From a virus (lineage: Duplodnaviria > Caudoviricetes): DNA of 64,000 bases. Each line of letters begins with the position of its first letter. Positions within the stretch are counted from its first letter, which is position 1. Below are positions 1-64,000 of the stretch, piece after piece. Both the position numbers and the translations under genes were made by a program. Location of the stretch: the IMG/VR virus record IMGVR_UViG_3300027986_000001, positions 1 through 64,000 of that record; one strand, 5' to 3'. The notes beneath the pieces were generated by a model. The model did not search any database, had not been told where the DNA came from, and saw nothing but the letters and a program-made list of their open reading frames with translations.

Positions 1-157
1 AAGTCTCTAGAGTGTCGATTACTCCGCTGTCGATGTTCACTTCGCACCTCCAAACCGCATCCTGATAGTCCGAATGCGCCCATGCTGCTGTACTTCGCGG
101 CGCTCCAGCATGGCTAGGGTAGCCAGCCGGGCCTGTACAGCCGTCGAAGCGGAAAAA

Positions 158-313
158 TCAAAGTCCATACCCTAGGCGGTCGGCTAACGTTTGCGCTTTT
201 GCGCTACGGTAACCTGTAGCGCGGCATTGGCGGTTTCCGTGAGGGTTGTTAAAGTCGTACGCGGCTTGTTTGGCCGCGCGGGAATAGTTTGCAAGTCGTT
301 TCGTTTCGGACAT
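158..313 (-). CDS. small hypothetical protein
   Basis: ATG at 313 preceded by ACAGGAGAGAA RBS element; in frame with ORF 158..481. Confidence 0.5.
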   Translation of the reverse strand: MSETKRLANYSRAAKQAAYDFNNPHGNRQCRATGYRSAKAQTLADRLGYGL

Positions 314-327
314 GGTTCTCTCCTGTG

Positions 328-903
328 CTACGGCAGTAGGTACTGTTTGATAATCTTGGCTTGGGCAGCCCATGCGGCAGCCCCTGCGGCAGCCCCTGCG
401 GCATCCCGTGCGGCATCCCGTGCGGCAGCCCATGCGGCAGCCCCTGCGGCAGCCCCTGCGGCAGCCCATGCGGCAGCCCATGCGGCAGCCCCTGCGGCAG
501 CCCGTGCGGCATCCCGTATTTTCCCGAGAGCGTATTGTCTCGTGGCTCGTATTGCATCGCGTGGGCGAGAGTCTTTGGGGTAGTGTTTTTCATACAGCGG
601 CAAGACGACTTCGGCAAAATCAGCCGCCATAAGCCTAGCGACCTGATCGCAATTTTCCGCTGTAGAGCATAGCGCCCAGAGGCAGTCTTCCGTGCCGTTA
701 TGTTCTAGGATTGTGAGAAGGTTAATCGGCGCATCGTGATCGAACGAAACGCCACCTAGGCACTTGACTAGATGCGCGTAGCGGCCAGCGCAAGCGTTAG
801 CGGCCTTGAGTCGGTTGAGGGTTGTGGTTAACCGCACGGCATGCTTCGCCGGATCGATTTTGATGTCCCGCAATTTAGCGGACTTGCTCGTTTTCGTTGG
901 CAT
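328..903 (-). CDS. phage protein with Imm5-like domain and Ala-rich (AAAW/AAAG/AARD) repeat tail
   Basis: ACAGRY...LLTILEHNGTEDCLWAL...ARLMAADFAEVVLPLYE..YPKDSRPRDAI motif typical of this phage family; RBS present. Confidence 0.7.
   Translation of the reverse strand: MPTKTSKSAKLRDIKIDPAKHAVRLTTTLNRLKAANACAGRYAHLVKCLGGVSFDHDAPINLLTILEHNGTEDCLWALCSTAENCDQVARLMAADFAEVVLPLYEKHYPKDSRPRDAIRATRQYALGKIRDAARAAAGAAAWAAAWAAAGAAAGAAAWAAARDAARDAAGAAAGAAAWAAQAKIIKQYLLP
364..517. repeat. 12-bp coding tandem repeat GCGGCA(G/T)CCC(C/A/G)T, ~13 units
   Basis: Directly visible; encodes the 4-aa Ala repeats of 328..903. Confidence 0.9.
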
Positions 904-938
904 GTTTCTCTCCTGTAAAATATTGGACTACTTCGGGT

Positions 939-1172
939 TTAACCTTCGCGTTCGCCGTACTCATCGAATGTCCAGTCGTTCGCTTCGGCGTCTTCGATCA
1001 GTTGGGCGTCCGCTGTACGATACTCGTATTCCGCTTCCAGATCCTCGTAGAGCGCGCGGCAGACATCCAGCCGCCATTCCTCTACTGCCGCCTGAAAACG
1101 CTCGTGTAGTACTTCACCCACTCGCCGTTCTCCCATCGTGCGCCCATGTTGGGGCAACCGATTTCGTGACAA
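939..1172 (-). CDS. hypothetical protein (C-terminus resembles the conserved LY..LE.EYEY...I.AN.W.F.E.G family), possibly truncated
   Basis: ORF track; motif recognition. Confidence 0.45.
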   Translation of the reverse strand: MSRNRLPQHGRTMGERRVGEVLHERFQAAVEEWRLDVCRALYEDLEAEYEYRTADAQLIEDAEANDWTFDEYGEREG

Positions 1173-1226
1173 ACTACGCCGTTAATGCGGAGTAGTTCAC
1201 AGGAATCGCAGCGCTTGGGTAGAATT

Positions 1227-1622
1227 TTAACTTTGGGCATGTTTCACCTCCGGTAATAGTCCCCATTGGGACGCATGATGCTCACACATGGCATCGGTGT
1301 AGGTATTGCCCGAAAACAGCGAAGTGCGAGTCACGAAATACATCGCGTCCGCTCCGCATCGCGTTTTGTCTACGCCGCACCATCCCGGCTTTCGGATCGG
1401 AGTAACGTCAACAGCCTGACACTGGCGGAATAGCATTCGGCTTCCGTTCCATGAGATATCCGCATGTTCGATGCTGATGTTTTTCCAGTTATCCACGCCA
1501 CGGGACACCTCCAATGTGTACGGAGTGCCGTTTAGCCGCAGAGCACGGGCTATTTGGTCCGCATGGTACCAGGTGTAGTAGACATTGCGGCATCGGCCAA
1601 AGGTCACAATCCAGATAGTCAT
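1227..1622 (-). CDS. hypothetical protein
   Basis: ORF with GGAGG RBS; C-terminal Cys/His motif. Confidence 0.5.
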   Translation of the reverse strand: MTIWIVTFGRCRNVYYTWYHADQIARALRLNGTPYTLEVSRGVDNWKNISIEHADISWNGSRMLFRQCQAVDVTPIRKPGWCGVDKTRCGADAMYFVTRTSLFSGNTYTDAMCEHHASQWGLLPEVKHAQS

Positions 1623-1655
1623 GAGCGCACCTCCACACCCAAAGGTTCACCTAGT

Positions 1656-1916
1656 TCAATGTCGAGGTGCATACGGCATTCGCCGTTGATCCTTGCCGTC
1701 CATCCACTCGGCATCCTCGGGTATCGAATCCGAATCGGACGCGCACGTTTCGTTGCCGCACTTCGGGCAATGCGGATCGCCGTAATCGGCTTCGGCTTCC
1801 GCCCATGCGTCAAGGTTGACACTGTGTTGGCTGATTACGCCATAGCGTATGCCGGTTGCAGCGTCCACATTGGACGTGCCTAGACCGTAGTCTATTCCCG
1901 TGTAGGTGTTACTCAC
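1656..1916 (-). CDS. hypothetical protein with CPKC zinc knuckle
   Basis: GTG at 1916 after ACAGGAGAGAA; GIDYG..N.D..TGIRYGVISQ motif. Confidence 0.55.
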   Translation of the reverse strand: MSNTYTGIDYGLGTSNVDAATGIRYGVISQHSVNLDAWAEAEADYGDPHCPKCGNETCASDSDSIPEDAEWMDGKDQRRMPYAPRH

Positions 1917-2392
1917 GTTATTCTCTCCTGTATGTGATTGGATTCGCTGGCATTTGTGTGCCGAATCAATTGTCAGGGCGATTCGGAATCTTGTCAATAG
2001 AAACGTTAACTCGTTTCGTTTCAACTATCGGCATGCATTTTGCGAACCTAGTCCGATGCCCGTATCGTGATGGCTGACGGGGTATCGCGCTAGTGCCTTG
2101 CGCCTAGTTCTAGTAGACAAGTGTTTTTTTTGGTGATAGCCTATCGGCTATCAATCCAGCCAGCGAAACCCGGTATCTCTAAGATCCAAGTGATTGACGT
2201 TACAGGCTAGCGCGTGCTGTATTGCGTGCGATCTCAGCGCGTAGCGTCAGATGTCCGGCAGCAGTCTAATCTTAGACTGTTTTTGGCCGATGGCCGAATA
2301 ACCGGGCCAGAATCGTTTCAGGGTAATCAGACACAGCAGACTGGCAGGGCATCGCAGCAAGGGCAGGATGCGCGCAAATGGCAGGGCAATGA

Positions 2393-2429
2393 AAAGCCCC
2401 TGCCAGTTTGGACGGCTGGCAGGGGCTTT
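2393..2429. terminator. intrinsic terminator hairpin for the leftward early genes (possibly bidirectional)
   Basis: 14-bp perfect stem AAAGCCCCTGCCAG / CTGGCAGGGGCTTT just past the stop of 2457..2864. Confidence 0.8.
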
Positions 2430-2456
2430 GGTGAAACGCGGGAGTGTCCGCAGAGT

Positions 2457-2864
2457 CTACAGCTTGGTAAACCGCGAAAAGGTCAGCTTGGAGCCATCCG
2501 ACAGAACTACCGCGCCACTCTGATGCACGGTAGACTTACCGGACGCCGAAACGCTACCGTCAGCTGGCAGGGAGAGCGTAAGTACCAGTTTCCCCGCTAG
2601 GATGCGTGCCTCAGCGATAGAATCGCCCCAATGGTTCATGACGCTGACTTCTTTGGCCGATGGCGTTACGTGCGTGGTCTTGCCATTCTTGCGCGATTCG
2701 ACCGTGGGTTTAGGTGCTAGCGCGGGAGGGGTGACCGATGCCGGTTTTTCCGCTGGAGTGCCAGTTTTCAGTGCCTGCATAGCTGCGAGCATTTCGGCCA
2801 TTTGTGCCTGCATTTCGATCAAGCTAACTCCAGCCGTCTTCGGTGCTACCTGTGTGGTTGCCAT
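2457..2864 (-). CDS. hypothetical protein (C-terminal S.SGKS motif)
   Basis: ATG at 2864 after ACAGGAGAGAA. Confidence 0.6.
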   Translation of the reverse strand: MATTQVAPKTAGVSLIEMQAQMAEMLAAMQALKTGTPAEKPASVTPPALAPKPTVESRKNGKTTHVTPSAKEVSVMNHWGDSIAEARILAGKLVLTLSLPADGSVSASGKSTVHQSGAVVLSDGSKLTFSRFTKL

Positions 2865-3088
2865 GTGTTTTCTCTCCTGTGGCTTGCATGGTTGTTTCCA
2901 GCCGAATGCAAGCTGTGATGGTTTGAGCCATCTGGTTACGGTCCTCAGAGCGAAGACCGTAGGCCGCATGGTTCAATCCTGCCCTAGAATCCGCGCCACA
3001 ATGCGACGTTTGCGACTTGCCGCGCGAATCCGTTCCACTACAGCGTAAGCCGTGATGAGCAAGCCTAGGCCGATGAGTACCAGCATGG

Positions 3089-3349
3089 CTAGCTCCTCCC
3101 GTCCCGCATGGCGGAGCGCGTTTCATGGGCTAAGAGCCAAAGGTCTGCCAGCGTGCCGAGGTAGGAGCTCTCAGACTCCGCTAGATCCGGTATCCAGCCG
3201 TCTGTGTCGTTAAGCTCCTGCAAGCTGGCTGGATTGCGGCGCTTCTGGTAACCGTGGCCACGGTCTAAGGCCGCAACCGTCAAGGTCTGCCGTGATGCGT
3301 CAGTAGCGTAGTAGCGTTCTGGGTTGATGCGGCGGATTCGGCCAGTCAT
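3089..3349 (-). CDS. hypothetical protein
   Basis: ORF, ATGA overlap with upstream gene. Confidence 0.5.
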   Translation of the reverse strand: MTGRIRRINPERYYATDASRQTLTVAALDRGHGYQKRRNPASLQELNDTDGWIPDLAESESSYLGTLADLWLLAHETRSAMRDGRS

Positions 3350-3741
3350 CGGGATACCTCCAGTGATCTGGCGAGTCCGCGCTTAATAGTGTGTTCTTTG
3401 AACTCTGAAATGGCCGCATCAGGTAGGTGTACGGTGTATGCCCATTCGGAGAGCCATTTCGTGGGAACGACTAGCGTATCCCACATTGGGACTCCGCTAC
3501 ATTTCCCGCAATCGCATCCGCCGTCAATTGGCCGCTGTAGTTTAGCACTTAGCCTCAAGTACACCGCTTCATGTGTCTGACAGATAACTCGCAAATGCAC
3601 GTCTGAAGGTTCTAGGGTAGCAGGCATACCCTCATGCCGGTTTATCTCATCCGCCAGCCTACTAGCTTTATTGAGCAGTTCTTCTAGCCTGTCCGCCTTT
3701 TGCTTCCAGGTCAGACTAGCGTGGTCGGTAGCTGTAAACAT
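3346..3741 (-). CDS. hypothetical protein with GGCDCGKC motif
   Basis: ORF track, translational coupling. Confidence 0.55.
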   Translation of the reverse strand: MFTATDHASLTWKQKADRLEELLNKASRLADEINRHEGMPATLEPSDVHLRVICQTHEAVYLRLSAKLQRPIDGGCDCGKCSGVPMWDTLVVPTKWLSEWAYTVHLPDAAISEFKEHTIKRGLARSLEVSR

Positions 3742-3743
3742 AG

Positions 3744-4022
3744 CTAGCAACCCCCTTTGTCCGCTGTCGGGATAGTCTCTAGCCAATACCCATACTCCGA
3801 CACGTTGAATAGTACGTCATCCAATGCCGCAGTGCTGATTCCGTCCATCCCGAACGTGACTCCCATCTCCCGCAGTCTGTCAGAGTCCGTCCCACATGAC
3901 GGTTGCCAGTTACCTTCCATGTCTTGCACTAGCGTCACACGGCTGGTCGTCATTCTGTCCAGTGCCGCGAATACTGTGGTTTGTGCTGTGGTTTGTGCTG
4001 TGGTTTGTGCTGTGGTGTTCAT
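3744..4022 (-). CDS. hypothetical protein with N-terminal TTAQ x3 repeat
   Basis: GAGGAG RBS; 12-bp tandem repeat at ~3975-4017. Confidence 0.55.
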   Translation of the reverse strand: MNTTAQTTAQTTAQTTVFAALDRMTTSRVTLVQDMEGNWQPSCGTDSDRLREMGVTFGMDGISTAALDDVLFNVSEYGYWLETIPTADKGGC

Positions 4023-4287
4023 CTCTCCTCTGCCTCTCTTTCCTGTGCCTTGTTGGCACGTCTCATACTACTATGCGAGTCAAGAGTTACCTCACGCATG
4101 TTGCTCATTCCATGGGAGATATAATTCCTCACCCATCTGAACCCATGCGCCATGGCGCTAGGGTTTTGGGGCTTGCTCTACCTACCCCAAGGGGGGAGGG
4201 GCAGGGGAGTGAGGGACTGCACAGGGGCTACCAGGGACCGGCGGCGAGGCGGCGAGAACGGGGTTGATCCCCTCTCCGGCCCGCCTC

Positions 4288-4379
4288 AAATAAATACGGT
4301 TCCCGTATTGACAAGACAAAAATAAATACGGTTCCCGTATTGACAACAAAACGGGTCCCGTATAATATGGGTCCCGTAT
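4288..4379 (+). promoter_or_regulatory. divergent control region: sigma70-like promoter with four GG(T/G)TCCCGTA direct repeats
   Basis: AAATAAATACGGTTCCCGTATTGACAA duplicated; TTGACA 4340-4345, TATAAT 4361-4366; lies between leftward and rightward gene blocks. Confidence 0.7.
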
Positions 4380-4619
4380 GGACTGCAAATGCGCCAGATG
4401 CAAGCACAAATGGGAAAGCCGAGTGGGGTTCCCAAAAACTGTCCGGACTGCAAACAAGCGCGGTGGTGGAGAAAAGCTGGGCCGGTAGGAAGACCGAAAC
4501 GTGTGGCGGACCGGGGTATAGAGAAGCGGGAATGGGAAATCAATCTGGAGAGGGCGGAGGACATGGCGGCGCAGTTAGCCAGTCTGCTTCAGGTACTGAG
4601 GAGGCTGGCACATGGGTAG
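4378..4619 (+). pseudogene. zinc-ribbon protein (C.RC.H.W..R..VPKNCP.C...WW, GRPK) with a 1-nt frameshift in a G-run
   Basis: MDCKCARCKHKWESRVG in one frame continues as VPKNCPDCKQARWW in another; one extra G at 4425-4428 restores it (possible sequencing error). Confidence 0.6.
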
Positions 4620-5162
4620 GAAGCGTACGGTTCCACATGTGCCTGGGTGGGCTGGGTGCCGGTGCCAGGAATGCCGATTGGGTCGCGGGGAGCCGGGGAG
4701 AAGGAAGGTTCTAGCGGACCGGGGAGGCGGGAGTGGAAATAAGGATGACGCGGCGGGAGGTTCGGACGGTGGTCGAGGCGCTACAGCGGGCGTCAGGGTG
4801 GAGCGACCTGGGGGACAACGGAAAGTTCTACGGAAAAAGGTGGATGGCGGCGGAGCGGCGGTATCTAGTGCGGTGCCTAGAACTGGAGAAACGGCTGACG
4901 CAGGCGCTGGTAAAGCGGGTCCGTTCGACCTGAGCCGGGCAAAAGGAGGGACGGATGGGCGAGTTGGCGATAGTACTAGCGTTAGCGGGAGTCAGTGTAG
5001 GTTTGATGACAATCAAGGCCGAGTTGAGCCGCATACAGGATCGGCTGTCGGAAATTCGCGATCTGCTAAAAAATGAAGCCCCCACCGATCGGGCACAACA
5101 ACGAGCGGACAGACCTTATTAAAGAGGTGCCGTTCGAGCCGGGGGAAACGGGAGGAGCGTGA

Positions 5163-5732
5163 ATGGAAAATAAAGCGGATGTGAAACAGAGCAGGGCGCT
5201 GCGGCCTGACACGCAAGCATTTGACGAGATCAGGATCGTGACGGTGCCGAGGTACAAGATGTCGGGGTTGAGCGGAGACGAGTGGCGGATCTCGGCAAGG
5301 ACGGAGTTCTGGCGTAAGGGTAAACTGATCTGCTCTACGGGTTGCCGGAACATCGAGACGGCGTGCGGGTTGCTTATGGCGAAGTACTATGAGGCTTGCG
5401 ACGACGGCAAGGCGTACTACGCGGGAGTTGACGATATCTGCGATCAGGAGGGTTGCGCGGAGAAGGCTACAGTCACGTATCGAGTAAAGAAAGAATTCTC
5501 GCGCGATAACCCGCATGTTTGGAATCGGCCTGCGACGGGTCATTCTCTGGGCGGTGAAAGTATTTTAGTGCGGCGGTTCTGCGCGGCACATGGTCGGCGA
5601 GGAGATTGCGGATTTGATGACTCGGACAGTAACTACGAACTTATCGAGGGAAGCGTTGCCGAACCCCCGCCTTCCTCGGTCAACCCTTCGCGGTTGGGTG
5701 GCGTAATTATTGTAGATCCCGAGGATGCGTGA
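5163..5732 (+). CDS. hypothetical phage protein (CDQEGC...FC..H..RGDC zinc motif)
   Basis: GGAGG RBS; 189 aa ORF. Confidence 0.7.
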   Translation: MENKADVKQSRALRPDTQAFDEIRIVTVPRYKMSGLSGDEWRISARTEFWRKGKLICSTGCRNIETACGLLMAKYYEACDDGKAYYAGVDDICDQEGCAEKATVTYRVKKEFSRDNPHVWNRPATGHSLGGESILVRRFCAAHGRRGDCGFDDSDSNYELIEGSVAEPPPSSVNPSRLGGVIIVDPEDA

Positions 5733-5959
5733 TGGTCACTAAACCAACCCAGCCGCATACTCGGGCGCGCGTCGTCAGTGTTACCCGCGAGGTCTTCGCG
5801 GATCTGAACGAAAAAATCGGCCCCGAGGCTCGTTTCACCAACGTGCAGGAGTGGCCCCTTCCGCACTTCTGGCTCTATTCACCGGACGGATCAGTGGTGA
5901 TTTTCACCTGCGCCAAGATTGCGCGGTTGGAGTCGGTTCAGTTGGCAGGGGAGTTTTGA
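5729..5959 (+). CDS. hypothetical protein
   Basis: Overlaps upstream stop. Confidence 0.5.
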   Translation: MMVTKPTQPHTRARVVSVTREVFADLNEKIGPEARFTNVQEWPLPHFWLYSPDGSVVIFTCAKIARLESVQLAGEF

Positions 5960-6018
5960 TGGCGTCGGAAAAACGTTGCCCTGTCTGCGGGTGCAGTTAA
6001 AGAAAGCAGGTTTTTAAA

Positions 6019-6276
6019 ATGGCGGAACACGAAGACACCCCCGCTGGTTGGGCAAAGCGCTGGCTGGAATTGGATGGGCAGATATCGCTGGCGGAGACAT
6101 CCCTGTTAAACGCTCAGGCGACGGTCAATAATCTGCGAATGACGCGAATTGCGTTGGAGTCGAAACTGATGGAACGAGTCGGCCCCAATATCGGCGTCCG
6201 CACGTTCGTGGTCGGCGACAAGGTAGTGCTTGTGCGTATCGGCGGGGGCGTCAGCGCGCACCTCAAGGAGGAATAG
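6019..6276 (+). CDS. hypothetical protein (coiled coil)
   Basis: ORF in operon. Confidence 0.55.
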   Translation: MAEHEDTPAGWAKRWLELDGQISLAETSLLNAQATVNNLRMTRIALESKLMERVGPNIGVRTFVVGDKVVLVRIGGGVSAHLKEE

Positions 6277-6807
6277 ATGCCAGTCGAGAAATTCGATGTC
6301 AAACAGGGTAGGGGCGGAACTGAGCACACCAAAGACGCGCGATATTTAGCCTGGATAGCGGCTTTCGAATGTCGCGTGCTCAATGATATTAACTACCTCG
6401 GCGACTGGACGGACTCGGCAAAATTCAAGGGGAAATGTCTATCGGCCTGCCGCGAGATGAGGAGCGTTTTCCCTGAGTTGATACTGGTGCGAGGCGGCGT
6501 AGTTAATGTGGGTTGGATGGTGGAGAACAATGAGGGTCAACCGGCGCTCGATCTTATCAACCCCGGAGACGGGCACTTCTGGCTGGAAACGAAAGACGGT
6601 CTAATCGTTGACCCCACGCGCAAACAGTTCACGTCTGGCGATCTGCATTATATAGCCTTCGATGAGTCGCAGGCCCATACTCTGCCTACTGGAAAGTGCA
6701 TGAACTGCGGTTTTTACTGCTATGGCGGTCGGACAATGCTGTGCTCGGATGAATGTGAGGCTGACTACGCGCGATACGTAGACTTGGAATCGCGGAGGTC
6801 GGCCTAA
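6277..6807 (+). CDS. hypothetical protein with transglutaminase-like Cys-His-Asp pattern
   Basis: GKC...GHFWLE...IVDPT..QF motif; AAGGAGG RBS. Confidence 0.55.
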   Translation: MPVEKFDVKQGRGGTEHTKDARYLAWIAAFECRVLNDINYLGDWTDSAKFKGKCLSACREMRSVFPELILVRGGVVNVGWMVENNEGQPALDLINPGDGHFWLETKDGLIVDPTRKQFTSGDLHYIAFDESQAHTLPTGKCMNCGFYCYGGRTMLCSDECEADYARYVDLESRRSA

Positions 6808-7040
6808 TGCTTGACGACCCCGAAGACCTCGACAGCCGCACCCCAACGCAGACCCTCATGGATTGCCTGGAGGACTTCGGAAAATCGGAGCCGACCCGCG
6901 TTCTGGTGATCTACACTAACGAAGATCACGAGATCGCTTGGCCCACCAACGGAACGTACAGCTATACGCACTTGGTCGGCATGATTGAATGCGTCAAGGC
7001 TCGGCTGCTGGCGGGCTTCTTGAAGGGGTTTGACGATTAA
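6807..7040 (+). CDS. hypothetical protein
   Basis: TAATG coupling. Confidence 0.55.
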   Translation: MLDDPEDLDSRTPTQTLMDCLEDFGKSEPTRVLVIYTNEDHEIAWPTNGTYSYTHLVGMIECVKARLLAGFLKGFDD

Positions 7041-7051
7041 AGGAGTAACTC

Positions 7052-7303
7052 ATGGACGAAAAAACGGCAGTAACAGAACAGCAGCGGCCCGAGGCGGAAG
7101 CAGCACAAGATTTGACTGCGCCGGACCTCACAGACACGGCGATTCAGGATCTGGCCTTCGGGCAGGCAGTGATTCGCATTGAGCGGCTGGAGGCGATTGT
7201 AAAGCTCTTGGCTCGCCGGGCGGTCAGCAGCTTCCCTACGGCGGTGGAGGACTCTTGTAGCCGCGCTCAGATCGAAAAACTGGCGGAGGAGATCGGGAAG
7301 TGA
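7052..7303 (+). CDS. hypothetical protein
   Basis: AAGGAG RBS. Confidence 0.6.
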   Translation: MDEKTAVTEQQRPEAEAAQDLTAPDLTDTAIQDLAFGQAVIRIERLEAIVKLLARRAVSSFPTAVEDSCSRAQIEKLAEEIGK

Positions 7304-7468
7304 GGAAGCAGATCGAGTTCGTCTTGCTCGTAGCGCGAATGAGAACGTCCGAAGAACGTAATAGGGATCGCTGGCCAGTTACTGCCGAGAAGACTTTGGA
7401 TGACCTAATCAGGCAGGCGCGGAACCTGCGCCCCAATGCCGAGGCAATGCAAAAGGCGGAGGGGTGAA

Positions 7469-7858
7469 ATGAGCGGCATGGCCCAAAACTTTTACGTCCA
7501 CGCAGTCGAGACAGAGCAGGCGGGCGGGAGATCTCATTTTTGCGGCGCATTTACGAGAGAAGTCGCAGAGCAGACAGCCCAAAGCCTAAAGGCTACCGGG
7601 GTCTGTCTTCATATCCGCGTGCTGGAAGAGATAGGAGTAACCGAAAAGATGACCGAAAAGATGATGAAGGCCGGTTTTCTTATAAAGGCGGTGCGAAATG
7701 ACGGCACAAAGTGTCAGGTCGGACCGTTTCAGAATCGGGCAATGGCGGATAACGTAATGGCCGACATGGCGCGTGGCGACAAATACACAACGATCTGGGT
7801 CGAGATGAATTCGTACGACCAGCCCACGGAGAGCAACGAGCCCACGGAGAACCAGTAA
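7469..7858 (+). CDS. hypothetical protein with internal duplicated beta-alpha unit (G.F.R..A)
   Basis: GGAGG RBS before ATG 7469. Confidence 0.55.
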   Translation: MSGMAQNFYVHAVETEQAGGRSHFCGAFTREVAEQTAQSLKATGVCLHIRVLEEIGVTEKMTEKMMKAGFLIKAVRNDGTKCQVGPFQNRAMADNVMADMARGDKYTTIWVEMNSYDQPTESNEPTENQ

Positions 7859-8302
7859 GTGAAGGCAATCTCCCTTACCCAGCCGTGGGCCTCGCTGGTG
7901 ACGATAGGCGCGAAGCGCATCGAAACCCGTAGTTGGTGGACCTCCTATCGCGGTCCGCTAGCGATTCATGCAGCCATGAGGTATCCGGCGGATGCGCAGG
8001 ACTTTACATACTCGGAGATCGCGCGAAAATGCCTGTCGCCGCACTTTCTGATGCACTCGGATATTCCCCTGCACAAGAAGTTGCCGCGCGGATTTGTCAT
8101 CGCGACCTGCCAGTTAAAAGCCTGCGTCAGGACGGAGGAGTTAATCCTGAATGCTGTCTACGGAGCGGACATGACGGAACAGGAGAAGGCATTCGGCGAT
8201 TACTCTCCAGGCCGCTGGGGATGGCTGCTGGCCGATGTCGTTCGCCTCCCCGAGCCGGTTCGGGCCAAAGGAGCCCTGAGTCTCTGGGAGTGGAACCCAT
8301 GA
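7859..8302 (+). CDS. ASCH domain protein
   Basis: KAISLTQPWASLVTIGAKRIETRSW...YRGPLAIHA...KGALSLW signature. Confidence 0.92.
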   Translation: MKAISLTQPWASLVTIGAKRIETRSWWTSYRGPLAIHAAMRYPADAQDFTYSEIARKCLSPHFLMHSDIPLHKKLPRGFVIATCQLKACVRTEELILNAVYGADMTEQEKAFGDYSPGRWGWLLADVVRLPEPVRAKGALSLWEWNP

Positions 8303-8487
8303 CCGACACAGAGCAGCGGTTGATCGAGGCCGCGCTGGATTACGCCGCGCGGATTCAGGCCGGGATAGAAGAGGAGGAGGATTTAACTCCCGCCGAAGAC
8401 GAGATGCGGCTGGTACGCCTAGCGTCGGATTACGAGAATGAGCAGATCACGCTGGCGGCGCATCGGATAAACGGGAGGAGGGCGTGA
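8299..8487 (+). CDS. small acidic hypothetical protein
   Basis: ATGA overlap; C-terminal part of ORF 7933..8487. Confidence 0.5.
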   Translation: MTDTEQRLIEAALDYAARIQAGIEEEEDLTPAEDEMRLVRLASDYENEQITLAAHRINGRRA

Positions 8488-9215
8488 CCGAGTTTGAACT
8501 CTTCCAGGCCCTGCGCAAGCATTTCCCGGCGCAGCAGTACGCGCTACTTCCGCAGGTCGCCAACGGAACCGGGTCAAATGCCAATCGCCACGCCGACGCA
8601 GTAGCCCTCGGGCTTTGGCCGTCTCGCGGAATTCATCTGCACGGCTTTGAAATCAAGTCATACCGGGGAGATTGGCTGCGAGAGTTGAAGCGGCCCGACA
8701 AGGCCGAGGCAATTGCGCAGTACTGTAACTTCTGGTGGATTGTTACCGATGCCGGAGTGGTGTTGGAAAAGGCTGAAATACCGGAGTTGTGGGGCTGGAT
8801 GCAGTACAACTGCAAACTACGTTCGCTGTCCCAGGAAAAGAAGGCTAGGTATCGAGGGGCCATATCCCCCAATATCGATATGATTGCCGGAATACTCCGT
8901 AAAGCCCAGGAGACGGCCACCCCAGACGCGGCAATCAATGAGGCATACAACTCCGGGTTTGAGGCCGGAAAGAAGGAAGGCGGCAGCCTGAAAAAGTACG
9001 ATCAGGAGAAGTTGGACAGGCTGCGGGCGGAGTTGGCGCACTTCAAAAAAGTCAGCGGCATTGACCTGGAAAATGGATGGCACAAAGGAGAAGAAGTCGG
9101 TAGGGCGGTTAAGGCCGTGCTTGACGGTCAGGTTGCTTACTATCACCAGCAGCTTTTGAACACGGCCAAGAAAATCATCACCGAGTTGGGCGGTAGCGTT
9201 CCCGTGGAGCAGTAA
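8484..9215 (+). CDS. PD-(D/E)XK nuclease-like (MmcB-like) protein
   Basis: R.ADA.A..LWPSRG..LHGFEIK..R.DWLREL..P.KAE. Confidence 0.75.
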   Translation: MTEFELFQALRKHFPAQQYALLPQVANGTGSNANRHADAVALGLWPSRGIHLHGFEIKSYRGDWLRELKRPDKAEAIAQYCNFWWIVTDAGVVLEKAEIPELWGWMQYNCKLRSLSQEKKARYRGAISPNIDMIAGILRKAQETATPDAAINEAYNSGFEAGKKEGGSLKKYDQEKLDRLRAELAHFKKVSGIDLENGWHKGEEVGRAVKAVLDGQVAYYHQQLLNTAKKIITELGGSVPVEQ

Positions 9216-9227
9216 AATATTAGACCG

Positions 9228-9611
9228 ATGGTCGATCTGCTTCACGAAGGCTTCGAGAATATGACCAAAGCCGAATACGTCCGCATGTATCCTCGCAGCG
9301 CTCAATTCTGCTGGTGCTGCGGAAAAAACTGGGACGAATGTAACTGTGGGTTCTACGAATCTACCCATCGCTGCCCCAAGTGCGGCCATGGCGTGGAATG
9401 CTGCTGCGTCTGTCTGACCGCAGGAGGTCCACTGAGCGAGTTGTTCGATGATGTGACCGAAGGCCGCATAACGCAAGAGCAGGCTCTGGAGCGTCTGGAT
9501 CGAGGTGCGGAACCAGCGGCATACAAGCAAAAGCGTCAGACCGAATGCGCCACAACCAAGGACACCAAAGGCCACGTGATATACGTGATGGGCCACGGGA
9601 ATCCAGAGTAA
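9228..9611 (+). CDS. Cys-rich hypothetical protein
   Basis: ORF track. Confidence 0.5.
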   Translation: MVDLLHEGFENMTKAEYVRMYPRSAQFCWCCGKNWDECNCGFYESTHRCPKCGHGVECCCVCLTAGGPLSELFDDVTEGRITQEQALERLDRGAEPAAYKQKRQTECATTKDTKGHVIYVMGHGNPE

Positions 9612-9615
9612 ATCC

Positions 9616-9915
9616 ATGAGTCGCCACCGGCGGAAGATCAGAAAGCACGGCGGCAGTCAGCTTAAGACCACACCAGAAGTCGAGCGCTGGGCAAAAGCAA
9701 AAGTCGATATCGAGGATATCCTCATGGAGTACGAGAATTGCGAGCAGATGGAGGCGCTACTCGGCGTGGTGGAGACGTTCCGGGCGCTGCATCCTCCGAA
9801 GGCGGCGGTCAAGCTATCTATCGAGGAAATTCTCGATCACGAGATATTCTCAGCCGGGCATTTGGCTGATGGGATATTTTACAGCAGTGGAATATTTAAC
9901 AAATTGAAATCATGA
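9616..9915 (+). CDS. hypothetical protein, LHP-motif paralog
   Basis: LLGVVETFRALHP. Confidence 0.55.
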   Translation: MSRHRRKIRKHGGSQLKTTPEVERWAKAKVDIEDILMEYENCEQMEALLGVVETFRALHPPKAAVKLSIEEILDHEIFSAGHLADGIFYSSGIFNKLKS

Positions 9916-10211
9916 ACGAGCCAACCTACTGCAAGCACTGCGGACGGCGGCTGAAGTTGAAGCCAGCCGAGAGCGATACCCGTCTGGCCCGCCTGTGCCA
10001 GATCCTGAAGGACATGCCGGATCACGAATTCGACAGCTTTATCGAAATAGCGGAGACGATCAGGACCATGCACCCACGCGGGGCGCGTCCCGTCAGGGGA
10101 GAAATAACGGAAATCGAAACCGGCACCAGGATGGCGTGGGACGGGCATTCCTTTGGGTATCATGGTCATGATCCGACGACCCCGCGAAAGATCGACACAG
10201 TTCCGTTCTAG
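9912..10211 (+). CDS. hypothetical protein, LHP-motif paralog
   Basis: FIEIAETIRTMHP. Confidence 0.55.
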   Translation: MNEPTYCKHCGRRLKLKPAESDTRLARLCQILKDMPDHEFDSFIEIAETIRTMHPRGARPVRGEITEIETGTRMAWDGHSFGYHGHDPTTPRKIDTVPF

Positions 10212-10214
10212 GAT

Positions 10215-11003
10215 GTGAATATGAAAACCTTAGCCGTTGTCTGTGGAAGCCCGGAAGAATTCAGCCACTGGAAGCGTGAAGCGTATCCTATCGCTGTGCG
10301 CTTTGGTTGCGATAGGACTTTCCCTGTCTGGTCCATGGAGAGCCTCGGTCGGCTGCGCGGTCTCCAGATCGACGACTTCACCTGCTACGGCACTTGGCAC
10401 CTGTTGCCCGATCGAGAGCGGATTATCGACAGACTGTTGGATATCTGCCCGGTGCGGCAAGGTCACTCCATCAACCCGGCTTTTCCCGCAACGCGCTGTG
10501 CTTTGATAAAAGAAGAGATCAACGAAAAGATCGAGACTAGCTTGGTTACCGGCAACGGATGGTGGACTTCTGCGTTCCCGGAGGCATACCCCGGCAAGGA
10601 CGATCCTGCCTCGGATGCTGGCACGTGGGAGATGAGGCTTCCTACTTATGGGAGCAGTTATGGCGTCTCGCCGCCCGGTTCAGTGATACAGATCGAGCCA
10701 AAGGCCAGCTTCCCACCGAGTCCGCGAGAAGCAGCTATCGAGGAATTGACCGCCATCGCCCGCCGCCTGTCGCAGGAGAATCTCAACGAACTCGTAGAGG
10801 TCGCCAAGACCATTCAGGCGCTGCATCCAATAAAGAAACAGGAGGAGGGCGAGTATCAGTTCAGCTTCAAAACGGCGCACCTCAAATGCGACGGCACGCA
10901 GTGGTGGGTAGGTGACAAACCAGTGGCCGAGTGGGTAGCCGGTCCCGATGACGAAAAATCCGTTCCCGTCTGGAGCCCGCCCAGCATAGAAGAAAACTCT
11001 TGA
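10215..11003 (+). CDS. mosaic hypothetical protein, LHP-motif paralog
   Basis: LVEVAKTIQALHP; contains LKCDGTQWWV shared with 30948..31514. Confidence 0.6.
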   Translation: MNMKTLAVVCGSPEEFSHWKREAYPIAVRFGCDRTFPVWSMESLGRLRGLQIDDFTCYGTWHLLPDRERIIDRLLDICPVRQGHSINPAFPATRCALIKEEINEKIETSLVTGNGWWTSAFPEAYPGKDDPASDAGTWEMRLPTYGSSYGVSPPGSVIQIEPKASFPPSPREAAIEELTAIARRLSQENLNELVEVAKTIQALHPIKKQEEGEYQFSFKTAHLKCDGTQWWVGDKPVAEWVAGPDDEKSVPVWSPPSIEENS

Positions 11004-11034
11004 CTCTTGACTTGTATCTCCGCATACTGAACCC

Positions 11035-11490
11035 ATGAGCAAGAGCGGAATCTTTATGGGGACGACCGAGGCCCCGATTCACCGCAGCATACAGGAGATA
11101 CACGAGCTTTTGGTGCAGGCCGGTGCGACCGAGGTTTCGTCGGTCTACAGCCAAGGCCACATCTCCGGCATGACCTGGGCGATGACCATCGAAGGGAAGT
11201 CGCTGCGGTTCAAGATGCCCGCCAGGGTTGAGGCTTTGAAGCAGCAGTTGCTGAGCCAGTACCGTCGCGGCCCGCGAGGCGATACCGACATCTCAGTCAA
11301 GGCCGAGCGTATCGCTTGGCGGCAACTTTTCCGCTGGGTGCAGGCGCAGGTGGCGTTTGTTGAGACCGGCATGGCACAGCGGCACGAAGTGTTTATGCCA
11401 TACGTGCAGAGCCCCAATGGGCAGACTATGTTCGAGTTGTTTCACGAGACGCAATTCAAGCGTATCGAGGCTCCCGGTAAAAAGTCTTGA
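11035..11490 (+). CDS. conserved phage hypothetical protein (S..EI..LL...GA...AER.AWR....WV.AQ.A...EVFMPY)
   Basis: Family motif; leaderless promoter TTGACT 11000/CATACT 11023. Confidence 0.75.
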   Translation: MSKSGIFMGTTEAPIHRSIQEIHELLVQAGATEVSSVYSQGHISGMTWAMTIEGKSLRFKMPARVEALKQQLLSQYRRGPRGDTDISVKAERIAWRQLFRWVQAQVAFVETGMAQRHEVFMPYVQSPNGQTMFELFHETQFKRIEAPGKKS

Positions 11491-11519
11491 CTTCGCGAAT
11501 TTCTGCCGTTATAGTTCTT

Positions 11520-11690
11520 GCAGTGTTGCATGTGTTCTCTCCAACTGCGGTTCGAAGCGGATTCCCGGTGACCTGGGGAGGTGAACGGTAGTCCGCTTCG
11601 GTTTTACTATTGGCCATCTTAGGGAACAACCACACAGAAACCGGAGACATGATCCGGGTCATGGCGGGCGACGGGTCCCGCCACTTTTCT
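11520..11690 (+). ncRNA. putative structured small RNA
   Basis: Own promoter (TTGACT 11487, 17 bp, TATAGT 11510), stem CGAAGCGGA/TCCGCTTCG, terminal hairpin TGGCGGG/CCCGCCA + T-tract; no good ORF. Confidence 0.5.
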
Positions 11691-11916
11691 GATCTCGCCG
11701 CTCTTGACTTCCTCGTCTTTCCGCCTCATACTTCATCCAACTGAGCCGCATCGCGAATACCCCCTAACACACCGAGGCGGCTACTCCTATCAGGGCGTGG
11801 AGATCACGATCCTCCGCGCCCTGAAAACAAAACTCTTGACTTTTGACTTGGCGGGAATTACTCTTGACGTGTCGGCAACAGCCGAACATCAAAATACACG
11901 AAAAGGAGGTTGTCTT

Positions 11917-12585
11917 ATGGCAACCAGCACCGCAACACCAAAGGCAGTTGTTTCAATTCCGGCCCCGAAGTTTGGGGAGGCCGAGTTCGAGATCATCGGG
12001 ACTGAGGTTTTAGTAATCCACAGGTTCTCCGCCAAAACCAAACAGCAAATGAAATCAAAGATGGAAGAAGGTAAAAGTGCGGGCAGCAAGAAGAACCGCG
12101 AGGCCACATCGACTGATGATTTGTACCAAGCGGCCCGGTACATCAGCCCTGAAGGGTGGGATGGATTTCACGCCGCATCAATCCGCAATGCAATGATAAG
12201 CGCCTGCCGCTTAGTGGGCTACAAGATGACTCTCGCAAAAATGAGCATCTTTGTTTTGGCGGACGGGCACGACGCAATCGAGCCTCAGATTCCACTGGTC
12301 CGCATCTATGGCGAGCCTAAAAAACAAGAGGACATGGCGCGCGTGGAAACCGGCCAGCCGTACGTGACGGTGCGTGCGGCGTACCATGACTGGAGCGCCA
12401 AGGTCCGCATTCGTTGGGACTCTGACCAGTTCAAGTTGGAGGATGTTAGCAATCTGCTTTCAAGAGTAGGATTGCAGGTAGGTCTATGTGAGGGCAGACC
12501 GGACTCCAAAAACTCCTGCGGTATGGGCTGGGGCCTATTCCGTATCAAGGGGAGTGAAGACAATAAATTAGAGGCAGCAGCGTGA
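11917..12585 (+). CDS. solo RAMP superfamily (Cas7/Csm3-like) protein, putative guide-RNA-binding effector
   Basis: AAGGAGG RBS; beta1 motif FEIIGTEVLVIH, GFHAASIRNAM (cf. RAMP iPgsslKGalR), C-terminal Gly-rich loop GLQVGLCEGRP...GMGWGLF; 222 aa. Confidence 0.7.
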   Translation: MATSTATPKAVVSIPAPKFGEAEFEIIGTEVLVIHRFSAKTKQQMKSKMEEGKSAGSKKNREATSTDDLYQAARYISPEGWDGFHAASIRNAMISACRLVGYKMTLAKMSIFVLADGHDAIEPQIPLVRIYGEPKKQEDMARVETGQPYVTVRAAYHDWSAKVRIRWDSDQFKLEDVSNLLSRVGLQVGLCEGRPDSKNSCGMGWGLFRIKGSEDNKLEAAA

Positions 12586-13008
12586 CAAATCCGACTATCA
12601 TCGCAGAATTGAAAAGGGTAGCCGCCGAACATGGCGGCTATCTCCGCCCGAAGGATGTTGTTAAGGCGGCCCGTGAGGAAACCTCGCCATTACACAGCCA
12701 GTTCACCTGGGATAACAATCTCGCCGCTGAAAAGTACCGCCTGCATCAAGCGCGGCAATTAATCTCGGTGGTGGTCGAGTACACGGGGCCTGAAATGAAT
12801 CAGATGAGCCGCGTGTTCGTCTCCTTGACTGAGAATCGGCGTGAGGCGGAAGGGTACATTGAAACCGCCGTCGCAATGTCTGACCCGAGAAGACGCGAAA
12901 GGCTTTTAAAAGGATGCGCTCTTAGAGCTGCGTGCGTTTCAAAAAAAGTATGCTGATCTTGAGCAGTTGGCTAAGGTTTTCGCCGCTTTGGATGACGTGG
13001 CGGCTTGA
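12582..13008 (+). CDS. small partner protein of the RAMP gene (L.P..VV.AA....SPLH..F.WD...AA..YRL.QAR.LI); 1-nt frameshift near 12908-12911
   Basis: GTGA overlap with RAMP stop; removing one A in TTTAAAAGG gives ...LLKDALLELRAFQKKYADLEQLAKVFAALDDVAA* ending 13008. Confidence 0.7.
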
Positions 13009-13632
13009 GTTCGGTTTGGTTCGGCTGGGCAGGTAGGGAGCGGCAAGGTGGGATGAGGCTCGTCCCGATCAAGGCAAGGTTCGGCAGGCGAGGGATGGTG
13101 GGTTATGTTAGGTTGCGGCGCGTAACGGGCTGTCTCGGTCGGTAGTGGGAGGCAAGGTTGGGCAGGAGCGGCCAGGGAGGGTCCGTTAAGCTGTGGAATA
13201 GCGGGGTGAGTTTTGGCAGGTGTGGCAATGAATGATCTGCCGGGGCGAGGAGGGATTTAGAGAGGTCTGGCAGGCGCGGACTTGTGTGGCAGGCATTTGG
13301 TCGGGATGGCAGCGGAATGTCCTGGAAGCGCAGGCTAGGGCTGGAATGGTCCGGGTTGGTATGGATAGGTGTTGCGGGCGATGGCAAGGAAAGGCCGGTA
13401 TGGAGGGGGCTGCAGGGGACAGGTCTGATGGGGGCAGTTGCGGCTAGGACTGGCTGGATTCGGTTTGGCGGGCCTGGACAGGATGGCCTCGGAGCGCCTG
13501 GGTCAGGCCCGGCCTGTATGTGGCGCGGCAGGCAAGGAAAGCTGGAGCTGGGTGCGTTGTTGTTGGCATGGAGTGGGAGGGCAGGCGAGGGATGGACAGG
13601 CGAGCAGTGGAATGGAAATGCAGGAGTGGAAA
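13009..13632 (+). ncRNA. main array of GGN-NN pentamer repeats, units delimited by GGCA(GG); putative guide RNAs
   Basis: 5-nt GG periodicity; GGCAGG at 13028, 13083, 13161, 13215, 13269, 13288, 13527, 13580; several units exactly 54 nt (10 pentamers + GGCA). Confidence 0.8.
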
Positions 13633-13644
13633 AAGGGAGGCGGA

Positions 13645-14460
13645 ATGAGTCCAGAACAAAACGTGAAAAAAGTTGCAATCAACACAATTAGCGTTGATCC
13701 AACGTTGCAAATCAGAGTCGATTTCGACACAGGTGTCGTCAAGGAGTACGCGGCAATCGTTGCGGACAGGGATATGGACCCTGTAACTCTCTTTGACACG
13801 GGAAAGGCGCTGCTACTTGCGGATGGAGCGCACAGAAGGGCGGCTTACATAAAGGCCGGTAAAACGGAAATCCCAGCCGTAACCGTCAAGGGCACGCACT
13901 CAGATGCACTGCGATATTCAATCCAGAAAAATTGCAGGCATGGCATCAAGGTCACGAACCAGGACAAGCGTCGAGCGGCCAGTTTGGCGGTTTTAGACGC
14001 CGATCTTGCCAAGTTGCCAGACGCGGAACTCGGAGAGCTGATCGGCGTGAGCGGCACCCTCGTTGCGGATTGCCGACGTGGAGAAACTCCAGCCGCAAAA
14101 CGCGAAAGAGCCGCAAGCAGAAAATCGAAGAACGGCCAAGGCCCGGCAGTGGTTAGCGTGACAGCGCATGAAAGGAGAAAAGTTGGCGAGACTCGACCGA
14201 CCAAGGCAATGTGCCTAAAGTCAATCGAGTCATGGACAAACGACAGCCTTGTCGATGAGGCGGATATTATTAAGCTGTTCGAGTCGGCCAAGGGCGAGTA
14301 CGTGTTCCTACCCAAAGAAGGCGGCGATTTAAAGGTCACGGTTGTCGGTAAGACGGGCCGGGCGCAGATCGCGGATATAAAAATGATCGTCAAAGACCTA
14401 AATTTTGAGGAGATCAAGCTGAAGTCGGAGAAGTTCGTGATATCAGCGGAGAAGGCATAA
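13645..14460 (+). CDS. ParB/Srx-like N-terminal domain protein with HTH
   Basis: LQIRV...V.EYA...PV.LF....LLADGAHR..A; N..HG...T..DKRRA; HTH DAELGELIGVSGTLV; GGGAGG RBS before ATG 13645. Confidence 0.8.
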   Translation: MSPEQNVKKVAINTISVDPTLQIRVDFDTGVVKEYAAIVADRDMDPVTLFDTGKALLLADGAHRRAAYIKAGKTEIPAVTVKGTHSDALRYSIQKNCRHGIKVTNQDKRRAASLAVLDADLAKLPDAELGELIGVSGTLVADCRRGETPAAKRERAASRKSKNGQGPAVVSVTAHERRKVGETRPTKAMCLKSIESWTNDSLVDEADIIKLFESAKGEYVFLPKEGGDLKVTVVGKTGRAQIADIKMIVKDLNFEEIKLKSEKFVISAEKA

Positions 14461-14476
14461 TGATTCACGGTCTCCT

Positions 14477-14554
14477 GGTGCGGCAGGCAAGGTGGGGCAA
14501 GGTAGGTTTGGGGCAGGATCGGTCCGGCGTGTAAGGGCAGGCGAGGCGCGGCAT
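14477..14554 (+). ncRNA. orphan pentamer array B (one full 10-pentamer unit 14486-14535 between GGCA delimiters)
   Basis: ggca ggcaa ggtgg ggcaa ggtag gtttg gggca ggatc ggtcc ggcgt gtaag ggca. Confidence 0.8.
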
Positions 14555-14602
14555 TCTCTTGACTTTTGCCTCGCTTGCCGTTAGCCTTGGCTTAACAAAA
14601 CT

Positions 14603-14911
14603 ATGGGGTCAACAACCAACCGATGGCAGTCGCCGGTCAGGCCGCGAGAGCTGCGCCGCATGCTGCGGGAGAAAGAGATCAAGATGGCCCCGATCCCGCC
14701 CATGCCCCCAGAGTACACGGACTACCGGCAGAAGCGTCTACGGTTTGCTGTTAGCTGTGCGGTCCTGTTCTTGAAAGGCAAAGACTACGAAGGCATAGCT
14801 CGAAAAGTCGGAATCCGGCGGTCGATCTCTAAACAAAACTTGCAACTCTATATTTCCAAGGGCGCGAAGTTTCTCATAGACAGGGGCTGTTTTATCGGGT
14901 TAAAGACATGA
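14603..14911 (+). CDS. basic protein, probable HTH DNA-binding
   Basis: GKDYEGIARKVG...SKQNLQLYISKG; promoter TTGACT 14559/TAGCCT 14582. Confidence 0.6.
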   Translation: MGSTTNRWQSPVRPRELRRMLREKEIKMAPIPPMPPEYTDYRQKRLRFAVSCAVLFLKGKDYEGIARKVGIRRSISKQNLQLYISKGAKFLIDRGCFIGLKT

Positions 14912-15396
14912 TCTGGAATAGCCTGCAGTCTCCGTGGTTCTGGGTGGCGATGGCGGTCATCGGCGGCATAGCCATCAGATCGGGCATATCCAAGGCCCTG
15001 TCCGCTTGGAGGAACTACCGGGACGACCTGATCTACAAGTTGCGGATGGATATCGAATCTCCCAAGAAGCCGCCGGAGCCGTCCGAGCCCGAGCAGTCTA
15101 ATATTGGACAGCCCGCCAACGGCCACAGCCCAGAGGACGACAAGATCCTACTGGCAATTCTGAACGGCCAGCGCGAGGGCTTACGGTTTCAGGCCGAGCA
15201 AATCAAACTACTGCGGCGACTGAATGGCTTGTTTCGCGGGGAGTCCTACGATGACGTGGATGACTCCCGAGCCACCGAGATTGAGGAGATTAACAACCTG
15301 ATGGAGCGCTATCAGATCCCGCGCCAGGAGGCTGAGGCGAGGGTGCGGGAGAAGCGGACGTACACGGCCAAGGATTTCGGCCTGGGAGAAAGATAG
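14908..15396 (+). CDS. membrane-anchored hypothetical protein
   Basis: N-terminal hydrophobic helix; ATGA overlap. Confidence 0.6.
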   Translation: MIWNSLQSPWFWVAMAVIGGIAIRSGISKALSAWRNYRDDLIYKLRMDIESPKKPPEPSEPEQSNIGQPANGHSPEDDKILLAILNGQREGLRFQAEQIKLLRRLNGLFRGESYDDVDDSRATEIEEINNLMERYQIPRQEAEARVREKRTYTAKDFGLGER

Positions 15397-16367
15397 TGGC
15401 TCTATCGCAGGCAAAACTAACTCGCATCATCGCGCGACGGATCTCTCGTTCCATGGGGGTAGACCAGGATGCGGCAATGGTCGTGGCTAACGAGATCCGG
15501 GAGGACATCAACGAACAGATTTGGATGGATTCTGAAGATGAAGGCAACGGCATCCGACCGATCACGCAAGGCCGGGAGCCAGAGCGCCCCACTGCCCCGC
15601 CGCCGCCAGCTAACATCATGGCCCCGGTCGAGCCGCAGCCCGTCAAGAGCGGCAAGTTGATCCTGACACCGGACGACCCTGAATTCAAGAAGCCCGATGG
15701 CCTGAAAGACACCAAGGTCCGATCGTTTCCCTTGAGGCGCGTTGCGCCAACCACGACGCCGACCAAGGCTCCAGCCCGTAAGTGGTGGTCGTCGGAAACG
15801 CTAATCCAGGCGCTCAGCGAAAATACCCCGGCTGAGATCCAATTCACGCCAGAGGGCAGCAAGAACGTCATCACGGCGGTACGCAACATCTTGAACCAGG
15901 AAGGCATGGACTGTGTGTACCTTGAATACGCCCACGCTGCCGCCAGCCGCGAACTAGGGAACATAGGGAGGGCGAGTGACGGTTCGCCTACTGGCGCTCC
16001 CAATCTTCCCGCCGTAGCCCGCGTGTGCTTCACCCTATACGACAAAGAGCTGCCGCTGCCCGAGTCTATGGAGTCGATCATGACGCAGCTAAGGGGCATG
16101 TATAAGCCAAGGCCGCAGACCCTAATCCCGGCACTGCCTCCCGATAGACCGCTACGAGTGGCTGACGCCGCGCCTGAGAACACTGCCCAAGAAGATACCG
16201 GGTTGATCTCTGGGTGGAACTCGGTAGGCCCGCGAGTGACTCTGGAAAGGCCGATACCGCTAAGTGACGGCAGTGTAGTCACGGAGGTTTCGGACGCTAC
16301 TCAGTTCGTAAAATCCCGAGTCAAGCAAGGCAATATCGACAACTCTCCGAAAATACCCCACCGCTAG
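15396..16367 (+). CDS. Pro-rich hypothetical protein
   Basis: 323 aa coupled ORF. Confidence 0.65.
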   Translation: MALSQAKLTRIIARRISRSMGVDQDAAMVVANEIREDINEQIWMDSEDEGNGIRPITQGREPERPTAPPPPANIMAPVEPQPVKSGKLILTPDDPEFKKPDGLKDTKVRSFPLRRVAPTTTPTKAPARKWWSSETLIQALSENTPAEIQFTPEGSKNVITAVRNILNQEGMDCVYLEYAHAAASRELGNIGRASDGSPTGAPNLPAVARVCFTLYDKELPLPESMESIMTQLRGMYKPRPQTLIPALPPDRPLRVADAAPENTAQEDTGLISGWNSVGPRVTLERPIPLSDGSVVTEVSDATQFVKSRVKQGNIDNSPKIPHR

Positions 16368-16592
16368 TTGTAAAATATTTTACAATTCCCTAGAATTGCG
16401 GCATGGCTATTCCCAAAGAAGACTTACGCGCATTTCTTCAAGACTGCACCGAACAGACCGAGCGCCCGGACTTAGCGGGCAGAGCCGCAGAGCTGCTAGG
16501 CAAGTTGGAGGAAAAAACCGCCAGCAATGAACCTGAACCGCAAGGCCCTCCGGGAGGGCAGGCCCACTAGCCGATTCGCCGGGTAACCATGT

Positions 16593-16967
16593 GTGGCGTT
16601 CGATCCCAAGGATACTGTCCAGCAACTCATGATGGCGCTGATCACGTCGCTGACGGGGCTAACAGGCTATGCCCTACGTAAGGCAGAGCGGGCCGAGCGT
16701 AAAGCAAAGCATTGCCCTCTTAATTTCGAACAGAGAATGGAAAAGCTAGAGGCCGACCTCTCCTCTTTCAGGCGAAATGAGGCCATGGAAGACGCCCGCT
16801 CGGAGCCGCAACTCATTGAGATTATTCGTCAATTGTCCGAGATAGAAGCAAAGGTTAATCGATCTCTCAGGCAGAATGACGAAACACACGGGCGTCTGGC
16901 CCGGTTAGAGAAATTCCGGGCGACGGTGCAGGATAAGTTCCCGGACGATCTTCCGGCTGGAGACTAG
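16593..16967 (+). CDS. TM + coiled-coil protein (holin/lysis accessory-like)
   Basis: Hydrophobic N-terminus then heptad repeats. Confidence 0.45.
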   Translation: MAFDPKDTVQQLMMALITSLTGLTGYALRKAERAERKAKHCPLNFEQRMEKLEADLSSFRRNEAMEDARSEPQLIEIIRQLSEIEAKVNRSLRQNDETHGRLARLEKFRATVQDKFPDDLPAGD

Positions 16968-17625
16968 GCAGCGACCAGTAAAACTTGCGAGTTGGTTTTA
17001 GGAATAGGCCCCACAGCGCGCAGCAGGCCGACTGCGCAATCCAGTATCCGGTATCCGTAGTTTGCCACGGGACAAGCCCACGAAACATGCCGGTACGATT
17101 ATCCAAGCACCCGGCAGCGGCCTGAAAACCCAGGAATAATAGCAGTGTCCAGAAGTGGACCGCCGTGTTGTGTTTCAAGGGCGTCCCTTGCTTCCATAGG
17201 AAATATCCCGCCGCCACGGCCCAGAGGAACATGGCTACCTGAATGTACTCCCTGAGTATCACGAACTGGTGGAACCCGGACCACGGCTCTCCGCTAACGA
17301 ACGCAATAAACACGGAGCAAAAAATGGCTAACAGGGAGAAACTGGACACTCCCACGAGAAGCCAGCGCATGCCCTCGCGCGTCATCCCTAGCGTTACTCG
17401 GTGAAATGCTTCTAGTAGCATGACACCTCGTCCAATCAGCAGGGCGAGTGTTGTCGCCACCCAAAAGCCGTTCCACCAGTCGGGGCTGTCCTTGTAAAAC
17501 GGGGCGACAGTCACCAGGGATGATGCGATCAGATACCCGTAAAATGCCGGGAAGTTTTTCCACCAGCGCAGGCGAGACAAGCGTACAAGCAGTGCTATCT
17601 GGCAGGCGAGAAAGATAATTCTCAT
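16867..17625 (-). CDS. multi-pass (~7 TM) membrane protein, counter-oriented
   Basis: Successive hydrophobic segments. Confidence 0.65.
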   Translation of the reverse strand: MRIIFLACQIALLVRLSRLRWWKNFPAFYGYLIASSLVTVAPFYKDSPDWWNGFWVATTLALLIGRGVMLLEAFHRVTLGMTREGMRWLLVGVSSFSLLAIFCSVFIAFVSGEPWSGFHQFVILREYIQVAMFLWAVAAGYFLWKQGTPLKHNTAVHFWTLLLFLGFQAAAGCLDNRTGMFRGLVPWQTTDTGYWIAQSACCALWGLFLKPTRKFYWSLPSLQPEDRPGTYPAPSPGISLTGPDARVFRHSA

Positions 17626-17692
17626 GTCTGCTATTATCCTCGCACGTCAAGCAGCAGTTGTAGTTCCTTTGTAAGAACCGCTACAATTCATC

Positions 17693-17995
17693 GTGCAGGA
17701 AACGGCTAATTCCATGTGGCAAGGTCTCGTAATAGCCAACTCTGCGGGCCTGTTTACCTTGTTCGGCTGGCTGATCGGCGTTACCTACGCAGCCGGACAA
17801 CGGGCCAAGCAGATGGACGTGAACACGGAAGCGATCAAGGAAATTCGGGAACGCGGATCGCCCGGAGTCCGCGAGCGATTCGATTCCATCAAAGAAAGGC
17901 TGGATGGTATCTCGCGAGAGCAATCCGCCCAGCGTAAAATTCTGGATCGCTTATCGGATCGGTCCTCGGCTCACGGCGTCATCCAGACGGACTAG
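17693..17995 (+). CDS. TM + coiled-coil protein (XhlA/holin-like)
   Basis: One TM followed by coiled coil. Confidence 0.45.
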   Translation: MQETANSMWQGLVIANSAGLFTLFGWLIGVTYAAGQRAKQMDVNTEAIKEIRERGSPGVRERFDSIKERLDGISREQSAQRKILDRLSDRSSAHGVIQTD

Positions 17996-18001
17996 AGAGA
18001 C

Positions 18002-18307
18002 ATGAAGGTAACAATCAAAATGAATATCCCAAGCGACCGAACCGAGCAGCACTTCTTGATGATGGTCGGGCTAATGCTCACCTTCTTCTTCACGCAGATA
18101 TTCATTGAGGGGATCATAGCCCTGAGGTGGGTATCGCCGGACAGTATGAGCCAAAGTTTAGCCATGTCTCACGACGCTTTTCTGACTTTCTTCGGACTAG
18201 CCGCCGGGATCTTTCATGGCATGGTGCCGCAGATTGCGGGCCGCGCCCCGTTCTTGGTTCCGCCGCAGCCCGCGCCGGAGCCCGAGAAACTCGAACCCGC
18301 TGCGTGA
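18002..18307 (+). CDS. 2-TM protein, putative holin
   Basis: Two hydrophobic helices, charged tail. Confidence 0.4.
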   Translation: MKVTIKMNIPSDRTEQHFLMMVGLMLTFFFTQIFIEGIIALRWVSPDSMSQSLAMSHDAFLTFFGLAAGIFHGMVPQIAGRAPFLVPPQPAPEPEKLEPAA

Positions 18308-18319
18308 TACTATCGCTCC

Positions 18320-18811
18320 GTGGCTAAGATTGTCCGTAACATAGGCGCAAGAAAGCGCCGCCGCTCCCTTCCCCCGGTGCCGGAGCCAATTCCGGATCTA
18401 GTGCTACCCGATAACCTCAACAAAACAAATATCACCGCCCGGTCGCTCCAAAAGGGTGCGTACCAGAAAAAGCTACTCCAGTTCTTTGCCCCGTACTTGT
18501 TACCCGATGCTTTTAACGCCCTGCGCCGCCTCATCCAGTCCGACAATATAGAGGCCGCCAAGAAGACGCTGGAAGCCTACGGCGTGCTCTCCGCGCCCAA
18601 GGGGGCTACGACTATCATTGCCCCGCAGTTCAACAACGAGAACAAGGCCGAGGCCATGGCCCAGGCCGCCGCCATAGCGGCCAAGAAGCAGGACGACGCC
18701 AAGGGAATCAGCGATTTCGAGAGTATGATCCGGTTAGTCGAGGAAGGGCAGAAGACGATCTTACTCCAGCCCGCCCAGTACGAGCCCACGCCCGAAGGCG
18801 CAGCCGAGTAG
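18320..18811 (+). CDS. terS: putative terminase small subunit
   Basis: Position directly before TerL; helical, 163 aa. Confidence 0.55.
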   Translation: MAKIVRNIGARKRRRSLPPVPEPIPDLVLPDNLNKTNITARSLQKGAYQKKLLQFFAPYLLPDAFNALRRLIQSDNIEAAKKTLEAYGVLSAPKGATTIIAPQFNNENKAEAMAQAAAIAAKKQDDAKGISDFESMIRLVEEGQKTILLQPAQYEPTPEGAAE

Positions 18812-18814
18812 TAT

Positions 18815-21046
18815 ATGGCGCGTGACGCCGGGATAGACGCCCTAGTCGAGTACTACGACCGCCATATTCCTGACCGCTTCGGATTCAAGCCGGAGGAGTG
18901 GGTACAGCTTCCGCAGGCGCAGCAAATCGCAATGCTAACCCCGCAGGAACGACAGGCGATATTCGAGCAAGTGCAACTCTGCAAGTCCAGCTTTGAATAC
19001 GCTGCGCGCAACTATTTCTGGTTGGTGAACAACGAATCAAAGGACCAACTCTTCAGTCTCTGGGAGAGCCAGTATCTGGTCCTAGAAACGATGCGTCGGA
19101 TTAAAGAACGCGGCAAGGCGCAGAAAATTTTCGTGATCAAGGCCCGCAGACTCGGATGTTCAACTTTGATCGAGGCCCTGATTGCCTGGAGGGCAATTTT
19201 CTTCCGCAACGTGTACGGAATCGTAATTTCAGTTGACGAGGACGATGCGGCCTACCTGTTCGGATTCATGCAGCACTTCTACGACAAACTGCCGTGGTGG
19301 ATGAAGCCGGAGATCTCGTCCCGCGAAATCAAAGGCGGTCTAATATTTGACAGAAAAGACCCAAGTTTACGTGCCGTAAATCCGGGAAATAACTCGGAGG
19401 TCAAAGTTCAGTATTCCACGCAGTTCTCTGGTGTCGGCCAGGGCCGCCGCGTAAGTGCGGCTCACATTAGCGAAATGAGTGACTACGAACAAAAGCGCGC
19501 TGAGGAGATCGTAATGGAGGATCTCACGCCAGCTATCCATCCTACGCCGGAAAACTTTGCCTTCATCGAAACAACCGGCAAGGGAACTGGCAATATGACT
19601 CACCGCCTATGGCGGGCGTCTGAAAAGTTGGCCGAACGGGCGGAATGGTATCCCTTGTTTCTTGCGTCATTCTTCGAGCACAGTCGAACGATATTCGTTC
19701 CTGATGAGTGGAAACCGCAGCGGCCAGAGTTGGCCATTCGCGAGCGAGTCCGAAAGGAATGGGTAAAGTGCAATCACTGTAATCAGTTTCAGCACGCCAT
19801 AGAAGATCGGGTGAAGATGCTGGATGCTACCTGCCCAATGTGCTTAAAGGGGAAAATGCTGGAGGTTATCCTGACCCCTGGTCAGCTTGGGTGGATGGAG
19901 GAGCGCAGGATTCAGGCCGAGGCCAACGGTCGTGAGGCGGTCAAGAAGTACAGGCAGGAATTTTCGATCTCGGCGGAGGAGAGCTTCCAGGTTAGCGGTT
20001 ATTCAGTTTTTGATGACCAGTGCTACGAGAAAGTCACGGAAACGATCGAAGACCCGGAGCATAATGCTTACGTAAAAGTCGGCCTGATTGGCAACCCAGA
20101 CGGTAAGTTCCACGGCTATAATCCCGACACCAAAAAGTGCTACGCCGAGGGCTGCACCGACGATCACCGCATGCTGTCGCCGATGGACGCGCTGTTCACG
20201 ATCTACCGCGATCCAGTTCCAGGCGCTGAATATTCTATCGGCTGCGACGTGTCCGAGGGGATCGGGGAAGACTATAGCGTTATCTTCGTGAACCGAATCG
20301 GGGGGCAGCATGCTCCGGATGAGGAGGTCGCCGTCTGGCGGGACAACTGGACCGACCCAAAGGCCGTATCGTTCTTCTGTAACGCGATTGGCCGCATGTA
20401 CAATGACGCCTTGATGGCTATCGAGTACAACCTCTACAACATTGTCGGCGACGACGTGCTGTACAAATACCAGTACCCCAATATCTACATCTGGAAAAAC
20501 AAAGAAAACCGCCACGGCGTTCTAACCCACAAATACCATTGGTGGACGAAGGCCGGGAGCAAGACGCTGCTCTACCAGACGGCGAGATCATGGCTCCGAT
20601 CCGGCGCGTGGATCATTCATTCCAAATTATTCCGCGACGAGATGACGACCTTTGTCAAAGAAGGTTTTGAGGAGAGAAACGCAAAACACGCCCAAGATCA
20701 GCACGATGATTTGCTTATGGCAGCAATGATCAGTCTCTACTGCCCCCATGAACTCGATACGCAGGAAGGCACGGGCAGAATACCTGTCCCGCAAATCGAG
20801 GACAACAATGCTCCCAAGGACTGGTTAATGCGCTGTGGTGCCTGCGGCGGGGAATGGGAGGCCGAGAGGCCGGACGTGTTTTACTCCTGCCCGCTGCCGG
20901 ATGAGGTAAATGGCGGCGTATGCGGGTCGATTCAGATCACCGGCAAGCGCAAGATTGAGCAGAGAAACGAAGTAAGGATAGACTTCCCGCCGGGGAGTGT
21001 TGAGGAAGCTGGCTCCAACGCTGAATTAAGTTGGAACCAGCTTTGA
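18815..21046 (+). CDS. terL: terminase large subunit
   Basis: Walker A VIKARRLGCST, Walker B AHISE, IETTGKG, nuclease IGCDVSEGIGEDYS, AIEYN, HDDLLMA. Confidence 0.95.
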   Translation: MARDAGIDALVEYYDRHIPDRFGFKPEEWVQLPQAQQIAMLTPQERQAIFEQVQLCKSSFEYAARNYFWLVNNESKDQLFSLWESQYLVLETMRRIKERGKAQKIFVIKARRLGCSTLIEALIAWRAIFFRNVYGIVISVDEDDAAYLFGFMQHFYDKLPWWMKPEISSREIKGGLIFDRKDPSLRAVNPGNNSEVKVQYSTQFSGVGQGRRVSAAHISEMSDYEQKRAEEIVMEDLTPAIHPTPENFAFIETTGKGTGNMTHRLWRASEKLAERAEWYPLFLASFFEHSRTIFVPDEWKPQRPELAIRERVRKEWVKCNHCNQFQHAIEDRVKMLDATCPMCLKGKMLEVILTPGQLGWMEERRIQAEANGREAVKKYRQEFSISAEESFQVSGYSVFDDQCYEKVTETIEDPEHNAYVKVGLIGNPDGKFHGYNPDTKKCYAEGCTDDHRMLSPMDALFTIYRDPVPGAEYSIGCDVSEGIGEDYSVIFVNRIGGQHAPDEEVAVWRDNWTDPKAVSFFCNAIGRMYNDALMAIEYNLYNIVGDDVLYKYQYPNIYIWKNKENRHGVLTHKYHWWTKAGSKTLLYQTARSWLRSGAWIIHSKLFRDEMTTFVKEGFEERNAKHAQDQHDDLLMAAMISLYCPHELDTQEGTGRIPVPQIEDNNAPKDWLMRCGACGGEWEAERPDVFYSCPLPDEVNGGVCGSIQITGKRKIEQRNEVRIDFPPGSVEEAGSNAELSWNQL

Positions 21047-21047
21047 G

Positions 21048-21117
21048 GGCACGAGCCATTTCGCGCCTGACCATTCCGTACTGGTCCTGTCCTACCCGCT
21101 TCGGTCCTCACCACGCC
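21048..21117 (-). ncRNA. orphan pentamer array C (14 pentamers)
   Basis: Minus strand: ggcgt ggtga ggacc gaagc gggta ggaca ggacc agtac ggaat ggtca ggcgc gaaat ggctc gtgcc; TATACT just upstream. Confidence 0.8.
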
Positions 21118-21176
21118 CGAAATCAGTATAGTACAAAACTCTTGACTTTGAGCAAAATGTTTTACATACTTCTCTC

Positions 21177-21743
21177 ATGCCAAAAACACTGATTCACACG
21201 CAAATCGAGTTGGAGTCAGAGCAGATTGAAAAGTTGACCAGTATGGTAGAAGAAGAGGCATCCGTGGCCGAGAAGGTAGGGGGGCTAGCCCAGACTGCTC
21301 TGACTGATCTAGCTAACGGCGGAATGATGTTAGAGCCAATCACGATGCGCGCTCTGGAGCAGTCCATTGGACAAGCCATCGAAGGGCAGGGCCAAATCCT
21401 TAGTTTGGTCGAGGCCGGTGCCGGTCAAGCAGACGGAAGGATGGTGCTAAAGTGGAGCATCGACCCAACGTACATGCCGCAATTGGAGGCAATGGCGACG
21501 TTCCAGGAGTGTTCGGTATTAGAACTTGCGCAGCGGACAATTGACACTTGCGTGGACCAGGGATGGGCTATCGGGGATGTGCAGCCGATGCCGGAGCGCG
21601 TGCTGATGTCCAAGGAAGACAAGTCGGCCATAGAGCAGGTGCTGGGCGGCGCGTTCACTAACGGGACAGAATTGTCCCAGCTACTCAAGGTCGCCCTCGG
21701 CATGACCTCACCCTTCACCGAGGAGCCACTGGCGGCGAAGTAG
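21177..21743 (+). CDS. hypothetical protein
   Basis: Leaderless promoter TTGACT 21142/CATACT 21165. Confidence 0.7.
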   Translation: MPKTLIHTQIELESEQIEKLTSMVEEEASVAEKVGGLAQTALTDLANGGMMLEPITMRALEQSIGQAIEGQGQILSLVEAGAGQADGRMVLKWSIDPTYMPQLEAMATFQECSVLELAQRTIDTCVDQGWAIGDVQPMPERVLMSKEDKSAIEQVLGGAFTNGTELSQLLKVALGMTSPFTEEPLAAK

Positions 21744-21851
21744 TCCAATATTAGACAAGCAGGGCGATGAGCTATCTGGATAAAACGCAAGGGCCGATCG
21801 TAGGCCACCGCGCCTTTTTCGGGAGGCGCGGGCTACGACCAAGACCCCCGG

Positions 21852-22139
21852 ATGTTGGGCGCTGCAAATAATGCTATCGGCTCCGGGATGTCGGGCATGC
21901 AACAGGCTCAAGCGTACCAAGGATTCCGCACCTCAATAGGGCTGTTCGGCTCTTTGTCAGTCAGCAGCACATCAGACCTATCTGCTGTCCAGCATCGTCT
22001 TGATCCAAGGATCGAGAAGCTGGTTAAGATGGCCGAAAACGCCAGCGATACGGCGCTGGAAGGTATCCTGGAAACGGCTGAAGTAATCAATACGCTTCAC
22101 CCCAAGATCGAGAAAGGCGGACTAGATGCAGCTTCCTGA
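21852..22139 (+). CDS. hypothetical protein, LHP-motif paralog (true start may be near 21768 with a T-run frameshift)
   Basis: ILETAEVINTLHP. Confidence 0.5.
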   Translation: MLGAANNAIGSGMSGMQQAQAYQGFRTSIGLFGSLSVSSTSDLSAVQHRLDPRIEKLVKMAENASDTALEGILETAEVINTLHPKIEKGGLDAAS

Positions 22140-22314
22140 TGGCGTAGAGTTGTGGACCATCGAAGGTCCTCAAGGTGACCGCCTGATTTTCACGTCGGGC
22201 GGAAGATACGTCGGATTCATTACGGTAGGCTGTGATCTATCGCCGGAGGCCGTGGTCCTACTTGCGCAGCAGGGCATAGAGCAGGACTGGGACGAGATGC
22301 AGGGGGAGATCTAG
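22126..22314 (+). CDS. small hypothetical protein
   Basis: ORF track. Confidence 0.45.
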   Translation: MQLPDGVELWTIEGPQGDRLIFTSGGRYVGFITVGCDLSPEAVVLLAQQGIEQDWDEMQGEI

Positions 22315-22331
22315 CGGCCCGGTGTTGACGT

Positions 22332-22425
22332 GGCAGGAGTGGCGAGGTCAGGATAGGTTAGGTCCGGTCAGGCGCGGCGCAGGGAGGAGAGATATGGCAT
22401 GTTCCGGTCTGGCAGGGCAGGAAGG
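22332..22425 (+). ncRNA. orphan pentamer array D (15 pentamers after GGCA)
   Basis: ggca ggagt ggcga ggtca ggata ggtta ggtcc ggtca ggcgc ggcgc aggga ggaga gatat ggcat gttcc ggtct ggcag. Confidence 0.82.
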
Positions 22426-22433
22426 GAAAATGC

Positions 22434-22832
22434 GTGCCGGTATTTGAGCATCAGTGTAACTCTTGCGGAAGGGTGGCCGAGCATTATTACGGTCACCCGC
22501 CGGAGGTGAATCCGCCATGTGAGATTTGCGGCGAGCCGACAGAGCGTCTACTTAGCGCATTTAATTCCCCGTTCACCGGAATCATATCCTCCCGCTACAT
22601 CGACCGTTCGATCAAAGGCTCCGAGTCCGCTAGTGATGGGCATTGGGCTTGGGAGCGCAACACTCCAGACAAAAAGCCAAGGGCTCGGTTTATCAGTTCA
22701 TGGCAGGAGCAGCGGGACTTCTGTAAATCTGAAGGCTTAATCAACCCCCGTGAATGCGGCAATAACATCCAGCCGCGCGATGACGGCAAGGGGCTCCAGA
22801 ACTCGGTCGGGATGCCGGGGTGCGAAGTCTAG
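22434..22832 (+). CDS. FmdB-family zinc-ribbon protein
   Basis: MP.FE..C..CG...E........CEICG....RL.S. Confidence 0.8.
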   Translation: MPVFEHQCNSCGRVAEHYYGHPPEVNPPCEICGEPTERLLSAFNSPFTGIISSRYIDRSIKGSESASDGHWAWERNTPDKKPRARFISSWQEQRDFCKSEGLINPRECGNNIQPRDDGKGLQNSVGMPGCEV

Positions 22833-22919
22833 TCGTTGGGCTGTAAAGTCGGACCCTGGCCTAATCTGCAACTTTTCTCTTTACGAGTACCTAGGGGCAT
22901 GTGTTATATCTAACACAGC

Positions 22920-24791
22920 GTGTTCGCCCCAAGGCCATCCTTGGTACGGCCCAAGTCTGGGACTACAGACATAGGTGACTCGTACGCCAAAAAAATGGTG
23001 GACTGGCGCGATTCGCTTATTCAGCAAGCCTCGACTGAATGGCAGGCCGCCAGATCGTTACAGGAAATTGGTCTATTTATAGACTATCTCTCCGGGAAAA
23101 ATTGGTGGGGCGAAAATCGTCCGCAGTGGCGGTCAAGCGTAGTTGACAACTACCTTGCCGACCAGCGCCGCGAAGCCCTGGCCTCCCTAACTTCCACCCG
23201 CCCCGCCTTCGATGTTTCCTCAACCGTGGAAGCCTACAAGGACCAAGGGAAGATCACCAACGACTACATCAAGCACACCTGGGTCGATGACGACCTAGAC
23301 CTGAAGTTGGTCGAATGGATCGACCATGCTTTATTCGGAACGGGGTTTTGGAAGATCACCTGCTACGAGCCGGGCATCTTTGAGATAACCGCCCACGGGC
23401 TGGATGAGGTCATTCCAGTGATGATGCGCAACGATCTCCAGACCGCCGCCGCCGTAATCTACCGCACCTATCAAAATTTGGACTACTTTATCGGCAAGTT
23501 TGGGCGCGATGCCTGCGAGGGACTGCAGCGCTATGCGGTGCAGCTTAGCACCTCACAGAAGCCGACCAAGTACGCCCGGCCTGACAGTATTCCTGAGTAC
23601 GTCTGGAATCCAATGTCGCCAGCCATGAAGGCGCGGATGAGCAGGCGCAACGGACCGCCGCCGCCGAACTACTCGCCCGTTTCGCCGTTCATCTCCCTCG
23701 AACTGATGGAGATATACTCCGACGACTGGCACTACAACGACACCGACCACGCTTGGCTGATTAAGCACCCGGATCTCGATGTTGACGAGCACAACTATCA
23801 CTACATCGTGCCGCCCAAGGCGCGGCTGTTCCCGCGTAAGCGCCTTACCGTATTCGCCGGAGACAAGGTGATGTACGACGGGCCAGCACCGTTCTGGCAC
23901 GGGCTCTACCCGTTCGTCATGTTGCAACTGAACCCGTGTGTTTGGTCGCCCGGAGGAATCTCCAAATACCGCGATATCCTGCCACTTAACATGCTAGTCA
24001 ACCGGATCGTGGCCGGATTCGATGAGAACATCATGCAGGCACTGAACCAGACCACAATCTCCAAACGCGGCGCGATCGATCCGGTGTCTTGGGAGCGGTT
24101 CATCCCCGGCAAGCCGAATCAGAAATTGCTCATGAACCCCACGGGAGATCCGGTGCGCGACCTCCGTCGTCTCGACCCTCCGATAATCCCGGCGTACGTT
24201 GCTGAGTCGCTACGATACGCGATCGACACAATCAAGAAGCGGTCCGGATCGCTGGATATATCCGGCCTTGCCCGCAAAAAACAGGTGCCGGGCGGAGACG
24301 CTATCGAGAACATGCGAGACGCGATGTCGAGCCCCTTTCAACTCGAAGGGCGCTACGTCGAGGCCGCACTAAAGCGCGCGGGCATACAGGCGGTCAGCCA
24401 CGTTTTTCAGTTCACCACGCTGGAGCGCCGCTTACAGGTTCTTGGGCCGGACGGGCAGACCGAACAGGACTATCAGCCGCCATACGGGAGCATGAGCATG
24501 ATGAGCAGTCCCAAGGAAGATCACTGGAAAAAGTTCCCATTCAAGATCGCTCCGGGGTCGATGCACAGCGCATCCAAGTTCCAGAGAAAATCGGAAGCAA
24601 TCGTATTGAGACGGCAAGGAGATCTCAGTATGCAGGGCCTGTATGAGTTGGCTGAGGTCCCTCTGTCTTATGAGATAGAAAAAACGCGACTAATGCAGGA
24701 ACACAAAGAGGGCATCGGACCGCAGCCGAAAAAGGCAGCGGCGGGTGCTCCACGTACCTCGCGCTCCCAGCGCACGGGGTCACCAATCTGA
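22920..24791 (+). CDS. portal protein
   Basis: 623 aa after TerL; ALFGTGFWK, YDGP.PFWHG.YPF motifs of podovirus-type portals. Confidence 0.85.
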   Translation: MFAPRPSLVRPKSGTTDIGDSYAKKMVDWRDSLIQQASTEWQAARSLQEIGLFIDYLSGKNWWGENRPQWRSSVVDNYLADQRREALASLTSTRPAFDVSSTVEAYKDQGKITNDYIKHTWVDDDLDLKLVEWIDHALFGTGFWKITCYEPGIFEITAHGLDEVIPVMMRNDLQTAAAVIYRTYQNLDYFIGKFGRDACEGLQRYAVQLSTSQKPTKYARPDSIPEYVWNPMSPAMKARMSRRNGPPPPNYSPVSPFISLELMEIYSDDWHYNDTDHAWLIKHPDLDVDEHNYHYIVPPKARLFPRKRLTVFAGDKVMYDGPAPFWHGLYPFVMLQLNPCVWSPGGISKYRDILPLNMLVNRIVAGFDENIMQALNQTTISKRGAIDPVSWERFIPGKPNQKLLMNPTGDPVRDLRRLDPPIIPAYVAESLRYAIDTIKKRSGSLDISGLARKKQVPGGDAIENMRDAMSSPFQLEGRYVEAALKRAGIQAVSHVFQFTTLERRLQVLGPDGQTEQDYQPPYGSMSMMSSPKEDHWKKFPFKIAPGSMHSASKFQRKSEAIVLRRQGDLSMQGLYELAEVPLSYEIEKTRLMQEHKEGIGPQPKKAAAGAPRTSRSQRTGSPI

Positions 24792-24793
24792 TT

Positions 24794-25201
24794 ATGAGCG
24801 CCAGCGCCGAGCCGTTATTCGATAACGATCCGCCGCAAGAGATTGACTACAGCCATCCCGCTTGGCGCGACCCTGCCGCCTTCATCCCACTCGAAGCTCT
24901 GATCGAATACAATCTCGGAGACGTTCCGCAGATAGAAATCCTCGAATGCCAGTTAAGGAACGCTCTGTGCGTGTACGCCATTAAGCACCCGGATGCAATA
25001 AATTCCATCCTTCATCCCCAGCCGCCGCCGAACAAACGGCGCGGCCCCGCCAAGTCAAAGCACAGTCCAATCCTCCGCCTACAGCACCGCATGGGAGCGC
25101 TCACTACGAACCTTAATCTGACGCCGGAACAGCGCAGGATGAACGCCCGCCGCGCAGCCCTGACACGCTGGGGAAGCCCGCAGGGTATCGGCCCCCGCTA
25201 A
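24794..25201 (+). CDS. hypothetical protein with C-terminal LTPEQR...AR.AA..RW motif
   Basis: ORF track. Confidence 0.55.
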   Translation: MSASAEPLFDNDPPQEIDYSHPAWRDPAAFIPLEALIEYNLGDVPQIEILECQLRNALCVYAIKHPDAINSILHPQPPPNKRRGPAKSKHSPILRLQHRMGALTTNLNLTPEQRRMNARRAALTRWGSPQGIGPR

Positions 25202-25301
25202 CCAGTCTAATCTTTTACTGATTCACTTGTTTGACACATAGCGCGCATGGCCCGTAGTTTGTGTCAGCGGGAAGGCACTCTGAGGAAGGAGGACTAAATC
25301 A

Positions 25302-25364
25302 ATGTTCTACAGCACCGAAGAGAAAAACAAGCGGGGCAAAAAGCGCGGTCGGCACCGTAAGTAA
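25302..25364 (+). CDS. 20-aa basic peptide MFYSTEEKNKRGKKRGRHRK
   Basis: Strong AAGGAGG RBS. Confidence 0.55.
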   Translation: MFYSTEEKNKRGKKRGRHRK

Positions 25365-25447
25365 GTCAACGGGAGGCCCTGCGAATAAGGGGCGGGAGGG
25401 TCCCTTGCCAAACTAAAAAATATCCCGCCTCAAAAAAACAGGGAAAT

Positions 25448-25522
25448 ATGGCGAAGGCAGGGAAGAGGAAAGGGCGGCACAAGGGAGCGCGTAAGCTCTA
25501 TGGCCGCAAGAGGTCACGCTGA
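25448..25522 (+). CDS. 24-aa basic peptide MAKAGKRKGRHKGARKLYGRKRSR
   Basis: TGATG coupling to the next gene. Confidence 0.55.
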   Translation: MAKAGKRKGRHKGARKLYGRKRSR

Positions 25523-25815
25523 TGAGCGGAATGAAGCCAACCAACGAAGGCCCAGCCGAGAAGGTAACACTCGGCAAAGGCCCGCAGGATATGGCCGATC
25601 GCGGCGGGCAAAAGCCCAACGCGCAAATCACTTCGACTCGCGTGAGCTTGAGCCGCACCGAGCATTCTGTGGCGCAGGCCGGGATCAAGGCTGGGATGGG
25701 AGAAATTCAAGTCGAGAGCACGCGGTGCTCTCTGAATCGGGCCGAGGCCGATCCGTACGGCATGATCAACAAGAACCAGCCGCGCTCGCCGCTTCCGTCG
25801 AGACGAAAGAGTTAA
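25522..25815 (+). CDS. head-region hypothetical protein
   Basis: Coupled ORF. Confidence 0.55.
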   Translation: MSGMKPTNEGPAEKVTLGKGPQDMADRGGQKPNAQITSTRVSLSRTEHSVAQAGIKAGMGEIQVESTRCSLNRAEADPYGMINKNQPRSPLPSRRKS

Positions 25816-25819
25816 ATGA

Positions 25820-26182
25820 GTGGCTACCGCAGCGCCTCCGTTACCACCGGAAGTCGAGCAGCAGCAGGACCCGAAGCAGGCGCAGTCCGTATTCGCGCAG
25901 CAAGGGTTGCCGCAGGCCCAGCCCGGCATGGAAAACGTCAAGGCGCTTGCCGCGAAATTGCAAGGCTTGGAAAAGCAAATCATGGAGATCCGGGATCTCG
26001 GGGATCAGGTAAACCCAGACTTCAAGGCGTTCTTGGTGCCGGTGTTGAACGGCTTGGTTACATACCAGAAAGCCCTGCAGAAAATGACGCAGGAATCGGG
26101 TATGGCGATGGGATCTCCGGTAGCGCCGCAGCAGCCGCCGATGAATCCGGCTTCCGGACCGCCGGACCCAAACGCGGCGTGA
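25820..26182 (+). CDS. Gln/Pro-rich head-region protein
   Basis: ORF track. Confidence 0.6.
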   Translation: MATAAPPLPPEVEQQQDPKQAQSVFAQQGLPQAQPGMENVKALAAKLQGLEKQIMEIRDLGDQVNPDFKAFLVPVLNGLVTYQKALQKMTQESGMAMGSPVAPQQPPMNPASGPPDPNAA

Positions 26183-26205
26183 TGTTTTCCGACGAGGGCT
26201 GAAGC

Positions 26206-26301
26206 ATGAAGAGGCCGAGCAAAAAGCGGGGCATGGCGCAACTGGAAAAGATCTACGGGCGCATGGGGCGCTCGAAAAAAATGCGCAAACGCACGAGGTG
26301 A
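26206..26301 (+). CDS. 31-aa basic peptide MKRPSKKRGMAQLEKIYGRMGRSKKMRKRTR
   Basis: GAGGG RBS; translated by hand. Confidence 0.5.
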   Translation: MKRPSKKRGMAQLEKIYGRMGRSKKMRKRTR

Positions 26302-26305
26302 GCAT

Positions 26306-26416
26306 ATGGCCGGGCTGAAGAAACGAATGTCAAAAAAGCGGATGAATATGAAGCGCGGCGTCGTCCCCGTCACGCACAAGATTCACCGCAAACTGAAACG
26401 CGATCCGAGGAGATAG
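26306..26416 (+). CDS. 36-aa basic peptide MAGLKKRMSKKRMNMKRGVVPVTHKIHRKLKRDPRR
   Basis: GAGGTG RBS; translated by hand. Confidence 0.5.
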   Translation: MAGLKKRMSKKRMNMKRGVVPVTHKIHRKLKRDPRR

Positions 26417-26418
26417 CT

Positions 26419-27369
26419 GTGGCATTCGAAGATTTACTGAAAACCATTGCCGATGAAACCGACCGCGCCGGAGTCGAGCAGTTGGCAAAGAAGTACCCAG
26501 TACTCAAAGAAGCCGGGGACATCCTCGACAAGGTGAAGGCCGCGCAGCCGCATCTGAGTCGCCTGAAGGAGTTAACCGGGCGCGAGTTCGATCCGGCGGG
26601 AGCCGCTAAGTTCGCCGCCGATTGGCAGGGATGGGCCGCCGACCAGTGGGACCGCGAGAATAACGCGACCAAGAGCGAACTCGCCACCAAGGCATTGCTC
26701 GATCAGGCGCAGGCCAGGATTGCCGAACTCGAACAGTTAGGAGCAAGCGACGTGACTATCGAAGAAATGAAGTCCGAGCTTAACAAGGCCCTCACCGAGG
26801 CCGGTGTGGTGACCAAGAAAGATCTGCCGACGCTGTTGCCGATGGACCGCTTGTTCGACAAGGAAGGCAAGCCGCGTGTGGCCACAATGGATGACGTTTC
26901 CGGATGGACGAACGGGTTGGCAGGGCGTTTCCAGGAAGCGTTCGCCGAGTTGACGCCGGAAGTCAACCGGCACTTCCAGACATTCGGAGAATACCCGGAC
27001 CTGAACAAAGTTTTCAGCACGATGCTCGAAGAACAGAAGGCCGCTGGTGGACGCCCAGTGAAGCCGCTCGATGCGTATCGTAAGACCTACTCCGAGCAGT
27101 TCGCGGCCAAGGAAAAAGAGGCCATGGAAAAAAAGATTGCCGACGCCAAGGCCGAAGGTATCGCCGAAGGCAAGAAGGCCGTCCAGCAATCCACGGGTGG
27201 CCGCGCAATCCCGATCGACAGCCGAGGCGGTTTGGCGATGGGGGCCGTAGCGCGCCGGGTGCAAGCCAAGATCCAGAAGGATGCGGACGGCAAGACCATC
27301 GAGGCCCCGCTGGGCCGAGGAATTATCGCCGCGAAGGCCGCTGAAGAGTTTCTGGCGAAGCAGGCGTAA
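26419..27369 (+). CDS. putative capsid scaffolding protein
   Basis: Helical/coiled, charged, upstream of the capsid gene; GAGGAG RBS. Confidence 0.65.
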   Translation: MAFEDLLKTIADETDRAGVEQLAKKYPVLKEAGDILDKVKAAQPHLSRLKELTGREFDPAGAAKFAADWQGWAADQWDRENNATKSELATKALLDQAQARIAELEQLGASDVTIEEMKSELNKALTEAGVVTKKDLPTLLPMDRLFDKEGKPRVATMDDVSGWTNGLAGRFQEAFAELTPEVNRHFQTFGEYPDLNKVFSTMLEEQKAAGGRPVKPLDAYRKTYSEQFAAKEKEAMEKKIADAKAEGIAEGKKAVQQSTGGRAIPIDSRGGLAMGAVARRVQAKIQKDADGKTIEAPLGRGIIAAKAAEEFLAKQA

Positions 27370-27372
27370 GAT

Positions 27373-28107
27373 TTAATGGGCAGACTGCTCCAATTCGTGT
27401 TTAGCCCGCCAGTTGAGCAGGTACTGCTTGGCGGCGTCGAAAAGGGCAGGGTCCTCGCGGAGGCAGCCGAGGGATCGGTTGCAGCCGTCGCAGAGCAAGC
27501 CCCGGACTTTCTTGGTCGCATGGTTGTGGTCAACGTGCAGGACGCAGGTTTGAGGAGATTTTCCGCGTGGCGGCTCATTGCAGATAGCACACTTGCTGCC
27601 TTGGGCCTGGGCCATAGCCTCGAATTGCTCTGGTGTTATGCCGTAGCGAACGTACAGCCAGCGCTCACGGATCTCCTTGCTGAAGCGCGAAGGAGCCTTC
27701 TCTTTCTTGGCGGGCTTCGGCAGAAACTTGGGATTTTTCGAGCAGTGAGCCTTATGGGGCCAGATCTCGCGAGCAGAGAATTCTTCGCCGCAGTAGGAGC
27801 ACGGCTTCATGACGCGAGCGCCGAAGCGAGGGCGATATTCGGTTTCTCTCTGCGGATGGTGATTCTTGTATTTCTTGGCGACATGCGCGGCCTGTCGGGA
27901 GCAGGTGAGGCAGGTGTAAGCTCTCTTGCCAGGAAGGCCAAGATTTACCGGGAAGTTTTCTATCGGATGCGGATCTTGGCAGGCAGAGCAGAACCGCCAG
28001 TGTGGCTTCAGAAAAGGCCGCTGCTTACACCATCTCATCAGGTGTGTTTGTATTCTGCGGGTGTGAAGGACATCCCCGCACCACTTGCACGGGATTGGTT
28101 TAAACAT
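27373..28107 (-). CDS. endonuclease VII-family homing endonuclease with N-terminal zinc fingers
   Basis: YGIT...F..M...Q...CAIC...LHVDHNH.T.KVRGLLC..CN..LG; own promoter and AAGGAG RBS. Confidence 0.9.
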   Translation of the reverse strand: MFKPIPCKWCGDVLHTRRIQTHLMRWCKQRPFLKPHWRFCSACQDPHPIENFPVNLGLPGKRAYTCLTCSRQAAHVAKKYKNHHPQRETEYRPRFGARVMKPCSYCGEEFSAREIWPHKAHCSKNPKFLPKPAKKEKAPSRFSKEIRERWLYVRYGITPEQFEAMAQAQGSKCAICNEPPRGKSPQTCVLHVDHNHATKKVRGLLCDGCNRSLGCLREDPALFDAAKQYLLNWRAKHELEQSAH

Positions 28108-28201
28108 CAAGTTCTCCTTTCTTACGTTAACAGTATGCTGTCGCTTTACGTAAGAGTCAAGAGAAATATTCTTAGTTGCTGTCCAGAAGGAGGGTATCCA
28201 T

Positions 28202-29425
28202 ACGGCCTTACAACTCACTGAGTTGGACGCCTATGTACATGACCACATCGAGCCGCGTTAAGTGATAGCGCCATGAGCATGAGAGTGCTCATGCAAACCC
28301 CGTTAATTGCTGGGAAGCCTCACCGAGGCAATCAGCAGCGAAGCCCAGAAATGGGAACGTTCAACGACTATCCCGAAAGGGAGTAGGGCCAAGTGGTCCG
28401 AAATGCGGGGGGTCCAGAAATGGATCGTGATATAGTCTGGCCTGCATGGCGACATGCAGAAGGATCGGCCTAACGAGCTGATTCGAAACAACTTAGCGAC
28501 CACTGACGTAGTGTACGCCACATCTCCTGTGTTCACTCGGCTGTCCCAGCAGAACGCCGAAAAGTTCTCGGGCAACAGTCAGATCCGGCGTCCCATCATC
28601 GTTGGGATGCTGAACGGCGGCGTCATTGGACGCGGCGGATCGGTGCCGGTGGACTTCGTGGTCACGGACGCGGCCTTGACCGCTCTGATGAAGGTCTACT
28701 GGGTCGGCATTACGTTGTATGGCTTCGATGCCATGAACAACGACGGCCCGGAGGCGATCTTCAATCAGGTCGAGATGAAGTTCCTGAACGCCTCGCTGAA
28801 GATGGCCCAACTGCTGGCGACCGATATGTACCTCAACGGCCAGAGTTCGACGGGGCGCACATTGAACCTCAACGGCCTGCAGGAGTGGTACGACGACGGG
28901 ACCAATTTCCCGACTGTTGGCGGTCAGAACCGGACGGACATCAACGGTCAAGCCACGGGCACGCCCGGCGGGCTGAATGCCTTCACGGCCAACGTTACCA
29001 GTTTTACGCTGCAGACGCTCAATACGGCCTACGGCAACGCCTGCTGGGGTCCGGATCACCCGGATCTGATCGCGGTCACACAGAACGGCTGGAACCTGAT
29101 CTGGAACGGCCTGCAGCCAAGCCAGCGCTACGCCAACGTCGAGAACGACCTGGGCAACATCGGTTTCACGAATTTCCGTTTCAACGCGGGCGATGTAGTG
29201 ATCGACCGATACATGCCTACCGGGACGAGCGGACTGATGCTCGGGATGAACACTTCGTATGTCGAGTGGTACTTCTCAAACGTCCCGCTTTTCCAGTTTG
29301 GGTTCACGGGCTTCAAGGGCTCGGACAACACCATCGGCGATGTTACGGGACAGTACGTGGCAGGTACGAATCTCCTCGTACCAAACCCCAGAACGGGATT
29401 CAAGATAACGAGCTCACTATTTTAA
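28202..29425 (+). CDS. major capsid protein, join(28202..28258, 28499..29425), ~327 aa
   Basis: Spliced N-terminus (M)ALQLTELDAYVHDHIEPR|TTDVVYATSPVFTRL; capsid-like body (GG..G.G, D...N.G...IF, L...MY..G, NGL); AAGGAGG RBS before an ACG codon. Confidence 0.85.
28259..28498 (+). ncRNA. group I intron (240 nt, no ORF) in the major capsid gene
   Basis: P AATTGCTGGGAA, Q AATCAGCAG, R GTTCAACGACTA, S GATATAGTCT; exon 1 ends in U, intron ends in G; splicing restores frame. Confidence 0.9.
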
Positions 29426-29459
29426 TCCAGTAATGTCGTAACGATGCTATAATGTCCGC

Positions 29460-30428
29460 ATGAGAAAACTGAACGGAGTTCCGGTGAAGATGAAGATCAC
29501 GGAAGAAGAATTCCGCGATCTCGTCCTAAGCCAAAAGAAGTCGGACATAAGCATCGCCCACGAACTTGGTGTCAGTAGCTTGACTATTGCGCATTGGCGT
29601 CAGCGTTTCGGTCTGCCGAATGCCTATTCAAATCGAGAGAGAAAGCCGCGCGTGTTCAGGCAAAAGCGGAGCAAGCTCTGTGTGACAAAAGAGCAACTCT
29701 ACGATCTCTACGTAGTCCAGGGATTGCCACAGAGGGAAATCTCTCAACGGTGCGGTGTCAATCAAGTGACGGTTTCAAATTGGCTAAAGCACTACGGAAT
29801 CGCCGCGAGGCCGGACGGTGGTCGCATTGCCGTGCTTTTGGACGAAAAAGAATTGCAGCGCTTGTATCATGTCGAGAAGTGGAGTATGCAGGCAATCGCG
29901 CAGCATTTTAAGTGCGGCGAATCCACAGTCCGGCAGAATTTGATTAGGTTCGGATTACAGATCGACATGAAAGAAGTTGCGCGAAGGAAGTTGGAAAAGT
30001 TGGCTGCTGCTTCACCCTATCGGTTCGAGCATCGCGGATACGTTAAGGTAATGGTTCCAGATCATCCGGCAGCGAACAAGGGTGGGTATGTCGATGAGCA
30101 TAGATTTACGGCGGAAAATGCCATAGGGAGGCCGCTAATCCCTGGGGAGCAAGTACACCACATTAACTTGCGTAAAAGGGAGAATGCGGTCGGAAACCTC
30201 GCGGTCCTGCCGACCAAGCGCGACCATTTTCTTGTCCATCGATATCTGGAACGTGTCGCCGTATATCTTCTCGGATTGACTAGTGTTCGCCCGGAGCCGA
30301 TTCAGTTTAAGACCCAAGTTTTTTGGGCCGGACGGTGGGTGCTTGAGCTTGATATGCTTCGTGATATCCGCCCGATGGCACCGGCGGTCGAGACCAGGGA
30401 AGCGGCAAAGGAAGAGACAGTGAACTAG
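29460..30428 (+). CDS. HNH homing endonuclease with repeated HTH modules
   Basis: GYV....PDHP.A...GYV.EHR..AE..IGR.L...E.VHHIN....N...NL. Confidence 0.9.
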   Translation: MRKLNGVPVKMKITEEEFRDLVLSQKKSDISIAHELGVSSLTIAHWRQRFGLPNAYSNRERKPRVFRQKRSKLCVTKEQLYDLYVVQGLPQREISQRCGVNQVTVSNWLKHYGIAARPDGGRIAVLLDEKELQRLYHVEKWSMQAIAQHFKCGESTVRQNLIRFGLQIDMKEVARRKLEKLAAASPYRFEHRGYVKVMVPDHPAANKGGYVDEHRFTAENAIGRPLIPGEQVHHINLRKRENAVGNLAVLPTKRDHFLVHRYLERVAVYLLGLTSVRPEPIQFKTQVFWAGRWVLELDMLRDIRPMAPAVETREAAKEETVN

Positions 30429-30437
30429 GAGACACAA

Positions 30438-30935
30438 ATGCAGAAAATTGGGCTTTCTTACAATCTTGGCGGGGCTCTTCGAGGGGTCAGCTACCAGTTC
30501 AACGCCGCCGATTTGCAACTCTGTAGCGGCTCGGGAGCGCAGACATTCGGCTCGGCTGGAACCCCGACCGGCTTCGTCGGGATGGACCTGTTTCCGCAGG
30601 GCTCCTTCATTCTGCGTATGCAGATCTACCCTTCGGCGGCCTTCGCGGGACCATCGCTGACCGACATGAAAGTCAGGGTCGGCAAAGCGGGCGCGGCTAC
30701 GAATTTCTTCGCAAACGACTTTGACGTATTCCAGACGCCCTCGACCAATACCCTGGTCGAGATCCCGCTGCCGCCCATCGGCCAGATCGGCCCATTCATG
30801 CCGACTGTGACGTTTACGCCGACAGGTAGCGTCTGCCAGAGTTGCTCGGGTGGGCAGGTCAATATCGATATGCAGTTGTTCGACTGCACGACGCCGACTT
30901 TCACGGGTCTATATATGTCGCAGTCGGTGCTGTAA
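30438..30935 (+). CDS. virion structural protein (capsid decoration-like)
   Basis: Beta-rich; position after MCP; GGAG RBS. Confidence 0.5.
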   Translation: MQKIGLSYNLGGALRGVSYQFNAADLQLCSGSGAQTFGSAGTPTGFVGMDLFPQGSFILRMQIYPSAAFAGPSLTDMKVRVGKAGAATNFFANDFDVFQTPSTNTLVEIPLPPIGQIGPFMPTVTFTPTGSVCQSCSGGQVNIDMQLFDCTTPTFTGLYMSQSVL

Positions 30936-30947
30936 CGGAGGCTTAGC

Positions 30948-31514
30948 GTGTCTACGATTCCGGCCAATCAACCCGTTGTCGCATTCGAGCTGCCCGGCGG
31001 CTATAAGGTCTGGGCGGGCGATTCTCTGCCTACGCTGGCCACGGATAGCGGCCCTTACGAGATCGGAGATTTCTTCTGGGTTACGGGCACATCGGGAAGC
31101 GTTCCGGTGCTCTATCGCAACCTGACTCGTGGTGGGACCGGAACCGGGTTCACGTCAGCGACCGCCGTCGCTCCGGCGTGGCAGTTGTTCGCAGGGCAAC
31201 AATCCGCAATCAAGACGGTCACTGCCGCGTATAGTGCAGCGAATTCGGATGAGACGATCATTATGAACGCTGGGGCGGCGGTAACGCTGCCCGTCCCGGC
31301 GGCCAATCTCGTCGGCAAGACCTATACGGTCAAGGCAGGTGCCAGCGGCGCAGGGGCTACCGTAGTCGTCTCTGGCACTGGCGCGATCGACGGCGGACAT
31401 ACGGTCACATTGGCTAATGCCTATTGCTCGGTCACGCTCAAGTGCGACGGCACGCAGTGGTGGGTAATCAGCGCCTACCCGGTAACGACGGTCGGATCGG
31501 TGGCGGTCACTTAA
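30948..31514 (+). CDS. virion structural/fibre protein
   Basis: TVTAAY......VTLP.PA...GK.YTVK....IDG.......Y.SVTL.CDG..WWVI domain typical of phage fibres. Confidence 0.65.
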   Translation: MSTIPANQPVVAFELPGGYKVWAGDSLPTLATDSGPYEIGDFFWVTGTSGSVPVLYRNLTRGGTGTGFTSATAVAPAWQLFAGQQSAIKTVTAAYSAANSDETIIMNAGAAVTLPVPAANLVGKTYTVKAGASGAGATVVVSGTGAIDGGHTVTLANAYCSVTLKCDGTQWWVISAYPVTTVGSVAVT

Positions 31515-31526
31515 GGAGAATCTTCT

Positions 31527-31949
31527 ATGCAGCTACAGCAAGTATTCATTTCCGGCACGGAAACGGATGACATGGTTGGACAGCTCATCGTTCATGAGTT
31601 TCTCTTCCACGGCTCCATCAGCGATCTCGCCTCCACGCGCGAGTTGTTCGTGGCCGATGGCTCGAACTCCTATCAGTTGATCGCCGTCACGGAGCGGCAT
31701 TCGGTGGTCGGATCGACTTCGGTCATGATCACCAAGGTCTCGAACGGCCTCGCCACGGTCTCGGGTCAGCCGGTGCTGGCGTCCACAATCCCGCTGACGA
31801 CAACCACCAGCGGAACCAACTACGGGACGATCATTGCCTCGACGGCCCTGACGCAGCTTGCGCCGGGCGACGAGTTCGCCATGCTGCCCACCAACGCCGG
31901 TAACTTGCCGCCCATCGGGATCATCGCGCTTACCTTGCAGCGCCTCTAA
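31527..31949 (+). CDS. virion structural protein
   Basis: AAGGAG RBS, beta-rich; followed by hairpin. Confidence 0.5.
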   Translation: MQLQQVFISGTETDDMVGQLIVHEFLFHGSISDLASTRELFVADGSNSYQLIAVTERHSVVGSTSVMITKVSNGLATVSGQPVLASTIPLTTTTSGTNYGTIIASTALTQLAPGDEFAMLPTNAGNLPPIGIIALTLQRL

Positions 31950-32064
31950 TTTTCCTCCGCCATAGCCCGGTCTCGTTCCCTCCAGAGCGGGGCCGGGCAC
32001 CCTGTAAAATATTAGACAAATCTTGACTCTTGACTTTGGGGTTCATCGGCCACATACTAACCGC

Positions 32065-32838
32065 ATGAGCACACCCAAAGAAGGTATCGGCGATCGTATG
32101 AAGCGTAGCTACGAGGACCGCTACCGTATCCTGTTGCCGCGTCGTACCTACACGATCATTCGAATCGGCGGAAGGGCATTCCATGCTTTTACTCGTCAGT
32201 ATGAAAAACCGTATGACGCCCGGCTCGCCGCAGACATGGACCGCGCTGCGGTAGCGGTATGTGAGGACGCGCAAGGCGTCCAGTTCGCTTACGGGCAATC
32301 CGACGAATACAGTTTTTTGTTGACGGACTTCGCACAGTTGGCCACGGAGACGTGGTTCGACGGTAATCTGCAAAAGGTGTGCTCAATCGTGGCCTCTATA
32401 TTCACCGCCGAGTTCATGCGCTACTTTTCCGGAGAGTGTAGACGCGCTCATTTCGATTGCCGTGTATTCGTTATCCCTGATCCAATCGAGGTAGAGAACT
32501 ATTTCATCTGGAGACAGCAGGATGCTACGCGCAATGCAATTCTGGCGCTGGCGCAATCCGAGTTTCCCCCCAAGCAAATTCACGGACTCGGCTGTGACGA
32601 GTTGCAAGAAAAACTGTTCCGCGAGCGCGGCATTAACTTCAACGACAGGTCGGCGGAAGAAAAACGGGGTAGGGTTGTGATTTACAAGGTTCTTGGCTCT
32701 GCGGAGCCCCTACGCGGTTGGCTGGTAGACCGCAATATCCCCATCTTCACCGCAGAGCGGGACTATTTGATTCGCAATATCCCACAAATGGAGACGAGGC
32801 CTATTTTGTCCGCTGCTGTGAATTCTCTTAACTCTTGA
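32065..32838 (+). CDS. thg1: tRNA(His) guanylyltransferase Thg1-like protein
   Basis: GDRMK.YE, IRIGG.AFH.FT, YGQSDEYS, WFDG..QK..S, FDCRVF, NYFIWRQQDA.RN. Confidence 0.92.
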   Translation: MSTPKEGIGDRMKRSYEDRYRILLPRRTYTIIRIGGRAFHAFTRQYEKPYDARLAADMDRAAVAVCEDAQGVQFAYGQSDEYSFLLTDFAQLATETWFDGNLQKVCSIVASIFTAEFMRYFSGECRRAHFDCRVFVIPDPIEVENYFIWRQQDATRNAILALAQSEFPPKQIHGLGCDELQEKLFRERGINFNDRSAEEKRGRVVIYKVLGSAEPLRGWLVDRNIPIFTAERDYLIRNIPQMETRPILSAAVNSLNS

Positions 32839-32871
32839 CTCCCGCCTCGTTAGGCCGTACACTGTTCGTGC

Positions 32872-35800
32872 ATGCGAATCTATCTGCTTCCAGCCCTGTT
32901 CTTTGAACCGTTTGACTGGAAAAACACTACCGGCGAACCCGATGAGCATGGCGTAGTTCGGGGCATAGGTGGTTCGGAGACTCAGCAAGCAGAGGTTGCG
33001 AGAATTCTCGCTGCTCGCGGCCACGAGGTTACGAGTTTCTCTCCGACTACTTGGACCGGGGTCCGCAAGTGGAAGGGCGTGAACTGGACCAACGTGAGCA
33101 ATGCCGACACGCGCGAGCCCGGCGTCTGGATACTCTACCGTCATCCGCCCATGCTCGACTCCTTCCCTGATTCGCATCCCGAGCAGAAGCTGGTTTTATG
33201 CGCACAGGACGTGGGATATGACACGTGGACGCCGGAGCGAATGGCTAAGGTCGATTGCTTCCACGCCATCTGCGAGTCCCATAAGCAGTACACAGCGGCC
33301 CGGCATCCCGAACTGGCTTCCAAGATTGTGGTGATCCCCAACGGCGTAAAGGTGGATCTGATTGAGCAGATCGAAGCCGAGGGGAAGATCGAGCGGAATC
33401 CGCGTAAGATGATCTGGGCTTCGTCCCCCGATCGCGGCCTGGAGGCGCTACTGAAGATCTTCAAGCGGGCAAGGGAATGGGTGTCCGGACTGGAACTGGT
33501 GGTCGCGTACGGGCTTGACAACATCGACAAAATGATCGCCAGCGGGAACGTGAACATGGCGCGGCTCAAAGAGCGCATCATGAAGCTGGCGGATCAGCCG
33601 GGGGTGACGTTCAAGGGGCGCATGAGTCAGCCGGAGCTGTATCGGGAGCGGTTCTCCTGCGGGTTAATGTGTCACCCCTCACTTTTTCAAGAAACGGGCT
33701 TTTGCGTGCTTCTCGAAAATCAGGCATGTGGATGTATTCCGATCACGACGCCGATCTGGGCGGCTGCCGAATACACCATGCACGGTCAACTGATCATCGG
33801 CGACTGCTACTCGGACCCGCTGATTCAGGCCCGCTACGTAGGCGCGATCTACGAGTGGTGTAAAAATACCGAGTATCAGGAGCAGACGCGGATTCAGATG
33901 ATGCGGGATGCACGGGAGCGGTTCGACTGGGAGCGCGTAGTGGATCAGATTGAAGAGAAGATCCTGGACGTGAAGAAGAGAGCGGTATCGGTACCGGAGC
34001 TGCCTGCTTACGCCGATCAGCCGCTGACCTTTCACCTGTATTCCCCCACCCATATGGAGGAGTGGGACTGGACTAACACGGAGACAGGCATCGGCGGCAT
34101 CGAAACCAGTATTGCCGAGGTTGCGCGGCGTATGGCGGGCTTAGGGCATACGGTCAACGTCTACACCAAGGTGCCATGGGGAAACGGGCAGAAAGGATGG
34201 AACGGCACAGCTTGGCATCCCTATCAGGAAGCCGACTTCTCTCAGCCCGGCGTCTGGATACTCTACCGCTGTCCGGAGATCGCCAAGCGCCTGGATGGCA
34301 ACATGCAAGTGGCATGGCTTATGGTGCAGGACTGGGATCACGCCTGGAAGGCGGATGAAGTGTCAAAGCTGGACCGCATCTTGGTTCTCTGTAATACACA
34401 CAAGGACTACCTGATCACCCGCCATCCCGAGCTGAAGGGCAAGATTTCCGTGACTTCGAACGGTGTCAAGGTGGATCTGCTAGAAGCTGTCGAAAGCACG
34501 TCGGACCGACCGGCGCGCAATCCCAAGAAGATCATGTTCGCGTCTTCGCCGGATCGCGGGCTTATGACACTGCTGAAGATCTTCGCGAAGGCACAGGAGG
34601 GCCGAAACGATCTGGAGCTGCACATTTTCTACGGGTTCGAGGGTTTGGAGAAGCTGGTGGCGATCAACCCGGACTTCGAGCCTTTCCTCAAGCAGCGGGA
34701 CGAGATGAATCAGATAGCCTCCAAGATTCCCGGCGTGTTCTTCCGGGGCCGCGTCTCGCAAACGGATCTGTACAAGGAGTGGCTGAGTGCGGGCATGCTT
34801 GCGTACCCCAGCATATTCGCAGAGCTGAGTTTCATCACTGGGCAGGAAGCGCAGTGCGCGGGTGCGATCCCGATCGTCACGCCTGTCTGGGCGCAGGCCG
34901 AGAATACGCGGCACGGAGCAATGATTCCGGGTAGTCCCGGATCAGATAGCGGCATTGCCGCTTTCGCGGAAAAGATCCGCTACTATGCCGATCACCTGGA
35001 GGAGCAAGAGCGGATTCGGGCGGTGATGATGCCGGAGGCCCGTAGCCGCTGCAATTGGGACCGGCACGTCAGTGGTTTGAACCGCATGGCGCAGGAAGAC
35101 ATGGAATGTCGGCCCACTAAAGTTTGTCGCGGATGCGGGCACGATCAGCTCCTGCCGGTATTGGATCTTGGCGCACAGCCGGTCGCTGGATATTTTCCCA
35201 AGCCCAACGAACCCGTGCGTTGCTTCCCCTTGGCTATGGTACGCTGCGCGCAGTGCGATCTTGGGCAGCTATCCCACACCGTGTCGCGCGGTCTGCTATT
35301 CGGCGGCGAATACGGCTATCGATCCGGGGCCAACCGCATCATGCGGGAGCACCTAGAAAAGATCGCCATGTCGGTCGAGATCGGGCCGGATGATCTCTGG
35401 GTGGACATCGGCTGCAACGACGGGACGCTGTTGAGCTTCCTTCCGCCCGAGAATCGCGTGGGCTTCGACCCATCCGAAGTTTGTCCGCCTGAGCATCACC
35501 GGGAGTTCTTTAGTGCGCGGAGATTAGAAGAACTATATCCCGGACGCAAGGCATTGGTAGTCACCTCGCTGGCTATGTTTTACGACCTCGAAGACCCTCT
35601 CGGATTCGCTAAGCAGGTACGAGGGATTCTTGCCGAAAACGGAGTATGGATTGTCGAACTACAGAATTTGGCACAGTACTCCAAAACTGGAGCATTCGAT
35701 ACGATTTGCCACGAGCACCTCACTTACTGGGACTTGCCGCGCTTCCAGGATCTGTTACACCGGGCAGGTGTTTCTGTTGCGGATTGGGAAACGAACGACA

Positions 35801-36255
35801 TCAACGGAGGGACACTACAGGTGCGGGCGCGCAAGGGGTTGTTCCTGCACTTCCAGAACGCCCTAGAGAACGACTGGAGCGGATTCGTGGGGCAGGTAAA
35901 GACAGCTACGGCGAGACTGCGCGAACTCATGGCGTCCATCCCCAAAGAGGCGGTTATCTGGGGATACGGGGCCTCGACCAAAGGTAACGTTCTTTTGCAG
36001 TACACGGGGATCGCCGATCGCTTGAAGGCGGTCGCGGATGTGAACCCTGCCAAGTGGGGCCGCGTTCTGCCCGGAACGCAGATACCGATCACCTCGGAGG
36101 AGGAGATGCGCAAAGCAAATCCGGACTACCTGCTGGCTCTGCCGTGGGCATTTCTGGATGAGTTTATGCGGCGGGAGCCGGGCAGGAAGTTCATTGTGCC
36201 GTTTCCAGATCCGCGTATCGTGGAGGCTCCAGTGGCGGCGGAGGTGACGGTATGA
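32872..36255 (+). CDS. fusion: two tandem GT-B (GT4-like) glycosyltransferase domains + NDP-sugar C-methyltransferase
   Basis: Duplicated GIGG.E...SSPDRGL...GR.SQ..LY...E.Q..G.IP units; C-terminal CRGC..LDLG.QP, DIGCNDG.LL, DTICHEH..Y, GYGASTKGN.LL. Confidence 0.9.
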   Translation: MRIYLLPALFFEPFDWKNTTGEPDEHGVVRGIGGSETQQAEVARILAARGHEVTSFSPTTWTGVRKWKGVNWTNVSNADTREPGVWILYRHPPMLDSFPDSHPEQKLVLCAQDVGYDTWTPERMAKVDCFHAICESHKQYTAARHPELASKIVVIPNGVKVDLIEQIEAEGKIERNPRKMIWASSPDRGLEALLKIFKRAREWVSGLELVVAYGLDNIDKMIASGNVNMARLKERIMKLADQPGVTFKGRMSQPELYRERFSCGLMCHPSLFQETGFCVLLENQACGCIPITTPIWAAAEYTMHGQLIIGDCYSDPLIQARYVGAIYEWCKNTEYQEQTRIQMMRDARERFDWERVVDQIEEKILDVKKRAVSVPELPAYADQPLTFHLYSPTHMEEWDWTNTETGIGGIETSIAEVARRMAGLGHTVNVYTKVPWGNGQKGWNGTAWHPYQEADFSQPGVWILYRCPEIAKRLDGNMQVAWLMVQDWDHAWKADEVSKLDRILVLCNTHKDYLITRHPELKGKISVTSNGVKVDLLEAVESTSDRPARNPKKIMFASSPDRGLMTLLKIFAKAQEGRNDLELHIFYGFEGLEKLVAINPDFEPFLKQRDEMNQIASKIPGVFFRGRVSQTDLYKEWLSAGMLAYPSIFAELSFITGQEAQCAGAIPIVTPVWAQAENTRHGAMIPGSPGSDSGIAAFAEKIRYYADHLEEQERIRAVMMPEARSRCNWDRHVSGLNRMAQEDMECRPTKVCRGCGHDQLLPVLDLGAQPVAGYFPKPNEPVRCFPLAMVRCAQCDLGQLSHTVSRGLLFGGEYGYRSGANRIMREHLEKIAMSVEIGPDDLWVDIGCNDGTLLSFLPPENRVGFDPSEVCPPEHHREFFSARRLEELYPGRKALVVTSLAMFYDLEDPLGFAKQVRGILAENGVWIVELQNLAQYSKTGAFDTICHEHLTYWDLPRFQDLLHRAGVSVADWETNDINGGTLQVRARKGLFLHFQNALENDWSGFVGQVKTATARLRELMASIPKEAVIWGYGASTKGNVLLQYTGIADRLKAVADVNPAKWGRVLPGTQIPITSEEEMRKANPDYLLALPWAFLDEFMRREPGRKFIVPFPDPRIVEAPVAAEVTV

Positions 36256-36950
36256 TCATCGCTAAGCGTCCTATCGGGACCGTGGCATACATGGGCGGCG
36301 TGGCCAGCCTGGATGAAGAGTTCTGCTGGTCGTGGGGCCAGATGATTCAGTGCAATAACGAGTTTCTCGCCAAGCCAGGGGAATACGTTCATCTCGACCG
36401 GGCGCGCACGTCCGACCACGCTTCCGCAAGAAATTATCTAGCCAGGAACTTTCTGGGGGAGTGGCTGTTCCAGACGGACACGGACCACCAATTCGAGCCC
36501 GATCTGGTTTGCCGCATGGTGGCCTTAATGGACCGCCTGCAACTCAACGTGCTGACCGGGATCTACTGCTATCGGACTCCGCCATATCTTCCATTGATCT
36601 ATGCTTGGTCAGAAAAAGATCAGGCGTTCGCTGTGATCGCGGAATGGAACGAGCCGCCCGAGGATCAGCCGGTGTTCAAGGTGGATTGCGCCGGAGCGGG
36701 GTGCCTGTTGGTGCGGCGTCCCGTCTTCAACACAATCCGGCAGGAACTGGGCGAGGAGCCGTTCTCTCACATGGGAGCGCTGAGCGAGGACTTCTCATTC
36801 TTTCGCCGCTGCATGAAGCTGAATATTCCGGTCTTCTGCGCGCCGCATATCGAGAGCTACCACATACGTAAGCACATTTCATCGCTGGCCGACCGGGATC
36901 TGGGAGCGATTGCACTGGCCCCACGCGAGACACTGCTAGCGGGGCAGTAA
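36252..36950 (+). CDS. GT-A (GT2-like) glycosyltransferase
   Basis: ARN....FLGEWLF.TDTDH.F, GAGCLLVRR.VF, SEDFSF..R. Confidence 0.8.
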   Translation: MIIAKRPIGTVAYMGGVASLDEEFCWSWGQMIQCNNEFLAKPGEYVHLDRARTSDHASARNYLARNFLGEWLFQTDTDHQFEPDLVCRMVALMDRLQLNVLTGIYCYRTPPYLPLIYAWSEKDQAFAVIAEWNEPPEDQPVFKVDCAGAGCLLVRRPVFNTIRQELGEEPFSHMGALSEDFSFFRRCMKLNIPVFCAPHIESYHIRKHISSLADRDLGAIALAPRETLLAGQ

Positions 36951-36961
36951 AATATCAGACT

Positions 36962-37402
36962 ATGCCGGGGCCGCTAATCGGAGACACGCTTTTGGATCTC
37001 TGCCGCGCGATTGAGGAGCTTGGGCACCCAAGGCGGCTCATTCTTTCAAAAGAAGACTTTTTCCATTTCTTTCAAGCGGTACAGCCTTCGCATCGAACAT
37101 ACGACCAAGAAGAAGGACCGTTCATAACGGTGATGGCTACTAGGGTAACTTTGGCCGACTGGCCCAAGGAATGGCCCGACTGTATTGACCTCAGTACGGC
37201 ATCGGAGGTCAGCAAGGTACTGCACCCGGAGAAGCCAAAGTCCACCGGCGTGGACCTTACGGAGCCAGCGACCATGAACAAGATACAACAATGGGCGACG
37301 AGGTTGGCGGAGGCTAAGGCCGGTCTGCCGGACACGCGACTGGGAACCGGGGAGGTGGCTATGCAGGCCGTTGTGGATTATTTAGCAAGACCAAAGCGCT
37401 GA
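36962..37402 (+). CDS. hypothetical protein
   Basis: ORF track. Confidence 0.5.
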   Translation: MPGPLIGDTLLDLCRAIEELGHPRRLILSKEDFFHFFQAVQPSHRTYDQEEGPFITVMATRVTLADWPKEWPDCIDLSTASEVSKVLHPEKPKSTGVDLTEPATMNKIQQWATRLAEAKAGLPDTRLGTGEVAMQAVVDYLARPKR

Positions 37403-37433
37403 CAGTTTTGGCTGAATCCGGTAGAATAAGTTT

Positions 37434-38315
37434 GTGAGTTCAGCCATATCACCAATGGTCAAAACCAAGCGGTGTGGGCACTGCCGGGCGATCTTGCCAC
37501 TTGATAGGTTCACCAAAAATAAGGGAACGGCCACTGGATTGTCTTCGTACTGCAAAGACTGCTCTAGTGATATAAATAAAACCAGACTGCCCCGGCCTTT
37601 CACTGGAAACGGTATGGGCATAAAGATGACGCTCTCCAAGGAGCGTTTCATAAGGGAATACAACAAACACGGGAGGAATCGGTATATTCTTGCAGAAGTC
37701 CTCGGGGTGTCTTCGGGTTGCGTCGGGTTGTGGGCGAAACTTTATGGCCTGACGAGACCAGCCCGGAAGAACATGCTCTCCGATGAGGAATTTGCCCGAA
37801 AATATTTGGAGTTGAACTCCGCTGCGGAGTTGGCCCGGTCTTTGAACGTTACTTTGCAAGCGGTCGTGTGGCGCGTTAAAAGGATCGGTATAGAGATCAG
37901 CGCCGAAGAAAAGCGCAGACGCTGGCAGGAGTCTCATGGGACGAACGGGTCGTACAGGGATAACGGTTACGTATTGCGCTATCGTCCAGAGCACCCATCT
38001 GCCAGTAAGGGTTGCATACGGGTCCACAGACTCATCGTGGAAGAGGCTATTGGCAGGTATCTAACAAGGACCGAGAAGGTTCACCATATTGATACTAACC
38101 GTGCGCATAACGAAGTAAGTAATCTCGCAATCATGAGCAGTAGGGATCATTCAAGGTTGCACCGCACTTATTACAGGCGTTGGCGTTTGTATTCGCAGGG
38201 TACGGCCAGCGAACGTCCCGTAGCTTTTCGGTTTTTAGACCCAGCCTTCTGGGCCGGTAAATGGGTCACCGAAATAGACCTACCAGGAGATCCTTGTGTC
38301 GGTTTACTCGTCTGA
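37434..38315 (+). CDS. HNH homing endonuclease with N-terminal zinc finger
   Basis: KRC..C........F.......GL.SYCK.C; GYV..Y.PEHP...HRLIVE..IGR.L...E.VHHID....N...NL. Confidence 0.88.
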   Translation: MSSAISPMVKTKRCGHCRAILPLDRFTKNKGTATGLSSYCKDCSSDINKTRLPRPFTGNGMGIKMTLSKERFIREYNKHGRNRYILAEVLGVSSGCVGLWAKLYGLTRPARKNMLSDEEFARKYLELNSAAELARSLNVTLQAVVWRVKRIGIEISAEEKRRRWQESHGTNGSYRDNGYVLRYRPEHPSASKGCIRVHRLIVEEAIGRYLTRTEKVHHIDTNRAHNEVSNLAIMSSRDHSRLHRTYYRRWRLYSQGTASERPVAFRFLDPAFWAGKWVTEIDLPGDPCVGLLV

Positions 38316-39495
38316 TTTGTTCACCTTACGGGGGGAGGTTAAATCGGTTAAGCCCTCGGCATCGAAGGAGACCGTGGATAGCGCAATCAATAAGCGCATC
38401 CGCCGTCTCTTCGACCGGCACTCCTGGTCCGACTCGCTACGTATCGGCGTAATCAACCTCGGCAACTCCTACACCACGGGCACGATCAGCTACACCCCCA
38501 ACTCCAATATTGTTACCGGCACTGGAGCCGCTTGGCCGGTCAACGACTGGATAAACACTACGATTTCCGGCGTTAACAACGTCAGCGGAGCCGGAGTGGT
38601 GGATTACGGAGTCAGCAACATCATTCCGGGAGCGATGACTAACATCGCGCCAGGGCAGTGGCTGGTGGTGGATACGGGCGGAAATCAGGAAGTCGTACAG
38701 GTACTGAATGTCTCGACTATTGGCTTCTCGCAGCAATTCTCGGCATTCTTCAAGAAGCCACACGCTAACGGCGTAGCGTTGCAGGCGTCCAGCCTTGCCG
38801 GACAGCAGTTCAAGGCCAATTTCCCGATCTACACAGTGCAGGCTGTCTTCTCCGCTACGTCGCTGCAAATTGACAACCCTTGGCAAGGCCAGCCGCAGAC
38901 GCAGAACAACCTGCCCTACAACATCTACAACGGCTATGTGAGCGTCACGCCAAACACGCGACGCATCATGTTCGCCTGGGACCCGATCCAGGGCCAGCCG
39001 ATAGACATCTGGCACAACCAGCAGGATCTGGCCGTGGAAGACCCACAACGAACAAACGTGGATTCACCGCTATGGTTAGCACAGACGCCGCCGAGTCCGG
39101 TCGGAATCGCGCAGTGGGAAGTCTGGCCCGCGCAGTTCACCAGTTACCAGTTCTCGGTCGTTACCTGCGAGCAGTGGCCTAAGCTCGTGCATGACAACGA
39201 CATGGCACCGGGGTTCATCAACCCTGACGGGATTGTGGCGGGAGCAAGGGCTGACGTACTGCGCATTCCCGTCATCCCACGTGAGGGTAGAACCGATCCG
39301 TATCATAACCCCCAACTCGCCCAGGTGTACGAGGCGGAGTGGGAGTCGATCTACGAGGAGGCGCGGCAGGCCGATGAAGGTCGGGCGAGCACGCTGCTGA
39401 GCAGCTATATGCGATCTCTAGCCGATGGAGTGACGTACAACTTCTTAAGGAATCATCCCGCCGCCACTGCGGACGGGAGTATTTTCAGTTGGTAG
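38296..39495 (+). CDS. head-tail adaptor / tail tubular protein A-like with inserted beta domain
   Basis: IN..IR.......WS N-terminus and helical C-terminus of adaptor proteins. Confidence 0.55.
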   Translation: MSVYSSDLFTLRGEVKSVKPSASKETVDSAINKRIRRLFDRHSWSDSLRIGVINLGNSYTTGTISYTPNSNIVTGTGAAWPVNDWINTTISGVNNVSGAGVVDYGVSNIIPGAMTNIAPGQWLVVDTGGNQEVVQVLNVSTIGFSQQFSAFFKKPHANGVALQASSLAGQQFKANFPIYTVQAVFSATSLQIDNPWQGQPQTQNNLPYNIYNGYVSVTPNTRRIMFAWDPIQGQPIDIWHNQQDLAVEDPQRTNVDSPLWLAQTPPSPVGIAQWEVWPAQFTSYQFSVVTCEQWPKLVHDNDMAPGFINPDGIVAGARADVLRIPVIPREGRTDPYHNPQLAQVYEAEWESIYEEARQADEGRASTLLSSYMRSLADGVTYNFLRNHPAATADGSIFSW

Positions 39496-39539
39496 CTCAA
39501 GGAACTTCGCGGCCTTTTCCAAAAGTTCGGGACCAGGGC

Positions 39540-39920
39540 ATGTCTTCCTTATCCGGCAACACCGAAGAACGAATAGTTAAAGAAGCTGTTCGAGCGTCTG
39601 GCATGCGAGATCTTCAAAATGGCATGAAGCAGGCGGATGTGGCTCGTAAATATTCAATCTCAAGGACGTCCGCACACCGCTGGGCCAGACGACTATCCGA
39701 AGGCAGGTCAGCAACAAGAACGATATCCACAGGAAGGCCAAGCAGGCTTACGAGCGAGCAGCTCCGGGAATTGAAAGGCATGGAATTGTCTGGCCTGAGC
39801 GGTATAGAGATTCGTGATCTGATCGAGAAGCGATTCGGGATTCGCTACCATAGGGACCACGCCATGCGCTTGCGCCACAAGGTGCAGTCAAATAATCCCC
39901 GCGCCCGGCCGGTTCCGTAA
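39540..39920 (+). CDS. IS630-type winged HTH protein without DDE domain
   Basis: G...ADVAR...ISR.S..RW...GRPSRLT.EQ...I...FGI.Y. Confidence 0.7.
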   Translation: MSSLSGNTEERIVKEAVRASGMRDLQNGMKQADVARKYSISRTSAHRWARRLSEGRSATRTISTGRPSRLTSEQLRELKGMELSGLSGIEIRDLIEKRFGIRYHRDHAMRLRHKVQSNNPRARPVP

Positions 39921-39987
39921 CCGTTTCTTCATAGTCAAGAAAATCCTTTACATCAGTCAAGAGATCGGATACGATGAGTCATTCGTC

Positions 39988-41091
39988 ATGCCTCATTATG
40001 ATCCTCCCGCAAACGTCCCCACGGCTCACCTGTCTCATCCGGATCAGCACATACCTTGGAGCCAGTGGTCGGAAGAACAGACTCTGCACATTGTCGTCCC
40101 GTATAGCAACCCATTCCGCTGGCGGACCCGCCGGGAGTTGGTGAATGACTGTATCCGCCACTTGCGGGGTATGGCTAACGTGGATCTGCACGTAGTTGAA
40201 CTGACTTACGGAGACAGGCCGTTCGAGGTCACCGGAGGCAATCCCAATGATGTTCAGCTACGAACCAACTGCGAACTGTGGCACAAGGAGCAGTTGATAA
40301 ATCAGGGCGTAGCGCGCTTCCCGTTCGGCTGGAGGTACGGCGGATATATCGACGGGGATTTTCACTTCACGCGTCACGACATGGCGCTGGAGGCTATCCA
40401 TCAACTTCAGCACTACGATTTCGTCCAATTGTTCAGCTCCTACGCGGACTTATCAGGAGAGACCTACGGCACGGGTCACAGGCCCCTGCGAATCAATAAC
40501 GGATTCGCCTACAACTATATCCAGAGCGGGTATCAACTTCCGCAAGGATTCGTTAACGGAGGATGGAAGGTATCCGGAGCAGACGATGGGTATTACGCGG
40601 CTATGATGGCCGGACCTCCAAAGATGGGCGTAGGTGCTACCGGGGGAGCGTGGGCGTGGCGCAGGTCAGCGTTCGATATCGTGGGTGGCATGCTGGATGT
40701 GTGCGTGTTAGGACACGCGGATTGGTTCCAGACATTTGGCCTTGTCGGTGAAGAAGCCCCTGATATGCACGTCTCCGGCTACACCAAGGACTATATTGGG
40801 CGCATCCGCGCTTGGCAATCCAACGCGGCTAAGCTCAAGAAGAATATTGGGTATGTGGACTGCTTCGCAACGCACAATTTCCACGGGGCAAAATCGAGGC
40901 GCGGGTACTCAAGCCGGGATATGATCTTAGTGAAGCACCAATTTGACCCGTCTACGGATCTGCGGATGGACTGGCAGGGAATTTGGCAGTTGACTCCCGA
41001 CAAGCCAGCATTGCGCGACGATATTCGGCGATACTTTATCAGTCGCTCGGAAGACGACTTAGGTCTATACGGAGACGCAGTAAAATCTTAG
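39988..41091 (+). CDS. glycosyltransferase-like protein (GT-A)
   Basis: SNP...RR, LWHKE.LIN.G, YIDGDF.F, VQLF, G.AWA.RR. Confidence 0.6.
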   Translation: MPHYDPPANVPTAHLSHPDQHIPWSQWSEEQTLHIVVPYSNPFRWRTRRELVNDCIRHLRGMANVDLHVVELTYGDRPFEVTGGNPNDVQLRTNCELWHKEQLINQGVARFPFGWRYGGYIDGDFHFTRHDMALEAIHQLQHYDFVQLFSSYADLSGETYGTGHRPLRINNGFAYNYIQSGYQLPQGFVNGGWKVSGADDGYYAAMMAGPPKMGVGATGGAWAWRRSAFDIVGGMLDVCVLGHADWFQTFGLVGEEAPDMHVSGYTKDYIGRIRAWQSNAAKLKKNIGYVDCFATHNFHGAKSRRGYSSRDMILVKHQFDPSTDLRMDWQGIWQLTPDKPALRDDIRRYFISRSEDDLGLYGDAVKS

Positions 41092-41109
41092 ACAGGAGCA
41101 ATACACAAC

Positions 41110-41898
41110 ATGCTACCGACCTTTCATCATCCCGTCCACGGGCCGATCAAACTCGGCAAGAAAGCACCGCGTATCGACAAGCGCACCCTTAAGTTGGCCA
41201 AGTACCTAAAAGGCGGTCTGCCTGCCGCCCCGGCGGAGGTGAGCTGGATTACCAAGGTTCCGCAACCGTGGAATATGTTTCTTAACGACAAGCTGGGCGA
41301 TTGCGTTCTGGCTGCCTGCGGCCACATGATCATGCAGTGGAGCTTCTTTGCTGGATCGCCGTTTGTCCCCTCTGACGACCAGATCCTGACTGCGTATGAA
41401 GCCGTTGGCGGGTATGACCCCGGAAATCCAAATACGGACAACGGGGCCGATATGCTGACGGCATTGAACTACTGGCGACAGACGGGGGTAGCGGGCCACA
41501 AGATCCTCGCGTTCGCCTCGGTGGACTGGACCAATCGTGACGAAATGCGGGCAGCGATCCAGATATTTGGCAATGTATACCTAGGCGTTCAGCTCCCCCT
41601 GTCGGCACAAGGCAAGCCGCTGTGGACTGTGGCGGATGGCGGCATCTATACGAGCGGCGGCGAGCCGGGTAGCTGGGGCGGCCACTGTATCCCTGTCATG
41701 GCAGAGTCTCCGGAAACGGACTCGGTGATCACCTGGGGCGGGATCACAAAGATGTCGCACAACTTTCTTACGGATTACGCCGACGAGGCTTTTGCCGTTC
41801 TCTCTCCTGAGTGGCTGGCCGCGAACGGACAGTCCCCGAGCGGCCTCGATCTGGATCAGTTGAACCAGGATCTGGCGCAGCTTCCTTCGGCAGCGTAG
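41110..41898 (+). CDS. papain-like cysteine peptidase
   Basis: ND.LGDC..AA..H, GGHC, ITWG motifs. Confidence 0.7.
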   Translation: MLPTFHHPVHGPIKLGKKAPRIDKRTLKLAKYLKGGLPAAPAEVSWITKVPQPWNMFLNDKLGDCVLAACGHMIMQWSFFAGSPFVPSDDQILTAYEAVGGYDPGNPNTDNGADMLTALNYWRQTGVAGHKILAFASVDWTNRDEMRAAIQIFGNVYLGVQLPLSAQGKPLWTVADGGIYTSGGEPGSWGGHCIPVMAESPETDSVITWGGITKMSHNFLTDYADEAFAVLSPEWLAANGQSPSGLDLDQLNQDLAQLPSAA

Positions 41899-41918
41899 AT
41901 CGTGCTACCCTTTTCGGC

Positions 41919-42188
41919 ATGAGCACAGCCAAGCATCCGCCGACTCCGATCAATACGCACGGTACGCAACTAAAGAGTATCGACCATGTGGCGCACCGCG
42001 CCTTAGTCCGCAACCAGGATGAGCGGAATGCCGCCAACAAGTCGGTCTACCGCTACACCATGCCGACTTCGTTCGATCAGGGAGACTACGGGAAGCGGAT
42101 GCGGGAAAACGAGGCCATCCAGCGGATCAAGTCGCGGGGGCTCCACAAGGGCGGAGCCAATTTCGAGCACGAGGATATACTGGGTTAA
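41919..42188 (+). CDS. hypothetical protein
   Basis: Internal ATG of ORF 41811..42188. Confidence 0.5.
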   Translation: MSTAKHPPTPINTHGTQLKSIDHVAHRALVRNQDERNAANKSVYRYTMPTSFDQGDYGKRMRENEAIQRIKSRGLHKGGANFEHEDILG

Positions 42189-42199
42189 GGAGGAATGCC

Positions 42200-42577
42200 G
42201 TGAAACAGTTATTGCTATTAGTCGTTTTTTTACTGGGGGTGCTGGCTGTAATAGTCACCCCGCAGTGGTTTCTTATCGCGCAGGAGAAGCCCCCGTACGA
42301 GCGACCGACTATTGCCTCGATTAAGCTAATGCCAAGCCAGCCTATTGTTGTTGCGGGATGCGTTCCAGGACACGTCGGCGGCTATCTCAGGGTATTCCCA
42401 GATTCCCCGAGAGAAGAACTGGGGCCGTCTTTCAGCGCAGGGGGAGTGATTGACTACCAAGATCCCGATGACGCCGCCGTGGGAAGATACGTCAAGGCGC
42501 AGCTAAAGAAGGGCATCATGGTGACGTTCTACCCGGATAAGGGCGGGATTTTTGTAACCTCGGAGTGTCAGAAGTAG
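42200..42577 (+). CDS. exported/membrane-anchored protein
   Basis: Signal-like N-terminus, AAGGAGG RBS. Confidence 0.6.
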   Translation: MKQLLLLVVFLLGVLAVIVTPQWFLIAQEKPPYERPTIASIKLMPSQPIVVAGCVPGHVGGYLRVFPDSPREELGPSFSAGGVIDYQDPDDAAVGRYVKAQLKKGIMVTFYPDKGGIFVTSECQK

Positions 42578-42693
42578 CGTACAATGGTCCGCGAAGTGTG
42601 ACTCAAGGAAACAGGGCGCTGGGAACCCCGATGTGCAAGTTTCGAGGCAAAATCTAGCGGAGATCGATGCAGCGCCCTGCTAAGCTGTGAGAT

Positions 42694-43335
42694 GTGCCTA
42701 CTGTAACGTTGGCCAATTTGGAGCAGCAAGTTTGGGATAGGTTGGACTCAAATTCAAATTGGTACCCCGAACTCAACGTCCGCTACGCGCTAAATGAGGG
42801 CCTCAAGAAATCCAACCTGATCGTTGGTTGGAACCAAGCCACCATCAACGTCTCTGGAAACTCCGTAGCAAACCAGTATCTCTATTCCACGCCGATCGGA
42901 ATCGTCGTGCCGATGCGGGTTGAGTTCGCGGGCCGTGAGTTGAATCCGGTCGGGCTCAAGAGCCTAACTCGCAAGTACCGCAACTGGATCAGTGACACCA
43001 GCAACCTTATCGGGCCAGTTAAGTATTGGAGCCGAATTGGAATTTCCCAGTTTCTGCTCTATCCGGCGGACTCTATCGGGGGTAGTGTGGTCGCGGTAAC
43101 TGGGATCGCGCCCGTGCCGATGTTAGTGAATCAGGGGGATGTAGTCGATCTGGAAAATCACTGGACGCAGTTGGTGGTTAAGTACGCTGCGGCTCGATGC
43201 CAACTGAAAGATTCGGGGGCCACCTTCTCTATGGCGCAGGGCATCATGAAGCAGGTTATGATTGACCTGAAATTGATGAGCGTATGGAAGAGCATGGAGT
43301 TCCCGCAGGAGTTCGCGCTAAGAGAGGGTCGCTAG
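42694..43335 (+). CDS. tail adaptor (tubular protein A-like)
   Basis: TL..L...V..RL...ALNEG...LYP...LV.YAA. Confidence 0.65.
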   Translation: MPTVTLANLEQQVWDRLDSNSNWYPELNVRYALNEGLKKSNLIVGWNQATINVSGNSVANQYLYSTPIGIVVPMRVEFAGRELNPVGLKSLTRKYRNWISDTSNLIGPVKYWSRIGISQFLLYPADSIGGSVVAVTGIAPVPMLVNQGDVVDLENHWTQLVVKYAAARCQLKDSGATFSMAQGIMKQVMIDLKLMSVWKSMEFPQEFALREGR

Positions 43336-44049
43336 ATGGCCTTGCCTGTAACGGATATTTATAACCAGTTTTGTTACGACGTTGCGGAAGACTACGGAAA
43401 CGGCGCGGGACCGGGGCTCTCCTTGGGCCTGCTCACATTTCAGCAGTGGATCGACCTCCTGAACGAGGTTCTCGTGGACTTCATGAAGCGGACCGGGCTT
43501 GTGAAGCAAATCTATACCCAGGAGATCGTTCAAGGGCAGAACCAGTATACGGTTCCTGACACGATGGCGCTCGTCGAAGCCGCCTACGTCGGCGGCGTAT
43601 ATCTGGAACAGAGCACAACGGAGGATCTGTACTGCCGCTTCAAGAACTGGAAGGTCTTCCAGGACGTTCCGCAGGCGTGGCACGACGATTCTATTCCGAT
43701 AAAGACGGTCGAACTCGCTCCAGTGCCTAGTTTTTCTTCGCCCGCATTCACGCCGCAGTCGGGGGATTGGGCGGTTACGATCGGCGTAACACTGACCCCG
43801 GCAGGAATAGCCAGAGGGCTAACCTTAGTCGGAACTTTGCTGCCAACTACGTTAACGGCCCTAGGGCAGAGCCTGCCTATTCCTGACGAATTCGCGCTGA
43901 CGGCGATAAACTACGGAGTGTTAGCCCGCGTGTATTCCGGTGATAATGAACTGGCAGATCCTGACAAAGCCGCGTTCTGCCTTCAGGAGTATGAGAACAT
44001 GGTAGCCCTCGGGGCCGCCATCGCCAGCGAACTGAACGAAAGCGAGTGA
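43336..44049 (+). CDS. tail adaptor paralog
   Basis: LNE...DF..RT...Y..P...L.PVP...IPDEF...I.YGVLA..Y. Confidence 0.65.
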   Translation: MALPVTDIYNQFCYDVAEDYGNGAGPGLSLGLLTFQQWIDLLNEVLVDFMKRTGLVKQIYTQEIVQGQNQYTVPDTMALVEAAYVGGVYLEQSTTEDLYCRFKNWKVFQDVPQAWHDDSIPIKTVELAPVPSFSSPAFTPQSGDWAVTIGVTLTPAGIARGLTLVGTLLPTTLTALGQSLPIPDEFALTAINYGVLARVYSGDNELADPDKAAFCLQEYENMVALGAAIASELNESE

Positions 44050-44056
44050 GGGTTTA

Positions 44057-44080
44057 GCGGGCGGAATTTCTCCGCCCGCA
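44057..44080. terminator. terminator hairpin between convergent genes
   Basis: GCGGGCGGA-ATTTC-TCCGCCCGC. Confidence 0.7.
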
Positions 44081-44085
44081 TAGCG

Positions 44086-44706
44086 TTATATGCCAAAGAT
44101 AGTCAACGCGGCGTAGACGTTTTTGAGGAGTTGTGGATAGGCGGCGACCTTTGGATCGCGAGATACTTCTTCCACGTACCACCTAATCCGTTTAGGTTTT
44201 TTGCTTGGCGTGTAGCCGTCGATGAGCGTAAACAGTAGGAACAGTTCTATGTCCGCCACGCCGTCTACAACGTTCCGCCGAAACCGTTCTTGGTTGTACT
44301 TTCCTTTGGACTCAACCTGCTTCCATAAGGCATATGGCTCGTCGTGATACTTAACGATATGCAGCAGATCTCTGGCAATTGGATCGTTATTGTCCAGAAA
44401 CTCGGCAAGGAACGCTTGTGCTAGAGACCCGTGGCTCTGTGGGTCTTCGATGGGAGAGTCGCGTTTTGCCCACAACTTGAACGTGTCGTGGGTGTAGATC
44501 AGCAACCGTAACTTCCAGTATTGCTCATCTGAAGACAGAACCCCACGAAGCCTCTCTAGGTTGCTGTCTAACTGATCAATGTGATTAGCAACAGTCCCCT
44601 CTTGGTGCCCCTGACGTGGCTTACCGTATGTGATTCCCTGTTTATAACGAGGGTCCGACAGAACACGGTCGAAAATGCGGGCGTAATCGATGGAGGTGTC
44701 AACCAT
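44086..44706 (-). CDS. HD-domain protein
   Basis: GH.EG.V..H...THDTFK...H...YHD...D. Confidence 0.7.
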   Translation of the reverse strand: MVDTSIDYARIFDRVLSDPRYKQGITYGKPRQGHQEGTVANHIDQLDSNLERLRGVLSSDEQYWKLRLLIYTHDTFKLWAKRDSPIEDPQSHGSLAQAFLAEFLDNNDPIARDLLHIVKYHDEPYALWKQVESKGKYNQERFRRNVVDGVADIELFLLFTLIDGYTPSKKPKRIRWYVEEVSRDPKVAAYPQLLKNVYAALTIFGI

Positions 44707-44977
44707 TATGGCACTCTCCTATCCGATCACGCAGTCCCTTGCCCCTTGGTGGGTCAGGACAGGTCGATACATCTGGGCCATGCGCCCTGCCGCAGTTCGG
44801 GCATTTCCAGCCGACCTGAGGAGATGGCCGCAGTCCGTGAGGTGGTTCGGCATCGAACTGCTTCTGCCGTTCCTTGTAGAACTCAAGTATGGCCTGCCGT
44901 GCGGCTTCCCGTTGCTTTTCATTATCCCCAAAGCCGAGTATACCTATCGGCGGATGACTATCTAGCATGTAGATCAC
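44699..44977 (-). CDS. hypothetical protein with GW.CP.CG...P....C motif
   Basis: Motif. Confidence 0.55.
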   Translation of the reverse strand: MIYMLDSHPPIGILGFGDNEKQREAARQAILEFYKERQKQFDAEPPHGLRPSPQVGWKCPNCGRAHGPDVSTCPDPPRGKGLRDRIGECHNG

Positions 44978-45162
44978 TCCATTCCTGCATCGCCTCAGCG
45001 GCGTGTTTCATGAGGAGATTTGCCAAGTGACGTGCTTGACGTGGAGAAAACACGATATGCCCCACGCCGTTCTCGTCTGGTTTTAGGTCTGGATGATTGA
45101 TGACGATCTCGAATCCGTTGCGGCCAACCTCTAGAACTCCGGCGTCAATGTCCGGTGGTTCT

Positions 45163-45417
45163 TTAAGCGCTGGCACTCGGAGCCTCCGTGAAATCCACGT
45201 AGTAGGACTTTCCAAGTTCCAACTGCTTCCATGCTTCGGGGTTGAGAATGCCAATGTTGATCTGCCCATTCGGCGTCCAGCGAAAGAACTTCTTGTTTTC
45301 CTCGCTGCCATCCGAAACGGCAATCATCTTGATGGATCGTAGTTCCTCAGAATCGGGATTGCGCGTATCACTCTTGCGGGTCTCGTAGCTTTCGACTACA
45401 AACTTTGCTCGTACCAT
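45163..45417 (-). CDS. conserved small phage protein (VRAKF...EN..F...TP.G.I...I.N...YYVDFT)
   Basis: GGAG RBS; family motif. Confidence 0.7.
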   Translation of the reverse strand: MVRAKFVVESYETRKSDTRNPDSEELRSIKMIAVSDGSEENKKFFRWTPNGQINIGILNPEAWKQLELGKSYYVDFTEAPSASA

Positions 45418-45514
45418 TGTTGTTCTCCATAGGATCGGTCGCTGGGTCATTTCATCCCGGTGCCGCCTATGTAGAGAATAACACGCGGCATTGCTACCAT
45501 ATCGCTGAGATCCA

Positions 45515-48500
45515 ATGGCCGAGAAGAGTTTCCCTTTTATACATCGCGGAATTATCACCAGGACGACCACCTCGGAGCTTCCGCAGGGGGCAACTCAGTC
45601 CGAAGCCAATTGCGAATCACTCCAAGAAGGCAGCATCTGTTCCCGCGCGGGCATCCAGAGTCTTGGCAGCTCCTCTGGTCTAAACAGCCCTAGTGTTCGA
45701 AAATTCCGCATCGGCGCAACCGATTCGACAAACCCGCGCTACGTGCTGTCTGCGGCAGGCGGCAGCGGCATGAACCTGTACCGCACGGCTGCGCTGAACT
45801 TCTCCGCCCTGACCAATATTGCCTCGAACGTCAGCAGCACATCCCTGAAGGCCCAGCGGTTCAATCTGGCCTCTTACTCAGCGGGTACTTCGGGCCAACT
45901 GTGGGCCTTCATTTCTACTCCCCTGGCTATGCTCAAAGACCCCTCCCCTGGTACTAGTACCCCGCAGAACTGGGGAATCCTACCGGCCACGGGCGTTGCG
46001 CAGGCGTCGGCCTCGGGGACCGGAGTTCTGGATGGAGGTGCGTCGGGCAGTCCGAGCGGCTCATCGCCCTACGATTACATCTACTGCTACCGGAACAAGA
46101 CCACAGGCAACCAGGGAAACCCGTCGCAAACCATGCTTACGGTCAGTAATGCGACCAACGGGACGCCCGTAGCGGTTCACCTGCAGCAAATCACGGTCAC
46201 GGTCTGGGGGTCCGGGGATGCTCAAATATCCGGCTCTGGCTCCATAGCGATCTACCGGCGCGGCGGCATCTTTACGGATGGTTTGTACCGCTTTGTTGGA
46301 TATGCCACCAATCCGGGATCGGCAACATCCACGACGTTCGTGGATAACGCCTCGGATGTTTCGATTGAGCTCAATCCAACGGTCGAATTCGATAACGATC
46401 CGCCGGTGCCCAGCGGCCTACAGAACCCCTATACCGGAGCCATACAAGCCAATAGCAGCGCCGGGTTCCAGACCGTCACCCTTAGCCCCGCCCTGCCCTC
46501 TGGGCTCACTCCGGGCAGCACAATGTTCTGTGTGGGAAACAAGGCTATCGAGACGGTGATTATTCTCTCGGTCGTCTCCAGTACACAGGTAGAAGCCTAC
46601 TTCCAGTTGAACCACACGTCGGGCGAGATCTTCACAATTGACACGATCTGTAATCAGGCGCTGCCGTATTCGGTCTCGGCCTTCGACTCCATCTTCCTGG
46701 CTGGCGATCCGAACAACCCGCACATACTGTACAAATCCAAGACCGGGATGCCTGAATCGTTCCCGATCGAGGAAGCGGACGGCATCGCTGACGCCATTAT
46801 TGTGGGAAGCCCGGCTAACCCGATCCAGAACATCTGCGAGTTTCGCGACATGGTGGTGTCGTTAAACCTAAACTCGCTCTACGTGGTGCCCGTCATCAGC
46901 GGCCAAATGCTCGCGCCATCGGAAGTTTCGCAGGGGCACGGGCTTCTCGATCCGTGGGCTTGGTGCAAGTCGGATAACGCTATCTGGTACCTGAGCAACG
47001 ACGGCATCTATGAGTTTGACGGAAACAGCTCGCGTAAAATCTCCGAAGCGATCGACCAGCTATTCGTTGGAAGATCGCTTGGTAACTTGCCGCCGATCAA
47101 TTTCAATCCCACGACAACTCTGCCAATCTTCCGGCTGGAGTACTATCACCAGGAAATTTGGTTCTCCTACTTTGCCGTTGGCTTCGGGCAGATCTGTCTG
47201 CGCTATCAGGCTCTGTACAATCGCTGGATCATAGCGGAATTCAACGGCGGCGTGTCCGACCTATGGTTCGAGCCGGACACGGGGAATCTGATGGTCGCCG
47301 GGTTGCTAGGGGGCAACGCCTCCTTTGCCTTCGCCGACAAAGACGGAACCTCGGGGACGACGGATTACTGGAGCACGAACGGGACGGATGGGCAGGCGAT
47401 TCCGGCGCAGTTTAAGACGGGATTCTTCTACCTGGATAGTCCGGCGGTGGACAAGCTATTCCAGGACATCATTCTGGAGTTGGATGCGCCTGCTCCGACT
47501 TCAACATCTAGCTATGTGACGGTCAGCGTCTACTACGACTTCAGCTCTACGGCAGCGGACACATTCACTCTGTCGGACAACGCAACAGCAGGGGTAACGG
47601 GGCGGCACAGGGTGTCCCTGATGAATGCTCTGAGCGGCGGCGTGGGGCAGGGCGTAGAAGCCTATGCTGTTGCGTTCGAATTCATCGTTACCTGTAAGCA
47701 GCGGGTCACCTTTTACTCGCTGACCTTCCAATACGAAATCCTGGCTGAAGCGCAATCTGGCAAGCCGGGCCTGTGGCAAAATCTCGGCCATCCGTACGAT
47801 AAGCGACTACAAGAAGTCACAATCGAATATTCGAACTACGGATTCACAACGCTGACGGCCTACGTGGATATCATGTCGGGCATCAATAGCTTGACCGAGA
47901 CAACGCAGATTGCATCAGCGGTTTTGGCTCCAACCCCCGCAGGAACGCGCGCCCTAGCTACGATCCCACTAGCCGACATCATTTGTAAGCTGTGCCGCAT
48001 CACATACAAAAACAACGAAGGCGCGGCGGTTGTCATCAACGAGAGCAATGTCCTGCGGGTGTACGGAGACCCTAAGTGGTCCGCCGTGAACGATCCTCCG
48101 GATATTTTGGAGCAGACGCAATGGCGCGCGTACGGCCCATGTGAAAGCATTGCGCGTCAGGTGCGCTTGGCGATCGACACCGGAGGAGTTAACTGCACCG
48201 TCGCCCTGCAAGGGGACGGCACTACCCAACAGTCGTTCACCGTCAACGCCACGGACTCCGACAGGAAGCGGTTTTTTTCAACCAATTCAAACCTGATCTG
48301 TCGAATGTGGCGCTACACGTTCACCCCCGGATCGGGAGGCAAGGCCAAGGTATTCGAGAATGAACTAGACGCAATCCCGGAGCCGTGTCCTATAACCTCA
48401 GTTTGGGACAGCTATGAGTTGGTCTTTTCCTACCAGGGATGGAAGGCGATCAAAATTCTCAACCTGCAATGGATTTGCGCCGCTAGCTCAACGCTCTCTA

Positions 48501-48763
48501 TTTACCGCGAGGGGGATGCTCTGTTCTATGCAATAACCCTCCCGCCTCAGAGTACAAGAGATCCGCAAAGGTTTCTATTGCCGAGCCTCAATAGTGGCGT
48601 GCTAAACAAATCCAGATCGTACCGCATGGTGCTCAACGTAACGAGTCCGCTAAAGTTCTACCCTGACGGCTCGCGGATAGAGTGGATCGGGTTCGGGCTG
48701 CCGCGCCATCGTGCGCTGCAGCAACAGAAGCTATCGGAGCTTCTATCTCCTATGGCTGGTTAA
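45515..48763 (+). CDS. tail nozzle / tubular protein B-like
   Basis: 1082 aa beta-propeller-like (LYKS....PE.F, I.YLS.DGIY.FDG.....IS..I). Confidence 0.75.
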   Translation: MAEKSFPFIHRGIITRTTTSELPQGATQSEANCESLQEGSICSRAGIQSLGSSSGLNSPSVRKFRIGATDSTNPRYVLSAAGGSGMNLYRTAALNFSALTNIASNVSSTSLKAQRFNLASYSAGTSGQLWAFISTPLAMLKDPSPGTSTPQNWGILPATGVAQASASGTGVLDGGASGSPSGSSPYDYIYCYRNKTTGNQGNPSQTMLTVSNATNGTPVAVHLQQITVTVWGSGDAQISGSGSIAIYRRGGIFTDGLYRFVGYATNPGSATSTTFVDNASDVSIELNPTVEFDNDPPVPSGLQNPYTGAIQANSSAGFQTVTLSPALPSGLTPGSTMFCVGNKAIETVIILSVVSSTQVEAYFQLNHTSGEIFTIDTICNQALPYSVSAFDSIFLAGDPNNPHILYKSKTGMPESFPIEEADGIADAIIVGSPANPIQNICEFRDMVVSLNLNSLYVVPVISGQMLAPSEVSQGHGLLDPWAWCKSDNAIWYLSNDGIYEFDGNSSRKISEAIDQLFVGRSLGNLPPINFNPTTTLPIFRLEYYHQEIWFSYFAVGFGQICLRYQALYNRWIIAEFNGGVSDLWFEPDTGNLMVAGLLGGNASFAFADKDGTSGTTDYWSTNGTDGQAIPAQFKTGFFYLDSPAVDKLFQDIILELDAPAPTSTSSYVTVSVYYDFSSTAADTFTLSDNATAGVTGRHRVSLMNALSGGVGQGVEAYAVAFEFIVTCKQRVTFYSLTFQYEILAEAQSGKPGLWQNLGHPYDKRLQEVTIEYSNYGFTTLTAYVDIMSGINSLTETTQIASAVLAPTPAGTRALATIPLADIICKLCRITYKNNEGAAVVINESNVLRVYGDPKWSAVNDPPDILEQTQWRAYGPCESIARQVRLAIDTGGVNCTVALQGDGTTQQSFTVNATDSDRKRFFSTNSNLICRMWRYTFTPGSGGKAKVFENELDAIPEPCPITSVWDSYELVFSYQGWKAIKILNLQWICAASSTLSIYREGDALFYAITLPPQSTRDPQRFLLPSLNSGVLNKSRSYRMVLNVTSPLKFYPDGSRIEWIGFGLPRHRALQQQKLSELLSPMAG

Positions 48764-49260
48764 ATATGTCTCCAGATGCGCCTGGATATTATCATAGAGA
48801 TCAGGGATGGGGTGACGCGAAAACGCTTGGCAATGTGCTCCATGTCAAGGCTTCCACTTGCATGGATATTGCGTATCTGGCGTACCTTCTCATCACTCAA
48901 CTTGGCCCAATAGTTATTGGACCCCTGGTTTATCCTCCCCTTTCTGGAGGCATCGCGCATATTATCTAGCTGGTCTCCCTTGAACAGATGCTTACCGTTG
49001 CAGCAAGCAGGGAAATCGCAAGAATGAAGCACGCTAAGAGGATAAGCGTCTTCGCCATGAGTAACCCTAAACGCTATTCGACTGGCAAGCCAGCAGCGGT
49101 TGTTTGGCTTGCCAAGCATGAACTGCCCATACCCTGTCTTGTTTCGGGATGCTTTCCACGGCCAGCACTCGTCCGGGCCGCGCACGTCTACGTGGGACCA
49201 GAATCGTTCTATGTCCCTATCGGACAGTGATGGGATTGGGATAGGATATCTTAGAGCCAT
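48760..49260 (-). CDS. HNH (His-Cys/HNH_3) homing endonuclease with C-terminal HTH
   Basis: RFWS.V.....ECW.W......GYG.F...VLHSCD...CCN..HL..G...DN..D...KGR. Confidence 0.92.
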   Translation of the reverse strand: MALRYPIPIPSLSDRDIERFWSHVDVRGPDECWPWKASRNKTGYGQFMLGKPNNRCWLASRIAFRVTHGEDAYPLSVLHSCDFPACCNGKHLFKGDQLDNMRDASRKGRINQGSNNYWAKLSDEKVRQIRNIHASGSLDMEHIAKRFRVTPSLISMIISRRIWRHI

Positions 49261-49350
49261 GCGGCCTCCTCTTAGGTCGATTGCTTAGTTCCGTGGAGAT
49301 GATTGACGCCATCTCCACGGAATGCTTTAGGGCAGCACCGTGCTAATAAT

Positions 49351-49896
49351 ATGGCTACCGCCAAAAATGCGATAACCAAACAGCAGCAAGCCGTGCCTCA
49401 ATTGAAAGCCTCCGATTTCGAAGGCAACTGCGCTCGGGTGAATCATGTAATTCGAATCATTTGGGGCAAGGCGGTTTCCGCCGCCAATGCCGCCGCTGGC
49501 GCAACCGGCGCTCAAGGTCCAGCGGGGCCAGCCGGAGCGCCGGGAGGGCTGGGAACATACACCCAGATCACTCCCAGTGGAACCACGGCCACGCCCAGCC
49601 TGAGCGGAGGAAGTTGGAGCGTAACCGAAGTCCTCCTAAATAATTCTTCTCCTATCACGATCCAGAACGTGACCGGCGGCTCTACGTGCATGTTCTGGGT
49701 GCTCGTGCTTAAGCAGGACGCGACTGGGGGAAGGCAGGTAGCCTTCCCGGCCAGCGGATCTACCTATGCCGGAGTAACCGATCAGGTCGGAGCCTTAGAC
49801 CAGACAGCCAGTACTTACTCGGTGCTAGTATTCGTAGTGAGGCCGGACGGAAAATCAATGCTATTGGGAGTCCCAATCAGCGGGGAGCCGTACTAA
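49351..49896 (+). CDS. tail-associated protein with short collagen-like segment
   Basis: GATGAQGPAGPAGAPG; L.LKQDATG.R...FP domain. Confidence 0.6.
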   Translation: MATAKNAITKQQQAVPQLKASDFEGNCARVNHVIRIIWGKAVSAANAAAGATGAQGPAGPAGAPGGLGTYTQITPSGTTATPSLSGGSWSVTEVLLNNSSPITIQNVTGGSTCMFWVLVLKQDATGGRQVAFPASGSTYAGVTDQVGALDQTASTYSVLVFVVRPDGKSMLLGVPISGEPY

Positions 49897-51875
49897 TGGG
49901 AAAAGTCATAATTTTGTCCTTGCTTGCGGGCCTAAGCATATCAAATTGCCAGACGGCCCATTTCTCTATCATTGAGGGGAGCGCCACCGGGAACGCCTTA
50001 AATATCAACGGCCCCACGTCGGGCAACGGAGAGGTCGTTCTCAACCCCGGAAACGTAGCGGGGCTGGCCTATGTCTTGGTCAATAACGCCCGCACGGACC
50101 AGCCATCTCTGATTGTGTCCCAGCAAAGGGCGGGGAATATAACCTCGGCGGCGGTATTTGAAATCTTCGACAGTTCGGGAGATCCGGTGTTCGCAGTTGC
50201 GGGTTCTGGAGCCCCTGGTTGGCCCACTGGTCCAGGACCAAACGGGGTGACGATCGAGGGAGATGTAGTTCCCGCGACCGATAACACCTTCAATTTGGGA
50301 CATGACACGGGCACCTCCAGCGGGAACTTTGGGTGGCTGAACATCATCGGGCACAATCATTCCTGGATAGCGGGTGATGGAACTGTGACGGCGATCAAGT
50401 CGCCAGCCACCGGGGCCAATCTGTTTCTCGTTCTTCCAAATGCTGCCCCTTCTGCGGTAGGCAATGCGCTAGTGGTGAATAACATTGCCGGGAGTACGTA
50501 CACGCTTGCGTGGGGTGGCGCTAGCGGATGCCCAGGAGGCTCAACGACAGAGATCCAATACAACAACGGATCAGGTGGATGCTCCGGAGACGCCGATCTG
50601 CTTTGGGACCCTACGGCCAAGGCTTTGCTGTTAACGGAGAAATCCGGCGGAAGTACTGGCAGGGACATCCAGTTAGCCGCTGGGGGGACTGGTGAGGTCT
50701 TTGGGGTGAATGGATCAGCCGCGTCAGTACTGCCAGGAGCAATATTCAGTCTTGGAGGCATTGTCCCGGAAGCGGACGATGCAGCTACTGTGGGGGCTGG
50801 ATCGGGAGCCTTCAAGCAATCGTATACGTACGATACCTACGCCCAGAGGCAGTTTATCTGCCCAACGGGAAGTAACTTTTCATCCATCGGCGTAAACTCC
50901 TGCCCGTATTTAGGTACCGTGGGTACGGCATTTCTAAATATCAACACAAGCCTAGCATCGGGAAATCCTCCGTTCGTTCAGTTCGTTGCGAACTCTTTAA
51001 CTTCTCAGTTCTATGCGCAGTTCAACGGAGCGGTGATTCCGAACGTAAATAACCACTTTTCTCTGGGTACAGGTAGCTTTGTCTGGAGCAATACTTTCAC
51101 TGAGACGCTGACAAACGTAGGGGGATCGACTTCAATCAACGGCCTGACCTACAACTGGCCCAACGCACAAGCGGCAGGGTATTTTCACAATGACGGCAGC
51201 GGAAATATCAGCTTCACCGCGAGCGCTGGCGGGGTGAGCAGCCTCGATGGCCTTACGGGTGCTCTGAATCTGGCGGGGGCAGGCGGAATCTCGATCAGCC
51301 AAGTTGGCAGCACTATAACCATTACCGGGCCTGGAGGCGGCGTAGTGAATTCGCTCAACTCCCTCACAGGTGCGCTCAGTATAGTTGGGACACCTAATGA
51401 GATCTCAGTAACCCCGAGCGGCAGCTCTATTACGCTGGCTACGCCTCAAGTCATTTGCACCACCTGCGCGGTAACCTTCGACAATATAACAGGCACAACG
51501 TTGGGGACTTTTGGGCGCATAAACGTGGGCTCGAATATCAGCATATTGGCCAGTGGCATCATCAACACATTTCAGCTTACGGCTGCCGGATTCGTGAACG
51601 CAGGGGACTTATCAGTGACTGGCCCCGGAACCTCAGCCACCATTTCCAGTTCGGCTGCCGTGGCCTTACAGGTCACTGGTGGGGCTACGTTCGGAGGCGG
51701 GGCGGCTGGCATAGGCAGCAGCGGAGTAGCGGCTCCGTGCAGCCCGCCCAGCGTCACGTATTTCGCGGCAGGGGCTGCCGGACAGAGTGTAACGCGCACC
51801 GTACGTAATTCGGCGGGTACCGGCACTTGCACTATTATCTACACGTGTGGGATAGAGACAGGAGGGACGTGTTGA
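49896..51875 (+). CDS. tail fibre/spike protein
   Basis: Gly/Ser/Thr-rich; V.SL.GLTGA repeats; PGGS.TEIQYNN. Confidence 0.75.
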   Translation: MGKVIILSLLAGLSISNCQTAHFSIIEGSATGNALNINGPTSGNGEVVLNPGNVAGLAYVLVNNARTDQPSLIVSQQRAGNITSAAVFEIFDSSGDPVFAVAGSGAPGWPTGPGPNGVTIEGDVVPATDNTFNLGHDTGTSSGNFGWLNIIGHNHSWIAGDGTVTAIKSPATGANLFLVLPNAAPSAVGNALVVNNIAGSTYTLAWGGASGCPGGSTTEIQYNNGSGGCSGDADLLWDPTAKALLLTEKSGGSTGRDIQLAAGGTGEVFGVNGSAASVLPGAIFSLGGIVPEADDAATVGAGSGAFKQSYTYDTYAQRQFICPTGSNFSSIGVNSCPYLGTVGTAFLNINTSLASGNPPFVQFVANSLTSQFYAQFNGAVIPNVNNHFSLGTGSFVWSNTFTETLTNVGGSTSINGLTYNWPNAQAAGYFHNDGSGNISFTASAGGVSSLDGLTGALNLAGAGGISISQVGSTITITGPGGGVVNSLNSLTGALSIVGTPNEISVTPSGSSITLATPQVICTTCAVTFDNITGTTLGTFGRINVGSNISILASGIINTFQLTAAGFVNAGDLSVTGPGTSATISSSAAVALQVTGGATFGGGAAGIGSSGVAAPCSPPSVTYFAAGAAGQSVTRTVRNSAGTGTCTIIYTCGIETGGTC

Positions 51876-51876
51876 C

Positions 51877-52230
51877 ATGAAGAGAGCTATTTGGTTTTTG
51901 GCTGTTGCGACTATGCTTCGCGCCGAGGAGGTGAAGCCCACTCCGCCGGTAGAAACCACTTCCGAGGAGAACGCTATCCTCTACAAGATTGTCGCCGAGG
52001 TTAAGCTCTTGCAGGAGTACCAGAAAGAAGTCGCTCAGCAGCTATCCGAAAAGCAGAAGGAATGGGACGAGGAGCAGGCGGTAATCTTTGCGAGAGTCGG
52101 CAAGAAGGCGGACGAGGTTCAGCTTCAGGAAGATCCCAAATCCAAACCCCGCCCACACTGGGTAGTGGCCCAAATACCGCCTAAGCCAGAACCCCAAAAG
52201 GCCGCCCCTCCCGCTAGTGGAAATCGGTGA
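51877..52230 (+). CDS. coiled-coil protein (fibre chaperone or spanin-like)
   Basis: Follows fibre; signal-like N-terminus. Confidence 0.45.
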   Translation: MKRAIWFLAVATMLRAEEVKPTPPVETTSEENAILYKIVAEVKLLQEYQKEVAQQLSEKQKEWDEEQAVIFARVGKKADEVQLQEDPKSKPRPHWVVAQIPPKPEPQKAAPPASGNR

Positions 52231-52633
52231 TCGTGACCGTGCTCCCAGATGGTACTAACTCGATCGTAACGGCATTTAGGGTAATGTCGTCAAAGTAAAA
52301 CATGGCCGTAGGCGGCCACGGAACGTGGATCTTCCCATTGGGATCGAACGGCTGGGTAGCGGGAATTAGCTGGCTGGCAGACAGGGAAGATCCGCTTGAA
52401 TCGGTGTACTGTATCGTGACAAGAAAGTCGGTATCTCCCTTTGGGTCTTGCCTCACCGCTACCTCGACCCTTTGCCGACAAGTCTGCCCCAGGAATTCGT
52501 ACCACGGAGCCAGTTGCTTGCATATTGCTGCGGTGACGTGGCGGACCACGTTTGTGCGGTTAACTTTCTGGCTGTCGGCCTTGGCTGCGATCGGCGCAAG
52601 AACGAATATCAAAACGGCGGCTAGTTGTCTCAT
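52214..52633 (-). CDS. exported protein with own promoter (moron-like)
   Basis: Signal peptide; AAGGAG RBS; CTCTTGACT promoter on minus strand ~52678-52690. Confidence 0.6.
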   Translation of the reverse strand: MRQLAAVLIFVLAPIAAKADSQKVNRTNVVRHVTAAICKQLAPWYEFLGQTCRQRVEVAVRQDPKGDTDFLVTIQYTDSSGSSLSASQLIPATQPFDPNGKIHVPWPPTAMFYFDDITLNAVTIELVPSGSTVTITDFH

Positions 52634-52746
52634 AGTGTTTTCTCCTTCGGCCCGATGATGACCGAGAGCGGATCTGAAGTCAAGAGTTTTGCTTCAGGCG
52701 GAAAGCACTTGCCGATCTAAGCCCAACTCTCTAAACTCGTTAAGCG

Positions 52747-53319
52747 ATGGCGGCGGCGATTCAAATCAACGCACTACAAAAGCAACTCTTTCTCCGCAAT
52801 AGCGTAGAGGACGATGTGCTGGCCGAATTCTACCTGCGCATGAAAGATGAGCGTCTCTTACATTGGCTCTATTACCAAACGGTTCCCACGCTGGGCGAGT
52901 TTCTTTCTTCCCATCGAAGGACAGACCTTGTTTACCTCGCTGGGTACGCCAGTAAAATATTAGACTGCTCAGAGCCGGAACTTTGCGGCATGTGCTGGGC
53001 CGAATCGATTCAGCGGCTGCCCGGCCTGTCGAAAGCTCAGGTGGGTATGGCGTACTTCCGTGAGTACCAGCGGGACGACACAGCTCTTGAGCTGGCAAGA
53101 ATGTCGGTCGATTTCGCGTTCGATACAGTGCGTCTGGATGTCCTCTTGGGGACGACCCCCGTAAAGAATCGGGCGGCGTGCATTTTCACTGAGCGCGTCG
53201 GATTCCAGCGGATCGGCATAGCGCCGGACTACGTGTCGTTCTGGGGCGAAAGGTCCGCTGCGGTGCTCAGTGTACTCACCAAGGACCACTGGGGGAAGAT
53301 ACAGAGAGGTCAGGCATGA
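52747..53319 (+). CDS. GNAT acetyltransferase
   Basis: G.TP..NRAA..F..RVGF...G..P motif. Confidence 0.75.
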   Translation: MAAAIQINALQKQLFLRNSVEDDVLAEFYLRMKDERLLHWLYYQTVPTLGEFLSSHRRTDLVYLAGYASKILDCSEPELCGMCWAESIQRLPGLSKAQVGMAYFREYQRDDTALELARMSVDFAFDTVRLDVLLGTTPVKNRAACIFTERVGFQRIGIAPDYVSFWGERSAAVLSVLTKDHWGKIQRGQA

Positions 53320-53882
53320 GCGGCCCCGGACAGGCTTACAATAACGCGCAAAACACACAGGCTCAAGTCTCGCAAGAGCAGCTCAATATAGCCGAGCAGC
53401 AGCAGGCACTGCAGCAGCAAAATTACCAGCGCGCGCTTACTCTGGAGCAGCCGCTCATAACACAGCAGACGGCGCTGGCTACCGGATCGCCACAAGCAGC
53501 CCTGCAAGCCGTGTCTCCGCAAGTAGGCCAGATCTCTGCGGGGTTCAACGCCTCAAAAGAAGCAATCATGAACTCCGTTCCCGCCGGACCGGCGCGGGAC
53601 TACGCCCTTAGCCAGTTGCCGCTACAGAAAGACACTGCCATTGGCGGCGTGCTTGGCAGCGCGGTGGCGGCTGCCCCCAAAGAGCTAGCCAGTATAGGCT
53701 CCGGGTTTGGCGGACTAAGCCTCCAAGAGTTAGGCGGCGCTTTGTCTGGCCTGAGCGGCGCTGGGACAACATCGGCAAATATCGCGAATCAGAGTAACCA
53801 AGCCAAGGCAAATCAGCTCGGCTTGTACGGGAGTTTGGCTGGAGCCGCTGGCAATGCTATTGGCGGCGCTGGCTTTCTTTAG
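53316..53882 (+). CDS. DNA ejection/pilot protein
   Basis: Gln/Ala/Gly-rich; position. Confidence 0.6.
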   Translation: MSGPGQAYNNAQNTQAQVSQEQLNIAEQQQALQQQNYQRALTLEQPLITQQTALATGSPQAALQAVSPQVGQISAGFNASKEAIMNSVPAGPARDYALSQLPLQKDTAIGGVLGSAVAAAPKELASIGSGFGGLSLQELGGALSGLSGAGTTSANIANQSNQAKANQLGLYGSLAGAAGNAIGGAGFL

Positions 53883-53985
53883 CGGCGCTAGCAGTGGCGG
53901 GGGATATATGGGAGGCGAGGAGATGGGGATTACCGGAGGCGCTCCTCCCGGCGCTCTTTCGTCAGCGTTCGGGTAGGCTGGATAA

Positions 53986-55806
53986 ATGGCTGATAGCTCT
54001 CAGAATCGTAGCGTTTTCATGCCGGACCCGGCTTCGGTCACCGAAGGACCTTTCACCCAGGCCCTCCAGCCGCCAGCCCAGCAGCAGCCACAGCCCGTTC
54101 TTGGCGCTGGCGGAGGTAAGGCGCTAGGCGCTGCCTACATCGGCACGCAGTTTCTGCAGGGGTTAGCCCAGTCCCGCATCCGGAATTTTCAGATGCAGGA
54201 GAATGCCAAGATTCAGAAACTCCAGCGGCTGAATTCGTTCATGATGTACATCCAGCAGAATCCTAACCTCTCTCCGGATGACAAGAACAAAGCGCAGCAG
54301 ATGTACTTCAAGGCGCTGGGAACGGATATCACAGCAGCAACGGCCAATGGCGGTAAGGGCGGCGGCGACGAAAAGACAGGCGTCCAGCATCACTTCGCGG
54401 ACATCATCAAGCAGGTCGCGCTCGGGGCGGTCGGCGGCAAGCTGCCGAAGGGGGTAAAGAACATCAATCCGGATGAGGTGATCGGGCAGATTTCGGGACT
54501 GCTGTTCGATCAGAACGGGAAACCCAAACAGCCGTATAATCCGCAGCAGCAGGGTATTGAGCAGACGGAGCAGGCGCTTGGACGCAAGCTCACGGACCAA
54601 GAAAAACAGCAACTACTTGGCCTTCCCGGTAATCCTTTCCTGGAAAAGAAGAAGCAGGTCGAGCAGGCTCTTGGTCGCCAACTTGGGAAAGATGAAGCCG
54701 ACAAACTGCTAGGGGTTTACGTCGCGCCTTCGGCTCCTCACTGGGCACCATCAATCCCCGGCGATAAAGTTCCCAAGGAAGTCATCGAAGACGCCACCAA
54801 TAACCCAATAGATCGGAGCGCGGGCGCAAGCTACAAGCAAGACACGACCACGGGAAAGTATTACCTCGAACGGGCCAAGGCCGCTGACAAGCAGTGGAAG
54901 CAGACGCCGGATTCCAGTACTGGGTGGGCTCGCGTGTCTTATGACAGCGCGGGGAAAGTGATCTCTCTCGAAAAAGACGTTGCCCCTCCGTCTTATCTGA
55001 CCGGCCAAACCACCACCAGCGTACGCTTCACAACGGATCAATCCGGTAATATCATCGAGGTTCCAGTAACAACCACGCGGAAACCTAACGTTCCCTCCGC
55101 CGCGCCAAGCCCCCAGCCAAAGGCACCCCCTAAGACTGCTACGCCACCGGGAGTTGCCCCCAATGGGGCAGTCTTGCCACCCACTGCCGCTAATGCCCCG
55201 TCTGGAGCAAGGATCGTCGGGCACAAGCCGGTATCTGCCGCGCAAGTTAAGTCCCAGCAGATTGCCTCCGGCGCGCGAGATGCGGGCATTGCGTTGTCGG
55301 AAATGTTGCCCAGGCTCAAGGAAGAGAACCCGGACTATTTTGGAAGATTTGTCGGGCGCACCATGGGGATACAAAAGTTTGCTGGCGTGCAGCCGGATTG
55401 GGTGGCCGACGTGGAAGCGCAGGCAGGTTCACTCGAAGCCTTTCTTACCGGCGTGCATAATGCTCGTGGTGTGAAGTACGTGGACCATTGGAAGGAAATT
55501 TTAAACAATCCGTACGTGAACCCGGAATACACGGCACGAGTCGCCAAGACCCTGGCTGCGATCGCCGATGGCGTGTACAAGTTTCAACAGAACACGAACA
55601 CGCAGAACGAAACGATGGAGCAGGCGATCACACGGATGAAGGCAAGTCCGGAGTACAAAGATCTATTCGCGCCGTTAGATAAAGACCCGGCTCCGGCCAA
55701 GGGCAAGAAAGAAACGGCCCCGTCAAGCAAAAAGCCTCCTGCTGACCAAGATCCCGGCAATCCGCAGTTCTGGATCAAGCAGACGGCTGCGCCGCCGACA
55801 CCGTGA
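53986..55806 (+). CDS. internal virion / ejection protein
   Basis: 606 aa; position after pilot protein. Confidence 0.55.
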   Translation: MADSSQNRSVFMPDPASVTEGPFTQALQPPAQQQPQPVLGAGGGKALGAAYIGTQFLQGLAQSRIRNFQMQENAKIQKLQRLNSFMMYIQQNPNLSPDDKNKAQQMYFKALGTDITAATANGGKGGGDEKTGVQHHFADIIKQVALGAVGGKLPKGVKNINPDEVIGQISGLLFDQNGKPKQPYNPQQQGIEQTEQALGRKLTDQEKQQLLGLPGNPFLEKKKQVEQALGRQLGKDEADKLLGVYVAPSAPHWAPSIPGDKVPKEVIEDATNNPIDRSAGASYKQDTTTGKYYLERAKAADKQWKQTPDSSTGWARVSYDSAGKVISLEKDVAPPSYLTGQTTTSVRFTTDQSGNIIEVPVTTTRKPNVPSAAPSPQPKAPPKTATPPGVAPNGAVLPPTAANAPSGARIVGHKPVSAAQVKSQQIASGARDAGIALSEMLPRLKEENPDYFGRFVGRTMGIQKFAGVQPDWVADVEAQAGSLEAFLTGVHNARGVKYVDHWKEILNNPYVNPEYTARVAKTLAAIADGVYKFQQNTNTQNETMEQAITRMKASPEYKDLFAPLDKDPAPAKGKKETAPSSKKPPADQDPGNPQFWIKQTAAPPTP

Positions 55807-55810
55807 TGCC

Positions 55811-57862
55811 ATGGCCGAAAAACAGCAGCTTGACCTCATTAGCGACTTCCAGAAGGCGATCGGCAAAGAGAAGTTAGATCCGAACACCACGGCGGCTACG
55901 TGGAATGCCTTTGTCGATACGCCTGAAGATCAGTTCGTATCGGTTTTCCATGGCCTCAAGTTGAAGCCGGAAACCAAGGCGGCACTGTGGAAGTTGCGAT
56001 TCGGCAAGGAGCAGCAAAAACTAAAGGGGCAACGTTCAACCCCCACGCCTCCCGAAGCGGGAAGGTTCGCCTTGGAACACGCACCGGAGATTGCTGCGAT
56101 GGCAGCGGTTCCGTTGACCGGGGGTATGAGCGCAATCCCGGCGGCGGGTTTTGTCGGCCTTATGGGCGGGGCGGGGGAAGCGGCTAAGCAACTAATCAAG
56201 CGCGGGTTGGGCGATAAGGATGTTCCAGAAACTTCAACCGAAGCCGCCGCGCGTATCGCCAAGGAAGGCGGAATACAGGGAGGCGCGGAACTCGGGCTAC
56301 GAGCAATTGCCGCTCCATTAAAGGCCGGGCTCGGCGGGCCGCTGCGTGAGGCCGCAAGGGCAGCAGAGAATAAGCCGATCCTCGAAGCCGCCAAAGAATA
56401 CAAGATTCCTTTGCGATCCGGCGAAATTGTGGCTGGCCGCAAAGGCTTGCCCGCACGTCTTGCCCAGGAGATTGGCGCATCGAGCTTGACCGGCAGGGGC
56501 GCTGCGGAAGCATCGCAGGAAAGAATCAGACAGTCTGCAGCGCAAGCCGTAGACTCGATCCTCACAAAGCTAAGCCCTAACGTTACGCCAGCAATAACTG
56601 GATCGGCGGTACAAGACACCATCAAGCTAAGCAACAATATCTTTGAAAAGACGGCTGAAGATCTGTATCAAAAAGTAGATCAGGTGCTTGGAGGTCTTGG
56701 CATCCAGACGACAGAGACGGCCAAAGAAGCTCAGGCTATCCTCGCTGAATACGCCTCCGGGCCAAGCGCAAAAGGGGTCGGAAAACACTATCCCGCCAGC
56801 ACTAAGATTCCCGCCAGAGTCGCCGGGTATCTAGAAGATTTCTCCGCCGTTCCTCCCTCCGGCGTGCCGTTTTCAGTACTACAAGCAAAACGCTCCGAGA
56901 TGCTCGGTCTTCTCCGTGATATTAAGGGCGGCAGGGTCCCCACTGAATCAGCCGGTCAGGCTGAGCAGATCCTGTCGCGTCTCGCTAAAAAGGTCACCGA
57001 GGACATGGAGGATCAGGCGCAGGCCATGGGAATCCAAGCCACGAAGGAGTGGAAGGAGGCCCGGCAATTCTACAAATCTGGCAAGGATCTTATGGAAGAT
57101 CCCGCCACCGAGAAATTGCTTAAGCAGCAGAACCCGGAAGACATCGTAAAGCAAATCAGAGGTGGTTCGGTAACGCTTGTCGAGAAACTTAAAAAACTCG
57201 TGATCGACTACCCCACCAAGTACGGAACGCCGCAAGAAAAACAGGCTGCCATAGCTGCCTGGAATAATCTACGCCAGCAGGTTGTCAGAACTAATATCTT
57301 GGAAGCCCCGCAAGGCAAGCAATTCGGCATCAGGGATTTGATGGACCTGAAGGAGCGAATCACTGACATGGGGGCTGACGTGAACCGGAAATTATTCATG
57401 GGAGACCCAGAGGGCGAGATTATGTTTCAGAACCTCAACCGCATCGCGGACGTGATGGCTCGAGTAAAGAAGCTGCCGGAAACTAACCGCATGGGTTACT
57501 GGGCTATGATCCGTGGCGGGGCTCTTGTGGGAGGAGTGGGATTAGGACTTACTGGGCATGTGGCGGAAGGCGTAGCAACGATCGGTCTCGAAGAAAGTAT
57601 CCCGTACGGGATTTCCCGGATCATTCACAGCCCGGCTGCTACCTCGTATTTTGTTAACGGATTAGCCGCCATGACTCGCGGCAGTTGGCGAGCACCGGCT
57701 GAAACAGTGGTTGGCGCAGTGGCTCCGCGTATTCCTGCCGGGGTCAGCCTAATTGGCCGGGCCTTCAAGATGGCTCACGATGCCGACCAGCAAAAAAAGA
57801 CCGCTCCGCCGCCCGTGCCCCTGCCCGAGGTGGGAGAACAGCTTCTGGAGGGAATACATTAG
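55811..57862 (+). CDS. internal virion / ejection protein
   Basis: Helical with GG.G.A.GE hydrophobic segments typical of DNA transfer proteins. Confidence 0.6.
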   Translation: MAEKQQLDLISDFQKAIGKEKLDPNTTAATWNAFVDTPEDQFVSVFHGLKLKPETKAALWKLRFGKEQQKLKGQRSTPTPPEAGRFALEHAPEIAAMAAVPLTGGMSAIPAAGFVGLMGGAGEAAKQLIKRGLGDKDVPETSTEAAARIAKEGGIQGGAELGLRAIAAPLKAGLGGPLREAARAAENKPILEAAKEYKIPLRSGEIVAGRKGLPARLAQEIGASSLTGRGAAEASQERIRQSAAQAVDSILTKLSPNVTPAITGSAVQDTIKLSNNIFEKTAEDLYQKVDQVLGGLGIQTTETAKEAQAILAEYASGPSAKGVGKHYPASTKIPARVAGYLEDFSAVPPSGVPFSVLQAKRSEMLGLLRDIKGGRVPTESAGQAEQILSRLAKKVTEDMEDQAQAMGIQATKEWKEARQFYKSGKDLMEDPATEKLLKQQNPEDIVKQIRGGSVTLVEKLKKLVIDYPTKYGTPQEKQAAIAAWNNLRQQVVRTNILEAPQGKQFGIRDLMDLKERITDMGADVNRKLFMGDPEGEIMFQNLNRIADVMARVKKLPETNRMGYWAMIRGGALVGGVGLGLTGHVAEGVATIGLEESIPYGISRIIHSPAATSYFVNGLAAMTRGSWRAPAETVVGAVAPRIPAGVSLIGRAFKMAHDADQQKKTAPPPVPLPEVGEQLLEGIH

Positions 57863-57865
57863 CCA

Positions 57866-59683
57866 ATGCCGCTATCTCCCGAGACGAGCCAGCTAATCAA
57901 CAGCCCGCAGTTCTACTCCCAGCCGGAGTCGGAGCAGATTGATCAGTTGAGCCGTCTCTCTTCGGACTTCAATTCCATGGCCTACGAGGACAAGAAGAGA
58001 ACCTTGTCGGCCATGGGAGAAAAGTTCAAAGCCAAGAAATCCAACGTCCCAGGAACGCCTTGGTACCGCAAACCAACAGTCCCCCTGGATAAGCTCATTG
58101 CGCCACCCAACCCCAGCCAGTCCGGCCCGGAGCAGGTTGTGCGAGGAGCCGCTCAAGGTGCCGCCCAAGGAGTGTCGCAATTCTCTACACCTGAGAACGC
58201 AGGGCTGATCGGAGGGATGGCCCTCGGCGGCAAGGTCCCGGTCGTGGGACCGGCCATTCGGGCCGGGGCAGCCGCATACTTCACCTATGAGCAGGCCAAA
58301 CAGCTAATAGAATCAATCCCCGAGCTTAAGAAGGCATGGAATGAAGGCAATGTGGGGGAAATCGGCAGGGTGCTCGGCAATGACGCCGTAGCGGCCTTGG
58401 CTGGATACAAGAGCGGAAAGGGGTTAGCTGAGGGCGTTCGCGGCAAGATTTCTCGCCCAGTGCCGGATAAGACAGCCGCACATGTTCCAGACCCATACGC
58501 GGAGATGGGACGCGCAGCCAAGGAACCCGAAAAACCTTGGTGGCAGGGGATTTACGACAAATCCTTGGAGGAAGTCCGCCAGATCGTCGGCCAGAGGGGC
58601 TCAGGAAAGGCCGCTACCGCCCCTCCGGTTGATCCAGGGCTGCCAGGGCACGTCAAAGCATGGGCCGGGGAGAGAGAGGGCCTTGGAGCCCGTACGGCGG
58701 CTCCGGAAGGGTACGTTTTCCCGAAGCCCCTCCCGGGCAAGGATACCGTGGCTGCCGCGCGAGGAGAAGAATCGACCGCCCCAGGGAAGCCGATACCGGA
58801 CCCGTCTCAGCCGTACCGAGACATAGCGCGAGTCGCCTCCGAGGCGGAAACCCGCAGGGGGCAGGTCGAAGCGTATCCTAAACCCCCAGCCACGGGGCCA
58901 GGGAAGTCCCCCAAGCCACCGGAGACGAAGGCGGCACCCGAAGCCCCTAAGTCAGCCGCCAAGCCCAAGGCGGAGCCCGTAGCGGCCAAAAAGAGCCTAG
59001 CCAACGAGGACGCCGCAGGTCTCAATAAGCGCCGGGAAGAGTTTGTGAAGTTGCAAAAGGAGCTAAGGGATATTCCCGAAGGCCCCCAGAAGACGGACAT
59101 GCTGGCCAAAGTATCCCGCGCCATCGAATCGATAGATGCCGCGCTAAAAGGCAAGGGTGGGGAGTCCAAATGGCGGGGTAAGATTAACCCGTACAAGAAA
59201 GACGGGATGAAGACGGATGTCCGGCAGACAAAGCCAAAGCCATCAGATACTTCCCGCCAGCCCGCTACCCCAGGCGGAAGCAAAGGCAAGATAGCGGCTG
59301 GCGAACCTGCACCCAAATCCGCCCCAACGGGGGCTGCCAAAACCGCCGCTCCGCCAGAGCCCCCATCCTCCCAGGAGGCCCCCAAGGATAAAGCCTCTGC
59401 CGGGGAGCCAGCCACACCCGTCCGGGAGGCTGTGCAGTCTATTCTGGATCAGGTGCAGCGCGCCAAAATCGACCGCTTCTCGATCCGCGTCAGGAACGCT
59501 GAGGGAGAAGAGATCTATTCAGGCGAATATGAGGGCGATGCCTCGCCGGATTACGTGGAGTCCGCCTTTAAATACCTGCGTGGCGCACACAAGATCGAGA
59601 TCATCCCGCTCGGGCCGAATCGCGGTATCAAGTCTTGGGTCAAGTTCCTTGCTCCAGAAACCGTAAAGGCTCCGCCGGGGTGA
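57866..59683 (+). CDS. internal virion / ejection protein
   Basis: 605 aa Pro/Ala/Lys-rich. Confidence 0.5.
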   Translation: MPLSPETSQLINSPQFYSQPESEQIDQLSRLSSDFNSMAYEDKKRTLSAMGEKFKAKKSNVPGTPWYRKPTVPLDKLIAPPNPSQSGPEQVVRGAAQGAAQGVSQFSTPENAGLIGGMALGGKVPVVGPAIRAGAAAYFTYEQAKQLIESIPELKKAWNEGNVGEIGRVLGNDAVAALAGYKSGKGLAEGVRGKISRPVPDKTAAHVPDPYAEMGRAAKEPEKPWWQGIYDKSLEEVRQIVGQRGSGKAATAPPVDPGLPGHVKAWAGEREGLGARTAAPEGYVFPKPLPGKDTVAAARGEESTAPGKPIPDPSQPYRDIARVASEAETRRGQVEAYPKPPATGPGKSPKPPETKAAPEAPKSAAKPKAEPVAAKKSLANEDAAGLNKRREEFVKLQKELRDIPEGPQKTDMLAKVSRAIESIDAALKGKGGESKWRGKINPYKKDGMKTDVRQTKPKPSDTSRQPATPGGSKGKIAAGEPAPKSAPTGAAKTAAPPEPPSSQEAPKDKASAGEPATPVREAVQSILDQVQRAKIDRFSIRVRNAEGEEIYSGEYEGDASPDYVESAFKYLRGAHKIEIIPLGPNRGIKSWVKFLAPETVKAPPG

Positions 59684-59689
59684 TAACAC

Positions 59690-59899
59690 GTGCAGCATCT
59701 GGCAGTAGGCATGGAGATCGCGCACAACGGGGTTGCGATGAAGCTACTGTACAGGGTGCGGTCAACTGGCAGCGGAGAGCTTTGGTGTGTGAAGAGAATC
59801 ATGGTTGAAAATCAGTGGCAGCACGATGAGTGGTTCTACAATCACGAAATAGTGCGGCAACTACACACGAAGGTCATGCGGGTAGGAGGAGCAGCCTAG
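59690..59899 (+). CDS. hypothetical protein
   Basis: ORF track. Confidence 0.4.
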   Translation: MQHLAVGMEIAHNGVAMKLLYRVRSTGSGELWCVKRIMVENQWQHDEWFYNHEIVRQLHTKVMRVGGAA

Positions 59900-60082
59900 G
59901 TGCCATCCAACGAGGTAATGTCGAAATTCAAACGGGGGAAGTTACGTTCGGGATCAAAGAGCGGACCCAAGGTGAAGAACCGTTCCCAGGCGATCGCGAT
60001 TATGTTGAGTGAACGTCGAGCGGAGAAGAAGCACGGCGGGCGCTACCCAGATCGAAAGAAGCGGCGGAAACGCTCTCGCTAA
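59900..60082 (+). CDS. small basic protein (DUF6496-like)
   Basis: VM..FK.GKL.SG...GPKV....QAIAI.LSE. Confidence 0.75.
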   Translation: MPSNEVMSKFKRGKLRSGSKSGPKVKNRSQAIAIMLSERRAEKKHGGRYPDRKKRRKRSR

Positions 60083-60407
60083 ATAGCGATGGATTCGGCT
60101 CCGGATCGGCAACCCTTCGCCGCTTTGGGTAAGTGATCTTTCCCATCCCGTCGTACCAGAGATCCACGCCTGCCCCAATCCGAACATGCAATTGCTTCAG
60201 TCCGTAGTGCGCGGACTCCTGGAATTCCAGACCCTTATCGGCCAAGAACGCCCGCGCTTGGGATAGATCGTCAAGGAGGCCGTCATTACGGAAACCGAGT
60301 AGGCATGCCTTTCTCTGCCGCACTGCCCGTTTGGCGCTACGGAACACAATGCGCCCCTCTAAGCCCTCCAGCCTAGAGCGGATCTCCTGCTGCATTGCTT
60401 TGGTCAT
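60000..60407 (-). CDS. hypothetical protein
   Basis: ATGA-type coupling with upstream gene; C-terminus overlaps convergent gene. Confidence 0.4.
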   Translation of the reverse strand: MTKAMQQEIRSRLEGLEGRIVFRSAKRAVRQRKACLLGFRNDGLLDDLSQARAFLADKGLEFQESAHYGLKQLHVRIGAGVDLWYDGMGKITYPKRRRVADPEPNPSLFSESVSAASFDLGSARRASSPLDVHST

Positions 60408-60853
60408 AGACGGGGCACCTCGATTTCTTCCCAGTCTCCGTTGCTCTTGGGAACCGCATAGAAGAAGCGGAATGGGAACATACTGGCCGCCACTTTGATT
60501 TTAACCTTGGAATCGTCCTCGGCAAACATTCGACCTTTGCGGCGGGCCTTTACCTCGTAGAACGTTAACGCCCATGTAGGGTCCGATTCTACGTCGTTCC
60601 TGATGACAGAATAGTCGGGTGTGTAGCGACAATCAGCCGCCAACTTAAGCGTTATCTGCTCAAAGAACCACTGATTGATCTCCCCTGCCTTGACGAGAAG
60701 GTCCAGATGCTGCGCGAATGCGGCCTCGGTCTTGTTCATTTTCCCCGGCGTGTGCGATCCGTGCGCCCTTAGTTTGACGGGCGGAATCTTCTCGGCCTGC
60801 GGAAATTGCCGCCTGCGGTACAGGTCGTCTAGGTCTTGTTGCGTCCAGTTCAT
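60404..60853 (-). CDS. DUF1064-like PD-(D/E)XK endonuclease
   Basis: MNKTE..F...L...YTPDY....FYEVK....D..VKIKVAA..FP. Confidence 0.8.
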   Translation of the reverse strand: MNWTQQDLDDLYRRRQFPQAEKIPPVKLRAHGSHTPGKMNKTEAAFAQHLDLLVKAGEINQWFFEQITLKLAADCRYTPDYSVIRNDVESDPTWALTFYEVKARRKGRMFAEDDSKVKIKVAASMFPFRFFYAVPKSNGDWEEIEVPRL

Positions 60854-61104
60854 CCCGGCAGCTTGTTCTTATCTTCGACCCGCACCACGAATCTCTGCGG
60901 CCCGAGAGACAGGCACTCGTACGAGGCTGAATTCTCGCTCGACTCGTCCTGCCCGCTGATAGTCACCTTGGAAAGAAATTTACTTAGCTCCTCCCACGTA
61001 TCCGGGCCGACCAAGATATTCTCGCCGAGGAAGTTCCGTGCAGTGTCCTGAGCAAGATACACCTTGCCTTCGTAGCTGAACATGCAGCCTGTTTCTTCCG
61101 CCAT
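60850..61104 (-). CDS. hypothetical protein
   Basis: AAGGAGG RBS. Confidence 0.55.
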   Translation of the reverse strand: MAEETGCMFSYEGKVYLAQDTARNFLGENILVGPDTWEELSKFLSKVTISGQDESSENSASYECLSLGPQRFVVRVEDKNKLPG

Positions 61105-61113
61105 AAACCCTCC

Positions 61114-61344
61114 TTACTGAACCATCCCCGGTTGTCCGATATTAGACTGCTCGGGGAATTTCACGATCACGTTGAATTTCTCCGCTTCAACTCGGATCAC
61201 CGCTCCGTTCTCAAAGTGGAACTCAAAGCTGTTGTTGTCCACCCGAATACCCATTACGGCTTCATCCACAATGCGGCTCTTGAGGAGAAAGTTGAAGCGG
61301 TCGCGGTCCTCGGAGTTGCCCCAGTCGTAGGACTCAGCGGCCAT
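61114..61344 (-). CDS. hypothetical protein
   Basis: ORF in operon. Confidence 0.55.
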   Translation of the reverse strand: MAAESYDWGNSEDRDRFNFLLKSRIVDEAVMGIRVDNNSFEFHFENGAVIRVEAEKFNVIVKFPEQSNIGQPGMVQ

Positions 61345-61346
61345 AC

Positions 61347-61823
61347 TCAGATCCTAACCCATCCAAATTCTCCGAACGTAATCGAGTTCCCCTTTTGTGT
61401 GGCTCCCTGCCATGCCCATCCATTATCGCGCATGGATTTAGCGACGGAAGGATGCGGTTCCGGGTATTTTAGAACGTTGTCTGTGATCTTTCGATGGCAA
61501 GTCGCATCGACTCCGCGCAAGTTTTGCCTGCGGTCGTCTCGGCCACGAGCGCGCGGCTTTATGTGGTCGCATTGCAGGGGTCGTATAGCTCCGCAAACAA
61601 AGCAGCGAAAACCCTGCTCTTTGAATGTAATGCCCGCGACTCGCTTGTAGTTGGCTTCTACCGCAATCCCGATAGCCTCGGTAATCAGCCTACCGCTGCC
61701 GGAGACGATTGGCGGCTCCCCTTGGTGCTCCAGATACAAGTTGCACTCATACAGGCCCTTCCCGTTGCGCGTGGAAAGGGCCGCCATGAGCCCGGTGATC
61801 CGCTCTGCCTGACGCAGGGTCAC
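61347..61823 (-). CDS. HNH endonuclease
   Basis: CFVCG....QCDHIKPR.RG.DD...NL......CH. Confidence 0.8.
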   Translation of the reverse strand: MTLRQAERITGLMAALSTRNGKGLYECNLYLEHQGEPPIVSGSGRLITEAIGIAVEANYKRVAGITFKEQGFRCFVCGAIRPLQCDHIKPRARGRDDRRQNLRGVDATCHRKITDNVLKYPEPHPSVAKSMRDNGWAWQGATQKGNSITFGEFGWVRI

Positions 61824-61826
61824 GCC

Positions 61827-62594
61827 TTAATCCGCAGTCGCCGTTTTGGCTGCCGCTTCATTCTCGGCGTTCTGTTTGATCTGCTCCGCCCCCCGGTTCA
61901 GCCATTCCGTTTCGCATTCCTGCATCATGGCTTCCAGAATGCGGTCCGGGCGCTCCGATTCGACTACAGCTTGGATCTCCGGCGTTTCGCAGAATTTCTT
62001 CCACATGCGGGAGATCTTCTTGTTGGTCTGGATACTGATTGTTACGCCCGTTGATTCACCCTTTTCCAGATAGCCCTTCTTGGCTACATGCTCCTCGAAG
62101 GCTTCTACGGATTCGGACTTCTTGGCCTGCTCGATCAGTTTGCGGGCGTAGGGCTGCGACTCCTCCCCGCGCTTCACGGCCTTGTTGATGATCTGGAACT
62201 GCACGCGGCCAATCGCGGCGAATTCGCGCGTAGCCACATCTTTCCAGCGCTCGTACAGGGTCCGGGCCTCGAAGCAGGTCTGGCGGCTGACGCCGTACTG
62301 TTTCTCGATCTGCTCAAAGAACTTCTCTTGGCTCTTGATTCCCTTGGCTTTGTAGGTATTCTCCGGGTCCTGCTTGGCCAGAAGAAGCAGGCGGCCCAAA
62401 GCAGGCAACAGGATCTGGGTCCGCGACATGGACTGGCTGATCTGGTGGCAGACCGCCCCGAGAGTGTCCCAGTACTGCTCGGAATCAACCTTATCCGGGA
62501 TCACTAGATCGATGGTCACGTCGGGCCGCACCAACTTGGCCAGGAACTTCTTTTCGGAATCGCTAGCGGGGGAAAACGGGTTTACGTCAGGCAT
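61827..62594 (-). CDS. hypothetical helical protein
   Basis: AAGGAG RBS, CTTGACT promoter. Confidence 0.7.
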   Translation of the reverse strand: MPDVNPFSPASDSEKKFLAKLVRPDVTIDLVIPDKVDSEQYWDTLGAVCHQISQSMSRTQILLPALGRLLLLAKQDPENTYKAKGIKSQEKFFEQIEKQYGVSRQTCFEARTLYERWKDVATREFAAIGRVQFQIINKAVKRGEESQPYARKLIEQAKKSESVEAFEEHVAKKGYLEKGESTGVTISIQTNKKISRMWKKFCETPEIQAVVESERPDRILEAMMQECETEWLNRGAEQIKQNAENEAAAKTATAD

Positions 62595-62659
62595 TGAATC
62601 TCCTTTACGCAGTCAAGAATATGACGGAAATGGAGGGAAGTCAAGAATTATGTTTGGGG

Positions 62660-63118
62660 CTAGGTGAGGAAAAGCGCTCGCTCGGCCTGCCTACGGGCAA
62701 GAAGACCGGGGAATACCTGCCCACCGGCTATATCCCACTTGAGGAATTCGTTAGCGGCGTCCTCCATCCGGCCAAGATTCATCAACTTCAGTAGGGTAGA
62801 AGACGCAAAATGGCCGCTACCCTCGTTGTATACGAAATCACAACAGGCATCGAACTGGTTCTGTGTAATCGGCACATTTATCAGCCGGTTTATGACGTGC
62901 TCTACGGGAACTATACGGGCCATCAGCAGATCCACCCCTTCGTCGCGAGTGATCGGCTGGATTGTCTGGTAGTGTTCAACCTCGGACGCCGACAAATCAC
63001 AACCGAATCCGATAACCGGATTACCTTCATCCGAGCCGATAGTTGGTAGAAATCCTTCGGCCTGCTCAACGATAGGAATCAGTGAGGCGCTGGCGCTCAT
63101 GGGAGGATCGAGGGGCAT
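62660..63118 (-). CDS. lysozyme / endolysin (GH24)
   Basis: EG....D.G..IGFG, TQNQFDA..DF.YN.G...F.SSTLLK..N, W..AGG....GL..RR.AE..LF. Confidence 0.92.
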   Translation of the reverse strand: MPLDPPMSASASLIPIVEQAEGFLPTIGSDEGNPVIGFGCDLSASEVEHYQTIQPITRDEGVDLLMARIVPVEHVINRLINVPITQNQFDACCDFVYNEGSGHFASSTLLKLMNLGRMEDAANEFLKWDIAGGQVFPGLLARRQAERALFLT

Positions 63119-63385
63119 TTAGGATTTCTCCTCCACTCCGTTGGCCTCATCCATGTAGTCCGTTATTCCGCGCTGGCGGATATTATCCGGGATCTCGGAG
63201 TAGGCCCAGTCGGACAGACGGACGCAATGGGTGAGTGACTGGAAGCACATAAGTCCGACCTTCTTGCCGACCAAGACGGTTACGTTAGGGTTGGTAGCCG
63301 CCTCGCGGGCCGCTTTCTTGGCCGCGTCCACTTCATCCTCGCCGTCAACCACTAAGCCAAGCACTACGTCGTACAAGGCCATCAC
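63119..63385 (-). CDS. hypothetical protein
   Basis: ORF in operon. Confidence 0.5.
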   Translation of the reverse strand: MMALYDVVLGLVVDGEDEVDAAKKAAREAATNPNVTVLVGKKVGLMCFQSLTHCVRLSDWAYSEIPDNIRQRGITDYMDEANGVEEKS

Positions 63386-63570
63386 TTCGCCTCCGGTAAA
63401 ATATTAGACTGCTTTCCGAGCAAAGCCTTGGCTGCCTGCAGCCGCGAATCCGGCAGCCACTTGTCCACCGGGAACCGTAGCTGGCGCGGCGGCATCGGGG
63501 TATTGGCCTTCCGCCGCCGCACGCGCTTGCGGGGAGTAACCGGCTCTAGTTTTGGGGCGGGAGAGTTCAT
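63382..63570 (-). CDS. small basic hypothetical protein
   Basis: Coupled ORF. Confidence 0.45.
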   Translation of the reverse strand: MNSPAPKLEPVTPRKRVRRRKANTPMPPRQLRFPVDKWLPDSRLQAAKALLGKQSNILPEAK

Positions 63571-63872
63571 TGCTTCGCCGTGTACATCCGCAGATCCCGC
63601 TCGTACAGCATCTTGTTGCCCTCAACTTGGCGGCTGTACGCCTCTATCCAGTAGCGGTGATCGGGGTCTTGATACATCTCCGACAGATCCTCGATCCGCA
63701 GCCGCTCCGAATCCAACTCCTGCTTGGCCTGCGGGGGAGGCATTTTCTCCAGATCTCCGAATGACACGACATGCGCCTTGGACACAACGTCGATCAGAGC
63801 CTGTTCTTTTGTGAGCGAAACCCGCGAGCAGCCTGCGGTCAGAATAACCAGGGCCGCAACGAATAACTTCAT
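63567..63872 (-). CDS. lipoprotein
   Basis: Lipobox LTAGC; GGAGG RBS; CTCTTGACT promoter upstream. Confidence 0.7.
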   Translation of the reverse strand: MKLFVAALVILTAGCSRVSLTKEQALIDVVSKAHVVSFGDLEKMPPPQAKQELDSERLRIEDLSEMYQDPDHRYWIEAYSRQVEGNKMLYERDLRMYTAKQ

Positions 63873-64000
63873 CGTTCACCTCCGGGGTTGATTCTGACTG
63901 GGATTTCCGCCAAAGTCAAGAGTTTTGTTTTGCCCGTGATTCTTCTTGTGGAACAACTTGGCTTGTGGGCACGTGCTCCAATGCGGACTTCCATCCAGAT

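What the first reader, a model, noticed from the sequence alone, without database searches (positions are those of the whole stretch)
11917..13632. Phage-encoded solo RAMP protein + partner + array of GGN-NN pentamer repeats: candidate non-CRISPR RNA-guided system
Seen: a 222-aa gene with RAMP/Cas7-Csm3-like motifs (beta1 IIGTEVLVIH, GFHAASIRNAM, C-terminal Gly loop GLQVGLCEGRP..GMGWGLF) is coupled to a small partner gene. It is followed at once by ~620 nt of non-coding DNA built from 5-nt units: a near-constant GG(C/T/A) plus a variable dinucleotide. GGCA cuts these into blocks, often exactly 10 pentamers + 4 nt = 54 nt. There is no cas1/cas2, no Cas nuclease and no repeat-spacer CRISPR. Established: Cas7-group RAMPs polymerise along guide RNA with a fixed nt step. 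Inference: each subunit grips one GGN and displays NN for target reading, and GGCA marks processing sites. From memory (unverified), this resembles the recently reported phage VIPR-type RAMP/GGY-NN systems, so the class may not be wholly new.
Basis: partly seen in the sequence, partly recalled or inferred. Interest (0 to 1): 0.95.

Follow-up and report, generated by a model that had tools for sequence, protein, structure and literature searches.

The report
Phage VIPR system, staggered guide array
This complete 100-kb uncultured phage carries a VIPR system, a CRISPR-related, phage-borne RNA-guided DNA silencer first described in 2026 preprints: a Cas7-like protein, a small DNA-binding partner and about eleven guide RNAs written in five-base units. 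It is a well-supported new example of a known kind, not a new class.

Summary
11917-12585 encodes a 222-aa protein with a confident RAMP/Cas7 fold. A profile of its family finds only the solved SUSP1 Vipr protein in the PDB (E 3.5e-6). A translationally coupled partner gene follows (12582-13008). It is winged-helix-like and is broken here by a 1-nt frameshift.

Next comes 624 nt of non-coding DNA (13009-13632). GG recurs there every 5 nt (z = 5.6 against shuffles). GCAGG slips punctuate it, which is the "staggered vrRNA array" of the VIPR preprint. The same gene-partner-array order is seen in 13 of 15 related loci.

The genome is a complete phage and has no Cas1 match.

Weaker points:
- The array is more degenerate than in relatives (69% regular units).
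- Only two block spacings are exactly 54 nt.
- The partner gene is frameshifted.
- No natural target was established. One guide (13221-13270) has two exact in-frame matches in viral contigs, a family A DNA polymerase and an SF2 helicase; a reversed control gave none.

This scan has already noted VIPR systems on other DNA (over 200 notes in at least 125 genomes). Verdict: new member of a known kind, moderate-to-low interest.

The parts
11662..11683 (+). Terminator-like hairpin followed by a T-run. It closes the upstream unit and marks the 5' limit of the VIPR transcription unit.
   Evidence: 7-pair stem with 6 G-C pairs, then a CTTTTCTGAT tail.
11701..11732 (+). Best promoter candidate for the operon: CTCTTGAC, 18 nt, CATACT. 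Two weaker copies of the CTCTTGAC box follow at 11833 and 11861.
   Evidence: CTCTTGAC occurs 15 times in the window against 1.9 expected (0 of 100 shuffles reach 15). Aligned copies share a CATACT-like hexamer 18 nt downstream and mostly sit in front of genes. The sigma-70 scan also flags 11704-11732. Function is inferred.
11917..12585 (+). vipr: a 222-aa single-RRM RAMP protein. The thumb hairpin spans about residues 135-156 and carries R153. The glycine-rich loop spans about residues 185-206.
   Evidence: - AlphaFold2 model: pLDDT 92.6, pTM 0.86.
- Foldseek top hits are all Cmr4, Csm3 or Cas7-11 (E 2e-5, probability 1.0).
- VIA-align: Z 11.2 to Csm3 (rmsd 3.8 A, 146 residues aligned).
- The family profile hits PDB 36pp 'SUSP1 Vipr protein' at E 3.5e-6, the only significant PDB hit.
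- phrog_4652, E 4e-11.
- More than 3100 homologues.
12582..13008 (+). vap-like accessory gene: a winged-helix-like domain plus a C-terminal helical hairpin. A 1-nt frameshift near 12909-12911 interrupts it. The open frame as it stands ends at 12956 (124 aa); the conserved C-terminal 32 residues continue in another frame to 13008.
   Evidence: - phrog_15946, E 7e-15.
- Homologues are 146-171 aa.
- Alignment A2 places the shifted-frame piece 12910-13005 on the conserved C-terminus.
- The AlphaFold2 model of homologue P0273 has pLDDT 91.2.
- Its best structural matches are weak but nearly all winged-helix DNA-binding domains (Z up to 6.6).
13009..13632 (+). vrRNA array: about 112 pentamers of the form (H)NNGG / GGH-NN, split by 4-nt CAGG slips into about 11 blocks. 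GCAGG occurs at 13029, 13084, 13162, 13216, 13270, 13289, 13330, 13412, 13528, 13581 and 13620. The array starts at the vap stop codon and ends at the ribosome-binding site of the next gene.
   Evidence: Homologous arrays lie in the same position and strand in 13 of 15 related loci.
13221..13270 (+). Guide 'G3', 10 pentamers between two CAGG slips. It is the only main-array guide with exact external matches.
   Evidence: Its NNx decoding has 2 exact hits in IMG/VR, both in frame: a family A DNA polymerase at L031:5527 and an SF2 helicase (Helicase_C region) at L032:1934. The same dinucleotides in reversed order gave 0 hits.

Best explanation
This is a VIPR (Viral Interference Programmable Repeat) system of a complete, uncultured 99.9-kb tailed phage.

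The proposed mechanism follows. Every step is an inference for this locus, resting on what the preprints show for Escherichia phage SUSP1.
1. A phage promoter (CTCTTGAC-N18-CATACT at 11701-11732, with two weaker copies) drives one transcript through vipr, vap and the array.
2. Vipr protomers polymerise along the array RNA, one per pentamer. The thumb arginine (R153) and the glycine-rich loop (E192, R194) grip each GG plus the third base. The two variable bases are left exposed.
3. The array is a 'staggered' one. Each guide ends in a constant GGCAG unit whose last G is also the first G of the next guide. Blocks are therefore 5n+4 nt long, and the transcript yields about 11 guides of 3 to 14 units.
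4. Each filament reads double-stranded DNA by the two-in-three code (NN, skip one, NN ...), which matches codon positions 1 and 2. It blocks transcription of the bound gene, most likely in competing phages or other mobile elements.
5. The winged-helix Vap protein assists on DNA. In this phage its C-terminal hairpin is lost to a frameshift.
For: - RAMP fold at high confidence.
- The family profile's only significant PDB match is the solved SUSP1 Vipr protein (E 3.5e-6). The single sequence also finds only that entry (E 1.2).
- Functional residues. Three SUSP1 residues reported as gripping the GGY bases (alanine substitutions of R138 or D177 abolished silencing) align to R153, E192 and R194. R194 is invariant and R153 nearly invariant in a 70-sequence family alignment; E192 is only the family's majority residue.
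- vipr - vap - array synteny, same strand, in 13 of 15 related viral or MAG loci.
- GCAGG punctuation: 63 of 97 spacings in relatives equal 4 mod 5, with 54 the commonest. This fits the Fig. S18 description of 1-nt overlapping vrRNAs.
- Period-5 GG signal, z = 5.6.
- Phage context: terminase, portal and major head genes; a 127-bp terminal overlap and 100% estimated completeness.
- No Cas1, no CRISPR-like repeat, no Rfam match.
- No self-target above chance, as the preprint also reports for its systems.
- Guides of related phages match this phage's own genes in frame more often under the 1-nt-skip rule: 3 guides with 3 or fewer mismatches, against 0, 0, 1, 0 and 0 in five valid controls.
Against: - No RNA, binding or repression data exist for this phage or this clade.
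- The array is noisier than in relatives: 69% GG-ended units against 73-95%. Six of the ten GCAGG spacings do not have the expected 5n+4 length, which suggests indels.
- vap is frameshifted.
- SUSP1's stacking tryptophan W178 aligns to an invariant glycine. The alignment of its H17 to H35 is weak, and that position is not conserved in the family.
- No convincing natural target was found for the window's own guides. Six of seven main-array guides gave nothing above chance or no exact hit. The two exact hits of the seventh lie in unrelated genes.
- The VIPR type (I-VII) could not be assigned, because the preprint's supplementary tables are not held.
Confidence: 0.9

Rival explanations
1. It is a genuine VIPR locus in descent but is decaying or inactive in this phage. 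On this view the vap frameshift is real and the main array has accumulated indels and degenerate units. The work would then be done, if at all, by the cleaner stand-alone guides elsewhere in the genome using the intact Vipr protein.
For: - 1-nt frameshift in vap against 18 intact homologues.
- 69% regular pentamers, against 73-95% in relatives.
- Only 4 of 10 GCAGG spacings have the expected 5n+4 length, against 63 of 97 in relatives.
- Cleaner short arrays at about 14470-14555 and 22330-22425.
Against: - vipr is intact and keeps every invariant family residue.
- Vipr plus vrRNA repressed targets without vap in SUSP1; vap only enhanced protection.
- The frameshift could be an assembly error.
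Confidence: 0.25
2. The pentamer tract is not a guide array but a DNA-level element, for example a centromere or iteron field for the ParB-like gene that follows it (13645-14460), or a G-rich structural or regulatory tract. The RAMP gene would be merely adjacent.
For: The next gene has a ParB-like N-terminal domain (phrog_1033, E 2e-8), and the tract runs up to its ribosome-binding site.
Against: - Across relatives the tract travels with vipr and vap, not with the downstream gene, which differs from locus to locus.
- The signal is strand-specific, always on the vipr strand.
- The 3+2 pattern of fixed and variable bases, with 5n+4 punctuation, is the published vrRNA architecture.
Confidence: 0.03
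3. It is a remnant of a CRISPR-Cas type III or IV effector module (a stray Cas7) captured by the phage, and the neighbouring repeats are unrelated.
For: The best structural matches are Csm3, Cmr4 and Cas7-11.
Against: - Sequence identity to these is only 8-14%.
- No Cas1 in the genome and no CRISPR-like repeat near the locus.
- The family of more than 3100 proteins has its only significant PDB sequence match in Vipr.
- Synteny with pentamer arrays is conserved.
Confidence: 0.02

Closest known systems
VIPR systems with staggered vrRNA arrays (bioRxiv 10.64898/2026.04.26.720920, Results and Fig. S18 legend)
   Same: - A single RAMP gene, a small accessory gene and an adjacent array of GG-anchored pentamers.
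- Guides that abut with a 1-nt overlap, seen here as GGCAG|G, giving 5n+4 blocks.
- Phage-borne, with no cas genes.
   Different: - The third base is relaxed to C, T or A (G depleted) rather than strictly a pyrimidine.
- The array is unusually degenerate.
- vap is frameshifted.
- The VIPR type could not be assigned, and the preprint did not confirm staggered arrays by RNA sequencing.
Type II VIPR of Escherichia phage SUSP1 (Vipr, PDB 36pp; vap1; vrRNA1-4), bioRxiv 10.64898/2026.04.26.720920 and .720927
   Same: - Homologous protein at profile level (E 3.5e-6).
- SUSP1 residues R138, D177 and R179 align to R153, E192 and R194.
- An accessory gene predicted to bind DNA.
- The same expected mechanism: one protomer per pentamer and a 1-nt-skip reading of dsDNA.
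   Different: - Pairwise similarity is marginal (E 1.2).
- SUSP1 guides are separate RNAs of about 100 nt with 9-16 repeats and a conserved 3' pseudoknot tail. Here guides are contiguous, are punctuated only by GGCAG, and no tail or Rfam structure was found.
- SUSP1 W178 aligns to glycine here.
- The G-loop is longer (GxxxGxxEGRPxSKNSxGMGWG).
CRISPR type III Cas7-group RAMPs (Csm3, Cmr4, Cas7-11 domains)
   Same: RRM core, thumb hairpin and glycine-rich loop. Polymerisation along a guide RNA with periodic base flipping. Z 9.6-11.2, TM about 0.45.
   Different: 8-14% identity. No second RRM, no partner Cas subunits, no CRISPR array, and a 5-nt rather than 6-nt step. The target is dsDNA read discontinuously (from the preprints), not RNA.

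Membership tests
VIPR system | Vipr protein has the RAMP fold: RRM core, thumb and glycine-rich loop. | tested here: met
   AlphaFold2 pLDDT 92.6. Foldseek top 30 hits are all Cas7-group RAMPs (best E 2e-5). VIA-align Z 11.2 to Csm3. The thumb hairpin (about 135-156) and G-loop (185-206) are read from the model's secondary structure.
VIPR system | Sequence homology to an experimentally characterised Vipr protein. | tested here: met
   A profile of 70 family members hits PDB 36pp_D 'SUSP1 Vipr protein' at E 3.5e-6. The next hit has E 0.68. The single sequence gives only E 1.2.
VIPR system | Conservation of the residues that grip the GGY bases in SUSP1 (H17, R138, D177, W178, R179). | tested here: inconclusive
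   R138 aligns to R153, D177 to E192 and R179 to R194. R194 is invariant and R153 nearly invariant in the family; E192 is the majority residue. W178 aligns to invariant G193. H17 aligns to H35 only in a weak N-terminal alignment, and that position is not conserved in the family.
VIPR system | Adjacent vrRNA: at least four tandem YNNGG-type pentamers (or NNNGG and similar variants) in non-coding DNA next to vipr. | tested here: met
   112 pentamers, 77 of them ending in GG, at 13009-13632. The lag-5 GG signal has z = 5.6.
VIPR system | Minimal two-gene locus (vipr plus a vap accessory gene) outside any CRISPR-Cas context. | tested here: met
   The coupled partner gene is conserved in most related loci. 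No Cas1 in the complete genome, no CRISPR-like repeats near the locus, and no PADLOC family for either protein. vap is frameshifted here.
VIPR system | Carried by a virus or provirus (typical of the family, not obligatory). | tested here: met
   Terminase, portal and major head genes. The virus record has direct terminal repeats and 100% estimated completeness.
VIPR system | vrRNAs are expressed, processed and bound by Vipr. | not testable with these tools
   No transcriptome or biochemistry is available for this uncultured phage.
VIPR system | Guides match natural DNA targets by the 1-nt-skip (NNx) rule. | tested here: inconclusive
   - Window guides: nothing above chance in the phage's own genome or in relatives.
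- Exact IMG/VR scans of three guides gave 0 hits.
- Guide 13221-13270 gave 2 exact in-frame hits, against 0 for a reversed control.
- Relatives' guides matched against this phage: 3 near-matches under skip 1, against at most 1 in each valid control.
Staggered vrRNA array (Fig. S18 subtype) | Consecutive guides overlap by 1 nt, so block lengths are 5n+4. | tested here: met
   - Relatives: 63 of 97 GCAGG spacings equal 4 mod 5, and CAGG is the dominant 4-nt slip.
- Window: 54, 54, 19 and 39 fit; 55 and 53 are off by one; the remaining four are irregular.
CRISPR-Cas class 1 effector | A Cas7 gene within a cas operon that has a repeat-spacer array. | tested here: not met
   No Cas1, no repeat-spacer array near the locus, and a single RAMP gene.

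The most novel reading that the evidence does not exclude
In this clade the main-array guides may be aimed not at one rival's particular gene but at conserved protein motifs, read through codon positions 1 and 2. Guide 13221-13270 spells V-(K/N)-(I/M)-L-G-(D/E)-G-(F/L)-(D/E)-L. It matches exactly, and in frame, the Helicase_C region of an SF2 (ResIII-type) helicase and a family A DNA polymerase in two unrelated viral contigs. One guide could then silence a whole gene family across rival phages or host defence islands. The constant GGCAG unit would act as a built-in ruler or stop for the Vipr filament in place of a structured tail.
Probability: 0.15. Interest if true: 0.55.

Novelty: new member of a known kind. 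Interest (0 to 1): 0.3.

Why it matters
VIPR is a very recent addition to the RNA-guided systems. The preprints propose it as the ancestor of the CRISPR RAMP proteins, and it offers a new gapped recognition code.

This locus adds a complete environmental phage genome whose Vipr family is very large: more than 3100 proteins in the word-indexed search and about 2000 clusters at 50% identity. Its arrays are of the staggered kind, which the preprint described but did not verify by RNA sequencing.

The features worth a specialist's look are:
- the relaxed, lineage-specific third base (T-only, C-only or A-dominant arrays in different relatives);
- the GGCAG punctuation in place of a structured tail;
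- hints that related phages aim guides at each other's terminase and other genes.

None of this changes the picture already in print.

Tried and rejected
- Self-targeting. Eight guides were decoded with 0-3 skipped bases and matched against the phage's own 99.9-kb genome. All best scores were at shuffle level. The same was true against 109 kb of related loci.
- Exact NNx scans of IMG/VR for guides at 13335 (24 specified bases), 13167 (20) and 13473 (18) gave 0 hits each.
- One metagenome scan was run with the 13335 guide, its two degenerate units masked. It gave 15 hits, all in 21-41% GC contigs, with chance-level agreement at the masked units, so they were rejected as chance.
- The guide at 13221 gave two exact hits. 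No other guide converges on those loci, so no target element is claimed.
- Relatives' guides against this phage and relatives. Over all 89 guides there is no enrichment at the 80-90% match thresholds. Only the subset of guides with 10 or more units shows a small excess. The skip-3 control is contaminated by unmasked array-to-array matches.
- Rfam scan of 11400-14800 gave nothing, so no hammerhead-type spacers and no known tail were found. Tandem Repeats Finder sees no array because the NN positions vary.
- Pfam gave no family for Vipr, Vap or the neighbouring proteins. PADLOC gave none for Vipr or Vap.
- Vap fold: Foldseek gave no match at E 0.001 or better, and VIA-align gave Z 6.6 or less. 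'Winged-helix-like' is therefore a weak call.
- A quick re-test of earlier notes that orphan guides spell their neighbour genes gave only 12/16, 19/30 and 18/30 with my crude tiling. This neither confirms nor refutes them.
The preprint's supplementary tables are not held, so the VIPR type was not assigned.
Full report
**What is there**

The window is the first 64 kb of a single 99,896-bp contig. Its last 127 bases repeat its first 127, and the collection classes it as a virus record with direct terminal repeats and 100% estimated completeness. Large terminase, portal and major head protein genes lie downstream of the finding. The setting is therefore a complete tailed-phage genome of 56% G+C.

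The locus has the following layout:
- A terminator-like hairpin at 11662-11683.
- A 190-nt leader carrying three copies of CTCTTGAC.
- An AAGGAGG ribosome-binding site and an ATG at 11917.
- A 222-aa ORF ending at 12585.
- A second ORF starting at GTG 12582, overlapping the first gene's stop codon.
- From 13009 to 13632, DNA in which no frame is conserved and GG recurs every five bases.

**Is the periodicity real?**

- G autocorrelation peaks at lags 5, 10, 15 and onward (+0.27, +0.25, +0.24).
- GG-N3-GG pairs number 53, against 27.5 +/- 4.6 in 1000 dinucleotide-preserving shuffles; none reached 53.
- A dynamic-programming tiling gives 112 pentamers. Of these, 77 end in GG. They are separated mainly by 4-nt slips, most often CAGG.
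- In the unit written GGN-NN, the third base is C 24, T 24, A 18 and G 11.
- GCAGG occurs 11 times, with spacings of 55, 78, 54, 54, 19, 41, 82, 116, 53 and 39 nt.

The '10 pentamers + 4' block occurs cleanly only twice in this window.

**The protein**

- Pfam finds nothing. PHROGs places the protein in phrog_4652, of unknown function (E 4e-11).
- The family is very large: 3121 proteins at E 0.001 or better in the word-indexed search, and 1997 clusters at 50% identity in the exhaustive search.
- An AlphaFold2 model built on 70 diverse members is confident (pLDDT 92.6, pTM 0.86).
- Foldseek's best 30 PDB matches are all Cas7-group RAMPs: Cmr4, Csm3, Csm5-like chains and Cas7-11. The best has E 2e-5 and TM about 0.45-0.48.
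- The Foldseek-independent aligner gives Z 11.2 to Csm3 (rmsd 3.8 A, 146 residues aligned) and Z 8 or more to 29 chains; those listed at that level are all CRISPR RAMPs.
- By sequence, the single protein finds only one PDB entry, 36pp 'SUSP1 Vipr protein', at E 1.2. The family profile finds the same entry at E 3.5e-6, and nothing else is significant.
- In that alignment SUSP1 R138 (thumb), D177 and R179 (G-loop) fall on R153, E192 and R194. The cryo-EM preprint reports these residues as gripping the GGY bases, and alanine substitutions of D177 or R138 abolished silencing. R194 is invariant and R153 nearly invariant in the family; E192 is the family's majority residue.
- SUSP1 W178 falls on an invariant glycine.
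- The H17-to-H35 correspondence rests on a weak stretch of alignment.

**The partner**

It belongs to phrog_15946 (E 7e-15). Its homologues are 146-171 aa, whereas this copy is 124 aa.

Alignment shows that the window's frame is normal up to '...RERLLK'. After that, the conserved C-terminus (LL-DAL-EL--F--KY--L-ELA-VF-A) is encoded in another frame, at 12910-13005. This means a 1-nt frameshift near 12909-12911. It may be a real mutation or an assembly error.

A confident model of an intact homologue (pLDDT 91.2) shows a domain of about 100 residues plus a long helical hairpin. The best structural matches to the domain are weak but almost all are winged-helix DNA binders: MecI, forkhead, ArsR/SmtB, MarR and Z-alpha domains, with Z 6.6 or less. 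This fits the preprint's statement that the vap genes of several VIPR types are predicted winged-helix or HTH DNA-binding proteins.

**Conservation of the arrangement**

- Twelve IMG/VR loci and three MAG loci (Elusimicrobiota and Planctomycetota bins) encode homologues at 45-80% identity.
- In 13 of the 15, a GG-period-5 tract lies on the same strand, usually straight after the partner gene. In L003 it lies between the two genes, and in L006/L013 on both sides.
- The two near-identical exceptions, L007 and L008, do not reach my threshold.
- Relatives' arrays are cleaner (73-95% GG-ended units) and show the grammar plainly. GGCAGG punctuates them, and 63 of 97 spacings equal 4 mod 5, with 54 nt the commonest.
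- The third base is lineage-specific: T in L003, C in L002 and L014, A in L012, and mixed in the window.

**What it is**

These are the defining features of VIPR systems (bioRxiv 10.64898/2026.04.26.720920):
- a lone RAMP protein (Vipr);
- a vap accessory gene;
- vrRNAs made of pentamers in which a fixed GGY alternates with variable NN;
- carriage mostly by phages and proviruses.

[quoted passage not shown] The junction ...GG-CAG|G-YNN... gives exactly that. GGCAG is the last unit of one guide, and its final G is the first G of the next, so block lengths are 5n+4.

The companion structure paper (10.64898/2026.04.26.720927) shows one protomer per pentamer, the GGY bases flipped out, and NN pairing to dsDNA with every third target base skipped.

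A third preprint (10.64898/2026.10.15.759431) shows phage-satellite competition through VIPR. A fourth (10.64898/2026.10.21.760802) recovers 99 VIPR-like clusters with 5-nt periodicity, some with non-GGY motifs.

The class is therefore known, and this locus is a new member. This scan itself holds more than 200 notes on VIPR systems in at least 125 other genomes.

**How it probably works here (inferred)**

The motif CTCTTGAC is strongly over-represented: 15 copies against 1.9 expected. In most copies a CATACT-like hexamer follows 18 nt later, in front of a gene. The copy at 11701-11732 is a full match, directly after the upstream terminator, and I take it to be the operon's promoter.

No terminator separates vap, the array and the next gene (ParB-like N-terminal domain, 13645-14460). 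Guides are therefore presumably cut out of a longer transcript.

Which enzyme cuts at GGCAG|G is unknown. The preprint did not validate staggered arrays by RNA sequencing.

**Targets**

- Guides decoded by the NNx rule have no match above shuffle level in the phage's own genome. This agrees with the preprint's finding of no self-targeting. There was also nothing above chance in 109 kb of related loci.
- Exact scans of IMG/VR for three guides found nothing.
- A metagenome scan found only chance matches in AT-rich contigs.
- Guide 13221-13270 (20 specified bases) has two exact IMG/VR matches. In both, the skipped base falls on the codon's third position. One is in a family A DNA polymerase (L031:5527). 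The other is in the Helicase_C region of a ResIII-type SF2 helicase (L032:1934).
- The same dinucleotides in reversed order gave none.
- My rough independent-codon estimate, which assumes about 4e10 bases in the collection, expects about 0.1 in-frame hits. The result is therefore suggestive. The two genes are unrelated, however, and no other guide converges on either contig, so I claim no target.

Conversely, I matched 50 guides of 10 or more units, 46 of them from relatives, against this phage and its relatives. [quoted passage not shown] All three come from relatives' arrays and hit this phage in frame: the large terminase at 20027, a 1815-aa ORF at 72410, and 63291. This weakly supports mutual targeting among related phages.

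**Caveats and verdict**

- There are no expression or binding data.
- The array is degenerate and vap is broken, so the locus could be partly decayed in this phage.
- The VIPR type is unassigned.

None of this affects the identification. I hold it at about 0.9: a VIPR system with a staggered guide array, a new member of a known kind.

Noticed in passing
window 14470-14555 (+), 22330-22425 (+), 21052-21125 (-): Three short stand-alone pentamer tracts with the same CAGG-punctuated grammar lie in intergenic DNA far from vipr. They are probably solo vrRNAs. Earlier notes of this scan say each spells an allele of its neighbouring gene. My crude re-test gave 12/16, 19/30 and 18/30 against the neighbours, which decides nothing.
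   Followed up: partly
window 11701, 11833, 11861, 14556, 21139, 32027, 32832 and others: CTCTTGAC followed 18 nt later by CATACT is a strongly over-represented motif: 15 copies in the window against 1.9 expected, and 18 in the genome. It usually sits in front of genes and is probably this phage's own promoter consensus.
   Followed up: partly
window 12905-12915: One extra base, relative to 18 homologues, shifts the frame of the vap-like gene and detaches its conserved C-terminal helical hairpin. This is either a real mutation or an assembly error.
   Followed up: partly
window 20027-20055, 63291-63325; G000 72410-72438 (outside the window): Guides from the arrays of related phages (L012, L005, L001) match this phage's large terminase, a small ORF and a 1815-aa ORF. 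The scores are 17/20, 21/24 and 18/20, all in frame under the 1-nt-skip rule. Five valid controls (skip 0, skip 2, three shuffles) produced one match this close in total.
   Followed up: partly
L012:5080-5810 and L012:3875-4627: One relative uses GGA-NN units almost exclusively. Its Vipr G-loop differs from the family consensus at several positions (…EGRMNSRQSNGCGWG against …EGRPDSKNSCGMGWG). This hints that third-base preference may co-vary with the loop, but it is a single case.
   Followed up: no
L036:2539 (record of L001): An 8-unit guide of relative L001 matches, at 15/16, the gene immediately downstream of its own array on the same contig. This is a possible example of a guide lying next to the gene it spells.
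   Followed up: no
G000 97996-98192 (-), outside the window: A run of about 200 nt of GGGGAC/GGGTAC hexamers, with period 6 rather than 5. It looks like a Gly-Asp/Gly-Tyr repeat at the end of a coding region and is not part of VIPR.
   Followed up: no
window 1-127 and G000 99770-99896: The contig's last 127 bases repeat its first 127, so the assembly closes on itself and the phage genome is complete, about 99.77 kb.
   Followed up: yes
window 29460-30428: An HNH endonuclease gene with HTH domains (phrog_7545, E 1e-36) sits directly after the major head protein gene. It looks like a homing-endonuclease-type insertion in the structural module.
   Followed up: no

Follow-up and report, generated by a model that had tools for sequence, protein, structure and literature searches.

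Why should a short, G-rich repeat tract lying between two phage genes spell out, in its variable letters, part of the gene that follows it? The tract in question, array B, sits in a 142-nt intergenic gap between a ParB-like gene (stop at 14460) and an ORF at 14603-14911, in an uncultured virus whose genome is complete at 99,896 bp and carries direct terminal repeats. The first 64 kb of this genome are referred to here as the window. A first-pass annotation had proposed that the last two bases of each pentamer are read against the first two positions of successive codons in the adjacent gene, so that a 5-nt step on the guide corresponds to a 3-nt step on the target and the wobble base is skipped. 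The code proposed there was correct, but it is not a previously unrecorded one: it is the "1 nt skip rule" of the VIPR systems, published in two preprints (bioRxiv 10.64898/2026.04.26.720920 and 10.64898/2026.04.26.720927).

The VIPR preprints are dated April to October 2026. VIPR is described there as a phage-borne system in which a small ancestral RAMP protein, Vipr, is encoded together with an accessory gene, vap, and with vrRNAs made of 9-16 GGY-NN repeats that have hypervariable NN and end in a structured 3' tail. Pairing with DNA is through the NN dinucleotides and follows the skip rule; the skipped base falls overwhelmingly at the wobble position, and no PAM is needed (10.64898/2026.04.26.720920). 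In the same passages natural targets were called at an NN match of at least 80%, and no guide matched its own contig so well. Structures of the filament and the triplex have been reported, and engagement and R-loop formation apparently proceed from 3' to 5' (10.64898/2026.04.26.720927). Solo vrRNAs have also been described, with a wobble alignment that bars synonymous escape and with self-match scores lower than rival-match scores (10.64898/2026.10.15.759431). Below we describe the arrays and the Vipr protein of this phage, and then weigh what guide B may be aimed at.

Results

Repeat anatomy of array B and related tracts

Array B consists of ten in-phase pentamers, with G at the first position in all ten, GG in 8/10 and GGY in 6/10. 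Its third position is loose, four of the ten units being GGN and not GGY, and array A is loose in the same way. The autocorrelation of G peaks at lags 5, 10, 15 and 20 in arrays A (12990-13644), B and D (22313-22402), and nothing comparable was seen in coding DNA. Across the whole genome (99.9 kb), these three arrays, all on the plus strand, and array C (21039-21122), which is on the minus strand, rank highest for period-5 signal; all four are intergenic. From this anatomy and the genes described below, arrays A-D are vrRNAs of a VIPR system. Coordinates of the features are collected in Table 1.

Directly 3' of the last unit of B, RNAfold predicts a hairpin of -29.7 kcal/mol (z -3.9; 0/200 shuffles as good), and the loop of this hairpin contains CTCTTGACTTT, the -35 motif of gene 14603. 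Similar tail hairpins, different in sequence, follow guide C (z -3.4) and the single guide of a related contig, L121, described below (z -4.5), while D has no hairpin; the comparison of tail conservation is limited to this one relative. When the whole tract around B was folded as RNA, it was no better than shuffles (z -0.6). Scanning the surroundings of B with promoter and terminator consensus sequences found neither, and vrRNA B may derive by processing from the transcript of the ParB-like gene. None of the sequencing runs listed is recorded as RNA, the one holder being a DNA run from a soil metagenome and perhaps the origin of this DNA.

The motif CTCTTGACTTT occurs ten times in the window (10997-63922) against 0.9 expected, mostly just 5' of plus-strand genes; the sites include 11833 (before vipr), 14556, 21139 (before the gene matched by guide C) and 32027. 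It is probably the -35 region of the phage's own promoter class.

Array A spans 650 nt and is made of short in-phase blocks of 5-15 units that are split by phase shifts and have no obvious tails. Its third position is almost free (C33 T37 G25 A27 of 122). This arrangement may be the "staggered" architecture named in the available VIPR preprint text.

Pentamer arrays of this kind are not rare among viruses. An IMG/VR scan for ten perfect GGNNN units found more than 119 viral contigs (L002-L120), with arrays up to 1.5 kb (e.g., L019:1894-2863 and L072:7605-9179) in which the third position is nearly always C or T. In some of these contigs, such as L003, the GGNNN arrays are broken by a repeated linker of ~50 nt that ends in a T-run. 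An Rfam scan of 11-23.5 kb returned nothing relevant, its sole match being a sub-threshold DR (E 0.7). Elsewhere in the window, at 364-515, there is a 12-nt tandem repeat with consensus GGCAGCCCCTGC (12.7 copies, 92% matches); it is close to the left end of the terminally redundant genome, a few hundred bases in, and resembles the short repeats that adjoin T7-type terminal repeats.

Table 1 Features of the VIPR region and of the dispersed guides (window coordinates).
Feature	Coordinates	Strand	Basis
vipr, 222-aa Cas7-like RAMP (predicted fold)	11917..12585	+	AF2 model, Foldseek, PDB sequence match, phrog_4652
candidate vap (accessory gene), 124 aa	12582..12956	+	position only; phrog_15946, function not known
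main vrRNA array A, ~130 GGNNN units, ~12 short in-phase blocks	12990..13644	+	period-5 autocorrelation and power
ParB-like gene	13645..14460	+	phrog_1033/3264; L121 homologue 271 aa
vrRNA B guide of ten pentamers, last two bases read	14486..14535	+	parsed sequence
vrRNA B 3' tail hairpin, 13-bp main stem (14536-14548 with 14567-14579)	14532..14583	+	RNAfold
CTCTTGACTTT, probable phage promoter -35 motif for gene 14603	14556..14566	+	motif enrichment in window
102-aa gene, possibly a small HTH protein; own, probably partly escaped allele of the target	14603..14911	+	83% identity to P0001 of L121
self site of guide B, codons 4-13, 16/20	14612..14641	+	guide alignment
solo vrRNA C, 14 units, 14-bp tail hairpin	21048..21117	-	period-5 scan; self site 21459-21499
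solo vrRNA D, 15 units	22336..22410	+	period-5 scan; self site 22476-22519

A Vipr protein and a candidate partner gene in the same phage

The ORF at 11917-12585 has, by its predicted structure, the Cas7-like fold of a small RAMP, and it is the candidate guide-loading protein, Vipr. An AlphaFold2 model built from an alignment of 35 sequences reached a pLDDT of 78.8 and a pTM of 0.75; the model from the single sequence was uninformative (pLDDT 36). When the former was compared with the PDB by Foldseek, the top matches were all backbone subunits of the Csm3/Cmr4/Cas7 type (best E 3e-4). By sequence, the best PDB match was the Vipr of phage SUSP1 (36pp_D), which was the sole match of the single sequence (E 1.2) and the better of two in a profile search (E 0.02). 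The protein has more than 3000 homologues in metagenomes, among which a Gly-rich C-terminal loop is conserved.

The first 4 nt of the candidate vap gene overlap the end of vipr. It has no Pfam relative and no meaningful PDB match, and phrog_15946 was its only assignment. As to membership in a CRISPR-Cas system, no CRISPR array was found and the neighbouring genes belong to no cas families. The true start of the ParB-like gene is, judging from the sequence, the ATG at 13645, which has an RBS ahead of it, and not the TTG at 13438. Because the Vipr gene, its partner gene and array A are present in the same phage, with vipr only 1.9 kb upstream, B is a dispersed solo guide and the earlier description of it as an "orphan" array does not hold in the strict sense.

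The match of guide B to its own adjacent gene

Positions 4-5 of the ten pentamers agree with codon positions 1-2 at 14612-14641 in 16/20 bases. Agreement is 15/16 in the final eight codons and complete (12/12) in the final six, and all four mismatches fall within the four 5' units. On recomputation the coordinates and counts of the first-pass annotation proved exact. The site is in frame with the ORF 14603-14911 and begins 77 nt downstream of the guide; it is the top match of guide B on both strands of the window, where the runner-up scores 14. The units that flank the ten of B, read by eye, add no match here or on L121.

How surprising is a score of 16? When the order of the units was shuffled, 36/1000 guides reached 16 somewhere in the window, and none of 1000 did so within the adjacent gene, so that the proposed check with shuffled guides on this gene came out in favour of the match. 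The chance value of ~4e-5 given with the original claim ignored the choice of window, phase and scheme. In a blind scan of all guide starts against all nearby targets with the 5-to-3 scheme, 44 same-strand pairs no more than 400 nt apart scored 16/20 or higher, one of them 17/20, which is a rate of about 7e-4 per guide start. The per-guide probability of the self match is thus close to 1e-3, even with those choices left out of account. Because the window holds so many equally good pairs, the self match taken alone is suggestive and not decisive.

A search of IMG/VR for the exact 20/20 pattern of guide B gave 0 matches, and the 19-base pattern gave seven matches in metagenome contigs, about the number expected by a rough estimate. 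The two metagenome matches that reach 20/20 (L126 and L128) run antisense to a bacterial sensor kinase gene and were set aside as coincidence. No phage allele matching guide B at 20/20 was found in IMG/VR or in the metagenome contigs.

A sister phage carries a better-matching allele

The 102-aa protein has a sole homologue among 5.8 billion proteins, P0001 of L121, to which it is 83% identical. L121 is a 24-kb ENA contig that is syntenic with the window and shares ~71-80% nucleotide identity (about 78%) over long shared genes. Searches for further relatives of the 102-aa and ParB-like proteins, with peptide patterns in IMG/VR and with a two-sequence alignment in JGI metagenomes, found none.

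The homologous site in L121 matches guide B at 19/20, a score that 0/2000 shuffles reached (null maximum 17), and this makes the match of guide B decisive. Thus the 16/20 match to the adjacent gene noticed in the first pass stands, but the guide is probably not meant for this gene. Within the footprint, the two encoded proteins differ at the 5' end: codons 4-7 read N-G-N-I in L121 and T-T-N-R here, and the following W-Q-S-P-V-R is the same in both. Codons 4, 5 and 7 differ at 8/9 bases, and elsewhere in the first 19 codons there are only an ATG-to-GTG start switch and four synonymous third-position changes. Over the whole gene the alleles differ at 20, 13 and 48 first, second and third codon positions, respectively. 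The replacements at codons 4, 5 and 7 look as though the allele has escaped the guide towards the 5' end of the site.

The gene call supplied with the genome begins at M20 (14660) and therefore excludes the guide's site. Since the remaining changes relative to L121 near the N-terminus are synonymous, the comparison supports the ATG at 14603 as the start, which would place the site of guide B inside the coding sequence. Pfam and PHROG searches assigned the 102-aa protein to no family. The ESM Atlas gave a weak helix-turn-helix (HTH) lead (scores 0.83-0.86), so the gene possibly encodes a small HTH protein.

L121 itself is without arrays B, C and D and has small ORFs or a 45-nt gap at those places. 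ORFs of 71 and 60 aa (L121:9756-9971 and L121:16575-16757) occupy the slots of B and D, and guide cassettes and small ORFs appear, from the alignment of the two genomes, to swap at the same intergenic slots. L121 also carries an IS605 OrfB/TnpB-type gene (L121:5853-6971; Pfam OrfB_IS605, Cas12f1-like_TNB), and the window has nothing equivalent at the corresponding locus.

Guides C and D, array A and the guide of L121

Guides C and D follow the same pattern as B. Guide C scores 18/28 on self and 21/28 (75%) on L121, the latter reached by 5/2000 shuffles, and guide D scores 19/30 on self and 24/30 on L121, the latter reached by 0/2000. For each of the three guides the self and L121 sites are homologous, all are in codon phase, and the skipped base is the wobble position. 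The self scores of C and D are at chance level and tied with unrelated sites. With the threshold of at least 80% NN applied to L121, B and D pass and C is just under. The statement that the rival is matched better than self depends on one relative, that is, on one comparison per guide for three guides.

The three solo guides are dispersed 1.9-10 kb from vipr, and the diverged allele that this phage itself carries is in each case 66-340 nt away from the guide; by our own arithmetic, three self sites so close to their guides would arise by random placement in 100 kb with a chance of ~5e-7. The matched genes are the small HTH-like gene (B), a gene after the terminase and a zinc-ribbon gene. The blocks of array A, a negative control from within the genome, gave only chance-level matches on both self and L121, and the effect seen with B, C and D is therefore not a by-product of G-rich repeats.

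In place of the vipr-vap-array A block, L121 has a single guide of 13 units with a hairpin cap (L121:8786-8925), which stands behind the same promoter motif as vipr. The best match of this guide in the present genome is at 12346-12383, inside vipr and in codon phase (20/26; 10/2000 shuffles), and falls on the most conserved stretch of Vipr, the invariant ETGQPYVTVRAAY. Such a match would fit an arms race between the two lineages.

Discussion

A guide probably aimed at a rival and kept beside a partly escaped allele

We consider it probable, at roughly three chances in four, that array B is a dispersed solo VIPR guide that silences the allele of a rival sister phage and stands beside the phage's own, partly escaped allele. 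In such a scheme vrRNA B would be expressed and loaded onto Vipr, which would polymerise on the repeats, hiding each GGN and presenting each NN. The filament would bind double-stranded DNA where the NN recur every three bases, with the skipped base at the wobble position. Its intended target would be codons 4-13 of the neighbouring gene's homologue in closely related, competing phages, and binding at this promoter-proximal site would block transcription. The phage's own allele would be protected by the three replaced codons, which break the 5' part of the match. Guide and resistant allele would be kept adjacent so that recombination in mixed infections cannot part them.

The most serious alternative is that vrRNA B tunes or times its own gene, 14603-14911, and that L121 merely keeps the ancestral sequence from which the self site has drifted. 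The self site is promoter-proximal, its 16/20 equals the published 80% threshold for natural targets, and its match is unbroken in the six 3'-proximal units, the end at which R-loops are reported to start; in addition, the -35 motif of gene 14603 falls in the loop of B's tail hairpin. Given this score and the perfect 3'-proximal units, some self-binding or autoregulation by guide B is possible. As the whole explanation, however, autoregulation seems unlikely to us. All three solo guides fit L121 better than self, and the self matches of C and D are only at chance level. The footprint of B contains three multi-base codon replacements among neighbours with synonymous changes only, a pattern that looks like escape and not drift, and the surveys in the available passages are without self matches of at least 80%.

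It is also conceivable, and in our judgement improbable, that B, C and D are decaying or unused guides, left over from earlier conflicts or brought in by hitch-hiking, which are now neither expressed nor loaded. Degenerate units (GTT, GGG, GGA, GTA) and the empty promoter scan around B would agree with decay, but the phase is held over all ten units, strong tail hairpins are kept, and the guides match a living relative highly; array A is equally loose at the third position, so the looseness looks like a trait of the clade. We give very little weight to chance or to an element other than VIPR, such as an operator, a pac/parS-like protein-binding repeat, or G-quadruplex or R-loop DNA. The tract does adjoin a ParB-like gene and a promoter, and the equally good nearby pairs of the blind scan show how easily a score of 16 arises. 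Against these stand the 19/20 match on the homologue, beyond the reach of every shuffle, its replication by D and C, the presence of the Vipr gene, and a repeat anatomy identical to that of the vrRNAs in the published passages. An R-loop origin, a parS/pac site, a CsrA- or TRAP-like protein sponge and a G-quadruplex tract were each considered and dropped, given the VIPR literature and the L121 match.

Comparison with known systems

The system resembles VIPR, whose type example is Escherichia phage SUSP1, as far as the available passages describe it: the genes are phage-borne, a small Cas7-like protein with a single RRM is encoded together with a small candidate partner gene and an extended non-coding pentamer array, the guides have 9-16 units, the target is read as NNx with the wobble base skipped, and targets lie in competing mobile elements. 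It also differs in several respects. The third repeat position is loose here (GGN), in contrast to the GGY of the published passages; array A breaks up into short blocks that are out of phase with one another and lack clear tails; the phage has three additional single guides away from the main locus; the tail is read as a plain hairpin, from RNAfold alone; and a self match reaches 80% here, whereas the surveys in those passages saw none.

The solo vrRNAs described for VIPR-null SUSP1-like phages and F5 satellites (10.64898/2026.10.15.759431) are closer relatives in design. In the available text they are likewise stand-alone and wobble-aligned, with self matches lower than rival matches, which is read there as avoidance of autoimmunity, and the solo guide of L121, placed at the vipr-vap gap and aimed at vipr, recalls the VIPR-null phages. 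In contrast to what is described there, the solo guides here sit on a VIPR-positive phage, and they match ordinary phage genes, not vipr, vrRNAs, satellites or REP decoys. The available passages of the three VIPR preprints do not mention solo guides sited next to a resistant allele of the phage that carries them.

An older parallel exists for this placement. The free-standing homing endonucleases of T4-like phages cause marker exclusion, each weapon being encoded beside the resistant allele of the gene it attacks, and virus-borne mini-CRISPR arrays have reportedly been described by Medvedeva and colleagues in 2019. The likeness to both lies in a weapon encoded beside a resistant allele and expected to matter in mixed infections. 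The difference is that no nuclease is evident here, and VIPR type II silences.

Implications for VIPR and for sibling phages

The VIPR gapped code was recovered here independently, from the raw sequence of an uncultured 100-kb soil phage that is far from the Escherichia and Pseudomonas models. The locus further offers a natural, nearly identical pair of targets, which match guide B at 19/20 in the rival and at 16/20 in self, the self mismatches all falling at the 5' end of the guide. The number and position of mismatches that VIPR tolerates are absent from the published work as far as its available passages go, and this pair is a ready test of both.

More speculatively, and at a probability that we regard as low, solo guides and resistant alleles might form linked "weapon plus immunity" cassettes spread across the core genome, which would silence rivals in mixed infections. 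A recombinant that received the guide alone would silence itself, so each cassette might behave as a selfish, drive-like unit that shapes the turnover of alleles, and the 3' self match might add mild autoregulation. Three solo guides, each beside its own diverged allele, suggest a rule for guide placement; if general, this placement would tie VIPR to allele exclusion between sibling phages.

What the first reader, a model, noticed from the sequence alone, without database searches (positions are those of the whole stretch)
14477..22520. Three of three stand-alone guides sit beside the gene whose homolog they encode: RNA-guided allele competition?
Every orphan array lies within ~70-350 nt of the gene segment it resembles, always in sense-codon phase whichever strand the guide is on, and always imperfectly. 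Inference: guides are cis-linked to a resistant self allele and target the homologous allele of co-infecting relatives. That would be an RNA-programmed analogue of marker exclusion by free-standing homing endonucleases, several of which this genome also carries. Alternatives are tuned autoregulation (guide B matches self 15/16 just after the start codon of an HTH-like gene) or local generation of guides from neighbouring sequence, which would hint at the acquisition mechanism.
Basis: inference. Interest (0 to 1): 0.85.

Follow-up and report, generated by a model that had tools for sequence, protein, structure and literature searches.

The report
Phage guide RNAs beside their immune alleles
Three short repeat arrays in this phage are stand-alone guide RNAs of the recently described VIPR system, and each sits next to the phage's own diverged copy of the gene that it targets in a related phage, an arrangement like a poison-antidote or homing element that the VIPR papers I could search do not mention.

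Summary
The 99.9-kb phage genome holds only four GGNNN pentamer arrays. One is a 640-nt array next to a Vipr (RAMP) gene. The other three are stand-alone arrays: B 14477-14556, C 21046-21127 (minus strand) and D 22322-22432.

These are vrRNAs of a VIPR system, described in 2026 bioRxiv preprints. In that system the last two bases of each GGYNN unit pair with DNA, and every third target base, the codon wobble position, is skipped.

Decoded this way, B, C and D match the neighbouring genes only imperfectly: 16/20, 18/28 and 19/30. They match the orthologous genes of the closest relative, L001 (TerL 81% identical), much better: 19/20, 20/24 and 24/28. L001 lacks all three arrays. Each match is the unique best hit in a 700-kb pool searched on both strands.

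L001 in turn carries a solo vrRNA whose best hit is this phage's vipr gene.

Two unrelated phage families show the same pattern. In one, the array-free relative matches 20/20.

The system itself is already known. What appears new is that each guide sits beside the phage's own diverged, probably insensitive allele. Silencing, exclusion and co-transfer of guide and allele remain untested.

The parts
11917..12585 (+). vipr gene (222 aa, RAMP/Cas7-like effector that would load the guides)
   Evidence: It matches phrog_4652. A profile of 25 homologues hits only PDB 36pp 'SUSP1 Vipr protein', E=6.8e-11. The AF2 model has pLDDT 83, and its top Foldseek hits are all Csm3/Cmr4/Cas7-type RAMPs. Homologues lie next to arrays in 31 IMG/VR loci that were found by DNA pattern alone.
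12582..13008 (+). vap-like accessory gene (phrog_15946), with a frameshift near 12905-12915
   Evidence: It matches phrog_15946 at E=7e-15. Homologues lie beside Vipr and arrays in 21 loci. The C-terminal peptide, read in the other frame (12913-13008), is conserved in these homologues and contiguous in them.
13003..13640 (+). main vrRNA array A: about 128 GGNNN units in blocks of 6-14 units, offset by 4-nt GGCA-type steps (a 'staggered' array)
   Evidence: No significant target was found in the phage's own genome or in five relatives' loci.
14477..14556 (+). stand-alone vrRNA B: GGCA, then a 10-unit guide at 14486-14535, then GGCA and 3 more units
   Evidence: It matches 19/20 NN to L001 6821-6850, the unique best hit in the pool.
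14612..14641 (+). own, partly diverged copy of B's target: codons 4-13 of the 102-aa gene 14603-14911, just downstream of a TTGACT-N17-TAGCCT promoter-like site
   Evidence: It matches 16/20 NN, with all mismatches in the 5' four units. L001 reads N-G-N-I where this phage reads T-T-N-R.
21046..21127 (-). stand-alone vrRNA C, read on the minus strand: 12-14-unit guide running from 21117 down to 21048. It is an insertion of about 90 nt between the TerL stop codon and the next promoter, compared with L001
   Evidence: It matches 20/24 NN (21/28 over 14 units) to L001 12557-12598, the unique best hit.
21459..21500 (+). own diverged copy of C's target: codons 95-108 of the 188-aa gene 21177-21743
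   Evidence: It matches 18/28 NN. This window is the second most diverged of 175 windows between this phage and L001.
22322..22432 (+). stand-alone vrRNA D: GGCA, then a 15-unit guide at 22336-22410, then GGCA and 3 more units
   Evidence: It matches 24/28 NN to L001 13612-13653, the unique best hit. It also scores 16 against L002 (P=0.02).
22476..22520 (+). own diverged copy of D's target: codons 15-29 of the zinc-ribbon gene 22434-22832
   Evidence: It matches 19/30 NN. The gene has a weak Pfam Zn_ribbon_8 match. It is too diverged from L001 to give a blastn alignment.

Best explanation
B, C and D are stand-alone vrRNA genes that serve the phage's own VIPR system: Vipr at 11917-12585, a vap-like gene, and the staggered array A.

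Each guide has 10-14 GGH-NN units. Under the published code (NN pairs, every third target base is skipped), each specifies a 30-42-bp, wobble-skipping site in the gene next door. The site reads that way in related phages that lack the guide. The phage's own copy carries non-synonymous changes that bring the match down to, or below, the 80% level that the VIPR papers use to call a target. Each locus is therefore a pair: a guide and a (probably) insensitive allele.

Inferred from the published VIPR mechanism: Vipr filaments loaded with these guides bind the sensitive allele of a co-infecting, superinfecting or resident relative as an R-loop triplex and block transcription there.

Inferred from the anatomy: tight linkage (66-342 nt) has two possible uses. 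It keeps guide and immune allele together when related phages recombine, so the guide does not end up in a genome it would silence. It could also let both be copied together into the rival, as in intronless homing.

The conflict runs both ways. The relative L001 has a solo vrRNA in place of the VIPR locus, and that vrRNA targets this phage's vipr gene.
For: Shown here:
- The effector is a Vipr homologue, and the arrays have VIPR anatomy.
- Only unit positions 4-5 with a 1-nt skip give outlier scores.
- B, C and D hit L001 at the orthologous codons at 19/20, 20/24 and 24/28. Each is the unique top hit in a 700-kb pool searched on both strands, and 0 of 300 shuffles reached the score.
- L001 lacks arrays at all three sites.
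- The phage's own alleles match at 16/20, 18/28 and 19/30.
- The target windows are among the most diverged between the two phages: rank 2 of 175 for g188 and 6 of 93 for g102. The g188-ZnR block is an island of low identity between TerL and portal.
- L001's solo vrRNA has its best hit in this phage's vipr gene, in frame, 20/24 with 7 perfect units.
- The pattern recurs elsewhere. For the L078 guide, the own allele matches 17/20 and the array-free relative L207 matches 20/20. For L039 the figures are 15/20 and 18/20. Of 40 isolated guides in unrelated contigs, 5 have neighbour matches at p<=0.01, where 0.4 are expected.

From the literature:
- The 1-nt skip code, dsDNA binding, transcriptional repression and targeting of rival phages (bioRxiv 10.64898/2026.04.26.720920).
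- The filament and R-loop triplex structure (10.64898/2026.04.26.720927).
- Solo vrRNAs whose self-match is lower than their non-self match (10.64898/2026.10.15.759431).
Against: - Only one close relative (L001) could be examined, so co-inheritance of guide and allele is untested.
- B matches its own gene at exactly the 80% threshold, and perfectly over its 3' six units, so its own allele may not be fully insensitive.
- No expression data could be obtained.
- The vap-like gene is frameshifted, so the system may be impaired.
- In a mixed infection, proteins made from the resistant genome could complement a silenced rival in trans. Plain repression therefore does not obviously give exclusion. 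A cis-acting effect or a lysogen/superinfection setting is needed, and neither is shown.
- None of the L001 matches is perfect, so the true intended targets may be other, unsampled alleles.
Confidence: 0.7

Rival explanations
1. Tuned autoregulation: the guides bind the phage's own neighbouring genes through deliberately imperfect matches and set their expression level.
For: B matches its own gene 16/20 (80%), with 15/16 over the 3' eight units. The site lies about 15-45 nt downstream of a promoter-like TTGACT-N17-TAGCCT. The cryo-EM preprint describes R-loop growth towards the 5' edge of the guide and stable 7-10-subunit intermediates.
Against: C and D match their own genes at only 63-68%, with scattered mismatches. 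That is below the 80% used to call targets. All three guides match L001 better than self, and so do the L078 and L039 guides. A regulator would be expected to match its own target best.
Confidence: 0.1
2. Footprint of guide birth: new vrRNAs are made locally from the adjacent coding sequence by an unknown acquisition process. Adjacency is then historical rather than selected, and the own gene diverged afterwards.
For: Adjacency holds in 3 of 3 stand-alone guides and recurs in other phages. The VIPR preprints describe no adaptation mechanism.
Against: No known process turns 3-nt codons into 5-nt units while dropping the wobble base. The guides are closer to L001's alleles than to the phage's own alleles, so the own allele must still have changed under pressure or been replaced. 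That is the same escape logic as in the best explanation. In L078 a whole VIPR cassette, not only a guide, sits beside the matched gene, which looks like insertion rather than local synthesis.
Confidence: 0.15
3. Decoys: the stand-alone vrRNAs exist to soak up or misdirect a rival phage's Vipr protein, as shown for satellite-encoded solo vrRNAs.
For: Solo vrRNAs with anti-VIPR activity are described in 10.64898/2026.10.15.759431.
Against: This phage has its own intact vipr gene. The guides have specific, high-scoring targets in a relative that appears VIPR-null at the homologous locus.
Confidence: 0.04
4. Chance resemblance between G-rich intergenic repeats and nearby coding sequence.
For: C and D are not significant against the phage's own genome under a trimming-free score.
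Against: They give unique top hits at orthologous codons in L001, with 0 of 300 shuffles reaching the score. Only the published decoding rule works. The pattern is replicated in other families.
Confidence: 0.01

Closest known systems
VIPR (Viral Interference Programmable Repeat) systems: Vipr + Vap + vrRNA (bioRxiv 10.64898/2026.04.26.720920 and 10.64898/2026.04.26.720927)
   Same: It has a RAMP-like Vipr gene with a small accessory gene and GGY/NN-type pentamer arrays of about 9-16 units. The 1-nt skip aligns to codon wobble positions. The targets lie in rival phages. Array A fits the 'staggered array' architecture mentioned in that paper.
   Different: The third unit position is A, C or T rather than strictly a pyrimidine. 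No conserved 3' tail or pseudoknot was seen. Three guides lie 1.9-9.8 kb away from the VIPR operon, each beside the phage's own homologue of its target. That paper reports only that no self hit reaches 80% NN. It does not mention sub-threshold matches in neighbouring genes.
Solo / orphan vrRNAs of satellites and VIPR-null phages (bioRxiv 10.64898/2026.10.15.759431)
   Same: These are vrRNAs without an adjacent vipr gene, and their self-match is lower than their match to rivals. Some target relatives' vipr genes. L001's solo vrRNA does exactly that to this phage.
   Different: The published solo vrRNAs sit where vipr-vap1 was deleted, or in satellites. They aim at vipr, other vrRNAs, satellites or host REP decoys. 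Here the guides are in a VIPR-positive genome, dispersed among morphogenesis genes, and aimed at the allelic form of the very gene they flank. That paper defines 'solo' as more than 20 kb from vipr, so B, C and D would not have been counted.
Free-standing homing endonucleases and intronless homing / localized marker exclusion (T4 Seg and Mob enzymes; from general knowledge)
   Same: A selfish determinant sits within a few hundred bp of its recognition site in a neighbouring gene. Its own allele is protected by sequence differences, and the allele of a related co-infecting phage is sensitive.
   Different: Recognition is by RNA rather than protein. No DNA cleavage is known for VIPR types with DNA-binding Vaps. 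Co-conversion of the guide into the rival genome is hypothetical.
Class 1 CRISPR-Cas (Cas7 backbone filaments)
   Same: The effector has a RAMP fold, and the best structural matches are Csm3/Cmr4/Cas7-11. Pairing in the filament is periodic and interrupted.
   Different: There are no repeat-spacer array, no cas1/cas2 and no other cas genes. The guide unit is 5 nt with 2 informative bases.

Membership tests
VIPR system | Vipr protein: a small RAMP homologue | tested here: met
   A profile of 25 homologues hits PDB 36pp 'SUSP1 Vipr protein' at E=6.8e-11, the only hit. The top Foldseek hits of the AF2 model are all Cas7-type RAMPs.
VIPR system | vrRNAs made of tandem pentamers with a fixed GGY and a variable NN, about 9-16 units | tested here: met
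   GG is fixed at 91% and 79%, and positions 4-5 are near uniform. Position 3 is A 25%, C 28%, T 33% and G 14%, so it is GGH rather than GGY. The guides have 10-15 units.
VIPR system | Target recognition by NN with one skipped base, aligned to the codon wobble position | tested here: met
   Skips of 0, 2 and 3 nt, and other pairs of unit positions, give background scores. The 1-nt skip gives scores of 16-20 for four guides. All hits are in codon phase. This is a computational test only.
VIPR system | Accessory vap gene next to vipr | tested here: inconclusive
   A phrog_15946 gene follows vipr, and its homologues accompany Vipr and arrays in 21 loci. Its Vap class was not determined, and the gene is frameshifted here.
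VIPR system | Conserved 3' tail or handle after the repeat tract | tested here: inconclusive
   No shared tail was seen. B and D are bracketed by GGCA and followed by 3 further units, and C is not. This is compatible with the 'staggered' architecture noted in the preprint.
VIPR system | vrRNAs are expressed and bound by Vipr; the complex binds dsDNA and represses transcription | not testable with these tools
No wet-lab data are available.
VIPR system | No self-target at >=80% NN identity | tested here: inconclusive
   C and D match self at 63-68%. B matches at exactly 80% (16/20).
Intronless-homing / marker-exclusion element (functional analogy only) | The element lies beside its recognition site, its own allele differs, and the rival's allele matches | tested here: met
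   The distances are 66-342 nt. Own alleles match at 63-80% and L001's at 83-95%.
Intronless-homing / marker-exclusion element (functional analogy only) | DNA break or stall at the sensitive allele, followed by co-conversion of the element and flanking markers | not testable with these tools
   This needs mixed-infection genetics.
CRISPR-Cas | Repeat-spacer array plus a cas adaptation or effector gene set | tested here: not met
   No CRISPR-like repeats were found, and no cas domains were found in the neighbouring genes.

The most novel reading that the evidence does not exclude
A vrRNA together with its linked insensitive allele may be an RNA-guided homing or gene-drive cassette. In this reading, Vipr binding at the sensitive allele of a co-infecting relative stalls transcription or replication there. 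Recombinational repair then copies the adjacent guide and the resistant allele into the rival genome. VIPR guides would then spread like free-standing homing endonuclease genes. This would also explain why guides, and whole VIPR cassettes as in L078, sit next to the sequence they target.
Probability: 0.25. Interest if true: 0.85.

Novelty: new variant of a known kind. Interest (0 to 1): 0.62.

Why it matters
VIPR was described only in 2026. How its guides arise, spread and avoid self-targeting is still open.

This phage shows a regular arrangement that the preprints I could read do not mention: searches for 'allele', 'ortholog', 'linked' and 'adjacent' found nothing relevant. A guide lies within a few hundred bases of the phage's own diverged copy of its target, while an array-free relative keeps the better-matching copy and strikes back at vipr.

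If this is general, three things follow:
- Self/non-self discrimination in VIPR is partly a matter of linkage.
- Guide-plus-allele pairs behave as selfish poison-antidote or homing-like units.
- There is a simple rule for predicting targets: look next door, in relatives.

It also makes the idea directly testable with two natural phage genomes that target each other.

Tried and rejected
Searches that found little or nothing:
- Megablast of the region against GenBank phages found no match. By TerL tblastn, the nearest isolate phages are under 25% identical.
- A single-protein TerL scan of IMG/VR found nothing. The alignment-based scan gave 80 loci, but only distant relatives. Almost none of them has arrays near TerL.
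- The metagenome scan with g188 gave one short locus.
- Protein searches with g188 and the zinc-ribbon gene returned only the phage itself plus one homologue each: the L001-type protein for g188, and a 39%-identical protein on a 1-kb contig for the zinc-ribbon gene.
- L124 is the same phage, 100% identical over the region. The contig for P0122, a TerL variant differing at 2 of 743 residues, is not on record.
- Contigs with Vipr 74-75% identical to this one (L035, L115) are not relatives of this phage, so the module moves horizontally.
- No close relatives were found for the L005 example.

Analyses that gave no signal:
- The guide blocks of array A have no significant match in the phage's own genome or in L001, L002, L003, L122 or L123.
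- My L138 solo vrRNA test used the wrong register and was not repeated, so its target is unknown.

Ideas considered and dropped:
- A TRAP-like protein-binding site, G-quadruplex arrays, a ParB centromere, or a decayed microsatellite. These were dropped once the Vipr association and the code were established.
- A third 'coding' base in each unit, that is, translation of the pentamers. Reading the base after GG as the wobble base gave synonymous codons for B. For C it gave a stop codon, and for D several non-synonymous codons (my own reading).
Full report
WHAT IS THERE

The window is the first 64 kb of a circularly assembled 99,896-bp phage genome with 56% G+C. TerL lies at 18815-21046 and the portal gene at 22920-24791.

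Pentamers with GG in a fixed 5-nt phase occur at only four places in the whole genome:
- A, 13003-13640, about 128 units.
- B, 14477-14556.
- C, 21046-21127, read on the minus strand.
- D, 22322-22432.

Across 159 five-nt units, G is at position 1 in 91% and at position 2 in 79%. Positions 3-5 are close to uniform, with G somewhat avoided at positions 3 and 5. This is therefore not a decayed microsatellite.

B and D have the same build: GGCA, then the guide units (10 and 15), then GGCA and three further units. Array A is cut into blocks of 6-14 units by similar 4-nt steps.

CHECKING THE CLAIMED RESEMBLANCE

The last two bases of each unit were aligned to codon positions 1 and 2 of a target, and the third base was skipped.

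Those limits could have been chosen to fit, so I repeated the test with whole intergenic arrays, a local score and shuffled unit order. Only B remained significant against the phage's own genome.

The decisive data came from a relative. L001 (ENA ERZ25039458, contig_91158) has a TerL 81% identical to this phage's and the same gene order. It has no array after its ParB gene, none after TerL and none before the zinc-ribbon gene. Yet the three guides hit L001 exactly at the orthologous codons:
- B: 19/20.
- C: 20/24 (21/28 over 14 units).
- D: 24/28.

The local scores are 18, 16 and 20-22, against next-best scores of 10-12. None of 300 shuffles reached them. In a 700-kb pool of this genome plus 40 related loci, searched on both strands, each is still the unique top hit.

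Other skip lengths (0, 2, 3) and other pairs of unit positions give only background scores.

WHAT IT IS

A pattern scan for ten phased GGs found at least 118 IMG/VR contigs with such arrays, at 24-71% G+C. In 31 of them a homologue of the 222-aa gene 11917-12585 lies beside the array. In 21 a homologue of the next gene does so too.

A literature search then showed that this system was described in 2026 as VIPR. A RAMP-like Vipr protein polymerises on vrRNAs made of GGY/NN pentamers. The NN bases pair with dsDNA while every third target base is skipped, usually the wobble base. Binding represses transcription, and natural targets lie in rival phages and satellites. Cryo-EM shows one protomer per unit and an R-loop triplex. 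A later preprint describes solo vrRNAs on satellites and on VIPR-null phages, some aimed at relatives' vipr genes.

Membership was tested here. A profile of the 222-aa family hits only 'SUSP1 Vipr protein' (PDB 36pp), E=6.8e-11. The AF2 model has pLDDT 83, and its structural neighbours are Csm3/Cmr4/Cas7-type RAMPs. Array A fits the 'staggered' architecture mentioned in the first preprint.

WHAT IS SPECIFIC TO THIS FINDING

B, C and D lie 1.9, 8.5 and 9.7 kb downstream of vipr, outside the VIPR operon. Each is 66-342 nt from the phage's own homologue of its target, always in the sense direction.

The own alleles differ from the guides by non-synonymous changes. For example, T-T-N-R in this phage stands where L001 has N-G-N-I and guide B specifies N/K-G-N/K-S/R. 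Own alleles match at 80%, 64-67% and 63-68% NN. L001's alleles match at 95%, 83% and 86%.

Between the two phages, the target windows are among the most diverged stretches of their genes: rank 2 of 175 for g188 and 6 of 93 for g102, but unremarkable for the very diverged zinc-ribbon gene. The g188-to-zinc-ribbon block is an island of low identity between TerL (75% nt) and portal (76% nt).

Where this phage has vipr, vap and array A (11867-13633), L001 has 115 nt holding one solo vrRNA. The best hit of that vrRNA in the whole pool is this phage's vipr gene, in frame, 20/24 with seven consecutive perfect units. The two lineages therefore aim at each other.

IS IT GENERAL?

Among 40 isolated guides in unrelated IMG/VR loci, five have a match within 600 nt at shuffle p<=0.01, where 0.4 are expected.

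Two of these could be followed to relatives.
- L078 (41% G+C). The vrRNA upstream of a VIPR cassette lies 44 nt after a 311-aa gene. It matches that gene 17/20 over its first ten units. The 87%-identical relative L207 has no array and matches 20/20.
- L039. The own allele matches 15/20 in the core, and the array-free relative L234 matches 18/20.

The self-match test has low power, since C and D would fail it. The true share of guides with this arrangement is therefore unknown.

HOW IT MOST LIKELY WORKS

Shown here: the anatomy, the code, the better match to the array-free relative, and the reciprocal targeting.

Taken from the preprints: Vipr-vrRNA filaments bind matching dsDNA and block transcription.

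Inferred:
- B, C and D are transcribed from the GG strand. B and D would be parts of plus-strand transcripts. C would need a minus-strand promoter, and I could find only a weak candidate; the consensus scan did not flag one.
- They load onto the phage's Vipr and silence sensitive alleles in related genomes.
- The phage's own alleles escape.

Adjacency is not needed for silencing in trans, so it calls for its own explanation. The most economical one is linkage. In phages that recombine freely with relatives, a guide that is separated from its insensitive allele would land in a genome that it silences. A stronger version is homing-like co-conversion, which is stated under the novel case.

Weak points:
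- There is only one close relative.
- B's own site sits at the 80% threshold.
- The vap-like gene is frameshifted.
- There are no expression data.
- Simple repression of a rival's gene could be complemented in trans during co-infection.

VERDICT

The element belongs to a known, very recent family. The placement of each guide next to the phage's own diverged copy of its target appears to be new and is testable.

Noticed in passing
window 12900-13008: The vap-like gene (phrog_15946) changes frame near 12905-12915, at the run TTTTAAAAGG. The conserved C-terminal peptide continues in another frame to the stop at 13006-13008, right where array A begins. An independent assembly (L124) is identical, so this is either a real frameshift or programmed shift, or a shared homopolymer error.
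   Followed up: partly
L001 5629-5688 versus window 12349-12384: The VIPR-null relative carries a single solo vrRNA exactly where this phage has vipr, vap and array A. Its best target in a 700-kb pool is this phage's vipr gene (codons T-G-Q-P-Y-V-T perfect).
   Followed up: yes
Vipr homologues are detectable beside 31 of them, and the Vipr most similar to this phage's (74-75%) sits in unrelated phages.
   Followed up: partly
L078 2330-3020 and L207: A whole VIPR cassette (promoter, vrRNA, vipr) sits 44 nt after a gene that its first vrRNA matches 17/20. The array-free relative L207 matches 20/20.
   Followed up: yes
L138/L139 12396-12470: A distant family member has a stand-alone 14-unit vrRNA about 400 nt after TerL, followed by a clear intrinsic terminator hairpin. 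My target search used the wrong register and was not repeated.
   Followed up: no
   Followed up: partly
window 10986-11029, 11822-11865, 21128-21155, 32009-32059, 32830-32864: A promoter box AAAACTCTTGACT-N17-(C/T)ATACT recurs at the heads of operons. The same box is found in L001, which suggests that both phages use the same host RNA polymerase.
   Followed up: no
window 364-515: There are 12.7 tandem copies of a 12-nt unit (GGCAGCCCCTGC, 92% matches), unrelated to the pentamer arrays. It probably encodes a 4-residue peptide repeat on one strand.
   Followed up: no
L001 13555-13963: The zinc-ribbon gene of L001 aligns to this phage's protein in two pieces in different frames, so it is either split or frameshifted there.
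   Followed up: no
window 13645-14460: The gene flanked by arrays A and B is a ParB-like protein (phrog_1033, with an N-terminal DGAHRR motif). It is conserved next to the VIPR site in L001, L002, L122 and L123 whether or not arrays are present, so it is probably not part of the system.
   Followed up: partly

Follow-up and report, generated by a model that had tools for sequence, protein, structure and literature searches.

On the minus strand of a phage from a soil metagenome, between the gene for the terminase large subunit and a gene for a 188-aa protein, lies a short array of pentamers (array C, 21048..21117) whose variable letters appear to spell a version of the 188-aa gene that is not the phage's own. 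This raises the question of why a phage would carry, beside one of its genes, what looks like a guide to another allele of the same gene. The phage genome is 99,896 bp, and the window (the whole stretch of DNA that was analysed and to which the coordinates refer) is its first 64 kb.

A pentamer array with the form of a VIPR guide

The repeats give array C the form of a free-standing guide RNA from a system that is already known from preprints of 2026, namely VIPR, a CRISPR-like, phage-borne DNA silencer (bioRxiv 10.64898/2026.04.26.720920). As described there, the guide (vrRNA) has 9–16 repeats in which a conserved GGY alternates with a variable dinucleotide (NN). According to the VIPR preprints (2026), each repeat is bound by one Vipr protomer, NN pairs with the DNA while one nucleotide is skipped, the skipped base is usually the wobble position of a codon, and the system silences the transcription of competing phages and satellites. 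In the SUSP1 structures, the R-loop grows in the direction from the 3' tail to the 5' end of the guide (10.64898/2026.04.26.720927). The published surveys use a cut-off of at least 80% of the NN letters for a natural target, and they found no self match that reaches 80%. Seven types of VIPR have been published, and the work reported so far is in two enterobacterial and Pseudomonas clades. The first-pass annotation had called this a candidate non-CRISPR RNA-guided system. The system is real, but it had already been described, as VIPR (10.64898/2026.04.26.720920). Because the VIPR papers explain the form of the array, we dropped TRAP-like or CsrA-like protein-binding repeats, two-tetrad G-quadruplexes, and DNA-binding arrays as explanations for it.

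Array C is a vrRNA-like tract of 14 pentamers of the form GGN-NN, read on the minus strand from 21117 down to 21048 (units 1–10 run from 21117 to 21068 and units 11–14 from 21067 to 21048). The first seven units are GGCGT GGTGA GGACC GAAGC GGGTA GGACA GGACC, the last seven are AGTAC GGAAT GGTCA GGCGC GAAAT GGCTC GTGCC, and the NN string is GT GA CC GC TA CA CC AC AT CA GC AT TC CC. (Reading the letters again directly gave the same pentamers and the same string as the first-pass annotation.) Of the 14 units, 10 begin with GG and 13 with G; the third base is a pyrimidine in seven units, A in five, and G in two. The array thus has the 9–16-unit repeat form of a vrRNA, with what is better called a related consensus than a strict GGY.

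Units 11–14 fold into a hairpin with a 7-bp stem (21048..21067, minus strand), and they may be a 3' tail rather than guide. Directly 3' of the array is another predicted hairpin, with a 14-bp stem (21006..21043, minus strand), which is a candidate for a structured vrRNA tail or a terminator, and the 71-nt region 3' of the array has a folding z-score of −6.2. This second hairpin overlaps the last codons, on the plus strand, of the terminase large subunit gene (18815..21046, with PHROG terminase matches), whose 3' end extends into the array-C module. On the other side, unit 1 is preceded, at a distance of 7 nt, by a −10-like hexamer, TATACT (21125..21130, read from 21130 to 21125 on the minus strand). 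The array had been credited with a promoter of its own, and this part of the earlier reading is not confirmed: a promoter scan found no sigma-70 promoter on the minus strand, and the hexamer has no −35 element that would be acceptable. Rfam gave no match at any of the phage's arrays, and a megablast of the region against GenBank phages gave no match.

The match to the neighboring gene

The resident 188-aa gene (21177..21743, plus strand) is of unknown function and lies between the genes for the terminase large subunit and the portal. Its protein belongs to a family with at least 173 cluster representatives. A promoter-like site precedes the gene (TTGACT-17-CATACT, 21142..21170, plus strand) and is conserved in L120, a syntenic 24-kb contig from ENA that is the only close relative on record. 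The site that is cognate to guide C comprises codons 95–108 (IDPTYMPQLEAMAT, 21459..21500, plus strand), and these 14 codons span the family's conserved motif, [IVL]-D-P-x-[YW]-x-P-x-[LIM]-[EQ]-x-x-A.

Guide C matches this site at 18 of 28 letters, in frame and in the sense orientation, with NN at codon positions 1–2 and the skipped target base on the wobble position. (Positions 21459 and 21177 share a reading frame, as do the homologous position in L120, 10283, and L120 position 10001.) The first-pass annotation had reported the same in-phase count, and we reproduced it exactly. Among about 200,000 positions on both strands of the genome, 18/28 is tied for the best, and the chance that such a count would fall beside the array is about 0.02–0.04. 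The raw count is nevertheless marginal because two other, unrelated sites in the genome also reach 18 and because the local score is unremarkable: with local +1/−1 scoring of the guides against the genome, 75% of 1-kb windows hold a site as good as that of guide C, the site of guide D (see below) is likewise not singled out, and guide B alone stands out. The original hand estimate (about 2e-3 for the whole gene) is reasonable for a count made in frame but takes no account of the choice among decodings.

As the best score of guide C in its own genome is 18/28, or 64%, guide C has no self-target at 80% or above. If we consider units 1–10 only, the match to the resident gene is 12 of 20 letters (60%), which is at the level of noise: 216 sites in the phage's own genome are as good, and the genome maximum is 14.

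Other decodings of the array (other positions within the pentamer, other skips, or a reversed order) gave no adjacent match, with one exception. Positions 3–4 of the pentamers, which are off register, match the 188-aa gene in antisense (minus strand, 21494–21535) with 20 of 28 letters; this match is in wobble phase and has the highest score in the genome. We rejected this antisense match because the homologous site in L120 has only 12/28, and it probably arose by chance.

The guide as a foreign allele

The relation between guide C and the adjacent gene becomes clearly non-random only through the family profile, the homolog in L120, and a test of shared letters. For the profile, we used the dinucleotides of 149 homologs and left out the resident and L120 alleles. 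Guide C scores 16.8 bits against this profile. Of the 199,046 other windows in the genome, none scores as high, and permuted guides do so with P = 2e-5. Reading the guide from any of the other three position pairs of the pentamer gives −20 to −41. The concern that random genes might score equally well, which was raised when the match was first noticed, is thus not borne out by the windows of this genome.

On L120, the homologous protein (P0002) is 64% identical to the 188-aa protein and reads VDPVYLPTMQNMAD at the homologous codons. Guide C matches L120:10283-10324 at 21 of 28 letters (75%), which is the unique best in that locus (the next best site has 17). So, as had been predicted, a homolog fits the guide better than the resident gene does (21/28 vs. 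18/28). For units 1–10, the match to L120 is 18/20 (90%) and is unique in L120, as compared to 12/20 for the resident gene; this reading of units 1–10 was made post hoc, after seeing the data.

The letters at which the guide departs from each allele are also informative. Guide C differs from the resident gene at 10 of its 28 letters, and at seven of these 10 it has the letter of L120, which would be surprising if random decay of the resident gene had given rise to the guide (P ~ 1e-4). This agrees with the proposal in the first-pass annotation that the guide represents a homolog of the gene and not a copy of it that has decayed. Conversely, guide C differs from L120 at seven letters, and four of these are the resident's letter (P = 0.01). 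Because it shares letters with L120 and with the resident gene, guide C is a third allele of the family. (With guide C alone, the informative letters are seven for L120 and four for the resident, which is not significant.) Given the family profile, the match to L120, and the shared letters, we consider it secure, as a statement about sequence, that guide C belongs to the family of the 188-aa gene.

The mismatches between guide C and L120 are mostly in units 11–14, that is, in the 3' units. As the R-loop proceeds from the 3' end in the SUSP1 structures, it matters whether these units are guide or tail.

L120 does not carry array C. The alignment of the two genomes continues on either side of an insert of about 96 nt, which consists of the array plus the hairpin. 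When 20990–21046 is compared to L120:9900–9955, the hairpin is seen to encode the last terminase codons in this phage, so the insertion of about 96 nt changed the C-terminus of the terminase large subunit. We also asked how strongly the resident and L120 genes diverge at the target windows. The target site of guide C is in the top 6% of windows for divergence and that of guide B is in the top 21%, that of guide D is not elevated, and there is no general signal that target windows are hot spots of divergence between these genomes.

We found no target at 80% or above for the full 14-unit guide C in any collection searched, which included viral, metagenome, and genome contigs. Among viral contigs, the pattern of units 1–10 gave no match; units 5–14 gave a single sequence, present as seven copies in unrelated 16-kb contigs, with 22/28 letters, which is out of wobble phase and which we took as chance. 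Among metagenome contigs, a search with the family gave no match, and the gapped guide pattern gave four matches with 19–20/28 letters in cellular genes that resemble those for acyl-CoA ligase or RadC, which we also took as chance. A search of genome contigs with guide C gave no match. More distant viral relatives (L132–L134) have at most 17/28, and a protein-level reading of 151 family representatives gives an upper bound of 22/28. The best match of guide C is L120:10283, whose 21/28 (75%) is below the 80% cut-off for a natural target. The missing target at 80% or above is weak evidence because only one close relative is on record.

Sister arrays

GG tracts with a period of 5 are confined to four loci of the 99,896-bp genome (A, B, C, and D) and do not occur in shuffled sequences. 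The main array, A (about 13000–13640, plus strand), is a 640-nt pentamer array with an irregular register that follows the vipr candidate and its partner gene (see below). Its units are much less uniform than those in other phages' arrays: many are 4 or 6 nt long, and there are longer interruptions. Its in-phase blocks are short and shift in phase, and they gave no convincing target in the phage itself or in L120. The remaining two are solo arrays on the plus strand: B (14486..14535) has 10 units between two GGCA, and D (22336..22410) has 15 units between two GGCA.

Both solo guides resemble the gene next to them, and both resemble L120 more. Guide B matches the adjacent gene at 14612 (14612–14641) with 16/20 letters (80%), including 12/12 over its six 3' units, and matches L120:4547 with 19/20 (95%). 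Guide D matches the adjacent gene at 22476 with 19/30 (63%) and L120:11338 with 24/30 (80%). The matches in L120 are at the homologous codons of the genes that adjoin each array, and both guides reach the 80% cut-off for a natural target there. Summed over guides B, C, and D, 18 informative letters favor L120 and seven favor the resident alleles (one-sided P = 0.02). Partial self-binding is conceivable for guide B, as its self match of 80% equals the printed cut-off for a natural target.

Arrays B and D also have units without GG and a loose repeat, as array C does. Such units seem to be tolerated in this clade because, in B and D, their NN letters still match L120. A 3' hairpin follows array B, and one follows the solo guide of L120 (discussed below) as well; there is none after array D, and the tails have no sequence in common. 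The zinc-ribbon homolog in L120 that guide D matches (L120:11281-11689) aligns in two pieces in different reading frames, which reflects either a frameshift or an assembly error.

A Vipr candidate

The vipr candidate (11917..12585, plus strand) is 8.5 kb upstream of array C and encodes a 222-aa protein that resembles the Cas7-like RAMP proteins. It has more than 3,100 homologs. Its AF2 model has a pLDDT of 76.5, and Foldseek matches the model to Csm3, Cmr4, and Cas7-11 (E values of 2e-4 and up), which indicates a Cas7-like fold. In a sequence search against PDB, the Vipr of SUSP1 was the sole match, and it was marginal (E = 1.2). The vipr candidate overlaps a small partner gene (12582..12956, plus strand; 124 aa; PHROG 15946, of unknown function), which is a candidate vap. 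From the modeled structure, it appears that the phage has a gene for a minimal Cas7-like RAMP protein, or Vipr, that would be available for loading the guide.

What array C might do

On balance, we favor the explanation that array C is a stand-alone vrRNA gene of the phage's VIPR system and is aimed at a rival allele. It would probably be a weapon against rival phages that is kept beside the phage's own resistant allele. In our proposal, array C would be transcribed from the minus strand, and the vipr product from the 11.9-kb locus would load the transcript in trans, with one protomer gripping each GGN. The NN pairs would then be presented for gapped pairing with DNA, so that two bases are read and one (the codon wobble) is skipped. 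During co-infection by a relative, the filament would bind codons 95–108 of the rival's copy of the 188-aa gene, which belongs to the packaging module, and block its transcription, with a presumed effect on fitness. The resident copy would be spared, as it differs at 10 of the 28 guide letters (a 64% match). Because the guide adjoins the resident allele, the guide and the resistance would be inherited together. Several observations count against the rival-allele model. No target at 80% or above turned up for the full guide, and the 75% match in L120 is lower than the published cut-off of 80%. The mismatches to L120 are mostly in the 3' units, from which the R-loop proceeds in SUSP1, although this would not count if units 11–14 are tail. 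Four of the 14 units lack GG, five have A and not a pyrimidine as the third base, the scan gave no sigma-70 promoter on the minus strand, and for guide C alone L120 does not lead the resident allele significantly.

More tentatively, the solo guides and the diverged resident alleles might form linked "weapon plus immunity" cassettes, which would be small modules beside essential genes that silence the same gene in co-infecting relatives. If so, then a guide would be safe only while it is linked to the escape allele, which would favor the co-inheritance of both through recombination among related phages. This would be a poison-antidote logic for single phage genes, to which the relative L120 would answer with a solo guide against vipr.

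Array C could instead be a relic that once worked against a rival allele but is now decaying, has a degenerate scaffold, has lost its promoter, and silences nothing. We consider this unlikely. It would account for the four units without GG, for the frequent A at the third base, for the promoter that our scan of the minus strand did not find, and for the lack of a target at 80% or above in any collection searched. However, arrays B and D have similar units without GG whose NN letters still match L120, the region after array C forms a very stable and well-formed hairpin (z = −6.2), and a missing target says little when the databases hold one close relative. We give less credence still to self-regulation, in which guide C would bind the resident gene weakly and would tune or time its expression. 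The adjacent gene, in frame, is indeed the best or tied-best match in the phage's own genome for all three solo guides, and guide B matches its neighbor at 80%, with agreement at 12/12 letters in the six units at its 3' end. Yet the relative's allele fits all three guides better than the resident allele does, and the letters by which the guide departs from the resident gene are those of L120 instead of random ones. Also, the self match of units 1–10 (12/20, with 216 sites as good) is noise, and the published surveys found no self matches of 80% or above.

It is very improbable that the vrRNA-like tract is real and that its likeness to the neighboring gene is a coincidence. The raw count of 18/28 speaks for coincidence, as two unrelated sites in the genome equal it, and so does the local score, by which the site is unremarkable. 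Against this, none of 199,046 other windows matches the family-profile score, the homologous site in L120 is the unique best at 21/28, and guides B and D show the same pattern. We regard coincidence as close to refuted.

Relation to known systems

Solo guides are already in print (10.64898/2026.10.15.759431). As described there, the solo vrRNAs of the SUSP1 family and of F5 satellites are like array C in that they are stand-alone GGYNN guides away from vipr. They have a structured 3' end, for which the hairpin after array C is a candidate. They are also aimed at a competitor's homologous locus, as we propose for array C, and match their own genome less well than the rival's, which avoids autoimmunity. 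(In that preprint, a lower self than rival match is described for guides that target vrRNAs.) In contrast, the published solos are in vipr-null phages or satellites and target vipr, vrRNAs, satellites, or host decoys, whereas this phage keeps vipr and has three dispersed solos, each beside the resident allele of a gene in the packaging or early module. The candidate tail also differs from that of SUSP1, being a plain hairpin and not a pseudoknot, and the third repeat base is often A.

The type II VIPR of SUSP1 and of a P. fulva prophage (10.64898/2026.04.26.720920), as described, shares with this system the 9–16 pentamers, the wobble skip, and, beside an array, genes for a small Cas7-like RAMP protein and a small partner. 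The differences are that the sequence similarity of vipr to that of SUSP1 is marginal (E = 1.2) and that GGCA delimits the blocks in arrays B and D (array A contains GGCA too). A guide beside the carrier's own diverged allele was not found in our searches of the two preprints (10.64898/2026.04.26.720920 and 10.64898/2026.10.15.759431).

With this phage, the VIPR system gains an example from soil, in a clade of Vipr proteins that has thousands of members yet to be characterized. It is a single vipr-positive genome with three dispersed solo guides, each of which stands beside the resident copy of a gene that it seems to spell as a rival allele.

Two other kinds of phage-borne weapon are worth comparing. 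Virus-borne mini-CRISPR arrays carry a short guide against close relatives, and the carrier's own genome differs at the target. They have contiguous spacers, rely on the host's Cas proteins, and have no pentamer scaffold, and we know of no systematic placement of mini-CRISPR arrays beside the carrier's own allele. By way of analogy only, in the marker exclusion by homing endonucleases of T-even phages, a weapon gene lies beside the carrier's resistant version of the target and the two are co-inherited. The weapon there is a protein, a nuclease that cleaves DNA and spreads through repair, whereas a VIPR of this kind would be expected to silence and not to cut.

Isolated arrays elsewhere and a solo guide in L120

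A 9-unit pentamer pattern matched more than 119 contigs in IMG/VR, many of which have long arrays. In a rough survey of 37 isolated arrays of 9–16 units from unrelated IMG/VR loci (L001–L119), the best match with a 1-nt skip in the array's own locus was at most 500 nt away for 10 of the 37 arrays, as compared to about 4 expected (P = 0.006). If we consider arrays with at least 70% identity, then 7 of 13 best matches were within 500 nt (P = 1e-4). (Examples of adjacent matches are in L038, L082, L089, L101, and L113.) This survey suggests that it is a general arrangement for a solo guide to adjoin the gene that it resembles. If placement beside the carrier's own allele is the rule, then the neighbors of a solo guide could be used to predict its target, and pairs of guide and allele would record which genes related phages fight over.

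The relative L120 has no vipr in the 16.9 kb examined. At L120:3353-3417, where the phage has vipr, the partner gene, and array A, there is a promoter-driven 13-unit solo guide with a hairpin. The best match of this guide in the whole phage genome has 20/26 letters and is in frame within the vipr candidate (12346–12384), where the protein has the near-invariant ETGQPYVTVRAAY. This resembles the vipr-targeting solos that have been described (10.64898/2026.10.15.759431). From these matches, the conflict between the phage and L120 looks reciprocal: the phage's guides fit alleles of L120, and the guide of L120 fits the phage's vipr. L120 also has a TnpB or OrfB_IS605-type gene in its early region (L120:390-1508), and the aligned part of the phage has none. 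In the phage, Rfam identifies a group I intron at 28249–28459 (76 bits).
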